Assembly (NCBI GenBank): GCA_963696385.1
Contig: CAVOKF010000005.1
Coordinates: 128,001 to 192,000 of the forward strand
Source: an uncultured delta proteobacterium
GTDB taxonomy: Bacteria; Myxococcota_A; Polyangia; Polyangiales; Polyangiaceae
Direction of reading: 5' to 3'
Length of the DNA stretch: 64,000 nucleotides
The notes beneath the pieces were generated by a model. The model did not search any database, was not told the origin of the DNA, and worked only from the letters and a program-made list of their open reading frames with translations. Made by a program: the position numbers and the translations under genes. Shown here in pieces: positions 1 to 64,000 of the stretch (position 1 is its first letter; each line of letters starts with the position of its first letter).

Positions 1-27
1 GGCTCTCCAAACCAACCGCGCGAACCA

Positions 28-771
28 GTGACAGAAAAGCACGCCATCGTCGCCGGCGCTGAGGCTACCTGGCGCATCGTCATGGGGCGCGCATTGTATA
101 ACGGCGGCTTCGCCGTGCGCTTCGCGACGAGCGGCGAAACCTTAGCTGAGGAGTGTGAACGTGAAGGCGTCACGGTGGTCGTGGCGGCAGACGACCTCGA
201 ACCGCAGGGTGCCGTCGCAGTGCTTGCACAGGCCCGCGCGCGTGGTTCCAGCGCGCCGTGGATCCTGGTCGCACCGCCCAAACACATGGCTGCGGCGCAC
301 GCCGCCGCCAAGACTCTCGGGCGCGCGTCGATCGCGGATGGATTTGCGCCGCCCGAAAACGTGCTTTTCCTTGTCAACGAGCTTCTCGCGGCTCGGGGGG
401 TCGACAAGCGAGCGAGCCCTCGCATGCTGTACGGGACTGCCGTCGCTTTCCGCCCGGCAGGGCGCGAAGAAGACGAGATTGGGTATTCCTACAACGTCAG
501 CGCCGCGGGTCTGTACGTGCGTACCACGGCGCCGCCCGACGCTGGGCAAGAAGTATGGCTCGAAATGTGGCCGCCCCGCGCGGAACGCCGAGCCCGCCTG
601 GCGGGAAAGGTGGCCTGGAAGCGGCCGTTTGGGCCCGTTGGTGGCGCGACTGTCCCTGCGGGGTTTGGCATCCAACTCACCGACGGCCTTTCGGGAGACC
701 TTGACCGGTGGCGGGCCGGCTACGAATCGTTCGTCCAGATCCTGCTCGGCGCGAGCCCCGTCCAGAGCTGA
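28..771 (+). CDS. Receiver-like domain + PilZ domain protein (frame is open to the window edge, so it may start upstream)
   Basis: C-terminal PilZ motifs RASPR (RxxxR) and NVSAAG (D/NxSxxG), then GKVAW...GFGIQL. The N-terminal part resembles a degenerate receiver domain. Confidence 0.75.
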   Translation: MTEKHAIVAGAEATWRIVMGRALYNGGFAVRFATSGETLAEECEREGVTVVVAADDLEPQGAVAVLAQARARGSSAPWILVAPPKHMAAAHAAAKTLGRASIADGFAPPENVLFLVNELLAARGVDKRASPRMLYGTAVAFRPAGREEDEIGYSYNVSAAGLYVRTTAPPDAGQEVWLEMWPPRAERRARLAGKVAWKRPFGPVGGATVPAGFGIQLTDGLSGDLDRWRAGYESFVQILLGASPVQS

Positions 772-774
772 GCC

Positions 775-1950
775 TCAGGTAGCCGCTTCGAAGAGGCCCG
801 CCGCCCCCATCCCGCCTCCGATGCACATAGTGACGATTGCGTATCGCGCGTGCCGGCGTCGCAATTCGTGGAGAACCGTAGCGGTAAGCTTTGCTCCCGT
901 GCATCCGAGCGGGTGCCCGAGCGCGATCGCGCCTCCGTGCACGTTGAGCTTGTCGTCCGGAATCTCGAGCGTGCGCTGAACGTAGACCGCTTGGCTTGCG
1001 AAGGCTTCGTTGAGCTCAACGAGGTCGATGTCGCGAAGAGACAATCCCGTCTTGGCGAGGAGCTTCCGAACAGCCGGGATTGGCCCGATCCCCATGATCT
1101 TCGGATCCACTCCGGCCACAGCATACGCGCGGAAATGAGCGAGGGGTTGGAGGCCTAGCGCGTTAGCCCGGGCCTTGCTCATCATGAGCACAGCCGCTGC
1201 GCCGTCCGAGAGCGGCGACGCATTGCCGGCAGTGACGGTGCCATCCTTGATGAACGCGGGCTTGAGCGCCGCAAGCCCTTCGATCGTCGTGTCGCCACGC
1301 ACTAGCTCATCGCGGTCGAAGGCAATCCCGATGCGGACCCCGTTTTCGTATCGCGTGGCCTGAACCGGAACGATCTCGTCGTTGAACGCACCCGCCTTGA
1401 TCGCCGCTGCCGCCTTCTGTTGGCTTCGAAGGGAGAAGGCGTCTTGATCAGCCCGGGTGATCCCGAACGCCCTGGCGACGTTCTCTGCCGTGATCCCCAT
1501 CGGAACGTACACCTCCGGAAAGCGTCGCATCGCCTCGGGTGAAGCGCTCAGCTTATTGCCGGTCATCGGCACCATAGTCATCGATTCCACCCCGCCCGCG
1601 ATGACGATGTCGTTCGCACCGGTCGCGATCGCTCCGGCACCGATGGCGATGGCTTGCAACCCGCTCGAGCAGAAACGGTTGACCGTCATCGCGCTGGTTT
1701 CGACCGGCAACCCGCCGAGCATTCCGACCACTCGCGCGACATTCAATCCCTGTTCGCCCTCGGGCATTGCGCAGCCGAGCACGATGTCCTCCACGTCACC
1801 CGGTTTCATCCGCGGAACACGCGCGAGCAGGCTCGCCACGACTTGGCCCGCGAGCTCGTCGGGACGCGTTTGGGCGAGCGTTCCCTTGGTGGCGCGGCCG
1901 ACAGCCGATCTGACCGCGTCGACGATCACGATGTTTTCGATCATGGTCAA
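775..1950 (-). CDS. fadA: Acetyl-CoA C-acyltransferase (thiolase)
   Basis: NRFCSSG, NEAF, GHPLG and CIGGGMG thiolase motifs; start overlaps the stop of the upstream fadN. Confidence 0.95.
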
Positions 1951-4333
1951 TTCCTCAACGGCTTGTTGTTCATCAACATGTATTGCATGCGCTCCTGGCT
2001 CTTCGGTTCACCGCTCAAGCTGACGAAGGCTTCGCGCTCTAGTTCGAGCATTTCGTTCTCGGTGACTTCGTGCGCAGCTCCTGACACGCCGCCGCAAAGA
2101 ACCTCCGCGAGTCGTGTGGCGATTTTCGCGTCGTGCTCGCTCGCCTGGCCCGCCTCGCCGAGGCTTCGTATCAACAGCTTCAGCGTAGCGATCCCGCTGT
2201 CTCCCGGCAGGATGTGCGCGCGCGGTGCTGGCGAATGCCAACCGCTGTCGGCGAGTCCTATCGCGCGCGCCTTCGCGTCGCTTGGCAATCGAGCCCGATC
2301 GAAGCTCACACCCGAGTTGCGCCCAAAATAGCCGAATTCCTTTGCCTCCTCCGCGCTCGTTGCAACGCGGGCGAGTGCGACGTTCTTGAAGACCTGCGTG
2401 ACGATTGCGTATGGGTCGACCGTCGCCCCCTGGGGATCGCTTCCAACGCGCGCCACAGCAAGTTCATACTTCCGCCGCCCGCGGGGACGAGTCCAACACC
2501 GACCTCCACGAGTCCCGCATACGTCTCGGCCGCCGCCTGAACGTTGCCGGCGCCCAGACAAAGCTCAAGTCCGCCGCCGAGTGTCATTCCGAACGGAACC
2601 GCGACCACGGGAACCTTCGCGTACTTCATTCGTTGATTGGCTTCCTGGAAGCCTTGGATCATCGAACGGATTTTTTCCCATTGGTGTTGGCTAGCCGCCA
2701 TGGCGACGAGGAGAAGATTCGCCCCGACGCAGAAGTGCTCGCCCCCATTCACGACGACCATTGCCCGAAAATCACTCTCCGCCTTTGCGACGGCGTCCCC
2801 CATGAGATGAATCACGTCTGGATCAATACTATTCGCCTTGGTCTTGAAGGTTAGGCCGAGAACCCCGTCGCCCAAATCCCACGCTTCTGCGCCATCATTC
2901 TTGAGAACGGGCGTTCCACCCTGGCGCAGGCGCGGCAGTGTGGCCGTGCGCGGATCGGTCACCCGACTGACGACCGCACCCCTGAGCAGGTCGAACACCT
3001 TTCCGTCATCGGTGTAAAAGCTCGTTGCACCTGCGGTCCGCATGGCATCAATCGACTCTGGAAGGGCTATCCCGTCTGCTTTCATGCGAGCGGTGGTTGC
3101 GTCAAAGCCGAGCGCATCCCACATTTCGAAAGGACCAAACTCCCAATTATATCCCCAGTTCATGGCATGGTCGATCGACCCGACGTCGTCGGCAATCTCA
3201 CCGATTCGACGGGATGAATAGGCCAACGAGCGTGACACGACTTTCCAGGCAAAGAGCGCGGCAGTGCCACCGGCCTGACTGCCAAACAGAAGCTCGCGGA
3301 CGCGAGAGGCAGGGTCCTCGATCTGCGCTATTCGTTTGCAAGTCGCACGTATCTCCTGGTCGCCCGTTCGCGCGCGGTAATCGAGCGTTTTTGGATCGAT
3401 CGTCTCGATAGTCCCATCTTTGCGCTTTCGGTAGAACCCGCCATTGGTCTTGTCGCCGAGGAGCTTTCGTTCGACCATCGCCCGGATAAACGCGGGAACC
3501 TGGAAGATGGTTCGATCCTCGTCGGCGGTCAGTGACGCGAAGCAGTTGTCGGCGACGTGGACGAGCGTGTCGACGCCGACGAGATCCGCGGTACGAAACG
3601 ACGCACTCTTGGGGTGACCGAGCGGCTCACCGGTAATGGCGTCGACGTCCTCCGGCGCAAGGCCGTGTTCGAGCATCAAATGAATCGCCATAAGCATCGC
3701 GTGAATGCCAATCCGATTTCCGATGAAATTCGGGGTGTCCTTGGCAATGACGACGCCCTTGCCCAGGACATCCTCCCCGAACTGGCGGGCCTGCTCGATC
3801 ACGTCGGGCGATGTGTCCCGACCGGCCACCAGCTCAAGCAGCTTCATGTACCGGACTGGGTTGAAGAAATGCATGACCAGGAAGCGTCGTCGAAACGAGA
3901 TCGAACGCCCGGCCGTTAATTCACTGATGCGCAGCCCGCTCGTATTGGAGGCGACCACGCAGTCGCTTCGGACAGCGTGCTCGAGCTTCTCGAAGAGGGC
4001 GCGCTTCGGCTCGAGCCGTTCCGTGATCGCTTCCACGACCAAGTCCGCATCACGCACCCGGTCGAGGTCGTCATCGACGTTGCCGATCGAGACAAGACGC
4101 GCCCGATCCCTCGAAAAAAACGCTGCCGGGCGCGCCTTTGCGGCTCGTTCGAGGCCCGCCGCGGCAAAGCGATTGCGTGCCGCGCGGTTTCTCTCGGGTT
4201 TGCCGGATTCGGGCGGTACGACATCCATCAGGAGGACGTCGATCCCCGCGTTCGCTAGATGGGCGGCGATCCCGCTGCCCATGACGCCCGCGCCAATGAC
4301 AACTGCATGACGAATCGGCTTGCGCATTGACAT
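1947..4333 (-). CDS. fadN: 3-hydroxyacyl-CoA dehydrogenase / enoyl-CoA hydratase (FadN-type), split by a 1-nt frameshift at about 2426-2435
   Basis: GAGVMG NAD motif, SNTSG, HFFNP, crotonase GGGLE...EVGVG. The C-terminal part (GATVDPY...[11 protein letters not shown]) continues in the frame of ORF 1947-2561. Confidence 0.9.
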
Positions 4334-4398
4334 CGCTCCTCACGAATTTTGGCTGATGCCGTGACCACACGTTCAGGATTCAGGAACCCCGCCGCCCG

Positions 4399-4998
4399 TC
4401 AACTTTTCTCGGCGGTGAGCGCGGCCTGGACCGCCGGCCGGGACTCGATCCGCGCGTAGAACGTCGTGAGCGAGGGCCAGCGCGCGAGGTCGATGCCGGT
4501 GAACTTGGTCCAGCGGAGTACATTATAGAGATAGCCATCGGCCACTGTGAAGGTCTCGCCCAATAGGTACGGCGTCTTCTCGAGTTGACGTTCCACCAGA
4601 TCGAGCCGAGCGGATACACGGGTGCGCGCTTGGTTCTTGGCCTCTTCGGAGGCAGACCCGAAGAGCGGACCGAACGATTTGTGAATCTCGCTTGCAACAA
4701 AGTTGAGCCATTCTTGCAGACGGTAACGGGCCATCGTGCCGGCAGGCGGAGCAAGCTTGGATTCCGGGGCTCGGTCGGCGATGAACTGGTCGATGACGGC
4801 GCCTTCGGTCAATCGGGCCCCGTCGTCGAGCTCCAGCACCGGCACGTATCCCTTCGGATTGATGGCGTAGAAGTCGGCCCCGCTTTGGGTTCTATGCGAT
4901 CGCGTATCGACACGCACGAGCTCGAACGGCAACTCGGCCTCCAGAAGCGCGATGTGCGGGTGGAGGGAACAAGCGCCCGGACTGAAGTAGAGTTTCAC
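4399..4998 (-). CDS. gstA: Glutathione S-transferase, beta class
   Basis: MKLYFSPGACSL, NPKGYVP, SEIHK; GTG start preceded by AGGAG. Confidence 0.93.
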   Translation of the reverse strand: MKLYFSPGACSLHPHIALLEAELPFELVRVDTRSHRTQSGADFYAINPKGYVPVLELDDGARLTEGAVIDQFIADRAPESKLAPPAGTMARYRLQEWLNFVASEIHKSFGPLFGSASEEAKNQARTRVSARLDLVERQLEKTPYLLGETFTVADGYLYNVLRWTKFTGIDLARWPSLTTFYARIESRPAVQAALTAEKS

Positions 4999-5055
4999 GG
5001 TCGTCTCCTTTTCGGTGAGGTGAGAATGGATGTCGAACCATGCGCTTCGGTGGCG

Positions 5056-5868
5056 TCATCGTGCCGCTCGTCCCGCCTCGACGAACCGCACCTTGGCGCC
5101 GGGCGGCCGGGCCATCAGGGCGCCCACATCGGCGCTCACCACGGTGGCGATGACGGGATACCCTCCCACTGTCGGGTGGTCCGGGCCGAGAACAATAGCC
5201 TCTCCGCAGGCAAGCACCTGAATCGCCCCTCGCATCATAGGGGCGGAACCGGCTTGATCACCATCCAACCGAGCCAGCGCGGGGCCCAGAAGTTGTAGCC
5301 CCGTTCGATCCCCGCGTGGGGAGATGCGAAATGTCGCGGACAACAGCAGATCCAGGGCGCCTCGGCTGAAACGCTCGACGTCCGGCCCCACCACGACGCG
5401 GATTCGCGCGTCCGGATCCGGAAGGGGCGGGAGCGGGTACCGTTGCACCTCGGCGGATCCAGGTCGCAATATATCCCCCTTTCTCAACGGCCGCCCCTCG
5501 TGGCCGCCGAACGATCCGGCGAGCAACGTACCCCGACCCCCTAAGACGTATGCAACGTCGAGCCCGCCGCGGAGAGCGACGTACCGAACGCGGGCTGCGC
5601 CGCACTCGATTGTCCACGCTTCGAGCGGCTCGAGGTCCCGAGCTTGCGCTTCGTCGCTCGCGACGTGCACCGGTGCGAGGGCACGCAACCTCAAGGTTCC
5701 GACGATTTCGATCGCGGCTTCGTCTCGACCGTTGCCGACGCGGGCATTGGCGCGCGCAAGCCCAATTGGCACGAGCGCTCCCCCGTGGGGAATGCCTTGG
5801 TGCATCGATCCGGGGCGCCCGCCATCCTGAACGGTGGCCACGCCGGCGACGGCCGCGATCTCGATCAA
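5056..5868 (-). CDS. pxpC: 5-oxoprolinase subunit C
   Basis: TVQDGGR, DRTGLQL, GAIQV, DHPTVGGYPVIA; in an operon with pxpA and pxpB. Confidence 0.88.
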   Translation of the reverse strand: MIEIAAVAGVATVQDGGRPGSMHQGIPHGGALVPIGLARANARVGNGRDEAAIEIVGTLRLRALAPVHVASDEAQARDLEPLEAWTIECGAARVRYVALRGGLDVAYVLGGRGTLLAGSFGGHEGRPLRKGDILRPGSAEVQRYPLPPLPDPDARIRVVVGPDVERFSRGALDLLLSATFRISPRGDRTGLQLLGPALARLDGDQAGSAPMMRGAIQVLACGEAIVLGPDHPTVGGYPVIATVVSADVGALMARPPGAKVRFVEAGRAAR

Positions 5869-6473
5869 TGGGCCACCGGCCTGAACCGCACTCGGTCACC
5901 GATCGCGAGCGACGCGCCTCGCAGAACGTCGAAGGAAGTGAAGTCGGGGGCCGTTCCGATTACATTCCAACCGCCGGGCGACGCATGCGGGTACACGCCC
6001 GTGTAGGGCCCTCCGATTGCCACTGAACGCGCGGAGACGCGCGGTCGTGGCGTTGGCCGCCGCGGAACCATGAGCCGGGGGTCCAACCCGCGCAGATACG
6101 CGAATCCGGGTAAGAAACCGACTATGGCGACGACGTACTCAGCAGCCGTATGAAGCGAGATAACATCTTTTGGGGTGGCACCGATTCGGCGCGCCACGTC
6201 ACTCAAGTCTTCACCGTCGTAGCGAACGGCAATGGTGTGTTCTCGTCCGGGCAGTGCGACGATGGACGCATTGAGTACGCGCACCAACACCTCGTCGAGC
6301 CCGTCGGGGGGCTCGGTCGAATCGAACACGACGAGCGCGTGGCTCTCGGTCACGACGGCGTCGACCACGTGCGGGTGAGACCGCAAAGCCCCGAGTAGGG
6401 CGGCGACATTGACGGGGTCCGGCAACCTTGCTCGAAGAGCTCTGTCACCGAAGGGCTCCATCACAATGCTCAC
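5865..6473 (-). CDS. pxpB: 5-oxoprolinase subunit B
   Basis: PFGDRAL, YDGEDL, GFLPGFAYL, SPGGWNVIG. The GTG start at 6473 overlaps the pxpA stop; the longer ORF-track start is spurious. Confidence 0.88.
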   Translation of the reverse strand: MSIVMEPFGDRALRARLPDPVNVAALLGALRSHPHVVDAVVTESHALVVFDSTEPPDGLDEVLVRVLNASIVALPGREHTIAVRYDGEDLSDVARRIGATPKDVISLHTAAEYVVAIVGFLPGFAYLRGLDPRLMVPRRPTPRPRVSARSVAIGGPYTGVYPHASPGGWNVIGTAPDFTSFDVLRGASLAIGDRVRFRPVAH

Positions 6474-7171
6474 GTTAGTCCGCCTGCTGCGTGGGCATCG
6501 AGCGCGTTGCGAACCGCAGCTGCGAGCGCGGCGCTCCGCGGCGTGTCGCCGTGAATACAAACGGTTTCGACGTTCAAGCTCAAGGCAAGTTGGCGCGCAC
6601 GGGCGGCTGCGCTGGCAGGGTCCACGATCAACGCTCCTGGTTCGCTTCGCGGCACCAGCGACCCGTCCAGGCGCTCGCCTCGGTCGGCGAAAGCTTCGCG
6701 GGCGAAGCCCAGGCCGGCGCGGGCCGCAGCGCTCGCCAGGGCCCCGGAGGACGGGCCGACGACGGTGATGCGCTCGCCGAGCGATTGGAGAGAAGCTGCA
6801 ACGAGCGCTTCGGCGAGCGCCGAGTCGCGATCGGCTGCGTGATACAACGCCCCGTGCGGCTTCATATAAGCGATCGGTTGGCGCGCCTTCCTGGCGAGCA
6901 CTGCGAGCCGAGCACATTGGGCCGCGACGCTCGCGAACAGAGCGGCCGGCGACATGTCGAGTGGTCGGCGACCAAACCCCTCCCGATCGGGGTAGGAGGG
7001 GTGGGCACCGAGGCGCGTCCCATGTGCGCGGCAGAGCTCGATGGCGCGCTTCATCGAAGCGTCGTCGCCGGCATGCCCGCCGCACGCGACGTTTGCGATG
7101 TGAGCGCACGCGTAAAGCGCCTCCGATTCGCCGGCCAACTCACCGAGGTCGACGTTTAGCCGGACGCTCAC
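6470..7171 (-). CDS. pxpA: 5-oxoprolinase subunit A (LamB/YcsF)
   Basis: LNVDLGE, NVACGGHAGD, GAHPSYPD, KPHGALY, CIHGD. Confidence 0.93.
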   Translation of the reverse strand: MSVRLNVDLGELAGESEALYACAHIANVACGGHAGDDASMKRAIELCRAHGTRLGAHPSYPDREGFGRRPLDMSPAALFASVAAQCARLAVLARKARQPIAYMKPHGALYHAADRDSALAEALVAASLQSLGERITVVGPSSGALASAAARAGLGFAREAFADRGERLDGSLVPRSEPGALIVDPASAAARARQLALSLNVETVCIHGDTPRSAALAAAVRNALDAHAAGGLT

Positions 7172-9141
7172 GACGCACCCTTTCGTCGAGCCTTCATTTC
7201 GCGCACGATCCGCTCGATAAGGCCGATGCTGAACGGCTTCTCCAGGTGTCGGTTGTCGACGGATGCGAGAAACTCCGCGGCAATTCTTGTGAACGCACCG
7301 CCGGTCATGAACACGATGCTTTGCTCGAGGCCAGGATACTGCTTTCGGAGGACTCGGTAGAACTCGATCCCGTCCATACCGGGCATAACCAAGTCGCAGA
7401 AGATGACGTCAAAGGCGTCCCCGGATCGAATGGCGGCAAGCGCGTCGAAAGCGCTTGTGGTGGCAACCACGTCGTGTTCGGCAGCGAGGAGCTCCCGTAA
7501 TGTATTCGCTATCTGCGGCTCGTCGTCGAGCACGAGGACGCGCGCTCGGGCGCCAGGGCGTACCTGGACCGGCTCGTTCGGAATGGTTGCCGCGTCGCCG
7601 GGCATCACATTCGTTGTTTGCAGAACGACGTGAAACGTTGTGCCGTCGCCCGGCACGCTGTGTACGGTGATTTGCCCGCCCAGTGAGGCGACGATCCCGT
7701 GGCAAATCGATAGCCCGAGGCCCGTGCCCACCCCAAGCGGCTTCGTTGTAAAGAATGGGTCGAAGATTCTTGGCAACACTTCCGGTGGTATTCCTTCTCC
7801 GTTGTCGGCCACTTCGAGCACAGCGGACTGTTCGGAATGTGGCCTAACGTAGACGCGAATCTCGTTCGTGGCGGCGCGGGCCTCGGGAAGTGCCTGTGCC
7901 GCGTTGAGGAGCAGATTGAGGACGACCTGCTCGAGTCGCCCTTCGTTCGCCCACACGGGTCGTACAGGTTCGAACGATGTCGTGATGCGCGCCCGAGGGC
8001 GAATCTCGTGTGCAGCGAGCTTGATCGCCGACCGGACCACGGCCGCCAGGTCCAAGCCGCGCCTCGTTTCGTCGTCGGCACGCGAAAAGCTGCGGAGCTC
8101 GCGCACGATCGTGGCCACGCGCTCCGCACCGCCGCGCGCCTCGTTGAGCATCTCGGCCAGACCTTCCATGCTCTGCTGAGGCTGCCTGCCCTCGGAGAGC
8201 TTGCGGGCAATCCAATCGAGATTGAGGATGACATATGCAAGCGGGTTATTGATCTCGTGCGCGACGCCTGCAGCCAGTGTACCGAGTGCGGCCAAGCGGT
8301 CCGCCTGGATGAGCCGGGCTTCGAGCATCCTTCGCTCGGTGACGTCGCGCCCCATCGCCAGGATCGAGGGTTTGCCCTCGTATTCGAACGGCACGCTGCT
8401 GATCTCGAGGAGTAGCGTCGATCCGTCGTAGCGCCGGACGTGATACACGTACGGTGACGGAGGCAGGCCCCCGTCCATCAGGAGCCTCATTCGGGCCTCC
8501 ATCAGCACCACGTCGTTTGCGTGGACCAACTCCGAAAGTGGCACCGGGTAGAGGTCTTCCGCCGTTCGGTATCCGAGCGCCGCCACGAATGCGGCGTTCG
8601 CGTACACGATGTGCGTTTTGACGAAAATGCCGATTGGCTCCGGAGCCTTCTCGATTAACTCGCGGAAGCGAGCCTCGGCCCGAAGGTGCGCCTCCTCGGC
8701 GGCGCGGCGTGCGGTGGCATCGACGATGAACGCTACGACTGCCGGCCGGTCGTTCAGCATCGCGTCCGTGGCCGTCACGCCGATGGGCTGGCGACGCCCG
8801 TCCTGGCGAACGACCATTAGCTCGTACGACGCCTGACCTATTTCGCCGCTCGCGCGCTTCTCGAGGCGCTCCTGGACACGCGCACGATCCTCGGGCGCGA
8901 CGTGATCCAGCGGGTCGGTGCGCATGAGCTCGTCCACGGGCCAGCCGAGAATGTCGGCCGCTACGTCGCTGATATAAATATTTCGTGCTCGACCCCCTAG
9001 GTCGAAGACCGATACGGCGACGCCGATACGGGCGGCGCGCGCGGCGTCCAGCATCGTCCTGCCGAGAACGCTCAGGTCGACGCCAGGGGGGAACCGATCG
9101 GAGTAGTCGACCATCGTACGATCAGATTCGCTGCCGGACAT
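7168..9141 (-). CDS. Hybrid sensor histidine kinase (2x PAS, HisKA, HATPase, receiver)
   Basis: HEINNPL, NLLLNA, DNGEG, FFTTK, GTGLGL, C-terminal LDDE...CDLVMPGMDG...KPF. Start placed at ATG 9141. Confidence 0.92.
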   Translation of the reverse strand: MSGSESDRTMVDYSDRFPPGVDLSVLGRTMLDAARAARIGVAVSVFDLGGRARNIYISDVAADILGWPVDELMRTDPLDHVAPEDRARVQERLEKRASGEIGQASYELMVVRQDGRRQPIGVTATDAMLNDRPAVVAFIVDATARRAAEEAHLRAEARFRELIEKAPEPIGIFVKTHIVYANAAFVAALGYRTAEDLYPVPLSELVHANDVVLMEARMRLLMDGGLPPSPYVYHVRRYDGSTLLLEISSVPFEYEGKPSILAMGRDVTERRMLEARLIQADRLAALGTLAAGVAHEINNPLAYVILNLDWIARKLSEGRQPQQSMEGLAEMLNEARGGAERVATIVRELRSFSRADDETRRGLDLAAVVRSAIKLAAHEIRPRARITTSFEPVRPVWANEGRLEQVVLNLLLNAAQALPEARAATNEIRVYVRPHSEQSAVLEVADNGEGIPPEVLPRIFDPFFTTKPLGVGTGLGLSICHGIVASLGGQITVHSVPGDGTTFHVVLQTTNVMPGDAATIPNEPVQVRPGARARVLVLDDEPQIANTLRELLAAEHDVVATTSAFDALAAIRSGDAFDVIFCDLVMPGMDGIEFYRVLRKQYPGLEQSIVFMTGGAFTRIAAEFLASVDNRHLEKPFSIGLIERIVREMKARRKGAS

Positions 9142-9321
9142 ATGCCGCGTCAACCAAACGAATCCAATCCGGGCGCCTTGTCCTGCCGTAAGAAGCGGAT
9201 GTCTTCCTTGGGACGGAGTGCCATGACGCCGCTCGCCGCCGCTGAAGATCCCCTGCCCATCCACGCAACTTCGCACGTTTGCCGGGATCGAGTTGGACGC
9301 GCATCTGCAAAGCGCGAGCCC

Positions 9322-10038
9322 TCAGGGCTCCTCCCCCGGGGGCTCGAGAGTCGCCGCGTGCGCGGTCGCCCAACTGCCCCTGCGTGTAGGGTAGGCAAGC
9401 TCGCGCCGAAGAACGTCCAAAAAGTGCGCCCGGGGCCATTCTCGCGCCCCCATAGAGAGCGTATGCGATGTCGCGACCTGCGCGTCGATGACGCGATGGC
9501 CCCAGGCGGAAATCGTCTCGGCGAGGCGGACCAACGCCACCTTCGAGGCGTTGGGTCGCCAGGAAAACATGGACTCCCCGAAGAACATGCGACCGATCGA
9601 CACGCCGTAGAGTCCGCCGACGAGTTCTCCCTTTTCCCACGCCTCTACGGAGTGGGCATATCCGAGTCGATGGAGCTCCAAGTAAGCGCCCTCCATGTCT
9701 TCCGTAATCCACGTCCCGTCCTGTCCCGTGCGTGGCGTTGCCTTGCAGGCGCCGACCACGCGCGCGAACGCTTCGTCCATCCGCACATCGAACGTTGCTT
9801 TGGCGAGTTCGCGGCGGAGCGTGCGTCCAATGTGAAGCTCGTCGGCGAGCAGCACGCAGCGTGGGTCGGGGGAGTGCCACAGGATTGGTAACGACTCGTC
9901 GTACCAAGGAAAAATTCCGCAACGATAGGCAAGTAGCAGGCGCTCCGGCGAGAGATCTCCGCCGACCGCGATGAGCCCATCTTCGGCGTCTTCAGGCGGC
10001 GGAAATGCTAGCGCTCGTCCGAGAGCATACACAGGCAC
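9322..10038 (-). CDS. aat: Leucyl/phenylalanyl-tRNA--protein transferase
   Basis: GGDLSPERLLLAY, GIFPW, WHSPDPR, FFGESMF, ASKVA. Confidence 0.95.
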   Translation of the reverse strand: MPVYALGRALAFPPPEDAEDGLIAVGGDLSPERLLLAYRCGIFPWYDESLPILWHSPDPRCVLLADELHIGRTLRRELAKATFDVRMDEAFARVVGACKATPRTGQDGTWITEDMEGAYLELHRLGYAHSVEAWEKGELVGGLYGVSIGRMFFGESMFSWRPNASKVALVRLAETISAWGHRVIDAQVATSHTLSMGAREWPRAHFLDVLRRELAYPTRRGSWATAHAATLEPPGEEP

Positions 10039-10109
10039 GCGGCCGAATATAGCGCGGACTGGATAACGCTACGAAGCGACGCCGCGGGTTCCGGACGACT
10101 GCCAGCCTC

Positions 10110-11681
10110 TTACGGTGCGTTCCGGAGCCCGAGGTCTCGCAGGACGCGAACTGCGGCGTTGTGGCCCGCGCAGCCGATGACGCTGCCCGCCGGGTGAGTG
10201 CCCGCGCTGCACGAGTAGAGAGCCGCAATCGGTTGCGCATACGGTAAGCGATCGGCGAAGCCGAAGCTGTTGTCGACGTGATGGATGTGGCCACGTGTGA
10301 TGCCGAAGTGACTCTCGATCTTCGGTGGCGTGAGGGTAAACGTGTCGACGACGAGATCGCTCGTGCCCGGCGCGAAGCGGTCGCAGATCGAAAGCAGATG
10401 GCGTACGTAGCGCTCTTCTTCGTCGTCCCAGCTCCTCGTGCCGGAAAGGGCGTACGGAACCCACTGCACGAAAAGCGCTCCGCCGTGGTGACCGCGATCG
10501 TCGCGCAGGGTCGGATCGATGGTGGTATGCAGGTACCATTCAATTGCAGGAGATTCGGGAAGTCGGCCGGATCGAACATCGGCGAAGCCACGTTCGAGCG
10601 ATTCGATGACCTCGCGCTCTTCGGGGAGCAGATGAATCGTCGGCCCACCGAGGGCTTGCGGGGCCTCGAAGCCGACGCCGCAGGAGAACCGAGGAAGGCC
10701 GCGGAGTGCAAGGTTCACTTTGAGCGTTGTGCCATCGCGCTGGTATGCGTCGATGCGCGCGTTGTACGCTTCTGGAAAGCGAGACCGGCCCACGAGATCG
10801 CGCATCCGGAACGGGTCTGCGTTGCACAAGATTACAGTTGCGCGCATCTCTCTTCCGTCGTCGAGTTGAACGCCCCGAGCCGTTCCGCGCTCGACAACGA
10901 TTCGCTCGACTTTTCGCCCTGTCCGAATGATCACACCTGCGGCGCGGGCTAGGTCGGCGATGCGTTCTGCGACCGTTCCCATACCTCCCCGGACGATCAT
11001 GAACGCAGCTCCCGATCCGGGCAGCCTGCACATGTTGTGAACTAGAAAATTCATCCCGCTCCCGGGCGTGCTCCACGTTCCGCAGAGGCCCGATAGCCCA
11101 TCGGTCACGGCGTACATGGCGCGGAGCAAATCGCTGGCGAAGTCGAACCGATCCAAATACTGCCCGACCGAGCCCCGACAGAGCGCGACGAACGTTTCGC
11201 GCAGCGCGGGGCGTATGTAGCGGTCTGCTGTTTCGTCGATCGAACGTGGCTCGTCGAGCCACGCGGGTGCCACGTCCTCGCGTAGCTGCCCGAGCTCCGA
11301 TTGCAGCGCCTCATTGGCGCGCCAGTCGCGTTCCGAAAAAAATCGAAGAAGCTGCGATTTCATGGCGTCGCGGTCGGATCCGAAGAGGAGATATCGGTCT
11401 CCGGATGTGGGGAGAAAATAGTGAGGGTCGCGTCGCATGACGGGGATGTCGACGCCGAGCTTTGCGATGAGCTCGGGCGGCATGAGTCCGAGCAAATACG
11501 CTCCCGTCGAAGTGGCCAGCCCTGGGACCTTCGCGAACGGCCGCTCTGTCTTACATGCTCCTCCAACGGCATTCCGCTCCTCGACGACGGTGACGTCAAG
11601 CCCCGCTCGCGCGAGCAGTACCGCGGCAACCAGGCCGTTGTGTCCGGCACCAACGACGATCGCGCTCGGACCAGATGACAT
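10110..11681 (-). CDS. FAD-dependent oxidoreductase, phytoene-dehydrogenase-like family
   Basis: VVGAGHNGLVAA dinucleotide-binding motif, GGMG, C-terminal GTHPAGSVIG.AGHNAA. Confidence 0.85.
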   Translation of the reverse strand: MSSGPSAIVVGAGHNGLVAAVLLARAGLDVTVVEERNAVGGACKTERPFAKVPGLATSTGAYLLGLMPPELIAKLGVDIPVMRRDPHYFLPTSGDRYLLFGSDRDAMKSQLLRFFSERDWRANEALQSELGQLREDVAPAWLDEPRSIDETADRYIRPALRETFVALCRGSVGQYLDRFDFASDLLRAMYAVTDGLSGLCGTWSTPGSGMNFLVHNMCRLPGSGAAFMIVRGGMGTVAERIADLARAAGVIIRTGRKVERIVVERGTARGVQLDDGREMRATVILCNADPFRMRDLVGRSRFPEAYNARIDAYQRDGTTLKVNLALRGLPRFSCGVGFEAPQALGGPTIHLLPEEREVIESLERGFADVRSGRLPESPAIEWYLHTTIDPTLRDDRGHHGGALFVQWVPYALSGTRSWDDEEERYVRHLLSICDRFAPGTSDLVVDTFTLTPPKIESHFGITRGHIHHVDNSFGFADRLPYAQPIAALYSCSAGTHPAGSVIGCAGHNAAVRVLRDLGLRNAP

Positions 11682-11697
11682 CGGAGTATCGTCCGCG

Positions 11698-13137
11698 TTA
11701 GCTCCCGAGAAGCAGACGGAGCAGCCCGTTGGCAACAGTACCGTAGGGCGGACTCAGGAGTCCGCGGGTATGGATCCGCGACTGGAAAAACACGGGCTTT
11801 TTGTGAGTCAGCGCGTCGAAGCCCTCGCGTCCGCGGCATTGTCCCATCCCGCTTGGCCCGACCCCGCCGTAGGGCAAATCACTCTGCACGAATTGGAGTA
11901 GGGTCTCGTTGACCGCTACGCCCCCCGACTTCGTTCCCGTCAGGACGCGGTTGATGGATTCTCGATCGTGGCTGAAGTAGTAGAGCGCCACGGGGTGAGG
12001 GTGTGCGTTGACGTAAGCGAGCGCGTCGTCGAGCCGCGAATAGGTCTTGATCGGCAGCACCGGACCGAAGATCTCCTCCTGCATGCAGAGCATCTCGTCG
12101 GTGGGGTCGAGCACGAGTGTCGGCGCGAGCTTTCGCGCAGACGCATCGAGTGGTTCGCCCGCAGGGTTGATCTCGACGACTTCGGCACCACGCGCTTTGG
12201 CGTCGTCGACGTGACGCCTTAGGCGGACGTAGTGGGGATCGTTGACGATGGCCGTGTAGTCCGAATTCTTCTCCAGCCGCGGATACATCTCGGCGACGGC
12301 GCTTCGACACGCCTCCACGAACGGAAGCTTTGAGCTCAGCGGGACTAGCGCGTAGTCGGGCGCAACGCACGTTTGCCCCGCGTTGAAGGTTTTGCCCGCC
12401 ATGATGCGCGCCGCCGCCGTGCGTACGCTGAAGTCGGCTGCCACGATCGCGGGCGATTTTCCGCCGAGCTCCAACGTGACTGGCACGAGGTTCTCGCTCG
12501 CTGCGCGCATGACGAGCTTTCCGACGCGTGTGGACCCCGTGAACACGAGATGATCGAAGGGGAGTCGCGCGAACATTTCGCCGACCTGGGCGTCGCCCGT
12601 GACGACGGTCACGAGGTCGGCGGCGAACGTTGCGGCGACCAGGGCGCGAAGGAGCTCCGAGCTACGTGGAGAGAGCTCGCTCGGCTTGATCATGGCGCGG
12701 TTTCCGGCCGCAAGCGCGGCGACGAGCGGTGACAGGGCGGCCAGCCACGGATAGTTCCACGGCGAGATAATGCCCACCACCCCACGAGGTTGCTTGAGCA
12801 GCTCGCACCGCGACGGCAAGTTGCTCCAGTTCGCCACGCGGTCTTCCGGTTCCATCCAATCGCGAAGATGAAGCTTGGTATGTTTGATTGTGCCAAGTAT
12901 AGGGAATACATCTCCCATCAGCGACTCGTGCTTCGATCGGCCGCCGAAGTCGTTCGAAATTGCGTCGGCGATAGCGTCCTTCTGGGCGACGATCGCGCGC
13001 TGCAGTGCGTCGAGCGCGTCGATGCGCTCGTCGTGGGATAGGATGTGGGCTCGAGCCGCTTCTTTGAGGCTGACGAGGATGCCCGGCAGACAATCGGAAG
13101 GCGCGTGGTGGGTTTTCGATTCGGCGGCAGAGGTCAA
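11698..13137 (-). CDS. Aldehyde dehydrogenase, coniferyl-aldehyde dehydrogenase-like
   Basis: PWNYP, KPSE, FTGST, LELGGKSP, GQTCVAPDY, EEIFGP; TTG start preceded by AGGAG. Confidence 0.9.
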   Translation of the reverse strand: MTSAAESKTHHAPSDCLPGILVSLKEAARAHILSHDERIDALDALQRAIVAQKDAIADAISNDFGGRSKHESLMGDVFPILGTIKHTKLHLRDWMEPEDRVANWSNLPSRCELLKQPRGVVGIISPWNYPWLAALSPLVAALAAGNRAMIKPSELSPRSSELLRALVAATFAADLVTVVTGDAQVGEMFARLPFDHLVFTGSTRVGKLVMRAASENLVPVTLELGGKSPAIVAADFSVRTAAARIMAGKTFNAGQTCVAPDYALVPLSSKLPFVEACRSAVAEMYPRLEKNSDYTAIVNDPHYVRLRRHVDDAKARGAEVVEINPAGEPLDASARKLAPTLVLDPTDEMLCMQEEIFGPVLPIKTYSRLDDALAYVNAHPHPVALYYFSHDRESINRVLTGTKSGGVAVNETLLQFVQSDLPYGGVGPSGMGQCRGREGFDALTHKKPVFFQSRIHTRGLLSPPYGTVANGLLRLLLGS

Positions 13138-13339
13138 GCGTGGCTCCTGACGGACGCTCGCACGGCGCGGCGCGCGACCGGAGCCAGAATAGGGCCGATG
13201 GACCCGCTCGCAAGCTCCGGGTCTTTGAAGGCGACGAGCGAGTCCCAAGACGAAGACGTGCGGCCGAGTGCTCGCTTCGACTTTCTGCCGAACTCCTCAT
13301 TGCTCAAGCCTTGCCACCGTGTTACCTCGCCCTCAAGGC

Positions 13340-14209
13340 ATGGACTTCGTCGAAGCCCGGAATCTACCCGGGCACGTCGGCATCATCATGGATGGAAACG
13401 GGCGCTGGGCGCAGGTACGTGGCCAGCCACGTGCTGTCGGGCATCGCGAAGGCGCGAGCGCCGTTCGGCGCACGGTCCGAGCCGCCCGCCGCCTCGGGCT
13501 GCGCGCGCTCACGCTATACGCGTTTAGCGAACAAAACTGGGCCCGGCCCGAGGACGAGGTGGACGCGGTCATGCTTCTCTTGCGCGAATTCTTACTGAGC
13601 GAGCGCGATGAGATCCTGGACAACGGCATACGCCTGAACGCGGTAGGCAATCTCGGCCGTCTTCCGGCGCTCGTCCGAGCGGTGCTCGACCCGCTTCGCA
13701 CCGAAAGCGCACGCAACGATGAGATGACTCTGACGCTCGCGCTTTCTTATGGCGGGCGTGAAGAGATCGCGCACGCCGCACGCGAGCTGGCAATCGCGGT
13801 CGCGGCTGGCCGCATGCGCCCCGAGGAGGTGACCGCGGACGCGCTCCGCGCTCACATCCCGAGCGTATCGGTCGGTGATCCGGATCTCATCATCCGAACG
13901 GGCGGCGAGCGGCGCATCTCGAACTTCCTGCTTTACGGCTTGGCATACGCGGAGCTTCATTTTGCCGATGTGCTGTGGCCGGACTTCTGCGAACGAGATC
14001 TGTTCGCCGCCATTGCGAGCTTTCAGGGGCGCGAGCGGCGCTTCGGGCGCATCGGTGCGCCGGCGCACGCGGCTGAAGCTTCGACGCTGCATGCTGCGGG
14101 GCCTCCGTCACCCTCCGCCCACGAGCCCCTGCACGGCGGGACCTCGGTTGTGGCCGCCGGCTCCGCCGTTTCGCCCCCGTCCGGGACGATCGCGCCCATC
14201 GCGCTCTAG
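13340..14209 (+). CDS. uppS: Undecaprenyl diphosphate synthase, with a low-complexity C-terminal tail
   Basis: HVGIIMDGNGRWA, YAFSEQNW, YGGREEI, IRTGGERRISNFLL, RERRFG. Confidence 0.95.
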   Translation: MDFVEARNLPGHVGIIMDGNGRWAQVRGQPRAVGHREGASAVRRTVRAARRLGLRALTLYAFSEQNWARPEDEVDAVMLLLREFLLSERDEILDNGIRLNAVGNLGRLPALVRAVLDPLRTESARNDEMTLTLALSYGGREEIAHAARELAIAVAAGRMRPEEVTADALRAHIPSVSVGDPDLIIRTGGERRISNFLLYGLAYAELHFADVLWPDFCERDLFAAIASFQGRERRFGRIGAPAHAAEASTLHAAGPPSPSAHEPLHGGTSVVAAGSAVSPPSGTIAPIAL

Positions 14210-14211
14210 CA

Positions 14212-15048
14212 ATGGCCGCGAGGGCGTCGAACCTCGGGCTCCGGGTCGCTACGGCCGCCGTTGGCGTGCCGTTCATCCTCCTTCTGCTGTATGTCGCACC
14301 GGCCTGGGCCTTTTACACGCTCGTGTTGCCTGCGGCGCTGGTGGGGGTGCACGAGCTTTTCGCAATGACTCACCCGGGCGACCGTCAGACGCAAGCGGTC
14401 GGCGTGCTCATTTCGGCCGCCGCGTCGGCGACCGTTTACTTCGAAACGAGCAATCCACGCGCGCTGATCGCGGTGCTCACGCTCGTGCCCTTGGCCGGGC
14501 CGATAGCGACACTCTGCCGTCTCGGTGCGCTTGAAACGGCCGGGCTTCGAGCGTGCGCCCTGGGATTCGGCCCGCTTTTTGTTGCCGTGCCGCTGACTTT
14601 ATTGGCCGTGATGCGCCGCACGCTGGAACCGGGCGTCGGTGCGGGGGCGGCTCTTCTCGCGCTAGGGCTAGCATGGTTCGCGGATACGGGTGCGTACTTC
14701 GCGGGTCGCTTTCTCGGACGTCACAAGCTCTACGAGGCGGTCTCTCCGAACAAGACGATCGAGGGGGCCATTGGCGGGCTCTTTGCCGGCGTATTTTGGG
14801 CCGTGGCTGCATCGCTTTCCTACTTGGCGGGTGCTCTGCCGGTCGGGCATGCCGTGATCCTTGGCCTTGTGGCGGGCGCTCTTGGCCAGGCTGGAGATCT
14901 CGGCGAGTCGCTGCTCAAGCGATCGATGGGTGTAAAGGATTCGGGGGCGATTGTCCCGGGCCATGGGGGGGTCCTCGATCGCGTTGATGCGGTGATCGTA
15001 ACCGCCGTGATTGTGTATCTCTATGCGCAGTGGGCCTGGGGCGCCTGA
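14212..15048 (+). CDS. cdsA: Phosphatidate cytidylyltransferase
   Basis: DTGAYFAG, SPNKTIEG, GDLGESLLKR, KDSG..PGHGGVLDR. Confidence 0.95.
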   Translation: MAARASNLGLRVATAAVGVPFILLLLYVAPAWAFYTLVLPAALVGVHELFAMTHPGDRQTQAVGVLISAAASATVYFETSNPRALIAVLTLVPLAGPIATLCRLGALETAGLRACALGFGPLFVAVPLTLLAVMRRTLEPGVGAGAALLALGLAWFADTGAYFAGRFLGRHKLYEAVSPNKTIEGAIGGLFAGVFWAVAASLSYLAGALPVGHAVILGLVAGALGQAGDLGESLLKRSMGVKDSGAIVPGHGGVLDRVDAVIVTAVIVYLYAQWAWGA

Positions 15049-15143
15049 ACGGCTATCCTCAGGCTGCGGGCCGTGCGCAGGGAACTGCGCCGTTCCGCGC
15101 GGGTCATCATCCGCACTGACGCACCCTTGGATTTCCCACGAGG

Positions 15144-16526
15144 ATGACCCGACTCGTCGCACCGGAGCAAACGATGAACGAAAAGCTTTCGCCGGACCTG
15201 ACGGGTCCAAGTGTCGGGACGAGTGCGGTATCCACGGCGCCTCCCTCGAGGACGCACGGGGCCGCCGCCAAGGAGTACGATTTTTACAAGGTTGTCCAAG
15301 ATTATCTCGAGCGGGCCGGCCGGATCGCCAAGATCGAGCCTTACGTGCAAACGATCCTGAGCCAGCCGAAGAACGAACTGATCGTGAATTTCCCGGTCAG
15401 GATGGATAGCGGCGATGTGCGCCTCTTCAAAGGCTACCGGGTGCAGCACAACAATCTGCTCGGCCCATTCAAGGGGGGCATGCGCTATCACCCCCAGGTT
15501 GCGCTCGACGACGTAAAGGCCCTCGCCGCAATGATGACGTGGAAGTCGGCACTCATGCGGCTTCCCTTCGGCGGTGGCAAGGGCGGGATCAAGTTCGACC
15601 CTCACTCGGTGTCCAAGCAAGAGCTCCAGCGGATCACCCGCCGCTTCACGCACGCCCTCGGCGAGAACATCGGCCCCGAATACGACATTCCGGCGCCCGA
15701 CGTCGGGACGAACGGTCAGATCATGGCGTGGATGATGGACACGTTCTCGAATATGGTGGGCTCCGCGCAAAAGCAGATGGTCAAGGGCGTGGTCACCGGA
15801 AAACCCGTCGCGAGCGGCGGCACGCTCGGCCGTCAGAAGGCCACCGGCCAAGGCCTCGTCTTCTGTCTCCTTGAATGGGCGAAGGAAAAGGGCTTCAATC
15901 TCGAAGGCGCGACGATGCTTGTCCAGGGCTATGGGAATGTCGGCTCGAACACAGCGGTTATTCTCGCGAAGCTCGGGGTGTCGACCATCGCCGTCGGCGA
16001 CCACACGGGATACGCCTATAACCCGGAAGGGTTCAATGCGCATAAGCTTCAGGACTACGTCGAAGCGCACGGCAGTATCGGCGGCTACCCGGGAGGCAAG
16101 GCCATCACGCGCGAGGAGTTTTTTTCGACGAAGGCAGACATCTTCGCCCCGTGCGCACTGGAGAATCAGATCGGCGAAGCAGAGGCCAAGTCGCTGGACG
16201 TGAAGCTCGTCGTCGAAGGAGCCAATGGCCCGACCAACCCGGCCGGCGAGCGCATTTTGAGCGACAAGGGCGTCGACATCTTGCCCGATGTCCTCGCGAA
16301 CTCGGGTGGAGTGACCGTCAGCTACTACGAATGGGTGCAAAACAAGCGCTCCGAAATGTGGACGGAGGAGGAAGTCGACGCTCGACTCGAAGTCGCGATG
16401 AAGCGCGCATTCCGCGAAGTCAGCGATTTTGCGCGTCAGAAACGTTGCGACCTGCGCATCGCGGCATATGCGCTGGCCCTTCAGCGGATCGAGGCAGTTT
16501 ACAAAGAGCGTGAGATTTTTCCGTAA
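15144..16526 (+). CDS. gdhA: Glu/Leu/Phe/Val dehydrogenase (glutamate dehydrogenase)
   Basis: GPFKGGMRY, LPFGGGKGG, DIPAPD, GYGNVG, EGANGP, NSGGVTVSY. Confidence 0.92.
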   Translation: MTRLVAPEQTMNEKLSPDLTGPSVGTSAVSTAPPSRTHGAAAKEYDFYKVVQDYLERAGRIAKIEPYVQTILSQPKNELIVNFPVRMDSGDVRLFKGYRVQHNNLLGPFKGGMRYHPQVALDDVKALAAMMTWKSALMRLPFGGGKGGIKFDPHSVSKQELQRITRRFTHALGENIGPEYDIPAPDVGTNGQIMAWMMDTFSNMVGSAQKQMVKGVVTGKPVASGGTLGRQKATGQGLVFCLLEWAKEKGFNLEGATMLVQGYGNVGSNTAVILAKLGVSTIAVGDHTGYAYNPEGFNAHKLQDYVEAHGSIGGYPGGKAITREEFFSTKADIFAPCALENQIGEAEAKSLDVKLVVEGANGPTNPAGERILSDKGVDILPDVLANSGGVTVSYYEWVQNKRSEMWTEEEVDARLEVAMKRAFREVSDFARQKRCDLRIAAYALALQRIEAVYKEREIFP

Positions 16527-16578
16527 TCGGCCCACGTTCAGCCCATGTGGGGAATCTGGATCGCCACACGCTCATCGG

Positions 16579-18057
16579 CTAGAGCGGTCCGCCCCAAGCA
16601 ATCCCGTATACCGGGGTTTCGCCGCGGGACGTCAGGCTCGAGCCAACGATGCCCGCTGAGGGCCCGCCGAGGAGTCCAATGCGCTGCAGTTTGGCAGCCC
16701 CGAAGTCGCGTGTCAGCCACCATGCCCCCAGTCCGCCGCCGATGCTTCCGCCGATCGTCGTCGCGAGCCACCCGCGGGTTTTCGCCGGCGTTGCGTTCTG
16801 AAAGATGAGTGGGCTGCCGATTGCGGCGCCTATCAGTGCGCCACCGCCCACGCCGACATCGACCAGCAAAACCCGTGAAGGCGAGACGGTCACCTGCGTG
16901 GCAAGAGCACCGGCGGCTATGAGTCCGACGGCGGTGCCGTAACCCCCTCCCGAATACGCATTGGTTTGGCTCAACGTGGCGCCGCGGTAGAGAAGCTCCC
17001 CCGCACCACCGAGCAACAACCCAAACGTTCCTCCCGAGTGCACGAGCATCGCGTCCCCGTCGTCCATGGAAGTTCGGGCGATCGCCACGGTCGCCGCGGC
17101 AGCGCCAATCAGACCCCCGCCTACCCCCCAGGAGTAGCGGTCATCGAACGGTTGAATGTTGCGTCCGGCGGCGATCATGATCGCTGAAGCCGCACCCCAC
17201 CAGGCGCCTGCGGACAGTACCCACGCATCACCGGAGGTGAGGTCCCATTCGTCCGCCACGAGGAGTGCGGCACCGACGCCAATACCGGTTCCAAGGGCGA
17301 GGAGCGGATAGAGAACGCGGGGATCGGCGGAGCCGCTCGCGCGTTGTACGCTGAAGGCCGAGAATCCACCGAACAGTCCTGCGTTGACCGCGAGCACCGC
17401 GCGCCCTTGGGAGCGCAGCGGGCTCGTAATGCCTTGCGACGTTCCGCGCGCCGCTTTCTCGCGCTCTTGCTCGATGGCGGCCTGCGCCGCCGTGGCGGGT
17501 GACAGCAGGTCTCGGAGCATGACGAGACCGCGAACGCCGACCGAATCGGCGGGTACGGTCTCGACCCGCACTCGAAGCTCCCGCCCATTCGGCGGGACGA
17601 CGACGATGCGGGTGATGAATTCGCCGGTGCCGGCGCTCTCGATGCGCGGACTGACGACCCATGTTCCACCGTCCGGCGTCGCGCTTCCACCGGCGGCCCC
17701 CGCCGCTCGACCGATCAGATCCCCATCACGCGTGCGTCCCGGCGCAGGCCCCGTATCGGCGACGTAGAGAGTGAAGCCGAGATCTTGCACCGCGTCGCGC
17801 AATGTTGCGTCAAGCTCGAGCGCCCGTTCGTACACGTCCTTGTCGCCACTCGGCTGTGGCTTGTGAAGCGACGATGTGGTTGGAACGTCCCCAACCGGAG
17901 TCAATGTGGGCCATACGACGACCGGCGGTCGCGTCGTTCCATCGTCGGCGGCCGGGTGACCATCCTGTGCCTGCGACGTCGCCGGAGTGTCGGCGTCCGC
18001 AGTGGCTGGGCAGGCGAGCGCGAGGAATGCAACGGCAACGAGCAACGCAGATCGCAT
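16579..18057 (-). CDS. Hypothetical secreted/membrane protein with multiple Gly-rich transmembrane segments
   Basis: Long ORF with an N-terminal signal peptide and a hydrophobic Gly/Ala-rich C-terminal half. Confidence 0.7.
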   Translation of the reverse strand: MRSALLVAVAFLALACPATADADTPATSQAQDGHPAADDGTTRPPVVVWPTLTPVGDVPTTSSLHKPQPSGDKDVYERALELDATLRDAVQDLGFTLYVADTGPAPGRTRDGDLIGRAAGAAGGSATPDGGTWVVSPRIESAGTGEFITRIVVVPPNGRELRVRVETVPADSVGVRGLVMLRDLLSPATAAQAAIEQEREKAARGTSQGITSPLRSQGRAVLAVNAGLFGGFSAFSVQRASGSADPRVLYPLLALGTGIGVGAALLVADEWDLTSGDAWVLSAGAWWGAASAIMIAAGRNIQPFDDRYSWGVGGGLIGAAAATVAIARTSMDDGDAMLVHSGGTFGLLLGGAGELLYRGATLSQTNAYSGGGYGTAVGLIAAGALATQVTVSPSRVLLVDVGVGGGALIGAAIGSPLIFQNATPAKTRGWLATTIGGSIGGGLGAWWLTRDFGAAKLQRIGLLGGPSAGIVGSSLTSRGETPVYGIAWGGPL

Positions 18058-18447
18058 GCACGATGATTAGAACATCACGATGCGCATGGACCAAAGGTCC
18101 ACGGTCGCAAACGCCGTGCCCCGGGGAGTCGATCGTGACCGGAGCCCGATATCGGCGCCCGCAAGGAGGCTCGAAGTCGACGAATAATTCGCAATGTCCT
18201 CGTCCGCCGAAACGAAGCCCGCGAAAACCGATGCGCTTTCGCCCGAATCTCCGCGTATTTTTACGACTGGTTGAAACCGAGTACGATATCGGCGTCTGCT
18301 GGAATCGTGTTTGTCAAAAGCGTCGGCGACGGTGGTCGTCTCCGCCGCGTCGCTCACGAGCCGAAGTTCGCGGGCGCCGACTGGACCGTTGGGCCAATTG
18401 AGCCAAGGTCGACAGCGCGATCACACTGACGGCGGGCGACGGAGTCA

Positions 18448-18479
18448 CGCGCCAACGGTTGGCGCGAACGGGCCCCGTT
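18448..18479. terminator. Two short tandem hairpins just downstream of the 18488 stop; possible terminator
   Basis: cgcgccaa-cgg-ttggcgcg followed by aacgg-gcc-ccgtt; no clear U tract. Confidence 0.3.
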
Positions 18480-18487
18480 GCCGGTGC

Positions 18488-19501
18488 TCATCGTACCGGG
18501 ACTTCCGACCAAGCGGCGTCGGCGGCGGCAATCATCTCCGTCAATGACCTGACGTCATCGGACGACGGCAGAATTTGCAGTCTGAGTCGAGCGACTGCGC
18601 ACGAAGCGCGGGCGATGCGACGAGCCCGCACCTGTTCGGCCGCGTCTTCGCTAGGCTTGGCCGAATCGCCAATTCGGTCGAGAAGGGCGCGCGCGAGCGC
18701 TTGTGCCCCTGCCGCTCTTACGGAGCACCCATCGGCCGCCGCCCGGGCGCTGGCGAGCGGTGAGCGCGAGCTCGCGGGGACAATCCGAAGAATTCCTACG
18801 ATCCACCTTTGCCAAGGCTCTTCGCTTGTGTCGACCGGTCCCGCGTCTGCCGCGGGACCGGACTCCACGCGGGCGTCGTCGGTTGTCCACAGGAACCCGG
18901 TGCCGCTGGCGATGGCGGCCGTCGTCCCCTTTGGGCCGACGTCGATATTCAGCCTTGCGGCGACGTACCGTAGGACGCACACGGGCGTTACGATCCACTG
19001 TTCCGCCCCCGGAGTCTCGCCGCCACCTTCGGAGCTTTCGAATCGACCTGCCGCCAGCCAGGATTCCTCCCGTTGGCCGACACAGGGCCGCACTCGCCCT
19101 GAACCAAAGAAGGTGCTCTCGCGCGATGTGCGCGGGTCCTTCACCACCAGACGCGTCCCTGCGCCGAGGAGCAACCAGCCATTGCCGGGCGGTAGGACGT
19201 CGCTGGCCGTGACTGCTGCGCCAAGCAGCGGGTAGCTCGCGTCTGGCGTGACGTCCAGTCGTACGTCGCCGTCCGCGGCGATCACACGGCATGGATCGTG
19301 GGCCGTGCGTGATGAGTGCGGGGCGGCCCGTGTGAGTGAGCTCGACGACGGGGACGAAGGCCTCGTTGCGGCGGCATCCCCGGGGCTGACACGATCAGAG
19401 GGGGCACCGTGGCAAGCCGTCAGGAACCAGATCGGTGCCAACGGTCGCAGCCAATAGCGCTTCACGCGGATTGCATTCGGCCCCCGTCCACGTCGAGACA
19501 C
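18488..19501 (-). CDS. Hypothetical lipoprotein, possibly with a FecR-like beta domain (start uncertain)
   Basis: Lipobox-like LTAC, Ser-rich linker, WIVTP...LNIDV...GT pattern; lies 4 nt after the PP2C gene stop. Confidence 0.55.
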   Translation of the reverse strand: MSRRGRGPNAIRVKRYWLRPLAPIWFLTACHGAPSDRVSPGDAAATRPSSPSSSSLTRAAPHSSRTAHDPCRVIAADGDVRLDVTPDASYPLLGAAVTASDVLPPGNGWLLLGAGTRLVVKDPRTSRESTFFGSGRVRPCVGQREESWLAAGRFESSEGGGETPGAEQWIVTPVCVLRYVAARLNIDVGPKGTTAAIASGTGFLWTTDDARVESGPAADAGPVDTSEEPWQRWIVGILRIVPASSRSPLASARAAADGCSVRAAGAQALARALLDRIGDSAKPSEDAAEQVRARRIARASCAVARLRLQILPSSDDVRSLTEMIAAADAAWSEVPVR

Positions 19502-19505
19502 CCGT

Positions 19506-20840
19506 TCACCGCGCGATCGTTGGGAGGCCGGGCGGGATGGGATCGCTCTCGACCTCCGGAAATATCTCGGAAGTGACGTCCTCAGCGGCCAGCTCGCGTT
19601 TCATCTCATGGAGCTCGCTGTTGGTTTGGTCCAGCCGATCCGCCAGTACCCCGAGAAACTGCCACAGCATCTTGACGGCGACTTCGTGCTCTTTGCGGAG
19701 GATCTCGAAGAAATCTCCGCGACGGATCGCGATGAGATCCGTGGGACCGACGGCCGCGACGGTCGCCGAACGCGGCACGCTCCGGATGAGCGCCATTTCT
19801 CCGACATGCTCGCCCGGTCCGAGGTGCGTAAGTGTTTGGTCGCCGCGTGAGACACGAACCTGCCCTTCGAGCACGATGAAGAGCTCGTCGCCCTTGTCCC
19901 CCTCGCGAATGACAATTTCCCCACCCTTGAACTCGCGGACCTGCACCGCCTGCATCACGCGCAGGAGCTCCCGCTCGGTCAGCCGTGCGAAAAGCGGCAT
20001 GTTGGCGAGAACGTCGCGCTTGAGTGCGAGCCGCTTGGCCTGTGCGGCGTCCACCGCTCCTTCGGCCCCCACTTTCACGACGATCGTTGTGATGTTGTCG
20101 CGGCCACCGCGCGAATTGGCTAGGTCCACCAAGGACTTGACGCTGGCATCGCCATCGAGTGACAGCGGCCCGTCGAGCTCATCGGGCGATTGGAGGTAGC
20201 CGTGCAGCCCGTCGCTTGCGAGCACGAGCGTGTCTCCAGCGATGAGCTCGATGACCAGGGTATCGACCTCGACGCGTTCGTACACGCCGACCGCTCGGGT
20301 AATCGCGTTTTTTTGCTGCACCTTTTCGATTTGCTCACGAGTCAACTTGCCGCGCTTGATGAGCTCGTTATAGACAGTGTGATCTTCCGTCACTTGCTGC
20401 GTGCGGCCGCCGCGAGCGAGATACACGCGGCTGTCTCCTACGTGCGCGATGAATCCCTGGTGCCCAAGCACGAGGAGCGCACTTAGCGTCGTCCCCATTC
20501 CGCGCTTGTTCGGATCGTTGCTGGCCTCCTCGTGGATCTTTGAGCACGCGCGCTGAACTGCGTGCTCGAGAAGCGCAACGACGTCTCGAGCCGTGACCCG
20601 GTTCGCGCCGGTTGCCCCGGCAACATAGTCATCAAGAAGTTCTTTTTCGCGTCGGACCTCTTCGTGAACCGCGCGCACTGCCATGGCGCTCGCGACCTCA
20701 CCGGCCGCGTGACCGCCCATTCCGTCGGCAACGACAAAGAGCGACAGCTTCTTGTCGACCAGGAAATTGTCCTCGTTGTGATCGCGCAGCTTGCCGACGT
20801 CCGTCGCGGCGTAGAAGCGGAGAAAGTCGGTCGATGCCAT
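19506..20840 (-). CDS. PP2C (Stp1-like) Ser/Thr phosphatase fused to a cyclic-nucleotide-binding domain
   Basis: R.HNED, VADGMGG, HVGDSR, ASDGL, GGRDN; C-terminal GEMAL...PRSATV. Confidence 0.92.
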   Translation of the reverse strand: MASTDFLRFYAATDVGKLRDHNEDNFLVDKKLSLFVVADGMGGHAAGEVASAMAVRAVHEEVRREKELLDDYVAGATGANRVTARDVVALLEHAVQRACSKIHEEASNDPNKRGMGTTLSALLVLGHQGFIAHVGDSRVYLARGGRTQQVTEDHTVYNELIKRGKLTREQIEKVQQKNAITRAVGVYERVEVDTLVIELIAGDTLVLASDGLHGYLQSPDELDGPLSLDGDASVKSLVDLANSRGGRDNITTIVVKVGAEGAVDAAQAKRLALKRDVLANMPLFARLTERELLRVMQAVQVREFKGGEIVIREGDKGDELFIVLEGQVRVSRGDQTLTHLGPGEHVGEMALIRSVPRSATVAAVGPTDLIAIRRGDFFEILRKEHEVAVKMLWQFLGVLADRLDQTNSELHEMKRELAAEDVTSEIFPEVESDPIPPGLPTIAR

Positions 20841-21005
20841 GCCCAATTTACGAATGATGCCACGCTGCCCGGCCCGTGTGCAGCCCGTTTGCGTATCGGC
20901 CGACCGAGAAGTCGTCCAGGAAGACCATGGCGACAATTCAGACATGGGAGGGCACTGCACGGACCGAGCTCGCTGCAACGACGGCGCGGTGTAGACTGCG
21001 AGGAG

Positions 21006-23267
21006 ATGCTGTCGCTTTTGCATGCGCCGCAATCGTCCACGGCTACATGGATCGCCGCCCTCTGTTTCGCCCTCTTCTCGACCGGTTGCGGCGCGCGGGT
21101 AGCGAAGGCTCCAACGTTCGCGACGGAGCGGGCGGCGCCTCCCTCGGCCGAGGTGAGCGACGACGCGTTCGCCGTTGCGGTGCGCGACTTACTGCTGAGC
21201 GCGCCCGGGACGTCTGAGCGCGCGGTGCGGCTTACGGCAGTCGAAGGACGGCAGATGGCGCGCGCCGTCGCGCGGTTCAACACCCGCGCCGTGGATCGAG
21301 CTCTGGCCGCTGTGACTGGGGGCCTCTACCTCCTCCGCGCCGGAGACTCGGTGCCCGGGCTGCTCGGCGGCAACGGCTGGGCTGCCCTCGACTCTGCGGT
21401 GAAGGAGCTGGCTTTGCGCGGCGACGAGGGGCGGTCTCGCGCCATCTACGATCTGCTCCTGAGGCTGGCGCCGGCCGAGAAGCGAGCCGATGTGCTTGGC
21501 CACCTTGACGCACTCGATGAATGGACACGGACCGCGGTCGTGGAAGGGGGCACCGTCGCCAGCGCCGGCGCGCTGGAGAGGGTCGCCGTGCACCGGCGCC
21601 TTCTCGAGCCGACCGAAGCGGCCGTCGCCGATGCCACCAAGGCGACTACGGAATGGATCCAGCGGGCTCTTGCGCTGCGCGACAAGTTTAGAAGGACGCG
21701 TGCTCAACCCGACCGCGAAGAGGGTGCCGAAGCGTGGCGCGCCCTCGAGACCGGGCCTTTGGTGCTCGCCTCCATTTACTTGCGCGACGCGGACATCCGC
21801 GGCGCGCTTGCCGTCCTGGACCGGGCCCAAGCCCGTGAGCTCCTCGAGTCGGAACGTCCCCAGTTCGCCGCAGCCCTCCAGGCGGCGGCTCAGGATCCGA
21901 CCATCGCACGGTGCGTTGACTTGCTGACTCAGATCCGATCACTCACCAGCCGAGAACCAGGGCGTGACGAGGGAGAGTTTGCCGACGATCGCGACGTGTT
22001 GGGGGCGGCCGCCTTCGGGGTCGCTAGCGAATGTTACCGTTTGGACCCGACCGTCCCACAAGTCGCAATGTCGCTCGTTGTCGCTCTTGACGAGCTTGGG
22101 ATGGTCGAAAGCTCACCGGCCGTCCTGCTGGAGGCGGTGCGTGCCCACCCGGAACCAGCGGTCACGAGTGAGGCGCTCGGTCTCACTCTCGCTGCCATGG
22201 CCAGTGAAGAAGAAGCGGGTGAACCAGACGCCGCACGGCGTACGTTCCGCGTCGCGCAACCGTTGCTCGCCATCGCTGGCCAGACCGGGCTGGTCGGCAA
22301 GGTTCGTCCAAGCGCGGCTCGCATCCGGGCGACCATGGGCGAGATCGAGCTTCGGGAAGGACGGATCGATCAGGCTCGCGCGCTACTCAAGGAATCGGCA
22401 GACGAGGAACCATCGGGCGGCGTACTTCTCGTACTGGCGCGGATTGAGTGGCGAGACGGCCACGCCCCGGCCGCGCTCGAACACCTCCGTGCGGCGCTCG
22501 CGGCGCAAGACGCTCAATCCGACGGAGCGCTACGGGGAGAGGTTCTGCTGACAATCAGTGACCTGGCGCGCGAAAAGGGAGATGTGGCGGCCGCGCGCAC
22601 TCCGCTGGCGGAAGCTCTGAAGGAGCTCGTTCAATCCCGAAACGCTCCGAATGCCGACACGCGCGCAAGGATCGAGCGCGTCCTTTCGCGGGTTCTGGAC
22701 CGATTCGGTGCGGCGCAACCTGCGGAGCGTGCACTCGAGCGCGCATACGACGCGGCGCCGGGGGACAAGCACCAAGCGGCGCAGACCATCGAACTTCTGA
22801 TCGGCCGTGCCTTCGTCCGGGGCGACGTTGCATCTGCCCGGGATGGCCTGCAGCGGGCGCTGGCCGTCGATCTCGACGTCGACGACCTCGTCTACTTCGC
22901 CCTTTGGGTGCGTCTTCTCGAGCGCCAGATGCACGTCGGAACGGACGGAATGCCGGATCGTGTCTTCGCTTCGATTCCGGACGATGGTCGCTGGATCGCT
23001 ACGCTAGCGCGGTTCGGTGAGGGAAAGCTCAAGGCTGAGGACCTCGTCCTGCGAGCGACGACGCCCATTCAGAGGTACGAGTCGCTCTTTTATGCGGCTA
23101 TGGACCGCCGAGTGTCGGGCGATACCAAAGGCGGCGACGAACTTCTGCGCCAGGTCGTCGCCGGAACTGGCTTAGAGCTCAGCGAAGTCACGCTTGCGCG
23201 CGACATCCTCGACCCGGGACGGGCGCAGATCGGCGGCCCGCTGCCTCCGGACATCGCCATACCATGA
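21006..23267 (+). CDS. Large helical/TPR-like putative lipoprotein
   Basis: Signal peptide ending FSTGC; Ala/Leu-rich helical repeats. The ORF-track extension to 20562 overlaps the PP2C gene and was not used. Confidence 0.7.
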   Translation: MLSLLHAPQSSTATWIAALCFALFSTGCGARVAKAPTFATERAAPPSAEVSDDAFAVAVRDLLLSAPGTSERAVRLTAVEGRQMARAVARFNTRAVDRALAAVTGGLYLLRAGDSVPGLLGGNGWAALDSAVKELALRGDEGRSRAIYDLLLRLAPAEKRADVLGHLDALDEWTRTAVVEGGTVASAGALERVAVHRRLLEPTEAAVADATKATTEWIQRALALRDKFRRTRAQPDREEGAEAWRALETGPLVLASIYLRDADIRGALAVLDRAQARELLESERPQFAAALQAAAQDPTIARCVDLLTQIRSLTSREPGRDEGEFADDRDVLGAAAFGVASECYRLDPTVPQVAMSLVVALDELGMVESSPAVLLEAVRAHPEPAVTSEALGLTLAAMASEEEAGEPDAARRTFRVAQPLLAIAGQTGLVGKVRPSAARIRATMGEIELREGRIDQARALLKESADEEPSGGVLLVLARIEWRDGHAPAALEHLRAALAAQDAQSDGALRGEVLLTISDLAREKGDVAAARTPLAEALKELVQSRNAPNADTRARIERVLSRVLDRFGAAQPAERALERAYDAAPGDKHQAAQTIELLIGRAFVRGDVASARDGLQRALAVDLDVDDLVYFALWVRLLERQMHVGTDGMPDRVFASIPDDGRWIATLARFGEGKLKAEDLVLRATTPIQRYESLFYAAMDRRVSGDTKGGDELLRQVVAGTGLELSEVTLARDILDPGRAQIGGPLPPDIAIP

Positions 23268-23295
23268 CTTACCGGCTTCAGGCGATCGGGAGGGC

Positions 23296-24201
23296 ATGAG
23301 CAGCCGACCCGCGATTCGCCGCGCCATCGACTGGGGCGAGCTGTCGCCCCTTCGTCTGCGCGCCCGCGAGGTTGCCGAGGGCCTCTACGCGGGTATTCAC
23401 CGAAGCTCGTTGCGTGGCGCTGGCATTGAGTTCGGAGGGTACAGGGAGTACGTCCCCGGCGACGACCTGCGCTGGCTCGACCGTCGCTCGCTCCTCAGAC
23501 ACGATCGATGGTTGGTCCGCCAATTCGAGACCGAGACCGATCGTGCGGTGGCCATCGTCCTTGACGCGTCGGCGTCGATGACCTACCGCGGCCCGCGCGC
23601 GCCGGCCGCGAAGATCGCATTCGCCTCCGTCGTCGCCGCGGCGCTGGCGCGCGTCGCTCTGGCGAGTGGCGATCCGGTCAGCCTGACCTTTATCGCCGGC
23701 GTTCGCGTGACGCCGGTTCGACGAGCCAGCGGACAAGAGCAATTCGAACGCGTGCTGGTGGCTCTCGAGTCCGCAGAGCCGGGCGGAGACGCCTATACGG
23801 ATCCGGAAGTCATCGATCGCGTGATCCAGTCGGTGGCGCGCAGTAACCGTCGCGGTGCGATCATCGTTGTGCTAAGCGATCTGGTGGATTGGCCGGACGG
23901 GGCGATCGACCGGGTCGCAACGATGGGGACGGGAGGGCGCATTCTGGTGGTCACGCGCGTGCTCGATCCCGCCGAGGCGAACTTTCCCTTCGAAGGCACC
24001 GTCCGCCTCCGCGCGCTCGAGGGTGAATCCATGGTCGAGACCGACGCCGATGCGGCCCGCGAAAGCTATCTTCGAGCGCTCGCACGCCTGACGCACGACT
24101 GGCGGGACGCTATGGTTCGTCGTGGCGGTCGATTTCTGACCGCTACCAGCGCGGATTCCCCGGTCACGCTCGTTCGCGAGATCGTCGAGTCAGTCCGATA
24201 G
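23296..24201 (+). CDS. DUF58 family protein
   Basis: G.HRS..RG.GIEF..YREY.PGDDLRWLD, VLDASASM, LSDL. Confidence 0.9.
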   Translation: MSSRPAIRRAIDWGELSPLRLRAREVAEGLYAGIHRSSLRGAGIEFGGYREYVPGDDLRWLDRRSLLRHDRWLVRQFETETDRAVAIVLDASASMTYRGPRAPAAKIAFASVVAAALARVALASGDPVSLTFIAGVRVTPVRRASGQEQFERVLVALESAEPGGDAYTDPEVIDRVIQSVARSNRRGAIIVVLSDLVDWPDGAIDRVATMGTGGRILVVTRVLDPAEANFPFEGTVRLRALEGESMVETDADAARESYLRALARLTHDWRDAMVRRGGRFLTATSADSPVTLVREIVESVR

Positions 24202-24333
24202 CCGGAATCCTGCGTTCATTCTATCGCGCGAGCATCGGGCCGAGAGCGCCGTCACGGACCGGGCGCCGGTCGCGATGGTCCCCGCAATGCGGCGTGCCGC
24301 GAGAAGGGGGCGCAATGCAACCACTTAGGGGGC

Positions 24334-26321
24334 GTGCGATCGCTCGGCGCATTCACGCGCATATGCTACCCGTCGCGCGTGGGCGTTCTCACCACGGTCG
24401 CGCTTGTCGTGGCCGTTCTTGTTGCAGTTCCCTTCCTCGCGCACCAGCTACGGAGGCGTCGCGCCGAAGAGCAGCCATTTCCGCCCGCTCGCCTAGTCGA
24501 CGCGGCGCCGCCGCAGGCGCGGCGCCGCTCTCGTTTGGAGGACCGTGCTCTTTTTGTCACGCGGGCTTCTGCGGTCGTAGCCCTCGCCGTGCTTGGCGCA
24601 TCGCCGTTCGTGCGATGCTCGCGGCTCTCGCTCCAACGATCGGGAGGCGCGTCGGTCGCAATGGCCATCGTCTTGGACGACTCGATGAGCATGCAGGCTG
24701 ACGCTGCCGGACGATCGCGCTTCGAGCGGGCCCGGCGCGGCGCGCACGAACTGCTGGCCTCTGCTCGAGAGGGTGACGCGGTGGCGCTTGTACTCGCTGG
24801 TAATCCTGCTCGCGTTGCGCTGGGGGCGACGACGGACATGGATGCGGCTCGTCAGGCCATCGATTCGCTCGCCGCAAGCGACCGCGCCACGGATCTCGAT
24901 GGGTCCGTCGTTCTGGCGGCGGATCTCTTGACCCCACTCCCGCAGGTCGATCGGCGGGTGGTGGTATTGAGCGACCTCGCCGACGGACATTCCGAAGGGC
25001 CGCCGCTTGGGCCCGCTTTGCCGGTACCCCTATGGGTTGCGCTTCCGGAATTGTCGGTCGACAAACCCGATTGCGGCGTTCTGCGCGCGGATAGGAAAGG
25101 GGCGCGGGTCCGAGTCGCCGTCGTTTGCGGTCCGACGCATAGCGCGGTCGGTCGCGACGTTATCGTGGAGGACGCTAAGGGCAACGAGCTCGGGCGCGAG
25201 ACCGTGAGCTCGGCGCCGAACGCCGACGTGACGGTCGTCCTGCCGTCTTCGGAACGAGCGCAGCGCGCGCGGCTCTCGGGCATCGACGCCATCGCGTCCG
25301 ACGACACGGCCCCAGTGGTTGCGGAGGTTGGACGCCAGGTGATCGCCGTGGTCGCCGACGTCGGCGATGAGGCCGTCGCCACGGGAGGCCCGCCGCTCGT
25401 CGAGCGGGCCCTCGCAGCGCTGAAGGTCGACGTCGACGTCGCGCCGGTCCCGGCGACCCCTGATCGCGTCGAGGATCTTTCCGCCGATCTCGGATTGATC
25501 ATCGATGATCCTCCCGGGCTTACTCCAGAGCAGCGGCACGCGGTCGCCGCGTTCATGGATGCCGGTGGCGTCGTTCTTTTGGCGATCGGACCACACGCCG
25601 CGGCGGCTCCCTTGGGTGCTACGCTTGAGCCGATCGCGATGCACCCTGTCTCATGGAAAGAGACCAAGGCCCGCGGATCTTCGCCGAATACAGCCGGGGT
25701 GTTGGCCGGCAGCGAGGCCACCTTGGTCGACCTCGGCGCCCCACGTCGAGCGGCGCTCAGCCCCGAGGATGTCGGGGCTTTCGAGCCCATCGTATCCTGG
25801 GAAGACGGTGCCTTGTTGGTCGGGCGCCGCACGATGGGCCGCGGCGAAGCATGGATCGTCACTCTGCCTCTTTCGATCGATGCGAGCGATCTAGCTCTCC
25901 GTCCCGCGTTCCTGGCGCTGCTCGACGCCTGGGTCGGGAGCGCACGCGAGCGTTCGGCCCCCCTGCGGAGCGACGTTGGCACTTCCTGGGGTTTCCCTGG
26001 GGCCGGTCAAGTTCTCGTTCAGGGTCCCGGCGGACCGGTTGCGACGACGCGTGACCGTGGGATCATTCGCGTCGTTCCCCCCGGATCGGCGCCTATCGCA
26101 TTACGGTCGACGGAAAGTCGGAGACCCGGATTGCGGCGCCAGTTCCGCGCGAGCTCGACATGCGCCCTCGCCCTACTCCGGCAGAGGCGACAGCGCCCAG
26201 CGTCCGCGATCGACGAGGTGCGGTAGACGCGAGCGGTCCCGTGGCCATCGCTTTGCTAGCGCTGGTGGCGCTTGAGCTCGTTCTTCGAATCGTATCGCGT
26301 CGACAGGCGGAGGCGACATGA
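24334..26321 (+). CDS. BatA/VWA domain membrane protein, with a 1-nt frameshift in the C run at 26077-26082 (start uncertain)
   Basis: VPFLAHQ N-terminal BatA-like motif and MIDAS DDSMSM. After the shift the sequence reads IGAYRITVDG...ELD...ALLALVALELVL to TGA at 26319-26321. Confidence 0.8.
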
Positions 26322-26365
26322 TGTAAACTCGGGTAGTTGCAGGGACCGACGCGAATGCCGGATCC

Positions 26366-26908
26366 ATGACAGCGCCCCGAATCGTCGCTGCGGTCCTGCT
26401 GCTAGCCGCTTGCGGCGGGCCGGGCATCTACGGACATTCACCGCAGTACCGCCCACTCGGTTCGGAGCGCGACGTCGTGGCCGGGGCGCGCGAATACGAC
26501 CCCGTCGGGCTTGCTCGCCGGCCGGACGATGGGCGATGGGGCAATGTTGTGCTCTTCGGCGTTGTCGATCGACGTCTCGTCGGCCCCGGCGGGCAGGCGC
26601 TCCTAAAGCTAGCGGTACGCCTGCTCGAGCCCCGAAACAGCTGCGAGCGCAGCGGCGACGACGACTCCTGTCGCGTGACCGTGAGCGACCAAGACGTCGG
26701 CGTTCTTTGGGCACTTGTGGCGTTGCGTGCCGACGACGACATCGGTCCGCTTGCGGTCGGACAACGGTCGCTCGTGCGCGTGGTCGGCGGGATTGCGCAA
26801 GACGTCTCTCCCGTCGACGGGGCGCCGGTCGTGCACGCCATCTGGTACCGGCATTGGCCGGTTCGGCAATATACGACGCGCGGCGCCGCGCGAATGCGGT
26901 CACCCTGA
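26366..26908 (+). CDS. Hypothetical lipoprotein
   Basis: Lipobox LAAC; fills the gap between the VWA gene and uvrB. Confidence 0.7.
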   Translation: MTAPRIVAAVLLLAACGGPGIYGHSPQYRPLGSERDVVAGAREYDPVGLARRPDDGRWGNVVLFGVVDRRLVGPGGQALLKLAVRLLEPRNSCERSGDDDSCRVTVSDQDVGVLWALVALRADDDIGPLAVGQRSLVRVVGGIAQDVSPVDGAPVVHAIWYRHWPVRQYTTRGAARMRSP

Positions 26909-26980
26909 GCCGTGCCGCCCTGGACGTCGGCACCCCGACTTGCGCGCGCCGGTGATCACCGCGATAGTTCCCTTTTGACC

Positions 26981-29120
26981 ATGCAGTCTCCGTTCCGGTT
27001 GACCACGACATTCGAGCCGAAAGGCGATCAGCCGCAGGCCATCGAACACCTTCTGCGCGGGCTCGAACGAAACGAGCGCGATCAAGTCCTGCTTGGGATC
27101 ACCGGCTCAGGCAAGACGTTCACGATCGCCAACGTCATCCGTCGCTTCGGAAGACCTACGCTCATCCTTGCACCCAACAAGACCCTTGCCGCTCAGCTCT
27201 ATGGCGAGATGCGCGAGCTTTTTCCAGAGAATGCCGTCGAGTATTTCGTAAGCTATTACGATTATTATCAGCCAGAGGCTTACATACCTTCAACCGATAC
27301 GTTCATCGACAAGGACTCAATCATCAACGATCAGATCGACCGCATGCGCCATTCGGCGACGGTTGCGCTCCTGTCGAGACGCGACGTCATCATCGTAGCG
27401 AGCGTGAGCTGCATTTACTGGAATCGGAAGTGCCGAGAGCTACCACGGCCTCGTCATGACGCTTGCGGTTGGCGAGGAGCTCCGCCGCGACACGCTCCTC
27501 CGCCAGCTCGTCGACATTCAGTACGAGAGGAACGACGTCGATTTTCACCGCGGCACGTTTCGCGTCCGCGGCGATGTGGTCGAAATATTTCCTACGTACG
27601 AGCACGACACCGCGATTCGCGTCGAGTTCTTCGGTGACGATATCGAGTCCATCAAGGAAGTGGATCCGCTGCGCGGTCGGGTGAAGGGTGTTCTCGAGCG
27701 CTACGCGATCTATCCAGGCTCGCACTACGTCACGCCGCAGACGCAGATGCGCCGCGCGATCGGAAGCATCCGCGAGGAGCTTCGCGATCGGCTCGAGTTT
27801 TTCGATAAGGAGGCGCGCTTTCTAGAGAAACAGCGAATCGAGCAGCGGACGCTATATGACCTTGAAATGATGGAGCAGATGGGGTTCTGCTCGGGAATCG
27901 AGAACTATTCGCGACACCTGTCCGGGCGCAAGGCCGGGGAACCACCACCGACCTTGCTCGATTACTTTCCTCCCGATTTCTTGCTCGTCATCGACGAGTC
28001 GCACCAGACGCTTCCTCAGCTGCAAGGGATGTATCGCGGCGATCGCGCCCGCAAGGAGACGCTTGTCGAGTACGGATTCCGCCTTCCCAGTGCGCTGGAC
28101 AACCGGCCCCTCAAGTTCGAGGAGTTCGACAGACACATTCATCGGATCATCTACGTCTCCGCCACCCCGGGAGAATACGAGATCGAGAAGGTACAGGGCG
28201 TCGTCGTCGAGCAGCTGATTCGCCCGACCGGGCTCATGGATCCTCAAGTCGAGGTGCGTTCCGTGTCGGGCCAGGTCGACGACTTATTGGGCGAGATCAA
28301 GGATCGCGCAGGCAAAGGTGAGCGCGTTCTCGTGACCACGCTCACCAAGCGCATGGCTGAAGATCTAACGGAATACTACCGCGAAATTGGCGTTCGCATT
28401 CGCTATTTGCACTCGGACATCGATACGCTCGAACGAATCGACATTCTGCGAGACTTGCGGCTCGGAGAGTTCGACGTACTCGTTGGGATCAATCTACTTC
28501 GCGAGGGGCTCGACTTACCGGAGGTCTCTCTCGTGGCCATCTTCGATGCCGACAAGGAGGGGTTCTTGAGGAGTTCTCGATCCTTGATTCAGACGATGGG
28601 CCGGGCGGCGCGGAACGTCAACGGGCGGGTCATCATGTACGCAGCGAACGTGACTCCTTCGATGAAAAACGCAATGGAGGAGACCACTCGCCGCCGCGCT
28701 GTTCAGGGCGCCTACAACGAGTCGCACGGGATCGTGCCACAGACGGTTGTGCGCGCCGTGATGAACATCAATCCCGCGTCTGGAACAATTGACTATTTCA
28801 ATGTCCCGAAGATCGACAGGGGCGTTCGACCCACGGCCACGGGCGACGATCCCGCAGGCGAAATTCAAGAGCGGCTCGCTGCCATGCGACTCGAAATGTT
28901 CTCGGCTGCCGAAAATCTCGACTTTGAAAGGGCTGCTCGCATTCGCGACGAGTTGAAGAAATTTCAAGCGGTTGCCGGTAGCGCCGGGTCCGAGAGCGAA
29001 GAGGCGGCCTTCGAACCGTACGCCTCGGGCGGCAAGCCCAAATCAGGGCCGCGCCCGCGCGGGGCAGCGAAGGCGGTCTCGGCGTCGGGCTCGAGGGGAC
29101 GGCGATACAAGGCTCGCTGA
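26981..29120 (+). CDS. uvrB: Excinuclease ABC subunit B, with a +1 frameshift at about 27419
   Basis: [46 protein letters not shown]. The join reads TGC ATT TAC t GGA ATC GGA (CIY-GIG). Confidence 0.95.
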
Positions 29121-29178
29121 AATGAGGTTTCGGGTTGGGCCCGCGTCCGCATTAGATTACGGCGTCCGACGCTAGACG

Positions 29179-30264
29179 CTAGAGCCGTTCGATGTCGCCG
29201 CGAGCCGCGAGCGCGTCGACGACCAGCCGGACGTCCTGAGCACGCTCCCGCGGAATGACGAGCACCGCGTCCTCCGTCTCAACGATGACCAGGTCATTCA
29301 CCCCGACCAGTGCCCACCGCTTGCGCGCTTGTACCCGGGTCAGGTCCCGGACCAAGTTATTCCGAGCATCGATGGCGACGGAATCTTCGGGGAGCGCATT
29401 GCCGTCCGCGTCGTGCTCGGACATCTCCCAGGTAACCTGCCAACTTCCGACGTCGGTCCAGCCGAAACTGCCGCGCACCACGGCGATGCGCTCTGCTTTT
29501 TCCATCACGCCGCGGTCGATCGAGATCGACGGCAGCGTTGGAAACACCTCGGCCAGCACCCGCGCCTCGTCCCCTCGAAGGGCCGCAGCGTCAATCGCCT
29601 CCAGACCTCGCGCGAGCTCCGGTAGGTGCTTGGCGATCGCCGCGCGCATGACGCTCACGCGGAAGAAAAACATTCCAGCATTCCACAAGTGGCGGCCTTG
29701 GGCCACGAACGTTTCGGCGAGCTGCCGCGCCGGCTTTTCGACGAAACGCCTGACCGAATGCGCCTCATGGGTTATGGCATCGCCGATCTCGATGTACCCG
29801 TAGCCGGTCTCCGGACGCGTGGGCACGACCCCGATCGTCACGAGCCAGCCTTCCTCGGCGATCTGGATGGCTCGTGCGAGTACATGACGGAATCCAGGCT
29901 CATCGGCGATGAAGTGGTCCGCGGGAAGCACCGCCACAACGGCATCGGGATCAAACCGACCAATCGTCGCGGCGGCGAGGCCAATGCAGGGAGCCGTGTT
30001 GCGCGCGACCGGCTCTGCAAGGAAGTTGGATCGCGAGAGCTGCGGCAGAGCCGCCGCTGTCGCCTCAACGAGTCGCGCCGCAGTCGAGATCCATGTTCGT
30101 TCGGCCGGCACCAGCGGTTCGATTCGTCGAACCGTGGCCGCGATGAGCGGCTCGTCGGCTCGCCCGGCAAGCGGCAGCAGTTGCTTGGGCAGCTGACGGC
30201 GTGATGCGGGCCAGAAACGCGTTCCGGCACCGCCCGCGAGAATGACGGCATAAACGTTACTCAT
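29179..30264 (-). CDS. manC: Mannose-1-phosphate guanylyltransferase
   Basis: ILAGGAGTRFWP..R...PKQ, EPVARNTAP, PETGYGYI, FVEKP, WTDVGSW. Confidence 0.92.
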   Translation of the reverse strand: MSNVYAVILAGGAGTRFWPASRRQLPKQLLPLAGRADEPLIAATVRRIEPLVPAERTWISTAARLVEATAAALPQLSRSNFLAEPVARNTAPCIGLAAATIGRFDPDAVVAVLPADHFIADEPGFRHVLARAIQIAEEGWLVTIGVVPTRPETGYGYIEIGDAITHEAHSVRRFVEKPARQLAETFVAQGRHLWNAGMFFFRVSVMRAAIAKHLPELARGLEAIDAAALRGDEARVLAEVFPTLPSISIDRGVMEKAERIAVVRGSFGWTDVGSWQVTWEMSEHDADGNALPEDSVAIDARNNLVRDLTRVQARKRWALVGVNDLVIVETEDAVLVIPRERAQDVRLVVDALAARGDIERL

Positions 30265-30294
30265 CGAATCGCTCGTATCACGCCTCGGGCCAGC

Positions 30295-31011
30295 ATGGCA
30301 CGATGGCAGGCGGTGGAACCAGACGTTGTTTTCGACCTTGAGCTCGTGCACGGCCGTTGTGTCGGCATCCGCATTCCGGACCTCCCGGATGCCGTCGAAG
30401 CGCTTGCAGAATCGATGCTACCGGCGCTGGAACGTAACGCGCATTCGACCCGCTTTGCCGTGCGACGTCGCGCATGGGTCGGAGGTCGGGTCGCCCTTCG
30501 CCGAACGCTGACTCTGCTCGACATCGAGGCGCCGGCCATCCTCTCCGACGATCGAGGTGCACCGATGTTACCGTCCGGAGTTGCGGCGTCGATCTCGCAT
30601 AAGGACTGGATAGCGGTCGCTCTCGTCGCGCGCGAGACCGAGGCCCGCGTCGGCGTCGACGTTGAGACCGACGTCGAGCCGTCGTCTGCGATCGCATCCC
30701 GCGTGCTCGCAGGCGACGAACTCTGCGAGGTGCAAGCACTCGATTCGACCGTTCGGCTGAGGGAAGTCCTCGTCCGCTTTTCGGCCAAGGAGGCGGTGTA
30801 CAAAGCGCTCGACCCGTTCGTTCGTCGCTATGTAGGCTTCAAGGAGGTCAGCATCTCCCTGCTCCCGACGGGCGATGCAGTCGTGCGATCCCAGCTGCGG
30901 GCGAAAGAAGGGCCCTTCGCCATCGGCGTAACATGGCGTCGCCATGATGGTCTCGTTCTGACCACCGCGCGGGTGGCGCCCGCCCTGCGCGGCGTCGATG
31001 CGAGCGGGTAG
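30295..31011 (+). CDS. 4'-phosphopantetheinyl transferase (EntD/Sfp-like)
   Basis: GAP..P, SISH, VGVDVE, FSAKEAVYKA. Confidence 0.88.
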   Translation: MARWQAVEPDVVFDLELVHGRCVGIRIPDLPDAVEALAESMLPALERNAHSTRFAVRRRAWVGGRVALRRTLTLLDIEAPAILSDDRGAPMLPSGVAASISHKDWIAVALVARETEARVGVDVETDVEPSSAIASRVLAGDELCEVQALDSTVRLREVLVRFSAKEAVYKALDPFVRRYVGFKEVSISLLPTGDAVVRSQLRAKEGPFAIGVTWRRHDGLVLTTARVAPALRGVDASG

Positions 31012-31032
31012 CGCGCCCGTAGAGGTCAGCCA

Positions 31033-31710
31033 GTGAACCGACGCTTCGCCTCCGTCGCGATCGCACTGTCCGTCGTCGCGTTCATGGGCCTCGAGACGGC
31101 GGCGATGTTGCTCTACCCCGGCGGCACGTGGTGGGATCCGACCTCGCATGGGTCGAGCATCTCGCAAAATTATCTATGTGACTTCGAACGGCGAGAAGCC
31201 ATTGATGGAGCAGCTAATCCGATCGGATCGTGGCTGGCGGAGGCAGCCATGTTCTCGTTGGTCCTCGGCCTAATGGCGTTCTGGAACGTCATGCCGAGCC
31301 TTATGGGTCGAGGAAAGGCCGGCCCCGTAGTGCGCACGCTTGGACTCGTCTCGCTGTTTGGAGTCGTGGCCGTGATTTTGCTGCCCAGCGATAGATTTGG
31401 CCGTCCGCACGGTGTTGCCGTGATCGTGGCCGGCGGGCCAGGGCTCGTCGCCGTGGCGCTTGCCGTTCGGGGACTTTTCCGTCGCGAGCGGCGGCCGAGG
31501 ATCGCGGCATGGCTCGGCGCGGCGACGCTAGCCATTGCCGGAGTCGATCTTATCGGGTTCGCCATGCATTTGATCGCGGGTGGTTTGGGCACTCCGCTAC
31601 TGCCTGCCTTAGAGAAGGCGGCCCTGACGCAGCTGCTGGCGTGGATGGTGGCTGTTTCGATGCGGATGGCGGGTGGGGTCAACCGAGTCTCGGGTCCATT
31701 CGAGGGCTGA
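31033..31710 (+). CDS. Hypothetical integral membrane protein
   Basis: About 6 hydrophobic segments; YPGG and N..CD motifs. Confidence 0.7.
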   Translation: MNRRFASVAIALSVVAFMGLETAAMLLYPGGTWWDPTSHGSSISQNYLCDFERREAIDGAANPIGSWLAEAAMFSLVLGLMAFWNVMPSLMGRGKAGPVVRTLGLVSLFGVVAVILLPSDRFGRPHGVAVIVAGGPGLVAVALAVRGLFRRERRPRIAAWLGAATLAIAGVDLIGFAMHLIAGGLGTPLLPALEKAALTQLLAWMVAVSMRMAGGVNRVSGPFEG

Positions 31711-31731
31711 CCCCTCGATACGGTGTGCTCC

Positions 31732-31880
31732 TCACGCCCGGCCGTAGTGGCGCTTGTAATGATCGATGAGGCCGTTCGTGGACGGGTCGTGCGTCGCGAC
31801 CGGGCCCAAGGCGGCGAGCTCGGGCTCGATCTTCTTTGCGAACTGTTTGCCGATTCCACGCCCCATTGGTCGAAGCAGGC
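31732..31880 (-). pseudogene. pgi: 3'-terminal remnant of glucose-6-phosphate isomerase
   Basis: Minus strand reads CFDQWGVE, then (one base missing at 31853/31854) GKQFAKKIEPELAALGPVATHDPSTNGLIDHYKR. This matches the PGI C-terminal signature FDQWGVELGK...HDxSTNGLI. Confidence 0.85.
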
Positions 31881-32092
31881 TGAGGTCTCTGACGACGTAA
31901 GTCATTGATGTTCAACGAACCAATGGGTGGCCTCATCCTTGCTTTATAGCGATCCATTTCCGTGTTCCGAGATCCGCGGCGTGGAATCCTCGAGGTACAC
32001 AGCCAACCGCCGGGATGCGTCCGCCGAGGGTTTGATCGATTCACCTGAATTTCGCCCCGCGGACGGGTGTCGTTCTAAATTGAAGCCATCCG

Positions 32093-33955
32093 ATGCATTG
32101 GCTTCGCGCGCTCGCCCCGGCTGCAGCCGCAGTCGTCATGCTGCTTGGTATCAGTATCGCTGGGTCTTGCGGTCACGCGCCCCCATTGCAACTCCTCCGC
32201 GTGCTGGACATCGCGCCGCGCGACGTGGAGCTCGGCGATCGCGTGGTGATCTTGGGAGAGGGCTTTGCGCCGGGCAAGGCCGCGCGAGTCACATTTCGAG
32301 GGACTCTGCACCGAGCCGGCGAGCGCGGACAGCGCAACGCGGTAATCGAGACCACGGGTGTCGTCGTCGGTCCGCAGCGCGTGGAAATTTCGTTTGACGA
32401 GGCGCTCGAGGCCATCTTCTGCCGATCGGGCGATCGGGCTGCCCATACGACATTCGAAGGCGATGTCGAAGTAGCGTTTGCTGCCTCGGAATTTGGGGCT
32501 CCGCCGATCGGCGGTGCACTCCAGGGCGTCACGATCGACGTTCGAGCCCCTGCCGGGGCCGCGGACGGAGCCCGCGACGCAGAAGGGGAGCGATTGCTCA
32601 ACTGGATCGGTTTGCGTGTGGCGTCTGATGGGCGGACGGGTCTCCTAATCGAGGCGGTCGTCCCTGGATCGTCGGCTGAGAAGGCGGGCGTCGTCTCGGG
32701 CGATGTCCTGGCGAGCTTCGATGGTGTGCGTGTCATGTCCCCCGGCGACGCGGTGCCCGCGGCCGGAGACACGGAAGCCTGGGTGGGCGTTCGGCCATCG
32801 GGCTCCGCCACCGAGATTGGCCGAGCCGTTTCGGTTGCTGGCTTCCGTCGCGCGCCGCCGGAGCGCTTTGCGGCCGCCACACTCATCGTTCTGACGGCAT
32901 TGACGGCCGTCCTGCTTTTGGGCACACCAACTCCCGGTCCTGTGGCGGTGGTTCTTCAGCGCTTCGTGTGCCGTCTGCGTGCCCACACCGCTTCGGACGC
33001 AAAAGACGGGGCATGGGGGCAGCATCTTGGCGTCTTCGTGAGGGGTGCTCGTCCGCCGCTCCACGTCGGCGTCCCGTCTGCTGTTGCCGGTTTGATTGCC
33101 TGTGCAACCTTTGCCGTCATGCCGTTCGGCCAGTATCTCGTGGCGGCGAGGCTTGACGTCGGGGTCCTGTTCGTTGCCGCCGCGACTGCGTTGGCCGCGG
33201 CCGCGTTCGTCGCGGCAGACTCACCCTCGCGAGGCGCGCTGAATGCGTTGCAAGTACTGTGGCAGCACGTCCCGGGCGCTCTAGCGGTGGCCGGTGTCGT
33301 GCTCTCGACCGGATCGCTGCGTGTTCAAGAGGTGGTGCGTGCTCAAGGTGGGTCGCCCTGGGACTGGCTAGCTTTCCGGAGCCCCGCTTCGCTCGTCGCC
33401 GCATGGATTTTATTCGAAAGTGTAAGCGTCGAACGCAGCTGTTCTTATCAATCCACCGGGCTCGCGACGCGGGTCGACGACTTGACTGCCCCGCAGGGCG
33501 CGCAAGGGGGCCCGTCGTTCGAGGCCGCACTGCGTGTACATCAGTTCGTTATCGCAGGTCTCGTGAGCGCGCTCTTTCTAGGCGGCTGGTCACTGCCCGG
33601 TCTTTCGCCCGCGCAGCAAGACTCTCGGCCGGCGCTCGAGGTCGTGGGCGCGACCGTGTTTCTCGCAAAGGCAACGGCCCTCGTGTTCGTATCGACGTCT
33701 GCACGCAGGGGACTTCCGCCTTTGACCCTCTGGCAGAGAACGCGTTGGACCGTCGAGTGCTCTCTACCGATATCTGTCGGAAGTCTCGCCGGGTGCGCAG
33801 CCTGGGCCAACTGGGGACCTCCGCCAGCCACGCAATGGCTCGCGAGCGGCGGTCTCACTTTGGTCGCGCTTCTGGTCGCCGTCGCGCTCGGCCACCGGGT
33901 GGTCTATGGGCTGACGTCACCGGTCGTCGATGCGCGCCTCAATCCTTTTCTTTGA
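32093..33955 (+). CDS. IPT/TIG-like + PDZ + degenerate NuoH (complex I subunit 1)-like membrane domain
   Basis: Signal peptide; IAP..VELGDRVVILGEGF; PDZ GLLIEAVVPGSSAEKAGVVSGDVLASFDG; NuoH-like FAVMPFG..LDVGVLF, GSL...VVRAQ, LFLGGW, FLAK. Confidence 0.75.
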   Translation: MHWLRALAPAAAAVVMLLGISIAGSCGHAPPLQLLRVLDIAPRDVELGDRVVILGEGFAPGKAARVTFRGTLHRAGERGQRNAVIETTGVVVGPQRVEISFDEALEAIFCRSGDRAAHTTFEGDVEVAFAASEFGAPPIGGALQGVTIDVRAPAGAADGARDAEGERLLNWIGLRVASDGRTGLLIEAVVPGSSAEKAGVVSGDVLASFDGVRVMSPGDAVPAAGDTEAWVGVRPSGSATEIGRAVSVAGFRRAPPERFAAATLIVLTALTAVLLLGTPTPGPVAVVLQRFVCRLRAHTASDAKDGAWGQHLGVFVRGARPPLHVGVPSAVAGLIACATFAVMPFGQYLVAARLDVGVLFVAAATALAAAAFVAADSPSRGALNALQVLWQHVPGALAVAGVVLSTGSLRVQEVVRAQGGSPWDWLAFRSPASLVAAWILFESVSVERSCSYQSTGLATRVDDLTAPQGAQGGPSFEAALRVHQFVIAGLVSALFLGGWSLPGLSPAQQDSRPALEVVGATVFLAKATALVFVSTSARRGLPPLTLWQRTRWTVECSLPISVGSLAGCAAWANWGPPPATQWLASGGLTLVALLVAVALGHRVVYGLTSPVVDARLNPFL

Positions 33956-34025
33956 AGCTCGACGCATGCATGGAAGCGTCAAGCTTTACAGCCCGCCGAC
34001 CGAAGACGATAGCTTGAAGCCGTCG

Positions 34026-35615
34026 ATGGCCGACTCCGCCGGTGCCCCCCTGCAACAGCACATCGTCCTCTCCCAGACGCTTTGGCTGCTCATCGCTCCA
34101 CTGCTTCTCCAGCTCGCGTGGCACCTCACCGCGGCTTGTTGGCCTCGCCGACGGGGAGCGAAAGTTACAGTCAATCGGAGCAAAGGGGACTGGGCAAGCA
34201 TAACGGGCATGGCAACCATTGGATGCGTGACGGGAGCGACGCTCGCGCACGCGATCGCACTGGTCCAAGCGCCCACACCTACGGCGTTCGTCGAATATGT
34301 CACGAGTGGCGCTCGAGTTGGCAGGGTCGATGCCCCGATTGCCTTCGATTTCGACTCGCTTTCGGCTGCAGCCTGCCTCCTCTTGTGCATGGTTGCCTTC
34401 GGTGCCGCGACGTGGCTGGCCATGCATCCCGAGGTTGTGCGCAGCTCGGGCGCATGGGCATGCCTTGAGCTGGGGCTCGCTGGGGGGATGGTATCGTTTC
34501 TGGCCGACGGAGTGGTCACGATGGCGATGGGGTGGACGCTTGCGGCCATCGCTGCCGCGTGGCTCGCCGGGTGGACGGATCTCCGGGCAGCCGCGCTCGC
34601 GGCGACGCGCGCGGCCGCCGCAACCGCGCTCCTGCTCTTAGGAGGGGCTGTACTTTTCTGGCGGCTCGAGGGAGCGAGACAGGACTCCGCGGTCCAGGGG
34701 TCGTCCGAGTTCGTCGTGCTGCGCTCGAGCGACCCACGGGTTCATGGCTCTGCGTTGACGCTGGCGAGTGTTCCAGGCGCGCTCGTGTACCTGGATGGTG
34801 CACGAACCCCGCTCGCCAGGGCCCCGTTCGTTGGACTGCCGATTCCAAGCGGTTCGCACTCCATTCGCATCCATTCCGGCAGTGCGTCGGACGACGCGGT
34901 AATTACCGCAGAAGCTTCGGCTGAAGGCACGTTGATCACGCTGATACCGTCCGGCCTTTCTCTTTCGTTTCGCGAGGTCGGCGCCGCGATCGCCGCTGGC
35001 TCTGGCGAGCCGTCCGAACCGGCCGGCGATGACGGCGTCGCGGCGTCCGCACTCTGGCTCTGGATGGCGGCAGCCTGGGTCGTAAGTGCGGGGGCTCCGC
35101 CGGCCAATGTGCCCGCCCCACTTGTCGCGCTCTCGCATGGTGCGACCACCGCGATCTTGGGTCCGTTCCTGCTCGGCCGTGCCAGCGTTCTGCTCGCGCT
35201 CGCCCCACGAACAGGTCTTGTTCTGGCTGCGGCGGTCGCGGCGATCCTCGTCGCCGCTTCGCGTAGCCTTTGGTTGCCCGCGTCGCGCGCCGTTGATGCA
35301 GCGTCAGGGGCCACCGCGTGGCTGCTCGACCGATCACCCGCGCGTGCAGGAGCCCTACTGATTCGCTTCGAGCATTGGGTCGTGGATGGGATTGGCGGAC
35401 TTGCGGGAACGCTCGCTCGGATCGCCGCTTGGGGGGCGTCGCGGGTTGACGCGAGACTATTTAAAGGCCCTGGCGTCGCGATCGGTACGCGCGTCGCCTG
35501 GTTCGGACGTGAAGCGGAGCCGATCGTCGGCATGCCCCTCGGTCGCGTTGCCTGGGTCGTTGTGGTCGCCTTGGCCGTGGCCGCGGTGGCGCATGGCCTC
35601 TGGGCGGGCCGGTGA
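34026..35615 (+). CDS. Degenerate, internally shortened NuoL-like subunit with an inserted PEGA-like domain
   Basis: FDSLSA, FLADG..MAMGW...WLAGW, PAPLVALSHGAT..GPFLLGR, C-terminal WVVDG; insert SVPGALVYLDG...GSHSIRI. Confidence 0.65.
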   Translation: MADSAGAPLQQHIVLSQTLWLLIAPLLLQLAWHLTAACWPRRRGAKVTVNRSKGDWASITGMATIGCVTGATLAHAIALVQAPTPTAFVEYVTSGARVGRVDAPIAFDFDSLSAAACLLLCMVAFGAATWLAMHPEVVRSSGAWACLELGLAGGMVSFLADGVVTMAMGWTLAAIAAAWLAGWTDLRAAALAATRAAAATALLLLGGAVLFWRLEGARQDSAVQGSSEFVVLRSSDPRVHGSALTLASVPGALVYLDGARTPLARAPFVGLPIPSGSHSIRIHSGSASDDAVITAEASAEGTLITLIPSGLSLSFREVGAAIAAGSGEPSEPAGDDGVAASALWLWMAAAWVVSAGAPPANVPAPLVALSHGATTAILGPFLLGRASVLLALAPRTGLVLAAAVAAILVAASRSLWLPASRAVDAASGATAWLLDRSPARAGALLIRFEHWVVDGIGGLAGTLARIAAWGASRVDARLFKGPGVAIGTRVAWFGREAEPIVGMPLGRVAWVVVVALAVAAVAHGLWAGR

Positions 35616-35622
35616 GGCAGCC

Positions 35623-37689
35623 GTGAGAGCGTCGTTCATCCGCTGGCTCGGCGTTGTCGGCGCGATCGTGGTCGTGCTCGCCACCGCGACGGCCCGGGCG
35701 GATCCGTCCGGAGGGCGCATCGCGCTGACGCTCTCGGCAGGTGGACAGGGCCCGCTCGTGCTTCGGCCCGGGGAGGGGGGAATGGTCGGCCAGTTCAGAA
35801 TTGGCAACGTGGGCTCCGATCCACTGACCGTTTCGCGCATTGCAATCCGTGGAGACGAAGACGACATCCGCTCGCCGTCACGCCTGTCTGTGCGCTTCGT
35901 TGACGGGGCGGCTACCACCGCGACGATTGCCCCGGGTGCGTCGAAGGACGTAATCGTCTCATGGATGCCCGACCGCGATCCGCGGGTCCGACAGGCATTC
36001 GGTCATGTCGTCGCCACCTCGACCGACGAGCGGTCGGGCGAAGTCGCGATGGGCTTTCGGGCTCAGCTGCCGACGGGCCTCGGACGGATCGGCGAGCACG
36101 CACTCGCGTTGCTCGTGCTGGGGCCGCTGCTGGTCATTGTCCTCGTCGCGGCGGCCCGAATGGCGGGGCTGCGCGACGATCCGCGCATCGGCCTCTTGTG
36201 TGTCGCGGTCGGGGCGCTTGAGCTGCTGTTGGCCTTGTGGTGTTACCGGCGTTTCGCAAGCGACGTTGCCCGCGCAGACGGAAACGACGGCTTTCAACTC
36301 GTTGAGCGCGCGGTGTGGGTGCGATCCATTGGTTCGGAATGGTACGTCGGTGTCGACGGCGCGAGCATTGCGTTCGTGCTGCTCGCCGCCGTCGTCGCAT
36401 TCGTGGCGCTGCTCATCGCGAGCGTCGAGCGGCGAGGTGGTGCGTACTACGCGACACTCGCGTTGCTCTCGACCGGCATCATGGGGGTTCTCGTCGCGTT
36501 GGATCTCGTGCTGCTGTTTGCTGCCTGGCAGGTCGTCTGGCTGGCACTGGTGCTGTTGGTGGGCGGTTGGGGTGGCCGGCGCAGTGCGCTGGCCGCTAGT
36601 AAGATGGCTGTTGCAGGTGTCGTCGGGTCGACTGCGTTGCTGATCGCATTCGTTGCTCTCTCCCGAGCCTCGGGACCGACCTTTCTGGTCGATGGTGCAG
36701 CGATCGCGCACACGCTTGCGGTCCCCGAGTTGTCGCGAACGGCCTTTTCGGCAAGCGCGCCCATTTGTGGCATGCCCTTCGTCGCCGTGACCTCGGCGCT
36801 GCTCTTTGCCGGGATTGCGATACTCTCTCCGGTGGTGCCGTTTCACCGATGGCTGCCGGATGCGCTTGAGCACGGGCCCGCTTCGGCGGGCATCCTTCTA
36901 GGTGGAGTGGTGGTCACCCTTGGGCCGTATCTGCTCCTGCGGGTGGGGCTGAGCGCCCTGCCAGAAGGGGCACGGTGGGGTGCGGCAGCCGTTGCGGTTC
37001 TCGGTTCGTTCGGCGCCGGTTGGGGTGCCTTGTGTGCGATGGCACAGCGCGATCTGCGGCGCTTCGTCGCCTACACTACGATCGCCGCGTCGGGGTTGTC
37101 GCTGTACGGCATCGGCTCTCTCACCGCGGAAGGAATCACGGCGGCGATGATGGCGCTTTTTGCGCATGGCCTCTCGGCCGCGCTCCTACTGGGCGTTGCC
37201 AGTGCCATCGAACAACGCGTTCACACGAGCGACGCGCAGAGACTCGGTGCGCTGGTCGTCGACGCACCGGCACTTCGGTTGTTCGCGGCGGTCGGATTAG
37301 GCGTTTCGCTCGGTGCTCCGGGCCTCGTCGGCTGGTGGGGGATTTTGCTCGCTTTTTTGGGGGGATTCGCCCGCTACCCGGCTCTGGCCGTCGTTCTGGC
37401 GGCTGCGGTCGTGGCCTCCGCCGCCGCCCACATCCGAATCGGCCGCCTGCTGCTGATGGGCGAAGTTCACCGGTCGTGGCGCGACAGCACTTACCTGAAG
37501 CCATTTGGCGGGGTGCTTCCCGATGCGACGTCCGCCAATCTCGTCGCCCTCGCACCCCTTGCCGCGATTGCCGCCGTCCTCGGCCTATGGCCGTCGCCCA
37601 TCTTGGCGCCGATGGGGGTCAGCGCCCGTGACAGCAGTGCACTCGTGGACCTCGAACGCGCGGACGCGCGGACGCAGCGACTCGAATGA
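35623..37689 (+). CDS. Signal peptide + Ig-like domain + degenerate NuoM-like antiporter subunit
   Basis: GTG start with GAGG upstream; ATARA signal site; FQLVER..W...GVDG.S, DLVL, GGWGG, PFHRWLPDA, AQRDLRRFVAY, AHGL, SLGAPG. Confidence 0.82.
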   Translation: MRASFIRWLGVVGAIVVVLATATARADPSGGRIALTLSAGGQGPLVLRPGEGGMVGQFRIGNVGSDPLTVSRIAIRGDEDDIRSPSRLSVRFVDGAATTATIAPGASKDVIVSWMPDRDPRVRQAFGHVVATSTDERSGEVAMGFRAQLPTGLGRIGEHALALLVLGPLLVIVLVAAARMAGLRDDPRIGLLCVAVGALELLLALWCYRRFASDVARADGNDGFQLVERAVWVRSIGSEWYVGVDGASIAFVLLAAVVAFVALLIASVERRGGAYYATLALLSTGIMGVLVALDLVLLFAAWQVVWLALVLLVGGWGGRRSALAASKMAVAGVVGSTALLIAFVALSRASGPTFLVDGAAIAHTLAVPELSRTAFSASAPICGMPFVAVTSALLFAGIAILSPVVPFHRWLPDALEHGPASAGILLGGVVVTLGPYLLLRVGLSALPEGARWGAAAVAVLGSFGAGWGALCAMAQRDLRRFVAYTTIAASGLSLYGIGSLTAEGITAAMMALFAHGLSAALLLGVASAIEQRVHTSDAQRLGALVVDAPALRLFAAVGLGVSLGAPGLVGWWGILLAFLGGFARYPALAVVLAAAVVASAAAHIRIGRLLLMGEVHRSWRDSTYLKPFGGVLPDATSANLVALAPLAAIAAVLGLWPSPILAPMGVSARDSSALVDLERADARTQRLE

Positions 37690-38047
37690 GACTCAAGGCC
37701 CCCGGCCCCGACCGACCGGGGGGGCCGAAGACCGGACCCGGACGGGCCCCGGGAACGCGCTCAATGTTTATCTGAATACTCCGTTATCCATCTTGCAGGA
37801 TGAGCGCGCCGGCCGCCGTGGCGGCTCCTGTGGAGTGAAGCGAATCCATGTTGAGTGACGCCAGGCGTTCGCGCCTTGCAGCAGTATCGGTTTGTGCCGC
37901 GCTGGCCGGTCTCGTCGCTGGCGCTGGCACGGCGCAGGCGTTCGCGCTCAAGCGCACCTCGCTCGGGCTGCCGTGCGTCGCAGGTCGACGGGGCAGCCAT
38001 GATGTTTACCGTATCGTCTGAGAGGCACTGGTTCGAGGGAGGCTGAC

Positions 38048-38716
38048 GTGGCAAATGTAAGGTCCGAGAGGTATTGGGGCGGATTGACCTCGCGACCGAA
38101 GCGCGGGCGTGATTCGGAAGAATGGTCCGCTCTGCTGGCACATGATCTGAAGACGCCATTTGCGGCTATTTCAATGAATCTCGATTATGTTATTTCTGAT
38201 CTACCCGCCGGGACGTCCGACTCGGTTCACGAAGCGCTCTCGGACTGCAAGGAAGCGAACGGTCGCGCCGTCCGCCTCGTCCAAGACATGGTCGACGGAC
38301 TCCGCTTGGCGACCGGCGAGCTGAAGCCGTCCTTGGTCGACGTCGCGATCTTGCACGTTGTCGAGCGTGTCGTTGCGGCCATGGGGACTGACGCCACCGC
38401 GCACGGCGTGCGCATCCTTTGGGCGTCGGGTAGCGATGTGGTGCGAGCCGATGTAGGCCTCATCGAGCGTGCACTCGGGCGACTCCTCGAGCGCGCGATC
38501 CGGCATGCGGGCGGACGCTGCGTCGTCGTAGACCAGCGTGCCGGGACCATCACCATCCGGGTCGAGACCCCCATCGACAGCGACATCGATTCGTCCGAAC
38601 GCGCGCTTGCGACACATTTCGCGGAGACTGCCGTTCGTGCGCAAGGGGGGTACTTCGCGGTCGAATCCGGCACCGGCTTGCTCGCGTATCGCGTCAAGCT
38701 CCCAATGTGCGAGTGA
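38048..38716 (+). CDS. Sensorless HisKA protein with a degenerate HATPase domain
   Basis: H-box AHDLKTP; N-box reads RLLERA; no G1/F/G2 boxes. Confidence 0.7.
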   Translation: MANVRSERYWGGLTSRPKRGRDSEEWSALLAHDLKTPFAAISMNLDYVISDLPAGTSDSVHEALSDCKEANGRAVRLVQDMVDGLRLATGELKPSLVDVAILHVVERVVAAMGTDATAHGVRILWASGSDVVRADVGLIERALGRLLERAIRHAGGRCVVVDQRAGTITIRVETPIDSDIDSSERALATHFAETAVRAQGGYFAVESGTGLLAYRVKLPMCE

Positions 38717-38723
38717 CGCCGTT

Positions 38724-39665
38724 TCAATCCTTGAGCGCCTCGGCGCCTCCGATGATCTCCATCAGTTCCTTGGTGATGGCTGCCTGACGGGCGCGGTTGT
38801 AGGCGAGCGTCAAGCGCTCGATCATGTCCTTGGCGTTTCGAGTCGCTGCATCCATTGCCGTCATCTGCGCACCGAAGAAGCTCGCTTGGCTCTCGAGCAG
38901 TGCGCGGTACAGGGTAATCTCGACGTACATGGGGACGAGCCGCTCGAGAACGGCTCGTTCGTCGGGCTCGAAAATGTAATCGCTCGACGCACGTCCCTCG
39001 GCTGTCTTAGGCGATCCGCCGTTTGATCGGCCATCCGTTGGACTGGTCCAAGCTCTTCCTGATGGGTCACCGAGCGGGAGCAACCGCTCGATTGTCACCT
39101 TTTGGGCGATGGCGCTTTTGAACTCGTTGAAGACCAAATACACGGAGTCGAACTCACCGCGCTCGAAACGGTGGATGAGCCAGCCTGCGACCTCCCGAGC
39201 CTTACCTACGTCGAGAGTTTCATAGATTCGCTGAAAGTCCCTTGCCACTTTTGCTTCGCGGCGCCCGAGATACTCTCGGCCTTTGCGGCCGCACGTAGCG
39301 AAGGTCACGTCGACGCCACCCTCCGCTTTTTCTCGCCAGGCTCGCTCCGTCGCCTTATTCACGTTCGTGTTGAGCGCTCCGCATAGGCCGCGGTCGCCCG
39401 AGAAGACCACGATCAGCGCTCTCTTTTCCGGCCGGCGGGCGAGAAGCGGGTGCAATGGCTCACTTTGAGACTCGATCGAGACCGCCGTGGCGCGCGCGAC
39501 CGACTCGAGCACGTCTGCCGTCTTCACGGCATAGGGCCGCATCGACACGATACGCTGCTGCGCGCGTGTGAGGCGTGCGCCGGCCACCATTTTCATGGCG
39601 CGCGTAATCTTCTGCGTCGCCTTGGTGCTCGCGATGCGCTTTCGAATCACCTTGAGCGACGGCAT
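38724..39665 (-). CDS. atpG: ATP synthase gamma subunit
   Basis: KITRAMKMVA, DRGLCG, RQAAITKELMEII. Confidence 0.97.
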   Translation of the reverse strand: MPSLKVIRKRIASTKATQKITRAMKMVAGARLTRAQQRIVSMRPYAVKTADVLESVARATAVSIESQSEPLHPLLARRPEKRALIVVFSGDRGLCGALNTNVNKATERAWREKAEGGVDVTFATCGRKGREYLGRREAKVARDFQRIYETLDVGKAREVAGWLIHRFERGEFDSVYLVFNEFKSAIAQKVTIERLLPLGDPSGRAWTSPTDGRSNGGSPKTAEGRASSDYIFEPDERAVLERLVPMYVEITLYRALLESQASFFGAQMTAMDAATRNAKDMIERLTLAYNRARQAAITKELMEIIGGAEALKD

Positions 39666-39667
39666 GG

Positions 39668-41978
<2,311 letters not shown>

Positions 41979-41982
<4 letters not shown>

Positions 41983-42743
41983 AAAGCGCTCTCTCTCGTT
42001 CCGAACGGATCCGCAGGTTGCGCAACGGCAGTGCCCTTCGCGCCGCCGAGTTCGCTCAAGTACGCCTCCGCCAATCGCTCTTGGTCCTCCTGCGTTATGC
42101 GTTGCGCCAAGAGCTCTCTAGCTGCCAGGACGGCCATTTCGACCGTATCGCGCAACAAATCCAGGCGGATTTGCTTCAACTCCTGCTGGACCAGAAACTC
42201 GGCGTCGCGGCGCATTCGGTCAGCTTTCGCCTCCGCGTCCTTGACGATCCGGTCGCGCTCGGCCTCACCGGTGCGCAGCAGTGCGTCGCGGGCCGCCCGG
42301 GCCTCTTCGTCGACCCTCTCGAGCTTGGCCTGATAGGTCTTTGCGCGTGCCTCGGCTTCCTCCTTCATACGTTGCGCTTCGTCGATGTCCTTGGCGATGC
42401 CGTCGCGGCGACTTCGAAGGGCCGCGGCAATTGGCCGCTTGCCGAGCAAGTAGTACCCTCCGACGAGGATGCCGAAGTTGACGAGCATCGCGATGAACGG
42501 TGGCGTATCCGACCCGAACTGCGTCCAGTTCATGGGTGCCGGGCCCGTGTCCTCGGCTTGCTTGAGGGTCTCCTTTGCAGGCTCGCGACGCGCGCTCTCG
42601 TCCGTTGTGGCCGCCGAGCCGCCTCGCGCCGGCCTTGCGTTCCGCGCATGATTCGATTGTGCCCAGGCCAAAAGCGACCACGCGGTGACGAGCCCCATGG
42701 CGACGAGGGCGAGCCGCCTCGCGATTCGTGCGCCCCTCCTCAC
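41979..42743 (-). CDS. atpF: ATP synthase b subunit with an N-terminal extension
   Basis: NF..L TM segment, KRPI...L..RR..I, coiled coil; operon position. Confidence 0.85.
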
Positions 42744-43225
42744 GACCGCACCGGACGTCCGAGGATGCGGCCGACCAGGTCCTGGGCCATGGCCGTGGTC
42801 TCGGCCTTCAGGACTGCGCGCGCCCGCTGAGCCTCAGCGTGTGCCGTCCGCTTGCCCTCCTCGGAAACGCGCGCGATCGATTCTCGGAGAGCCGACAAGA
42901 TCTCTGCCTCCCGCCTGAGCCCGTCGGCGCGCGCCTTTTCGCGTTGCGCGCTCCCTTCGACGCGAGCTGCGGCCATGGCGGCTTGATACTCGCTAAGTGC
43001 GCTGACCGACTTCTCGTCGATGTGTCGGGCCTGAGCCTTCACTCCTTCGATAAGACGCTCCCGCTGTTCGAACAGCCGAAGCATCGGATCGAAGAGAAGC
43101 GGCTTGAGGACGAGCGTCAGCCCGACAAAAAGGAAGAGCTGGACGAGGAACGTCGCGTCGAAATCGACGTTGATGGCCTGCGGGGGTGCTGCAAGCACGA
43201 TGCCGTCGAAGGAGGCCGAAACCAT
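42740..43225 (-). CDS. ATP synthase b' subunit
   Basis: DATFLVQ..LF...LLFDP...FEQRE, coiled coil; operon position. Confidence 0.85.
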   Translation of the reverse strand: MVSASFDGIVLAAPPQAINVDFDATFLVQLFLFVGLTLVLKPLLFDPMLRLFEQRERLIEGVKAQARHIDEKSVSALSEYQAAMAAARVEGSAQREKARADGLRREAEILSALRESIARVSEEGKRTAHAEAQRARAVLKAETTAMAQDLVGRILGRPVRS

Positions 43226-43323
43226 GCGTCTCCGTTCGTTCAGTCAGGAGGGAAAAGTCGAGCGCGCCCAGTAGCACTGCGCGGTTCGAGTGTCCATTGC
43301 TGCCCGTGGTTCGATCCTGCTTC

Positions 43324-43581
43324 TCAGCGCCGCCGCTCAATGCGGGACTTCCCCGCCGCACTTGCCTTGGCGTAGGGCCTCTGCGGCGTGGTGCGGCTTC
43401 CGACGAGTACGGGCCCGTTGGCGTGCATTTCCGGGTGAACGCTCGCGAGACCCTCAGTGCGTGCGAACCCGGCGAGGTCTCCAGCGTTGCGATCCATCCA
43501 CACGCTGAAACGACGCCAAAACGCACGCCCCGCTTCTTGGCCGAGCGGGACCCCATCGACGTGAACCTTCAGGGAACTCAT
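43324..43581 (-). CDS. Small hypothetical protein
   Basis: 85-aa ORF filling the gap on the same strand; globular-looking sequence (VDG...FWRRFS.WM...GDLAGFA). Confidence 0.55.
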   Translation of the reverse strand: MSSLKVHVDGVPLGQEAGRAFWRRFSVWMDRNAGDLAGFARTEGLASVHPEMHANGPVLVGSRTTPQRPYAKASAAGKSRIERRR

Positions 43582-43641
43582 GACCTTCCGATCGGCGCAT
43601 CGGATCGTCCAGCAATGCAGCAAACAACCGCACGATAGATA

Positions 43642-46600
43642 CTACAGAATCCCGAACTCCTTCAAGCGTCGATAGAATGTCCGGCGCGGCAGGTTGATGA
43701 GTTTCGCCGCTTGCACGCGGTTCCAATTGCTGGCGGTTAGGGCGCCAAGGATTCGCTCGCGCTCCGCAGCCTTGAACTCCTCCTTGCTCTTCGCGCCGGG
43801 AGGTGGCGAGGGTCGGGCTGGCGGATCATCTACCCGCAGATCGTTTCCTAGGCTTGGGTGCAGTTTGTCCGACGGGATCTCCAAGTCATCCGGCCGAATT
43901 TCTGTGCCCTCGGTCATGAGCCACGCGCTCAGAAGAATATGCTCGAGCTGTCGAACGTTACCCGGCCACGCATAACTGCAGAGCCTTCTCAGAGCCGCCC
44001 TCGATACGGTCTTGCGTTCACGGCGGTACCGCGTCGCGAAGCGCGACAGGAAAAAATCGATGAGTAGCGGAATGTCTTCCACGCGTTCGCGCAACGCGGG
44101 AACGTGCAGTTCGACGACATGAAGTCGGTAGAATAAGTCGGCCCGAAACGTGCCGTCCGAAACCATCCGGGTGAGGTCGCGGTGGGTGGCAGCAATGATT
44201 CGCGCGTCGACCGGCTCTTCGCGGGTTGCCCCGACGGGACGCACGCACTTCTCTTGCAGAACACGGAGCAAGCCCAATTGCATTTTTTGTGGCATCTCGC
44301 CGATTTCATCGAGCAAGAGGGTGCCTTGGTCGGCCTCTTGCAAGACGCCCCGGCGGTCCCGATCAGCACCGGTGAAGGCGCCTTTGACGGCACCGAAGAG
44401 CTCCGATTCCAGGAGGTTCGCGGGGATCGCGCCGCAATTCACGCCGACGAACGGCTTCTTGGCACGTGGACCAGCCTGGTGGACGGCGCGGGCGACCATC
44501 TCCTTGCCCGTGCCGCTCTCGCCCGTGACCAGCAGAGGAACGTCCGTGTCCTTCACGCGCTCGATGAGTGCGTAAAGACGCCGCATGGCGGCGCTCGTGC
44601 CGACAAGTCCCGCGTAGCCGAAGTGGCTTCGGAGCTCGGCGCGCACTTGCTTCAAGTCTCGGCGCGCCTCGGCAAGCTGTTCGGTTCTCTTGCCGAGCAT
44701 GCGAGCAAGCTCGTCGTGCGCTAAGGCGAGCTCTCCGTTGGCCCGTGCGAGCTCGTCGGCTCGGTCGCGGTTCTCGGTGAGGAGTCGGGCGTTTTCAATC
44801 GCGATCGCCGCTTGGTCTGCAAAAGCGCTGAGCGTCGGAACCTCGTGCTCGAACCGGACCCCTGGTCGCATTCGCGTCTCGACGTAGAGCGCTCCGATGG
44901 TCCGTCCGACGGGCGGTGCGCCTCGGATCGGCACGCAGGCGATCGATTGGATCATCAACTGATGCACACTGACCGCTTCGGCCAAGCGCTGGTCGTCGCG
45001 CGCGCTCAGCGTCACGACCGGCTCGCCGCTTTCGACGACGCGTTCGGCCACCGATCGCGAAAACCTTGCGTGCGGCTCGTCCGCGCCGCCGCGGGTTCGC
45101 GCGGTATGCGTTTCCAGTTCGCCGTTGTCTCCGATGAGCAGGACGAAGCCTCGCTCCGCGCCGAGCAACGCCACTGCGTGATCGGTGACTCGCGGCAGCA
45201 GCCGATCCATGTCGTGCTCGCTCGCCAACTCGCGGGTGATCGCCAGAATGCGGCTCAGCCGATCCTCGGCAAGGCGCCCCGTGAAGATCGAGGTCGTGCC
45301 GCTCGCCGTGCGCAAGACGCCGGCGGGAACAGCGACGCTCAGCGCCGGCGACGCGACCGTCGCCATGTGGGCCTGCCGCAAGGCGCGGCGGCGTGGATCG
45401 TCCCAGAAGACCTCGCGCAGGTCGCGCGGCAGTTTTGCGGCAATCTCCTCCAACATCGCGAGCGCGACCTCGGTGTCACGTCGCGCAGTCGCCATCGCGC
45501 CATGGAATGCGCCTAGGCGCGCTCGAGCGTCGAAGGCTTGCCAGGCCCACTCGCGCCTACCGGCCTGCTGCGCAGCCTCGATCGAGGCATTCAGCGCGCG
45601 CCGCGCCACGTCCTCCCTGCCTTCCGCCTGCGCGATTGCGCCAGCCACGAGTTGCGCGAGCGCTTCGTGCTCTCCGAGGCCGCCCTCTCCCGCTGCCCCG
45701 CGGATGGCGCTCAACTCGCGCGTGAGATCGTGGGGTGCGCCAGCGCCGGCGCGAGCGCGTGCGAGCAATCCCTCGAGCCTCGACTCCGCCGCGTCGTGCG
45801 TGCGACCTTGTGTTTGCCAAGCGCGCGCCGTCTCCTCGTAAAGGCGAACCGCGGCCTCGGCGTCGCCCGTGCGCGCGGCGTGTTCGGCCTCAAGCCCGAG
45901 AAGCTGGGCACAGGCCGCCGCGGACAGCTCGCTGCGCCGGGCAGCCAAGAGGTCGATGGACGCTCGGGCCCGCGCCCAGCGTCCGAGGTACAGATCGAGG
46001 TTGGCCAGATTGAGTAGCGCCTGGGTGACGGCCGCTCCACTGCCCGCGCGGCGTCCCATATCGACCGCCGCCTCTAGGTGCACGAGGGATTGTGCGAGGT
46101 CCCCTTCCGCTTGCGCGAGACCCGCGAGGTTGAGCCGGATCGTTGCTACCGTCGCGGCGTCTTGCGCCTTCTCCGCGGCGGCGAGCGCAGCTTCGTAAGC
46201 GTCGCGAGCCTCGAGCGATCGTCCGGCCCGCTGGTGCGCAATGGCGGCAGAGCCGAGGGCGACGGCCTCGACGCGGGGGTCGTTCAGCCGGCGAGCCACC
46301 TCGATTGCACGGTCGAGCGCCCCGCGTGCGCCAGCATCCTCGCCCGTCAGCGCGAGCGCAACCCCCCGGACGCTCAGCGCTTCGGCAGCCTGTACATCCG
46401 TCGCTCCCTCGCCGATGACGCTCTCCGCAAAGCTCGCCGCCTGCGCGTAGTGCCCCGCCCGCAGGCACGCGCGCGCACGTAGCGTTTTCCAGGTACGGGC
46501 CTGGCCCGCCGCAGTGCAGTCGTCCTCAATCGCAGTGAGATCGTTCAGCGCCCCTGCCGCGTCTCCTCGACCAATGGCCATTCGTGCTCCTGCGAGCCCC

Positions 46601-48090
46601 ATTCGCACCGCTTCGGCTCTTGTTAGCGGTCCACCGAGTGCGGTCAGCGCAGCGGCGGCGTCGTCGAACCGGCCGCGATCGAGCGCACGCTCAGCCTCGT
46701 CGAAGCCCTGGAGCCTGCTCGCCGCCGATGGCGTGGACGACGGATGATCGGCATCGAGCGCGCGCTCGACATCGTCGTCGCAGACGATGGGTCGCCCGGC
46801 CAATCGGCGGACGGCGGAGCGCAACGGCCCGGGGCGCCGCCCGGTTCGCTCGACCAGGCGGGCGCGAAGGGCATCTGGAAGCGACGGCACCGACCGTCGT
46901 ACAAGCTCTGCGGCCGCAGTCGAATCGAGAGGTGGCAAACCGAACGACTCGTGAACGCCGCTGGCGAGCGATGCCCATTCATGGAGCGGGCCGATGACGA
47001 CCAGCCGTGCTCCGGCTTCAGACGCACGGTGGAGCCTCGCTCGAGCTTCGCCGCCAATCTGATCCGCATCGTCGACGATGACGATTACCTCGGTCGGCAC
47101 TGTCTCGTGGGGCTGCAGTTCGAGATCGACCACTTCGTGCATGGCAATGCCGCTCGTGGGTGCCTCGATAAACGCAACGGCGCGGCCCTCCACGCCGAGC
47201 GTCCATGCTAGCCGCCGCGCTAACGTCGTCCTGCCCGATCCGTAAGGACCCTCGACGGCCAGGACGCTGCTTGGGCCGAGGGAGCGCACGCGCTTGAGCA
47301 GAAGCTGCGCGGTGGCGTCGAGGTCGAGAACCGGCCATGCTTCTTCGCTCGGCGCATGCGACGCAGGCAGCCCTGCAGCGCGCCTCAGCGCGCTCGCGAA
47401 CTCGTCGACGCTAGGCCATCGTGCCGCGGGAGACGCCTCGTTCGCCCGCGCTGCCACGCTCTCGAGTGCCGCACGAGTCTCCCTTGACAGATCGATCGCT
47501 CGTAGCTGGATCGCCTCGCTCAGCGTCATGCCGAGCGCATACACCTCTGCGCGAACCGTGATCGCCTCGCCGCGTAGAAGCTCGGGCGCTGCGTATTTTG
47601 GAGTAAGCCCAAGCGTCGGAGTGCCCCCTTCCCGCCAGGGTGCGGCCAGGCCCAAATCAACTAGTGTTCCGTGTCCGTCTTCACTGACGATGATGTTCGC
47701 CGGCTTCAGGTCCCCGTGCAGCAGCCCGGCGCGGTGCACCACCGTGAGCTGATCGCATGCGCTCGCAAGGGCACTGAGCCAGGCCGAGCCGTCTGCGCGC
47801 TGCAGGATTTCGTCAAGGCTTCGTCCTTCGACGAGCTCGCGTATCATGTAACGGCGCCCATCGTGGAGCGCTCCGAAGCCGACGACTCGTGGTACGCCGA
47901 GTCCCTCAAGTCCGCTCAGGGCAATGGCTTCTCGCACGAGCGCGCCAACTTCTCCTTCCCCTGCCCCATTCGAAAGCACTTTGAGGGCGAGTACCACCCC
48001 GCTCACCCGATCGCGCACGGACCAGACTTCGCCGGCGCCGCCCGCCCCGAGGCGCTGGATAGGCTCGTAGCGCGGCGGTAGACCGAGCAT
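43642..48090 (-). CDS. Ser/Thr kinase - degenerate NTPase - TPR - GAF - sigma54 activator - HTH fusion
   Basis: GAGGAG, HGDLKPAN, DLG, YAAPE; GPYGSGRT; helical repeats; GAF; GESGTGKE, GAFTGA, LLDEIGE, WPGNVRQL, Fis HTH. Confidence 0.92.
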   Translation of the reverse strand: MLGLPPRYEPIQRLGAGGAGEVWSVRDRVSGVVLALKVLSNGAGEGEVGALVREAIALSGLEGLGVPRVVGFGALHDGRRYMIRELVEGRSLDEILQRADGSAWLSALASACDQLTVVHRAGLLHGDLKPANIIVSEDGHGTLVDLGLAAPWREGGTPTLGLTPKYAAPELLRGEAITVRAEVYALGMTLSEAIQLRAIDLSRETRAALESVAARANEASPAARWPSVDEFASALRRAAGLPASHAPSEEAWPVLDLDATAQLLLKRVRSLGPSSVLAVEGPYGSGRTTLARRLAWTLGVEGRAVAFIEAPTSGIAMHEVVDLELQPHETVPTEVIVIVDDADQIGGEARARLHRASEAGARLVVIGPLHEWASLASGVHESFGLPPLDSTAAAELVRRSVPSLPDALRARLVERTGRRPGPLRSAVRRLAGRPIVCDDDVERALDADHPSSTPSAASRLQGFDEAERALDRGRFDDAAAALTALGGPLTRAEAVRMGLAGARMAIGRGDAAGALNDLTAIEDDCTAAGQARTWKTLRARACLRAGHYAQAASFAESVIGEGATDVQAAEALSVRGVALALTGEDAGARGALDRAIEVARRLNDPRVEAVALGSAAIAHQRAGRSLEARDAYEAALAAAEKAQDAATVATIRLNLAGLAQAEGDLAQSLVHLEAAVDMGRRAGSGAAVTQALLNLANLDLYLGRWARARASIDLLAARRSELSAAACAQLLGLEAEHAARTGDAEAAVRLYEETARAWQTQGRTHDAAESRLEGLLARARAGAGAPHDLTRELSAIRGAAGEGGLGEHEALAQLVAGAIAQAEGREDVARRALNASIEAAQQAGRREWAWQAFDARARLGAFHGAMATARRDTEVALAMLEEIAAKLPRDLREVFWDDPRRRALRQAHMATVASPALSVAVPAGVLRTASGTTSIFTGRLAEDRLSRILAITRELASEHDMDRLLPRVTDHAVALLGAERGFVLLIGDNGELETHTARTRGGADEPHARFSRSVAERVVESGEPVVTLSARDDQRLAEAVSVHQLMIQSIACVPIRGAPPVGRTIGALYVETRMRPGVRFEHEVPTLSAFADQAAIAIENARLLTENRDRADELARANGELALAHDELARMLGKRTEQLAEARRDLKQVRAELRSHFGYAGLVGTSAAMRRLYALIERVKDTDVPLLVTGESGTGKEMVARAVHQAGPRAKKPFVGVNCGAIPANLLESELFGAVKGAFTGADRDRRGVLQEADQGTLLLDEIGEMPQKMQLGLLRVLQEKCVRPVGATREEPVDARIIAATHRDLTRMVSDGTFRADLFYRLHVVELHVPALRERVEDIPLLIDFFLSRFATRYRRERKTVSRAALRRLCSYAWPGNVRQLEHILLSAWLMTEGTEIRPDDLEIPSDKLHPSLGNDLRVDDPPARPSPPPGAKSKEEFKAAERERILGALTASNWNRVQAAKLINLPRRTFYRRLKEFGIL

Positions 48091-48096
48091 TCCGAC

Positions 48097-49308
48097 TCAG
48101 AGTGTATCGCGGAACGGCGTGCGTAGCTGCGTTTCGTGGTTCGTTGCGTGCCCAGCACTCGCCGCGTCCTCCTTGCGCTCCAGGCCGTAGTCCGCGCTGA
48201 GCCCGAACCAGAAGCCGGTCAGCGAGAAGCCGACGCTGAGCCGTGTCTCCAGTTGCTTGATGGGCTTATACCTAAGACTTAATTGCGGAATGGCGATATG
48301 CGGAAATATCACGGGCACAGGTCCTCCGTTCAACCAGTTGGCCTCGTTGTAGCCGCCGACCTTGTGGGGATTGGGGTCGGTGTGCTGGCTCGGATCGCAG
48401 CCGTTCGTGAGTCCGACGGCGTCGGCCGGAGCGGCGGTCGTCTGGCACTCGGTGTAATGGTTGCCGTTGCTGCCAACAAGCGGTCCGTTCGAGGTTTGGC
48501 TCACCCAGTTGTTGCCGAGACTACCGAAGACGAAGCCAATGCCGACGCCGAACCCGTACTCGAAGTCAAAATGCCTCGCGATAGGCGTGCTCCATAGCTC
48601 ATCAATGCCGAGGTAGATCGCTTTCAGACTACTATTGACGACGCTATAATTGTTCGCTACGTCCGCCGATCCTTTTTGAAAAAAAAGGATGTTTCCGGTA
48701 TTGTAGTCTGCATATTGAATCCAAGGAATCATCGATTGTCCGGCGCTTCGAATATCGAATTCTGCGCCAATGGTATTGGAGTAAATCGTTTCTCCATCGT
48801 TGACAAAAATGTTTTCGATAAATTTTGGAATGATCGTACCGCGATAACGGACGCCGGTGAACAGATAGCGCTTGTTCGGGTATTCCGTCGTATCGGTGAT
48901 AGCGTCGCTCTCGGGTGGCGCGATGCTGGGCAGCGATGTGGCGACGGGCGTCCCCAGCAAGGCGGGTGGAGGCCCCGCGGGCGCGACCGGGCCTGGATTT
49001 GGAGCCGAGCGCGACGAGCCCTCGCGAAGGGCCGGGGCCCCGGATTCGCCCTGCGATGGCGATTCGGAGTCTGAGGGGGCCGGCGTCACTTTTTTCTTGT
49101 GTTTCGGCGGTGCGATCTGGCTTTGGTCAGGATTTTCGGCTTGTGCGAAAGCGGGCGGTCCGATGACACATGCGGCTAGGGCCAACACGAGCGTAGCCCC
49201 GGCCGTCATCCAACGACGGATGCGACCGCGTTCGCGCAGAGCCCGATGGGACCGACGTGCGGAAGGGTAGGCAAGGCTCACCATGGCAGGACCTCCGGTC
49301 GAAAGCAC
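48097..49308 (-). CDS. Hypothetical exported protein, probable outer-membrane beta-barrel (start uncertain)
   Basis: Signal peptide (PAFA-Q), Pro-rich linker, alternating aromatic/Gly beta strands (FEYGFGVGIG, GFWFGLSADYG). Confidence 0.6.
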   Translation of the reverse strand: MLSTGGPAMVSLAYPSARRSHRALRERGRIRRWMTAGATLVLALAACVIGPPAFAQAENPDQSQIAPPKHKKKVTPAPSDSESPSQGESGAPALREGSSRSAPNPGPVAPAGPPPALLGTPVATSLPSIAPPESDAITDTTEYPNKRYLFTGVRYRGTIIPKFIENIFVNDGETIYSNTIGAEFDIRSAGQSMIPWIQYADYNTGNILFFQKGSADVANNYSVVNSSLKAIYLGIDELWSTPIARHFDFEYGFGVGIGFVFGSLGNNWVSQTSNGPLVGSNGNHYTECQTTAAPADAVGLTNGCDPSQHTDPNPHKVGGYNEANWLNGGPVPVIFPHIAIPQLSLRYKPIKQLETRLSVGFSLTGFWFGLSADYGLERKEDAASAGHATNHETQLRTPFRDTL

Positions 49309-49492
49309 GCGAGAGCGAGCGAGACGCGTGGGATGCTACACTAGAGACCGGTGCGCGCGTCCTCACAAGTGCGCGGACAATCTACTGATCCTGCGCATCA
49401 GCGGGACGTCGAACAGGTGCGCGAAAGCGAAAGCTTCCAAAAGGAAATCATCCTGGCGGCTTCGGCGCCTTACGACGGGCGCGACGACGCGT

Positions 49493-49792
49493 TCACTCTG
49501 CAGCGTCGCGCTTGCGCGCTGAAAGCCGCTGCTCGCCCCTTATCTGCGCGAGTTCGTCCTCGAATTTGCGCAGCGTTCGACGCATGTCATTCACGTCGGC
49601 TCTTGTCGCTAGGGCCATCGCTTTCGCGACGTTCTCGAGCTGCTCCTGCGCGAAGCTTTGTGCCTTGCCCGGCAGGCTCATGGCCGCCATGACCGCTCGC
49701 ATGATCCGCTCGTCCTGAAGCACCTTGGCGACGCGCGGGTCGCTCATGAGCCTTAGACCCTGCCTTAATACGGTTCGTTTGAGAGAGCTCAT
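49493..49792 (-). CDS. Small helical protein with a phasin-like C-terminal motif
   Basis: LATRADV..MRR.L...E; co-oriented directly after prkA. Confidence 0.6.
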   Translation of the reverse strand: MSSLKRTVLRQGLRLMSDPRVAKVLQDERIMRAVMAAMSLPGKAQSFAQEQLENVAKAMALATRADVNDMRRTLRKFEDELAQIRGEQRLSARKRDAAE

Positions 49793-49835
49793 CGGTCCGC
49801 GTCTTTAGGCCGCTCCCGCATCTTGCGCAACGCGA

Positions 49836-51911
49836 TCAATCCTTGGCATCGCCCCGAGCGAAGATCGATGCGACGTAGTTGAGTACGTCGGTCGCGCTGA
49901 CCTCGTTGTACCCGAAGTTCTTTATGAGCCGCGACTTGATGATGTCGATTTTCTCCTGCGTGTCCTTGTCGACGACCGCGCTGACCAGCGTCTTCAGCTT
50001 GATGCTGTCCTTCTGGTCTTCGAACAGTTTGAGCTCGAGTGCGCGACGCAGACGATCGTTCGTGTTCCATTCGAACCGCTTTCCGTCTACGGCGAGCGCG
50101 CCGATGAAATTCATGATCTCGCGGCGGAAGTCGTCTTTCCTGTTCTCAGGGATGTCGATCTTCTCTTCGATTGAGCGCATCAATCGTTCGTCGGGATCCT
50201 CATCTTGCCCCGTGTACCGGTTTTTCACTCGCTCCTTGAGCGTGAAGGCCTTGATGTTGTCGATATAGTTCGCTGCAAGTTTGCTGATTGCATCTTCATC
50301 GGCACTAATGGCTCGCTGCACTTCATTTTTCACGATCTCCTCGTATTCGCGCTTGACCATACCGATGACCTCTCCGAAGCGCTTGCGCATGTCGTCGCTC
50401 GTGATGAGCGAATGATGACGTAGGCCCTTCTCGAGTTCGTTCAACACCATGAATGGGTTGATTGTTCCTTCGCCGGCTTCATTGACGAGCGCATTCGAGA
50501 TCTTGTCTTGGACGTAGCGTGGTGAAACGCCTTCCATTCCCTCTCGCTTGGATTCCTTGCGCAATTCCTTGACGGTGTCCTGAGTGTAACCTGGCAGGAC
50601 CTTGCCGTCGTAGAGCTTGAGCTTCTGGAGGAGAGACAGGTTGTGCTTCTTCGGGTCCTCTAGGCGCGTCAGTACGGCCCACATCGCCGCCACTTCGAGC
50701 GTGTGAGGCGCGATATGTTTGCCCTTGATCTTGCGAGAATTGAAGTCCTTCTCATAGATGCGAACTTCCTCGGTCAGCTTCGTGATGTAGGGGATGTCGA
50801 TCTTAATCGTCCGGTCGCGCAGGGCCTCCATGAACTCGTTGTTCAGGAGCTTCTTGTATTCGGCCTCGTTCGTGTGACCGATGATGACCTCGTCGATGTC
50901 GGTCTGGGCGAATTTTTTCGGCTTGATTTTGTGTTCCTGAGTCGCTCCGAGAAGGTCGTAAAGGAACGCTACGTCGAGCTTGAGGATCTCGATGAACTCC
51001 AACATACCCCGATTGGCGATGTTGAATTCTCCGTCGAAGTTGAAGGCGCGTGGGTCGGAGTCAGATCCATACTCCGCTATTTTTCGATAATTGATATCGC
51101 CCGTGAGCTCGGTTGAATCCTGGTTTTTTTCGTCCTTTGGTTGAAAGGTGCCGATGCCCACGCGATCCTTTTCGCTCAAAACGAGACGTCGCACGCGAAC
51201 ATGATTGCGGACGACCTTCGCCCAGTCGCCCTCGTATCGTTGCAGCAGGGCATTGAAGATGAAACGGCTCGCCGGATCGAGATCGCCATCGACTCGGACT
51301 TTGAATTTGTCATTCGACAAGCCCAGCTGGTCGATGGCCTTTGCGCGCCACTCGGGAGGGATCACGCGAAGAGGCTCTTCGTTCATCGCGCTCGGAAACC
51401 TGTCGATGTCCGTGCTGGCAACGCCTGCGATGCCGAGTCCTGCGAGTCCCGCCCAATCGAACGTGTACAGCGCGCCATCCGCTGAGCGGGAATACTGCTC
51501 GACCCCAAGCTTCAACAGTCGCGCAATCGTGCTCTTCGACGAACCAACGGGTCCATGAAGCAATATGACGCGACGCTCTGGCCCGTACCCCTCTGCCGCG
51601 GCCTTGAGCACGTGCACGAGGCGCATCAGCGGAATGTCGAGACCGAAGATGGCGTTCGCGCCTCCGTTGTGCTCGTCTTTAAAAAAGTTGTAGCGTACAA
51701 GCTTCTTCTTGTTGTCGATGTATTCTTCGGTTCCGTAGCTAATGATCATGTCGTAGAGGCGTTGGTACGCGTTTCGCGTTACCTGGGGCCTTTCCCGTAC
51801 GATTCCGAGATATTCTTCGAAGCCGCCGTCCCAGTGCAGTTCGCGATACAGCTGGAAATCTTGCATCGCGGCGATGCGGTCGGTCATGTTGGACAGGCGT
51901 GTTTCGGCCAT
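49836..51911 (-). CDS. prkA: PrkA/YeaG-family AAA serine protein kinase
   Basis: [51 protein letters not shown]. Confidence 0.93.
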
Positions 51912-52199
51912 CGGATTTGCCTCTTCGATCCAGGGCGTTGAGCCGCGCGACGAGAAAGTTCATTCACCATACCATCGGAACGCGCCGGCGAAAGTTCGGG
52001 TGTCTGCGGTGTCATCAAGCTCCGTTGCCTACGAGCAGGCCCAGCTAGGCCGTGCGCCGCTGAGCGCAAGACGTGCTAAACATGCGGTGGGAGTTGTGAG
52101 GGTCGCTCCGCCGCCCCACCGCCGAACATGGGCTCGACACTTGCAGGGTGCACCCCCCAGGCTGAAGCAGTGGCGAATGCAGCCCGGATACCCCTCCGT

Positions 52200-53627
52200 A
52201 TGCCGTCGGGCGAATGGTCGATAACCCGTCGATTCGGCCCGTTCCTGTTCGCAGGCGCTATACCGTTGGCTTCCGGATGCGCTGCGGACGAGATGGATCC
52301 ACGCGGCGCGGAGTTTGCGGAGCCGATCGGCTATACGCTCCCGTCCGCGTCCAGAAGTGCGATCACGCCGGCCAGCTCGCCGCAGCCTCCGATCGCCAAC
52401 GGCCCAGCGTTCTCAGACGAGGTTGTCGTTGGTGCCGAAGCGGACGGCGACGATCCGAACGGCGCGGTCCGAACACCCGATGCGGACGGTTACGCCGATG
52501 ACGATCCTGCCGCGCTCACCGACTTTCGGGCTCCGCTCGAGCCGTATGGTTCGTGGGTGGAAGATCCAACGTACGGCACCGTGTGGGTGCCGTCTCCGGA
52601 TGTCGTCGGCGACAATTTCACACCTTACGTTACCGAGGGGCATTGGGCTTACGATGACGACTACGTTTGGGTCAGCGACTACGACTGGGGCTGGGTGCCC
52701 TTCCATTACGGCCGATGGGCTTACGGACAGGCACTCGGGTGGGAGTGGATCCCGGGACGGAGCTACGCCGGGGCTTGGGTTTCGTGGCGTTACGCGAACG
52801 GCGGTGCGGGGCGCCCCCTCTACGTTGGCTGGGCGGCGCTCCCACCGACCTTGGGTTGGCGCGGTGGCGCGGCCGAAAGCCTTGGCTCTGTTCGGCGGTC
52901 GCCCTATGCGTTCGTCGCGACGCGCAATCTATTCGCCAATTCTCTGGCGTCGCATGTCATTGCAGGACCCCCGATGGACGCGGCTCAAACGCAGCCTTGG
53001 GCGGCGCAATCCCGCAGCGCCGCCGATCTCCGCGGCGACCCGATCGGGCGTGGCGGACCTTCTCCAGCTGCTCTCGGCATCCCGTCATCGTCGGTCGTTC
53101 ACACCCGCGTTGATGATCGAGGGGTGCTGCAGGCTCGCGCTTTCGCACGCCCGAGCACAGCAGTCGCTCTGGGGGCGCATGCGCCTGCGGGCGGCGCCGT
53201 GCGTGGGTCGTGGGCCGCTTCGTCGCGCCACGTAGCGACGACGACGCTCGGAAGAGCGGCTCCATCGGCATATGGCGTCCCGGGGGCGTCACACTTTGGT
53301 GGACGACTCGGTGCAGGATTCATAGGTAGTCCTGCTGCCGAGGCGCCGATGAGGGGACCATCCTACCGTTCGAGCGGTCCATATCTCGGTGGGCCGGGTT
53401 ACTCGGTCCCGGCCGCTCGCGCTCAGGATGCGCCCGCCTACACCGGACGGTCGTATCGCGGACCCGGCGGCGGCGCCGGTGCCTCGAGTGGCCCTCCTTC
53501 GACAGCCGCTCATGGCGACGGCATCCCGTCGGGTGGGGGAGGGGGGGCACCTCCGGGCGGCGGCCAGTCCCACAGCGAGGGCGGAGGCCGGGGCGGGGGC
53601 GGTCGCGGCGGCGGTGGACGCCGCTGA
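52200..53627 (+). CDS. DUF6600-type Trp-rich lipoprotein with a Gly-rich disordered tail
   Basis: Cys-ending signal (LASGC); L.PYG.W....YG.VW.P; PY..GHW; WGW.PFHYGRW. Confidence 0.8.
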   Translation: MPSGEWSITRRFGPFLFAGAIPLASGCAADEMDPRGAEFAEPIGYTLPSASRSAITPASSPQPPIANGPAFSDEVVVGAEADGDDPNGAVRTPDADGYADDDPAALTDFRAPLEPYGSWVEDPTYGTVWVPSPDVVGDNFTPYVTEGHWAYDDDYVWVSDYDWGWVPFHYGRWAYGQALGWEWIPGRSYAGAWVSWRYANGGAGRPLYVGWAALPPTLGWRGGAAESLGSVRRSPYAFVATRNLFANSLASHVIAGPPMDAAQTQPWAAQSRSAADLRGDPIGRGGPSPAALGIPSSSVVHTRVDDRGVLQARAFARPSTAVALGAHAPAGGAVRGSWAASSRHVATTTLGRAAPSAYGVPGASHFGGRLGAGFIGSPAAEAPMRGPSYRSSGPYLGGPGYSVPAARAQDAPAYTGRSYRGPGGGAGASSGPPSTAAHGDGIPSGGGGGAPPGGGQSHSEGGGRGGGGRGGGGRR

Positions 53628-53697
53628 GGCATCGGTTGCGTTCAACCTGGCCGAGCCGATCGTCGAGCCATGAGCAGCTCGAACGATCGCACGAGCA

Positions 53698-53733
53698 TCT
53701 GACTCATTTTCGACAGTCGGAAAATGAGTCAGA
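53698..53733. terminator. 14-bp perfect inverted repeat between convergent genes; possible bidirectional terminator
   Basis: tctgactcattttc-gacagtcg-gaaaatgagtcaga; overlaps the folK stop codon. Confidence 0.55.
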
Positions 53734-54196
53734 GGATGTCGGGGAGTCGTCGTACGTCACCGCTTGGGACGCGATAAAGCGCGCCGGATCGCGGATCGCG
53801 CGCCTCCGGTACGAGTTCGAGCATCGGAACAAGCGCAAATGCGCGTTCAAGCAAATGCGGATGCGGCACGGCGAGCTCGAGAGTGTCGACGAGGCGGCCC
53901 TCAATCCATAGAATATCGAGATCGATCGTACGGGGTCCCCAACGCTCGCCGCGGACTCGTCCGAGCTTCATCTCGATGGCCAGGAGCGCGTCGAGCAAAT
54001 CTGCCGGGCATCCGCGGAATCGAATGAGTAGGGCCGCGTTCAGAAATTCTCCCTGAGCAGGTCCAACTGGCGCGGTTGCGTATACATGCGAGCGCCCATC
54101 CACCAGCGCAACGTGTGCGAGGGCGTCCGCGGCAGCGCGCATGGTGCTCAGCCGATCGCCGAGGTTGGCTCCGACCCCGACGACTACGCGGAGCAT
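53729..54196 (-). CDS. folK: 2-amino-4-hydroxy-6-hydroxymethyldihydropteridine diphosphokinase
   Basis: GANLGDR, FLNAA, RWGPRTIDLDIL, PHP..ERAF. Confidence 0.95.
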   Translation of the reverse strand: MLRVVVGVGANLGDRLSTMRAAADALAHVALVDGRSHVYATAPVGPAQGEFLNAALLIRFRGCPADLLDALLAIEMKLGRVRGERWGPRTIDLDILWIEGRLVDTLELAVPHPHLLERAFALVPMLELVPEARDPRSGALYRVPSGDVRRLPDIL

Positions 54197-54199
54197 CCG

Positions 54200-56140
54200 T
54201 CACAACCCGAAGGCCCGCAGTTTCTTGTGCAAACCTTCGCGCGTGATTCCGAGTGTCTTGGCGGCCGCGGTCTTGTTGTTCTCGTGTTGCCGAAGCGCTT
54301 CCATGAGGATCCACCGCTCGAGCGTGTCCATCGTCTCCTTGAGCGTCCCTTTGGTCGGTTTTACGCGATCGATGAGCCCCTCGACTCGCCGCAACCTGGG
54401 CGAAAGCAGCTCAGACGTAATGAAGTCGCCAGGCTCAATCTGAATAACGAGCCTCTGCACTTCATTCTGGAGCTCGCGTACGTTTCCCGGCCAGTCGTAG
54501 GCTTGCAGCAGCTCTATCGCTTGCTGGGAGAAGCCGGCGACCGGCTTGCCAAGCTCGGCCGCATACCGCCTCAAGAAATGCTCGGCGAGCAAAGAGATAT
54601 CCTCTCTCCGCTCGCGAAGAGGCGGGACGCGGATGGGAAACACTTTCAGTCGGTAATACAAGTCCTCTCGAAAGCGTCCTTCAGCGACTTCCTTTTCGAG
54701 GTTGCGATTGGTTGCGGCGACTATTCGCACGTTGACCCGCTTTTCCTGCGTGGCTCCCACGGGTCGGATGTCGCCCTCCTGAAGAACTCGCAGGAGCTTG
54801 GACTGGAGCGACAGCGGCGTCTCAGTGATCTCGTCGAGAAAGAGAGTTCCCCCGTCGGCGATTTCGAACAGGCCCTTTTTGTCTTCATGGGCGCCCGTGA
54901 AGCTCCCTTTCCTGTGTCCGAAAAGCTCACTTTCCAGCAAGCTCTCGGGCATGGCCGCACAATTCTGGCCAACGAAAAGCTGCCCCCGTCGACGCGAACC
55001 GTAGTGTAGTGCGGCCGCGATGAGCTCCTTGCCGACTCCGGTCTCTCCCTCGACGAGAACGGTCACGCGAGTGTCGACGACTTTCGCCAGCTGATCGAGC
55101 AGCGCTCGCATGGCGGCACTTGTGCCGATGATTTCCTCCGACCCCTTCCCGACGCGTCGCGATTCTTCGCGAGTCTTCAGAAAGGCGTTCTCCTTCTTGA
55201 GGCGCTCTTCGGCGGCACAAAGTCGTTGAACGAGGCGCGCGTTCGCAACCGCGAGCGATGCCCCGTGGGCTAGGACGGCGCACACGTCGAGATCCCCCGC
55301 CGAAAACACGCCTGTACTCTGCCGATTGTCCATTTGGAGGACGCCCAGAATTTCGTCGCCCTTCCAGAGCGGTACCGCGAGAACGCTGCGGATCTGCGCC
55401 CCGAGGAGCGATTCGCTATGCGCCATTTCCCTTGGCGCGTCGGCTGCGATCACAGCGGCTCGTTCGACGACGACCTTGCGAAAGATGCTTCGGGTCACCG
55501 GAATCGGCTGGGTTGCGGGTCCTCGCTGATCGCGCATTCGAGTCACGATGGGCACATAGCTAGCGGCGTCCCCCCGTCCGGCGTCGTCATCGTCCTCCCG
55601 AAGGATGACCGTGACGTGGGTCGCGCCGGAGACGAGCACGAAGGTTGCGTCGGCGATTGCGATCAATACGTCGTTCAGCTCCGTCGCTGCTCCAATCCGC
55701 TTCTGGGCGTCGTAAAGCGCCCGCAACCGCCCGTCGTCGCGTTCGATCGTCGATTCAAGCCGCCCGAGCTCGTCGATTTTCCGAACCGCGATTACTCGCG
55801 CCGTTGCATCGTCGTCGTCCACCGCGACTTCGATGCGGACCACCCGGTCTCCGGCCCCGAGTTCGATGAGGTCGCCCGGCTCGAGCTTAACCTCGCGTCC
55901 GTCCCGCTCCTCGAGCGGGATGCGATCGTCCCCCCGGACGACGGTCGTGCCGTTGGTCGACCGCAGGTCTCGCAAGACATACCGCTCGCCAGCGAACACG
56001 ATGCGCGCGTGCTCTCCCGACACATGCTCGTCGGGAAGTACGACGTCGTTGCCTGCGGCCCGCCCGAGCCGGACGACGTTGGCTGACGACTCATGCCGCG
56101 AACCCTTCGCCAGCCCCTCTGTCACCTGGAGGCGGATCAT
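54200..56140 (-). CDS. FHA-GAF sigma54-dependent activator
   Basis: FHA GR...VSGEHA...DLRSTNGT; GAF; GETGVGKE, GSFTGA, FLDEI, WPGNVREL, HTH. Confidence 0.93.
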   Translation of the reverse strand: MIRLQVTEGLAKGSRHESSANVVRLGRAAGNDVVLPDEHVSGEHARIVFAGERYVLRDLRSTNGTTVVRGDDRIPLEERDGREVKLEPGDLIELGAGDRVVRIEVAVDDDDATARVIAVRKIDELGRLESTIERDDGRLRALYDAQKRIGAATELNDVLIAIADATFVLVSGATHVTVILREDDDDAGRGDAASYVPIVTRMRDQRGPATQPIPVTRSIFRKVVVERAAVIAADAPREMAHSESLLGAQIRSVLAVPLWKGDEILGVLQMDNRQSTGVFSAGDLDVCAVLAHGASLAVANARLVQRLCAAEERLKKENAFLKTREESRRVGKGSEEIIGTSAAMRALLDQLAKVVDTRVTVLVEGETGVGKELIAAALHYGSRRRGQLFVGQNCAAMPESLLESELFGHRKGSFTGAHEDKKGLFEIADGGTLFLDEITETPLSLQSKLLRVLQEGDIRPVGATQEKRVNVRIVAATNRNLEKEVAEGRFREDLYYRLKVFPIRVPPLRERREDISLLAEHFLRRYAAELGKPVAGFSQQAIELLQAYDWPGNVRELQNEVQRLVIQIEPGDFITSELLSPRLRRVEGLIDRVKPTKGTLKETMDTLERWILMEALRQHENNKTAAAKTLGITREGLHKKLRAFGL

Positions 56141-56300
56141 TCGTGGGCCGAGAATAACTCACCCCGCGTCGCCACGGAGCCCGGCAGACAATTCGCTCTC
56201 GGCGTCGGCATCTCGCATCGCAGGGCCGGAGCGTTGTGCGAGTCGACCAGAGAACGCAGCGGCGCGGCGCACAGGGGACGGAAAGGCCGAGCTGGTCTCA

Positions 56301-56487
56301 GACCCCGCCCCAGAGCGACGGGGTCAGCAGGGCGGTGTACTTCAATCGTCGGGAGGCGATTGGCGTTCGGGGCGAAGCCCCAAGGAAAATCATCTTCGTA
56401 CGGCGCCAGCCTGCGATGCAGGCGAACCCAGCGCAGCTGGGTACCGTTCAACGGGGCGCTGTACTTCGGGCGATCCACCCGGCCTGT
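56301..56487 (+). repeat. Multi-hairpin structured intergenic element (REP-like cloverleaf or ncRNA)
   Basis: Six short hairpins, a four-way junction, a closing helix and a 14-bp near-direct repeat (details in findings). Confidence 0.55.
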
Positions 56488-56490
56488 CAC

Positions 56491-58215
56491 TCAAGGCGCC
56501 CGGGCGCGAAGTCTCAGAGCAATCTTGACGACCGAATCGTCGGCCATAAGAACGCCTTGCTCGCCGGACCGCTTGTCCGCGGCCACCATCGTGTCCAGCG
56601 CATCGGCCGCTCGGACGTCGCCCTTCGGGGCGAGTTCGTCGATGGCCTCGACGACCGCGAGACGGGCGCTCGGATCCTTGATTTTCTCGACCCGCTTGAG
56701 AAGCTCGCTGCGGGTCGCATCGGGATTGCCCTGGCCGTAAATGACCGTCATCCAGGAAGCCTTGATTGCGCGCCAGTTCGCGGTCGTCGGTGATGAAGGG
56801 ATTGGCTGATCGAGCACTCCCAGATAGCAGCTGCCGTTTGTCCCGCATTTGTCGAGGGTTTGACTCGCGAAGTCGAACATCTGCTTGCTCGCTTGGAACA
56901 CATCGCCAGGGAGTTCGGCCTTGGCTTTCTGAAGCGCGGCGCCGACGGCGTCCTTCTTGTTCTGCGGCATGACCTTTAGCGCTGCCTCGATCGGCAGGAG
57001 CTTACTGGCCGCATCGGGAGCGGCCGCCGTCTCCTTCACGAGCCAGTCGGTTAGGCTAGGATCGTAGAAGCCGGCGGATGCTTGCGCGAGTGCAGCTCGC
57101 GGTCTGAGAGGACCGAGCAGCTCAACCGATGCGTCCCACTTTAGTTTGTTGTAAGCGGTCATGAAAGCCGGCTCCACGCGCGCGTCCCGGGGAAATTGGA
57201 CGAGTGCTTGGGCGAATGCCGTTCGCGTTGTGTCTGTGTCTGCGGTCGGCAACGCATTGAGGATCGCATCACGTCCCCCCGGCCGCGACAGGAGAGCGAG
57301 CGTATCGGCGACGATCGCGAGGTTCGCTTTGTCTTTGAACGCCTCGCCCGCTTTCGCGTAGTCGGCATCGGTGCCGTTGAGCGCTTTGATCAGCTCGGGC
57401 TCGGCGGCAGGTGCCATCTTGAGGAGTGCAATGCGGATCGTCGCGTTCAAGTCGATTTTCGTTGGAGTCAAAAGCACGAGCACGAGCTGCTTGATCGCCT
57501 TCGTGTAGCGTTGCTCGCTGATGACTTGGACCGACGTGAGCTGCCACCAGTTGATCTGGTCCTTTTGCGAATCGACGCTGCCCGGAATCACGGGCGCCTT
57601 GAGCTTCTCGATCGCCTTGTCGCCGTAACTCGGGTCGTGAACGTTGACGATCGCCTCGTGCAGGGCTTGATACAGGCGCTGACTTGTTGTCTGCGAGAGG
57701 CGGAATTTTGCGAAGACGGCCCAGAGCTCATCGCTCAAGGTTGGCTCGATCTTGACTCCCGCCTTTGCCATTGCGTTGATCGACTCGCAGGCGACGCGGA
57801 CCTCGTCGTCCGTCCTGCCCATTTCGAAGTCCTTGAGCGCCTTTGCGAGGGCTGGCTGGGTTCGCGGATCATGAGTCTCTGCCAGAAACTTCATGAGATC
57901 GGTGCGCGTCTTGTCGTCGAGGGCACCGCCGGTGTACTGCTTTGCCAGTGGGTCGACGATCGTGTCGAGCATTAGTCTGATCTCGGGCGCCGCGGCGTCG
58001 TTGCTTGCGCGCGTCATGTCATCCTCGTAGAATTGAGTCAGCCGCTTAATGGCGTTTGCGCGCTGTGCCGGATCGTCCAGCCGCTTGACCCACGTCTTCG
58101 GATCATTCTCGTCGTCGCAAGCGATCAGCGCTGTGACCAAGACAAATGGCGCCGCTAAGGTCGCCCCACGCGACAGTAGACGCAGCGCGCAGCAGGGTGT
58201 CCGCACCGTCTTCAT
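56491..58215 (-). CDS. Helical (HEAT/ARM-like) lipoprotein
   Basis: Lipobox LIAC; DP.TW.KRL.DP; Ala/Leu helical repeats; Cys pair C....C near the C-terminus. Confidence 0.7.
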   Translation of the reverse strand: MKTVRTPCCALRLLSRGATLAAPFVLVTALIACDDENDPKTWVKRLDDPAQRANAIKRLTQFYEDDMTRASNDAAAPEIRLMLDTIVDPLAKQYTGGALDDKTRTDLMKFLAETHDPRTQPALAKALKDFEMGRTDDEVRVACESINAMAKAGVKIEPTLSDELWAVFAKFRLSQTTSQRLYQALHEAIVNVHDPSYGDKAIEKLKAPVIPGSVDSQKDQINWWQLTSVQVISEQRYTKAIKQLVLVLLTPTKIDLNATIRIALLKMAPAAEPELIKALNGTDADYAKAGEAFKDKANLAIVADTLALLSRPGGRDAILNALPTADTDTTRTAFAQALVQFPRDARVEPAFMTAYNKLKWDASVELLGPLRPRAALAQASAGFYDPSLTDWLVKETAAAPDAASKLLPIEAALKVMPQNKKDAVGAALQKAKAELPGDVFQASKQMFDFASQTLDKCGTNGSCYLGVLDQPIPSSPTTANWRAIKASWMTVIYGQGNPDATRSELLKRVEKIKDPSARLAVVEAIDELAPKGDVRAADALDTMVAADKRSGEQGVLMADDSVVKIALRLRARAP

Positions 58216-58300
58216 GTAACTCTCCCATGTGCCCGTCATGACCCGTCATTGCCCCGGCTCGACCTGGCCGCGCGACGGTACAAGGGCGCGGGAGCGAGTG

Positions 58301-59419
58301 TCAAACGCGGGGCGTCGCTTCACCCCCCTCTGCGCTCGGCCGTGCGTCGAAGCTGGGTCCGGCTGGGGGCGGCATTCCGAGGCTGGCTGCGCGGCCCGCG
58401 CCGATTAGGACACATCGCCCATCGCCCTCGCCGAGGGCAACCGAGACGGTTCGTGCGCTACCTCGCCAACAGCGGGCATCGATCCCCGCGCGCACCGTGT
58501 CGGCAAACCGACGGCCGAGCCCGAGCGCGAATCCACCAATTATGACGAACCGTTCCACGCCTATCGCGAGGTGGATTGTGGCGAGCACTCCCCCGAGGGC
58601 GTTTGCACCCTGATTGATCCGTTGCGTCGCCCAATCGTCTTCCACCCCGTACGCGCGAGCGAGCGCTTCGGGGGTGAGGCCACCGGGTTCAAGGCCGAGG
58701 TCCCTCACGAGAATGGACCGGCGGAACGCCTCGGGCGAGCGCTCCGCCTCCTCGCGCGCTCTTTGCACAAGGCCGCGTCCCGAAGCAAAGGCGCCGAGGT
58801 GCCCCTGGCCGCCGCAATCGCAGGCCGGAGCATCCGGCGACGGGTCGACGACGACGTGACCGATCTCGCCGCCGCGCGCCCGAGGCCCGACCAGCGGACG
58901 GCCACCCGCGAATACCTTGTTACCGATTCCAGTGCTGACCGTCACGATGCAAAAGGCGTCCGCTTCGTCGCGCACGTAGCGATATCCCGCGGCGGCGACA
59001 TCGTTGAGAACGTGCACCGACGTGCCTGGCCATGCGTCGCGAAGGTCGTCGCCCAATCCGTAGGGATAAGGCCCCTCGTCGCCCCACAGCGTGGGTGCGG
59101 CCAGAACCCTTTCTTGTTGGTCGATGGGTCCAGGGAAACCCACCGTGACGGACCCCGCGTGGCCCGCCGGATCAAGTGCCGTGCGAAGGGCCGACATCTC
59201 CGCGACGAGTCGCCTCCTGAGATCCATCCACGACAGGTCCGGGTGGCGGATGTAGCTCGGCGCTTCGACGACACGCGGTGCCGAAAGCCGCGCGCTCTCG
59301 GCGTTCCATGTTGCGGCACGCAGCTGCGTTCCTCCGACGTCGAACACGATGTGTTGTGGGCCTGCCGCCACGTTCGCGACGGTAACCGGAGCCCCAACGG
59401 CGAACAAGTTGCCGACCAT
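58301..59419 (-). CDS. ROK family kinase resembling C7-cyclitol kinases
   Basis: FDVGGT, GFPGP, LND, STGIG, GGEIGH, CDCG..GHL, GG. Confidence 0.85.
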   Translation of the reverse strand: MVGNLFAVGAPVTVANVAAGPQHIVFDVGGTQLRAATWNAESARLSAPRVVEAPSYIRHPDLSWMDLRRRLVAEMSALRTALDPAGHAGSVTVGFPGPIDQQERVLAAPTLWGDEGPYPYGLGDDLRDAWPGTSVHVLNDVAAAGYRYVRDEADAFCIVTVSTGIGNKVFAGGRPLVGPRARGGEIGHVVVDPSPDAPACDCGGQGHLGAFASGRGLVQRAREEAERSPEAFRRSILVRDLGLEPGGLTPEALARAYGVEDDWATQRINQGANALGGVLATIHLAIGVERFVIIGGFALGLGRRFADTVRAGIDARCWRGSARTVSVALGEGDGRCVLIGAGRAASLGMPPPAGPSFDARPSAEGGEATPRV

Positions 59420-60234
59420 CAGCCAGCGGCCGTCAGTGTGGCGACGACGTTGGCGTGCAGCTGCGCGTTCGTGGCTAGCAATCCGCGTGCATTGACGATC
59501 TCGTCGGCTGCATAATCGATCCGCGACCCCCCGATTTCAGTGAACGTCCCGCCGGCCGCTTCGACCAGGGCGTCGCCCGCACACGCGTCCCACCTCATTC
59601 CCGCGGGCCCAGGCTGCACGTAGACGTCGTGGTCTCCCGTTGCGACGAGGACGGCTTTGAGGCCTGAGCTTCCGTGGATTACTGCGGCCGACCCTGTTGC
59701 CCGGACGAGCGGAGCGACTTGGTCGGAAGGTCGAGATCGCGAAATGAGAACGGATGCACCGCGAAGCGAAGAACGGGACGAGACTTTGATAGGCAGCCTC
59801 GCGCCGTTCGTAGCCACCTCCCACGCGCCATGCCCCACGACGCCGACGAACGCGCGCCCCCACGCTGGTGCGACAATCACCCCTGCCGTCGCTCGTCCAG
59901 CCTGCGCGAGCCCAATCATCACCGCGAATTCGCCATTTCGCGCGACGAACTCACGCGTCCCGTCCAACGGGTCGATGAACCACGCCGCGTCGGATCGCTC
60001 GAAACCTTCGTACGTCCCGGGATCGCTCTCTTCGGCGACCAATGGAATGCCCGGAAGCGCGGCGTCTAGCCGATCGCAGAGGAGGGCGTTCGCTTCGCGA
60101 TCGGCTCTCGTCACCGGATCATCCTGACCCTTGTATTCGACGGAGAATCCCGCCGTGTAAACGCGCATCACGAGATCGCTCGCTTCGAGTGCGGCAGAAA
60201 GCGCCGCTTCTGCCGCTCGCATGGTGTCAATCAT
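59419..60234 (-). CDS. cysQ: 3'(2'),5'-bisphosphate nucleotidase / inositol monophosphatase family
   Basis: PVT.AD, EE, IDPLDGTREF, WD.CAG; ATG 60234 overlaps the stop of the upstream AKR gene. Confidence 0.85.
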   Translation of the reverse strand: MIDTMRAAEAALSAALEASDLVMRVYTAGFSVEYKGQDDPVTRADREANALLCDRLDAALPGIPLVAEESDPGTYEGFERSDAAWFIDPLDGTREFVARNGEFAVMIGLAQAGRATAGVIVAPAWGRAFVGVVGHGAWEVATNGARLPIKVSSRSSLRGASVLISRSRPSDQVAPLVRATGSAAVIHGSSGLKAVLVATGDHDVYVQPGPAGMRWDACAGDALVEAAGGTFTEIGGSRIDYAADEIVNARGLLATNAQLHANVVATLTAAG

Positions 60235-61205
60235 AGTTCGACGCCAACCGCTTCGAGCAAACGAGGGAGACGCGCGAGATCCGCATCGCGGATGTACACC
60301 GGGCCCATTCCGACTTCGCGGACGATGTCCTCGAGTTGGTTGACGGAACGCGGGCCGAGAACCGCACTGGACACAATCGAGTTCGAGAGCACGAACCGAA
60401 CCGCGGCGGACGCCATGGTTCTGATGTTCCGATTCACCAAGAATTCCACAGCGGAGGCCTGGTCGATGCGCTGGCCGAACTCCACGCTCGTCCACCGGCC
60501 GGCGCGGTGGTCCCCCGGAGAAAACTTGCGGTCTTTCTCCCAGGAGCCAGCCAGCAGCCCGTACGCGAGTGTCGACCGCGCGAGTACGCCGGCACCCGAC
60601 ACCATGACTTCGCCGGCGAGCCGATGAAGATCACTCGCATGGAGGAGGTTGTAAGCAATCTCGATGACCTCCGCGCCGTGTTGCATCGCCGCGCGACCCA
60701 CCGCGACGTCGCCCACACTGACGCCCCAATGCGCGATTTTGCCCTCCTTTTTCAATTGCGCGAGCGCGTTCACGACCGCAGGAGGTGCGCCCGAGAGAAC
60801 GGCTGGACTCGGGTTGTGAAGGAGGAACACGTCGATTCGCTCGCGTTGCAGGCGCTTCAGGGAGCGATGCACGCAATTTCTCAGGTAGTCTGGTTCGAAT
60901 CGCCTACGAGGCGGCGAGGTCGCCCGGTCGACCCCACCCTTCGTGACGACGATTACGTCATCCTGCTCTGGGTCTCGCAATGCGCGCCCGATGAGCTCCT
61001 CCATGCGGCCGTTGCCGTATGCGTCGGCCGTTTCGATCAAGGTGAAGCCCATCTCGAGTGCGCGCCGAATGACGCGCTCTTGTTCGGCCTCATCGACCGG
61101 GCCATAGCCGTCTCCCGATAGCCCCCATGTGCCGAGGGCCATTTCGCTGACGCGCAGTCCTGTCTTGCCGAGCGTTCGAACGCGCACGATTGGGTTCACT
61201 ACCAT
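60231..61205 (-). CDS. Aldo/keto reductase
   Basis: LGKTGL.VS..ALGTW, ETADAYG, TKGG, SLKRL, LLHNP, GKI..WGVS. Confidence 0.92.
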   Translation of the reverse strand: MVVNPIVRVRTLGKTGLRVSEMALGTWGLSGDGYGPVDEAEQERVIRRALEMGFTLIETADAYGNGRMEELIGRALRDPEQDDVIVVTKGGVDRATSPPRRRFEPDYLRNCVHRSLKRLQRERIDVFLLHNPSPAVLSGAPPAVVNALAQLKKEGKIAHWGVSVGDVAVGRAAMQHGAEVIEIAYNLLHASDLHRLAGEVMVSGAGVLARSTLAYGLLAGSWEKDRKFSPGDHRAGRWTSVEFGQRIDQASAVEFLVNRNIRTMASAAVRFVLSNSIVSSAVLGPRSVNQLEDIVREVGMGPVYIRDADLARLPRLLEAVGVEL

Positions 61206-61274
61206 AAGACGGCTCTTCCCGATCGAGCTCAGGCGGGCTAAAGGGCGTTCCGTACCCGATTACGGAGAAGACCT

Positions 61275-62477
61275 ATGCGAAGCTCCCGTTCTGCGGCGCT
61301 GCTAGCGATAAGTTCCACCCTTGCTGTCGCCTGCGGCGGGGAGGAGCCTGCCCCACAACCGCCGCCGCCGCCGCCGGCTGTCTCGGCCAGCGCGTCCGCG
61401 TCCCCCGCTCCACCGGTCGTGCCGCCGCCGCCGAAGCCTAGTCTTGCCGAGCTCATCCCGCAGACGCTCAAGGGAATTGGAGAAGCATTTAACGCGCACG
61501 ACGCAAAGAAGCTCGCAAGCTTTTACACGGACGATTGCACGGTCGACGATTACGGCACGCCCGAGGCCCACGGTCCCGACGACGTGGCAAAGGGCTTGCA
61601 AATGCTCTTTGACGGCTTCGGTGACGCGAAAACCGCTCCACTGCGTGTCTGGATCAAAGGCAATGTCGCGATCTCGGAGTTCGTCTGGCAGGCGACGATG
61701 ACGGGCGACATGATGATTCTGAAGGCGAGCAAAAAGCCGGTCGGCCAGATCCGCGTCCACGTCAGCTGGTTCAATGACGACGGCCGCGTCAAGGAAGAAC
61801 ACGACTACGGCGATCAAGCGGGTCTCATCGCCCAAATGACCGGAAGGAAGGGCGCGCCGCCGGTACCTGCCATTCCGACGAATCCACCGGATGTTCACCT
61901 CGCTAAGGGCACTCCCGACGAGGACAAGTTGGCCGACTGGGCCAAGGGCATCAGCGATCTATTCAACAAGGACGACCCGAAGGCGATCGTAGGGCAAGTG
62001 GCGACAGACGCGGATAATTGGATCAATTTTACTGGGGCTCCCGCTGCCAAGGGAATCAATGAGATCACCAAAGATCTTGCCGGATGGTTTAAAGCGTTTC
62101 CCGATCAAAAGTGGTCTTCGTCCAACGCGTGGGGCATCGATGGCTTCGCGATCATCGAACACACGGTGACGGGTACGCAGAAGGGGCCGCTCGGAACGCT
62201 GGTGGCCTCGAACAAGCCGGTCGCGAATTGGCACTGGATCGACGTCTGGCAGGCGGGAAGCGACGGCAAAATCCAACACAGTTGGGGCTACGCCAATTTG
62301 CTCGAGCTTCAACTGCAGACGGGCGCGTTCAAATTGCCGATTGGGAAGGCTGCGGGCAAGGAGTCTGGTCCAAAGGCGACGCCGGCGCCCACCGCGGCGT
62401 CGGCAACGACCGTCAAGGAGCCTGCGCCTAAGGCGGCTCCGGCCGCCGTCACGCCGAAAACCGGCGGCACGCAATAA
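61275..62477 (+). CDS. Lipoprotein with two SnoaL/NTF2-like domains
   Basis: Lipobox AVAC, Pro-rich linker, AFN.HD....SFY..D; second domain with AFPD...GTQ.G. Confidence 0.75.
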   Translation: MRSSRSAALLAISSTLAVACGGEEPAPQPPPPPPAVSASASASPAPPVVPPPPKPSLAELIPQTLKGIGEAFNAHDAKKLASFYTDDCTVDDYGTPEAHGPDDVAKGLQMLFDGFGDAKTAPLRVWIKGNVAISEFVWQATMTGDMMILKASKKPVGQIRVHVSWFNDDGRVKEEHDYGDQAGLIAQMTGRKGAPPVPAIPTNPPDVHLAKGTPDEDKLADWAKGISDLFNKDDPKAIVGQVATDADNWINFTGAPAAKGINEITKDLAGWFKAFPDQKWSSSNAWGIDGFAIIEHTVTGTQKGPLGTLVASNKPVANWHWIDVWQAGSDGKIQHSWGYANLLELQLQTGAFKLPIGKAAGKESGPKATPAPTAASATTVKEPAPKAAPAAVTPKTGGTQ

Positions 62478-62480
62478 GGG

Positions 62481-64000
62481 TCATTGCCGACGAACGAACC
62501 AGTAGTGAAACGTCGTGATGGGGCCACCCAGCACGTGCAATTCGAGGCGCGTCCGGGGACCGCTGGCGCGCGCCGGGACGTCGAACCCGCGTTCGATCCA
62601 ATCGCTGTCGTCCGCATCGATACGCAAAACGGCTAGCGGCTCTCCGTTTGCGCTGACACGTACGGTCGTTCCCGTTCGCCCTTCGAACCTAACGATCCCG
62701 TACGCGTCGATGCCGGCTGGCAAATGGGCGATGAATCGCTCGAGCGTGCGGCCCGTGCGCCCGCCGTCGACGACAGTCGCTCCGTCGGGCGCAAGTCCCT
62801 GGCGCGCGATCTGCTCGCCGTCGTGCGCTCGGAACAGGTCGTATTCGTGCTCGGCTTCGCTCTCGAGGTCGGCCACGTCGAGTGCATCGATCAACTCTCC
62901 AGCTTGCGTCCAGGGTCGTTCGCCGCTTCCTAGCTTCGACCAGTCTGCTCGGTACGCACGCATCGTCTGACCACCCAAGATGGTCGAATCGGTAACCGTC
63001 GCTTCCTTCAATGGTTCGCCTAAACACATGTTCATCGCCATCCATTCGGGGTAAACGATGAAATGCGTGGGAAGGATCGAAGGCGCCTTGTCGGCGAGCC
63101 GCTCGTAGTGCTCCAGACGCGACCCGGCGCCGGCGACCCAATAGCGTGCCTCGTCTCGAGTCGTCAGGCCGACAATGTCGAACGTTCGTCGGTTGCTGTA
63201 GTACGCGATGGCCCCCGTATCATTGACGCCAATTCGGGCCTCTGCCGGCAGGTTGTCCCGCGCCCAGCGGCCGAGGGCCACTTGCTGGCGCGCAATCCCG
63301 CTCGCGGACTGACCGACGTCTTCGATGGACCACTCGAGTTTCGACGCGAACGACCCGACGAAAACGCCGCAAGCGATCCCTGTCGCGATCCGCCATCGCG
63401 ATCTGAACAGTCCTGCGACATCGCCGACAATGCGCGCCAGGCACGCGAGACCGATCATCCACCCCGTTGCGAACGGCCACAGGTACCGCAACCGGTTCCA
63501 GAGAAACGTCAGGTAGAAGCATGGGGCGAAGATGGTGAGCGCGAGCAGAACCACCGCGCTCGCGCGCCAGCGCCGGCGAGTCCGCAGGCCGAGGACTGCC
63601 ACTGCCGCCAAGCCAGCCAGAGCGAAGGGTGCCCCATGGTGAGGGATGAACTCCGCGGACCAGATCTCGCCGTCGAGGAGGGTGTCGACGAGCAACTTCG
63701 CGTTCTTCGCTACCGCTGCTGCGAGAACGGGCCCGGCGTAGTACGGGTTGCCCGGCAGCAATTTGACGATGGCCGTGGAGCTCCTGGGCGATCCGGTCAG
63801 CATCCAGAGCAGAAGCGGTCCGGCGGCCACGGCGACCAGTGCGGTGAGCGAGGCCGCACGCGAGCGCCACGGGCCGGCACGAGGAAAGCAGCCGAGTGTA
63901 GCGGCCACGAGCCCGGCGGTCACGGCGCCCTCAGGCCTGAAAAACGCGGCCATCCACGCAAGGGCGACGAGTTCCGCGGCGTCGCGGCGTGTGCGACCCT
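62481..64000 (-). CDS. Polytopic membrane protein, GT-C glycosyltransferase-like (5' end lies outside the window)
   Basis: RPEG, RYLWP, DTGAIAY...DIVGL; frame stays open to the window end. Confidence 0.55.
   Translation of the reverse strand, partial: GRTRRDAAELVALAWMAAFFRPEGAVTAGLVAATLGCFPRAGPWRSRAASLTALVAVAAGPLLLWMLTGSPRSSTAIVKLLPGNPYYAGPVLAAAVAKNAKLLVDTLLDGEIWSAEFIPHHGAPFALAGLAAVAVLGLRTRRRWRASAVVLLALTIFAPCFYLTFLWNRLRYLWPFATGWMIGLACLARIVGDVAGLFRSRWRIATGIACGVFVGSFASKLEWSIEDVGQSASGIARQQVALGRWARDNLPAEARIGVNDTGAIAYYSNRRTFDIVGLTTRDEARYWVAGAGSRLEHYERLADKAPSILPTHFIVYPEWMAMNMCLGEPLKEATVTDSTILGGQTMRAYRADWSKLGSGERPWTQAGELIDALDVADLESEAEHEYDLFRAHDGEQIARQGLAPDGATVVDGGRTGRTLERFIAHLPAGIDAYGIVRFEGRTGTTVRVSANGEPLAVLRIDADDSDWIERGFDVPARASGPRTRLELHVLGGPITTFHYWFVRRQ

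Follow-up and report, generated by a model that had tools for sequence, protein, structure and literature searches.

Three adjacent Polyangiaceae genes encode degenerate NuoH-, NuoL- and NuoM-like proteins and appear to be the remnant of a domain-bearing complex I isoform

Introduction

What could maintain three neighbouring genes whose products resemble the complex I membrane subunits NuoH, NuoL and NuoM, carry extra soluble domains and have lost the residues on which the enzyme depends? Such a trio lies in the 64,000-nucleotide stretch of DNA analysed here (the window), which comes from an uncultured member of the Polyangiaceae, a family name taken from the NCBI records of the homologues. 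An earlier note made from the sequence had proposed a repurposed, probably non-pumping complex built on the complex I scaffold. We asked what the three proteins are, where they came from and why they might have been kept.

Results

Layout of the locus

The three genes are neighbouring, co-oriented and intact in frame, as first described and as borne out by the ORF listing. Their longest ORFs span 32093-33955, 33930-35615 and 35386-37689. Gene 2 (X) likely starts at about 34026 (Met33, the start used by most homologues) and gene 3 at about 35593; with these starts the spacing is +70 nt between genes 1 and 2 and -23 nt between genes 2 and 3. The features are as follows.

32093..33955, + strand: H-like gene (gene 1), 620 aa; N-terminal hydrophobic helix, TIG-like beta-sandwich, PDZ, degenerate NuoH membrane domain
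32198..32545, + strand: TIG/IPT-like beta-sandwich, residues 36-151; strands in the AF2 model, language-model lead
32612..32833, + strand: PDZ domain, residues 174-247; PDZ_6 match exceeding the cut-off
32861..33916, + strand: NuoH-like transmembrane domain, residues 257-608; quinone-site and E-channel residues lost
34026..35615 (longest ORF from 33930), + strand: X gene (gene 2), truncated NuoL-like protein by model and alignment; no Pfam family
34071..34691, + strand: NuoL TM1-6 and beta-hairpin, residues 48-254, by model and alignment; TM5 Glu replaced by Thr
34710..34949, + strand: PEGA-like inserted beta-sandwich, residues 261-340, in the TM6-TM7 loop; strands in the model
35031..35300, + strand: NuoL TM7-9 remnant, residues 368-457; alignment to the full NuoL of relatives
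35310..35609, + strand: HL-like long helix (residues 461-533) and last TM anchor (537-560), by model and alignment
35593..37689 (longest ORF from 35386), + strand: M-like gene (gene 3), about 698 aa; signal-like helix, Ig-like domain, NuoM fold
35701..36072, + strand: Ig-like N-terminal domain of the M-like protein; atlas lead, homology to the intact NuoM of relatives

Besides the trio, no member of the nuo, mrp or hydrogenase families was found in a scan of 46 other, larger ORFs of the window (18 + 28), in agreement with the earlier note, and nuoA, nuoJ, nuoK, nuoN and Q-module genes were likewise absent from this set. Two nearby genes were considered as further members and rejected. The HisKA-like gene at 38048-38716 is conserved and also adjoins loci that have lost X and the M-like gene; the upstream membrane ORF at 31033-31710, which had no family match in the profile search, was found in only 3 of 10 same-genus loci. 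Scanning of 31500-38800 gave 0 promoters, with nothing exceeding shuffles, and 9 terminator-like sites against 7.3 expected from shuffles. Sequencing runs holding matching DNA were labelled soil, peat or wetland; metatranscriptome runs with matching DNA numbered only two, each sharing 0.06 of the sampled words.

Identity of the three proteins

The H-like protein matched Pfam NADHdh (PF00146) at 54.9 bits (cut-off 27), split over two stretches, and PDZ_6 (PF17820) at 30.1 bits (cut-off 27); the NCBIfam NuoH equivalogs scored 39 bits, far under every cut-off (305 or more). Its AF2 model (pLDDT 76) aligned with NdhA/NuoH/ND1 chains at a VIA Z of 18.8 over 209 residues with an rmsd of 3.0, and all 50 of the matches listed were NdhA, NuoH or ND1 chains (Z 17-19, 200-226 residues aligned, rmsd 3.0-3.8). 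The binding-loop glycine of the PDZ domain (G173) was invariant across 42 homologues. The NuoH part is strongly eroded. Of 27 marker residues the window protein retains 6, and of 57 positions with at least 93% conservation across 30 canonical NuoH sequences the family retains 17; most of the charged residues that canonical NuoH conserves in its TM1-2, TM3-4 and TM5-6 loops, at the quinone cavity and E-channel, are missing. The beta-sandwich had no Pfam match to TIG/IPT (PF01833); 23 of 30 atlas feature-search matches shared the TIG set (score 0.93), a lead only. Of the earlier reading of gene 1 as IPT plus PDZ fused to NuoH, the PDZ and NuoH parts are thus upheld by profiles, and the TIG/IPT label stands as a model and language-model lead.

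X had no family match in the Pfam search, and NDH_I_L (TIGR01974) reached only E 0.68. Its AlphaFold model (m2d3163431607; pLDDT 69, pTM 0.72) aligned with E. coli NuoL (7p7k_L) at a VIA Z of 30.8 over 319 residues with an rmsd of 3.7, and Foldseek gave a NuoL match at E 5e-7. A profile built from the X family matched the genome's own NuoL (E 2.7e-8), and X could be aligned to the full-length NuoL of relatives. By model and alignment, X is a NuoL derivative. The model has the N-terminal beta-hairpin at residues 118-141; after the TM7-9 remnant, the region matching about TM10-15 of NuoL is absent. The HL segment reads EHWVVDGIGG against DRWIVDGIVN in full NuoL, and the modelled HL-like helix is 73 residues long, with the HL and anchor helices at a low pLDDT of 38-60. 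The deletion probably removed an even number of helices, with HL and the anchor keeping their membrane sides. Among the NuoL TM5 Glu, TM7 Lys, TM8 His, TM11 His/His/Lys and TM12 Lys/Asp, X keeps the TM8 His only (TM5 Glu is Thr, TM7 Lys is Val), and a deletion has taken out seven residues of the LYVWLPD motif. Gene 2 had been described as PEGA fused to NuoL; the NuoL assignment holds, the domain is an insertion instead of a terminal fusion, and the insert alone matched PEGA (PF08308) under the cut-off (14.7 bits vs 20.8, E 0.028).

The M-like protein scored 139.1 bits to PF00361 (cut-off 21.5) and 268.7 bits to TIGR01972 (NDH_I_M; cut-off 263.8). Aligned with solved NuoM chains, it has Q/L/T/I in place of the TM5 Glu, TM7 Lys, TM8 Lys and TM12 Glu, whereas the genome's own NuoM keeps E/K/K/E at these sites. 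Of 61 family members, 0% have Lys at either of the two Lys sites, 3% retain the Glu of TM12 and 16% that of TM5. The N-terminal domain contains many invariant residues and is homologous to the N-terminal domain of the relatives' intact NuoM; it had no Pfam match, so that of the earlier Ig-like plus NuoM reading the NuoM part is established by profiles and the Ig-like label is a language-model lead (atlas lead to HYDIN/VesB-like Ig, score 0.92). The alignments of all three proteins bear out the earlier impression that key Glu/Lys positions are replaced throughout the trio. Family or fold matches likewise support complex I H/L/M derivatives bearing extracytoplasmic domains; we take these domains to be periplasmic from the known topology of NuoH, NuoL and NuoM and from signal-like N-termini called by eye only.

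Relatives and origin of the trio

Of 151 family genomes, 140 have a PDZ-NuoH homologue, in most cases as a single copy; these genomes cover 84 of the 89 genera. Among 29 aligned sequences, the window's included, 8 are intact and keep 26-27 of the 27 marker residues; such intact forms are confined to some of the genera. In one such relative (G492) the gene order is PDZ-NuoH followed by J, K, L with the insert, M with the Ig-like domain, and N; the intact NuoL and NuoM of relatives share the insert and the Ig-like N-terminal domain with X and the M-like protein. Relatives carry two nuoLMN sets, and two nuoJ and at least two nuoD genes were present in 5/5 genomes with intact forms. The window's genome has one of each: its single nuoD, nuoJ and nuoK lie on contig C3, in one ordinary complex I set with the split myxobacterial gene order. 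Such clusters are described as divided into nuoEFJKLMN and nuoIHGDBA in PMC2330069. A separate canonical nuo set, the presence of which the earlier note had left to be checked, thus exists outside the window.

The earlier note had also held that canonical NuoH, NuoL and NuoM lack such domains; this does not hold for the relatives' second isoform, in which each of the intact NuoH, NuoL and NuoM proteins has the added domain or domains of its trio counterpart (PDZ/TIG-like, inserted beta-sandwich, Ig-like). Fusion therefore came before degeneration. Since the intact isoform bears the same domains, these sequence comparisons identify the trio as what apparently remains of a "decorated" second complex I isoform, with only the three domain-bearing subunits surviving. 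In the NuoH tree, 30/30 canonical sequences fall on one side of a branch (support 99) and 15 degenerate forms make one group (98), a single origin that may reflect long-branch attraction, as flagged by the tree tool.

The order of the trio is conserved in 10/10 same-genus loci and in several other genera. Loss across genera is mosaic: loci hold the trio, H and M, H only, or X and a short M. In G484 and G532 this locus has the H-like gene by itself; in G403 the H-like gene, again alone, adjoins manC. G042 has X and a short M-like gene, with no H-like gene found by the PDZ-NuoH query. The trio is therefore not an obligate unit.

Selection on the trio

Against the relative G003, dN/dS was 0.23 for the H-like gene, 0.29 for X and 0.09 for the M-like gene, compared with 0.08-0.24 for flanking genes; these are rough values by NG86 on GC-rich genes with dS of 0.5-1.2. 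Trio genes in other pairs gave 0.20-0.36. The M-like gene is as constrained as atpA and uvrB, and its membrane domain is its most constrained part (0.07). Two of the three periplasmic domains are tighter than the membrane part of the same protein (0.20 vs 0.25 and 0.17 vs 0.27-0.37). Conservation of at least 90% in the M-like family, but not in canonical NuoM, marks 58 positions with polar, charged or Trp/Cys residues; 23 of these lie in the Ig-like domain. The ratios indicate that the trio is under purifying selection. Ratios well under 1 together with conserved fusions had been named beforehand as a check on the proposal, and both were found, the same domains recurring in relatives.

Discussion

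Why would the trio have been kept? The reading we favour, at a probability of roughly 0.55, is that it is a catalytically dead remnant of the decorated isoform which persists, we infer, as a non-pumping scaffold for periplasmic domains. The ancestor would have been a second isoform comprising NuoH with TIG-like and PDZ domains, NuoL with the beta-sandwich insert and NuoM with the Ig-like domain, beside nuoJ, nuoK, nuoN and a second nuoD. The window's lineage has lost the undecorated partners J, K and N and the second Q module; about six helices are gone from L, which retains the lateral helix and the anchor, and all proton-transfer and quinone-site residues have been replaced. The proteins would have stopped pumping. 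An inner-membrane scaffold, in which X and the M-like protein probably still pair in the L-M manner with the lateral helix as clamp, may have persisted and anchor the PDZ/TIG-like, PEGA-like and Ig-like domains on the periplasmic side; the decorated isoform would then have had a second job, one that outlived the enzyme. That the retained subunits are exactly the three with domains, the domain-free J, K and N being lost, argues for such a scaffold, as do the tighter constraint on two of three periplasmic domains, the probably even number of helices deleted from X and the conserved gene order. The tightness of the M-like membrane domain points the other way, a passive anchor not obviously needing it. 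More tentatively, and with the odds against it, the periplasmic domains could have given the decorated isoform an envelope-facing function, for example binding of a periplasmic or cell-wall partner, with the domain-bearing subunits kept as a pseudo-enzyme scaffold or signalling device once the enzyme was gone. The idea of a repurposed complex on the complex I scaffold fits the loss of pump and quinone-site residues; that it was newly built does not fit a reduced remnant with older fusions.

The trio could instead supply alternative subunits that enter or dock onto the canonical complex I, as a low-stoichiometry or non-pumping variant, a regulator or an envelope tether. In complex I the lateral helix and last anchor of NuoL run along neighbouring subunits, and X keeps both, with a modelled helix of 73 residues; of 129 conserved NuoM positions the M-like protein has retained 65, including many Gly, Pro and Trp residues of the fold, along with its tightly constrained membrane domain, and no N, J or K belongs to the trio. 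However, the quinone cavity is built by residues of the TM1-2 and TM5-6 loops that are missing from the H-like protein, so that swapping this protein into complex I would kill the enzyme, and it persists alone in some lineages. We consider this alternative unlikely. A continuing role as a transporter or energy converter using other residues would be in keeping with the surviving broken-helix motifs of the M-like protein (P413, P416, H418, W420, P576, G580), the TM11 His kept in 90% of its family, and new invariant residues near the old charged sites (W582, H613, R615). But its former central polar axis now consists of Ala/Leu/Val/Thr/Pro differing between species, about six helices are missing from X, and no partner energy module was found among the 46 other ORFs scanned; this role seems to us highly improbable.

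Slow decay of genes whose function has gone would account for the mosaic loss, the variable residues at lost catalytic positions and the frame breaks seen in three relatives (L018, L020, G264). Those breaks may be errors, the assemblies in question being drafts or long-read. Intact frames, dN/dS of 0.09-0.36 in several independent pairs, a constraint on the M-like gene equal to that on atpA and uvrB, 86 invariant columns among 46 M-like sequences, newly arisen conserved positions and full-length homologues at 30-67% identity across genera all speak against decay, which we regard as improbable.

If the more tentative reading, of an envelope-facing function, is right, the trio would be a natural, charge-free complex of antiporter folds in which the NuoL lateral helix holds the parts together. 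A NuoM without its four charges and a NuoL of nine helices plus the lateral helix, both under selection, amount to a natural experiment on how the antiporter fold is divided between structural and proton-transfer roles. A complex I isoform with periplasmic domains on core membrane subunits also appears widespread in one family. Source pipelines name trio-type proteins "NADH-quinone oxidoreductase subunit H/M", and such names would overcount respiratory capacity in metagenome bins.

Second complex I isozymes occur in bacteria (Spero et al., 2015, mBio, PMC4453560), and the relatives of the window's organism resemble these cases in carrying two isoforms. Whole isozymes and operons without nuoEFG are described (PMC4453560; PMC2330069); the available portions of the two papers, unlike the present case, mention no PDZ or Ig-like subunits and no residue-dead H/L/M remnant. 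Our literature search, which covered papers outside their supplements, found no description of such a trio or of a decorated bacterial complex I. With NuoH/L/M of complex I (PF00146, PF00361, PF00662, TIGR01972, TIGR01974) the trio shares the folds, the H and M profile matches and the NuoL lateral helix and anchor. It differs in its added periplasmic domains and in its residues, the M-like protein having none of the four NuoM charges, X neither the Glu nor the Lys of NuoL, and the H-like protein only a minority of the NuoH loop residues. It differs, too, in an L without about TM10-15, in having no A, J, K, N or Q module adjoining, and in the complete complex I set that the genome carries separately. 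Mrp antiporters, membrane-bound hydrogenases and DabB (DAB CO2 uptake) use a PF00361-type subunit outside full complex I; they keep the charged residues and have partner genes of their own. Mrp chains were among the structural and alignment matches of the M-like protein and X, and a DAB or Mrp module was rejected on the absence of partner families among the 46 other ORFs scanned. Pseudoenzymes are dead paralogues kept as scaffolds. The trio is like them in its lost catalytic residues, continuing purifying selection and new conserved positions, and unlike them in that three subunits of one membrane machine have degenerated together, one of them also shortened.

The three-gene locus

The trio comprises three intact, co-oriented genes, here called H-like (NuoH-type), X (NuoL-type) and M-like (NuoM-type), with the following coordinates in the window.

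32093-33955, + strand: H-like ORF, 620 aa
33930-35615 (longest frame), + strand: X ORF; homologue alignments place the likely start at Met33, ~34026
35386-37689 (longest frame), + strand: M-like ORF; likely start ~35593

With the likely starts, the spacing is +70 bases between H-like and X and -23 bases between X and M-like. The trio is flanked by uvrB, a mannose-1-phosphate guanylyltransferase-like gene and a phosphopantetheinyl transferase gene, with a membrane ORF without assignment also lying upstream; on the 3' side are a small HisKA-like gene and then a convergent atpG-atpA-atpH-atpF block. A family scan of the 46 other window ORFs, small ORFs excluded, found no member of the nuo, mrp or hydrogenase families. 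Further features of the neighbourhood are listed below.

20562-26226: upstream genes for a TPR protein, a DUF58 protein and a BatA/VWA protein, an aerotolerance-like (Bat) cluster
26912-27637: ORF in another frame, overlapping the 5' end of the uvrB ORF
27456-29120: uvrB ORF, with the UvrB interaction domain starting at residue 2
38048-38716: soluble HisKA-like protein of 222 aa (HisKA, 29.2 bits), between the trio and atpG
38724-42743, - strand: atp block of atpF, atpH, atpA and atpG, where it ends; neither atpD nor atpC follows atpG within the window
43642-48090: 1482-aa protein with Ser/Thr kinase, STAND-type NTPase, TPR repeats, GAF and sigma-54 activator domain

uvrB (26912-29120) may be interrupted by a frame change or by an error in the assembly. 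The HisKA-like gene keeps its place in most relatives, including loci that retain H-like alone.

X is a cut-down NuoL

The middle gene X has no match in Pfam, and NDH_I_L reaches only E 0.68. Its AlphaFold model (19 homologues; pLDDT 69, pTM 0.72) shows two helices, a β-hairpin, four helices, a β-sandwich (261-340), three helices, a 73-residue helix (461-533, low confidence) and a final transmembrane helix. All 50 of the Foldseek matches listed are NuoL/ND5/NdhF chains (best E 5e-7), VIA-align superposes X on E. coli NuoL with Z 30.8 over 319 residues (rmsd 3.7), and the NuoL of the window's genome is hit by the X-family profile with E 2.7e-8. X is thus a cut-down NuoL. Aligned to the full-length NuoL of relatives, X keeps TM1-9 and lacks everything equivalent to about TM10-15; it still has the lateral helix HL and the final anchor helix (EHWVVDGIGG versus DRWIVDGIVN). 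Since an even number of helices was removed, HL and the anchor would be placed relative to the membrane as they are in the topology of an ordinary NuoL. The β-sandwich has a homologous counterpart inserted at the same position in the relatives' full-length NuoL; its PEGA-like label is sub-threshold (14.7 bits against 20.8). The TM5 Glu is replaced by Thr and the TM7 Lys by Val, seven residues are lacking from the LYVWLPD motif, and the His/Lys/Asp residues of TM11 and TM12 have gone together with their helices.

H-like and M-like keep the fold and have lost the functional residues

H-like matches Pfam NADHdh in two stretches (54.9 bits, cut-off 27) and PDZ_6 (30.1 bits, cut-off 27), and scores only ~39 bits against the NCBIfam NuoH equivalogs, whose cut-offs are at least 305. 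In its model (42 homologues, pLDDT 76), an N-terminal helix is followed by a β-sandwich that is tentatively TIG/IPT-like (36-151), a PDZ domain (174-247) and helices to residue 608; structure alignment of the membrane part to NdhA/NuoH/ND1 chains gives Z 17-19. Of the 57 positions whose conservation reaches 93% or more among 30 canonical NuoH of the phylum, the H-like family retains 17; the window's protein retains 6 of 27 NuoH marker residues and lacks both the TM1-2 loop motif and the TM5-6 loop's acidic residues. The last four residues of H-like (33941-33952; family consensus S-P-F-L) are near-invariant in the 42 homologues. The nine predicted helices would put this tail in the cytoplasm, which makes it an unlikely ligand for the PDZ domain of the same protein.

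M-like scores 139 bits against PF00361 and barely passes TIGR01972 NDH_I_M (268.7 versus a cut-off of 263.8). Its catalytic sites, numbered as in E. coli, were located by motif and read from alignments to solved NuoM chains and the genome's own NuoM: TM5 Glu is changed to Gln, TM7 Lys to Leu, TM8 Lys to Thr and TM12 Glu to Ile. Among 61 family members, Lys never occurs at either Lys position, and 3% still have the TM12 Glu and 16% the TM5 Glu; replacements at the lost sites vary (A, L, V, T, P, Q). The family keeps 65 of 129 conserved NuoM positions. A further 58 polar, charged, Trp or Cys positions reach 90% conservation or more in the M-like family and not in canonical NuoM; 23 of them lie in the N-terminal Ig-like domain, and some others adjoin the old catalytic sites. 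In both H-like and M-like the fold is intact and the functional residues are dead.

Distribution and graded degeneration

All 10 same-genus loci compared have manC, H-like, X, M-like, mostly the HisKA-like gene, and atpG-atpA in this order; some have apparent frame breaks and two a 4-kb insertion. In these two (L019 in genome G024, L021 in G012), the ~4 kb lies between H-like and X. X occurs in 21 of 24 same-genus genomes, a count that includes the unpublished G010. Beyond the genus, G344, G175, G450 and G493 have the trio at this locus, and G200 and G160 have it as adjoining genes; the assemblies of G175 and G200 are near-complete. G484 and G532 have H-like alone at this locus, and G403 has it alone beside manC. 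G042 carries X and a short M-like gene; the window's H-like as query found no H-like gene there. A full-length H-like homologue, almost always single-copy, is present in 140 of the 151 genomes and 84 of the 89 genera of the family (Polyangiaceae).

Alignment of 29 PDZ-bearing NuoH, the window's included, scored on 27 markers, revealed a graded series from intact to degenerate.

PDZ-NuoH classes by markers retained
Intact, 26-27/27: G492, G460, G490, G483, G469, G264, G349, G339
Intermediate, 10-18/27: G517, G136, G200, G160, G309, G497
Degenerate, 4-8/27: window's genus, G493, G450, G344, G175, G484, G532, G403, G475

In a genome of another family, a strong NuoM (596 bits) is preceded, at a distance of ~3 kb, by a 365-aa ORF with a weak, split PF00146 match (G041:C73:15262-15966; 44.5 + 31.4 bits), which may be an independent degenerate NuoH.

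The trio is the remainder of a second, decorated complex I isoform

In G492, nuoJ, nuoK, NuoL, NuoM and nuoN come after the intact PDZ-NuoH (PF00146 at 380 bits, with PDZ). Its NuoL (896 aa) has an insert that splits PF00361, and its NuoM (757 aa) an N-terminal extension; L and M of the intact decorated sets retain every key residue. In all five checked genomes with intact forms, nuoJ is present in two copies and nuoD in two or more, and G264, G339 and G349 each have two nuoLMN sets. The insert is common to X and decorated NuoL, and the Ig-like domain to M-like and decorated NuoM. The H, L and M of intact relatives share the domains of the trio, and the fusions are therefore older than the degeneration. 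The trio is the remainder of this second isoform. In the NuoH tree, one branch (SH-aLRT 99) has all 30 canonical sequences on the same side, and the 15 degenerate forms cluster together (98); long branches are flagged there, so a single origin of H-like decay is not secure.

An ordinary complex I is encoded separately. The window's genome (G000) has a single strong NuoH (344 bits) on contig C3, together with three strong PF00361 genes; by Pfam, one cluster comprises nuoA, G, H and I and a second comprises nuoE, F, J, L, M and N, the split order described for myxobacteria in PMC2330069. nuoD, nuoK and nuoJ are each single-copy by a genome search for these three. The ordinary subunits (L028:9884-11263 and L029:10818-15290 on C3) are also unusually long: NuoL (851 aa) has ~90 residues, beta-rich in appearance, past the last TM, NuoM (633 aa) ~95 extra N-terminal residues, and NuoH (459 aa) a ~37-residue insert between two stretches aligning to solved NuoH.

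Selection and possible function

dN/dS against the closest relative, G003 (NG86, rough at such distances)
H-like: whole 0.23; soluble 0.20; membrane 0.25
X: whole 0.29; beta-sandwich 0.17; membrane parts 0.27-0.37
M-like: whole 0.09; Ig-like domain 0.15; membrane 0.07
Flanking genes: 0.08-0.24

By the same NG86 method, likewise rough at these distances, four more pairs gave 0.20-0.36 for degenerate or intermediate forms and 0.19-0.31 for intact PDZ-NuoH. The trio proteins are maintained though unable to do the work of NuoH, NuoL and NuoM, and plain decay is an improbable account of them. Most likely, we infer, the trio persists as a non-pumping inner-membrane scaffold that would present three periplasmic domains. 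This is suggested because the subunits retained are exactly the three that bear domains, the undecorated J, K and N being lost; because two of the three periplasmic domains are more constrained than their own membrane parts; because X retains the elements that hold adjacent subunits together within complex I; and because the PDZ binding-loop Gly is invariant.

Against a scaffold stand two observations: the membrane domain of M-like is the most constrained part of the trio, and losses are mosaic (H-like alone in G484, G532 and G403; X with a short M-like in G042). That the trio instead docks onto, or swaps into, the canonical complex I is unlikely, if the least so of the alternatives, and a transporter with new chemistry is very improbable.

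In source annotation, trio-type proteins appear simply as subunit H or M, or as hypothetical. Full-text literature searches, in which PMC4453560, PMC4758237 and PMC2330069 were consulted, turned up neither PDZ- or Ig-bearing complex I subunits nor a dead H/L/M remnant. The main interest of the trio is that it reveals the decorated isoform and offers a natural, charge-free version of the antiporter fold.
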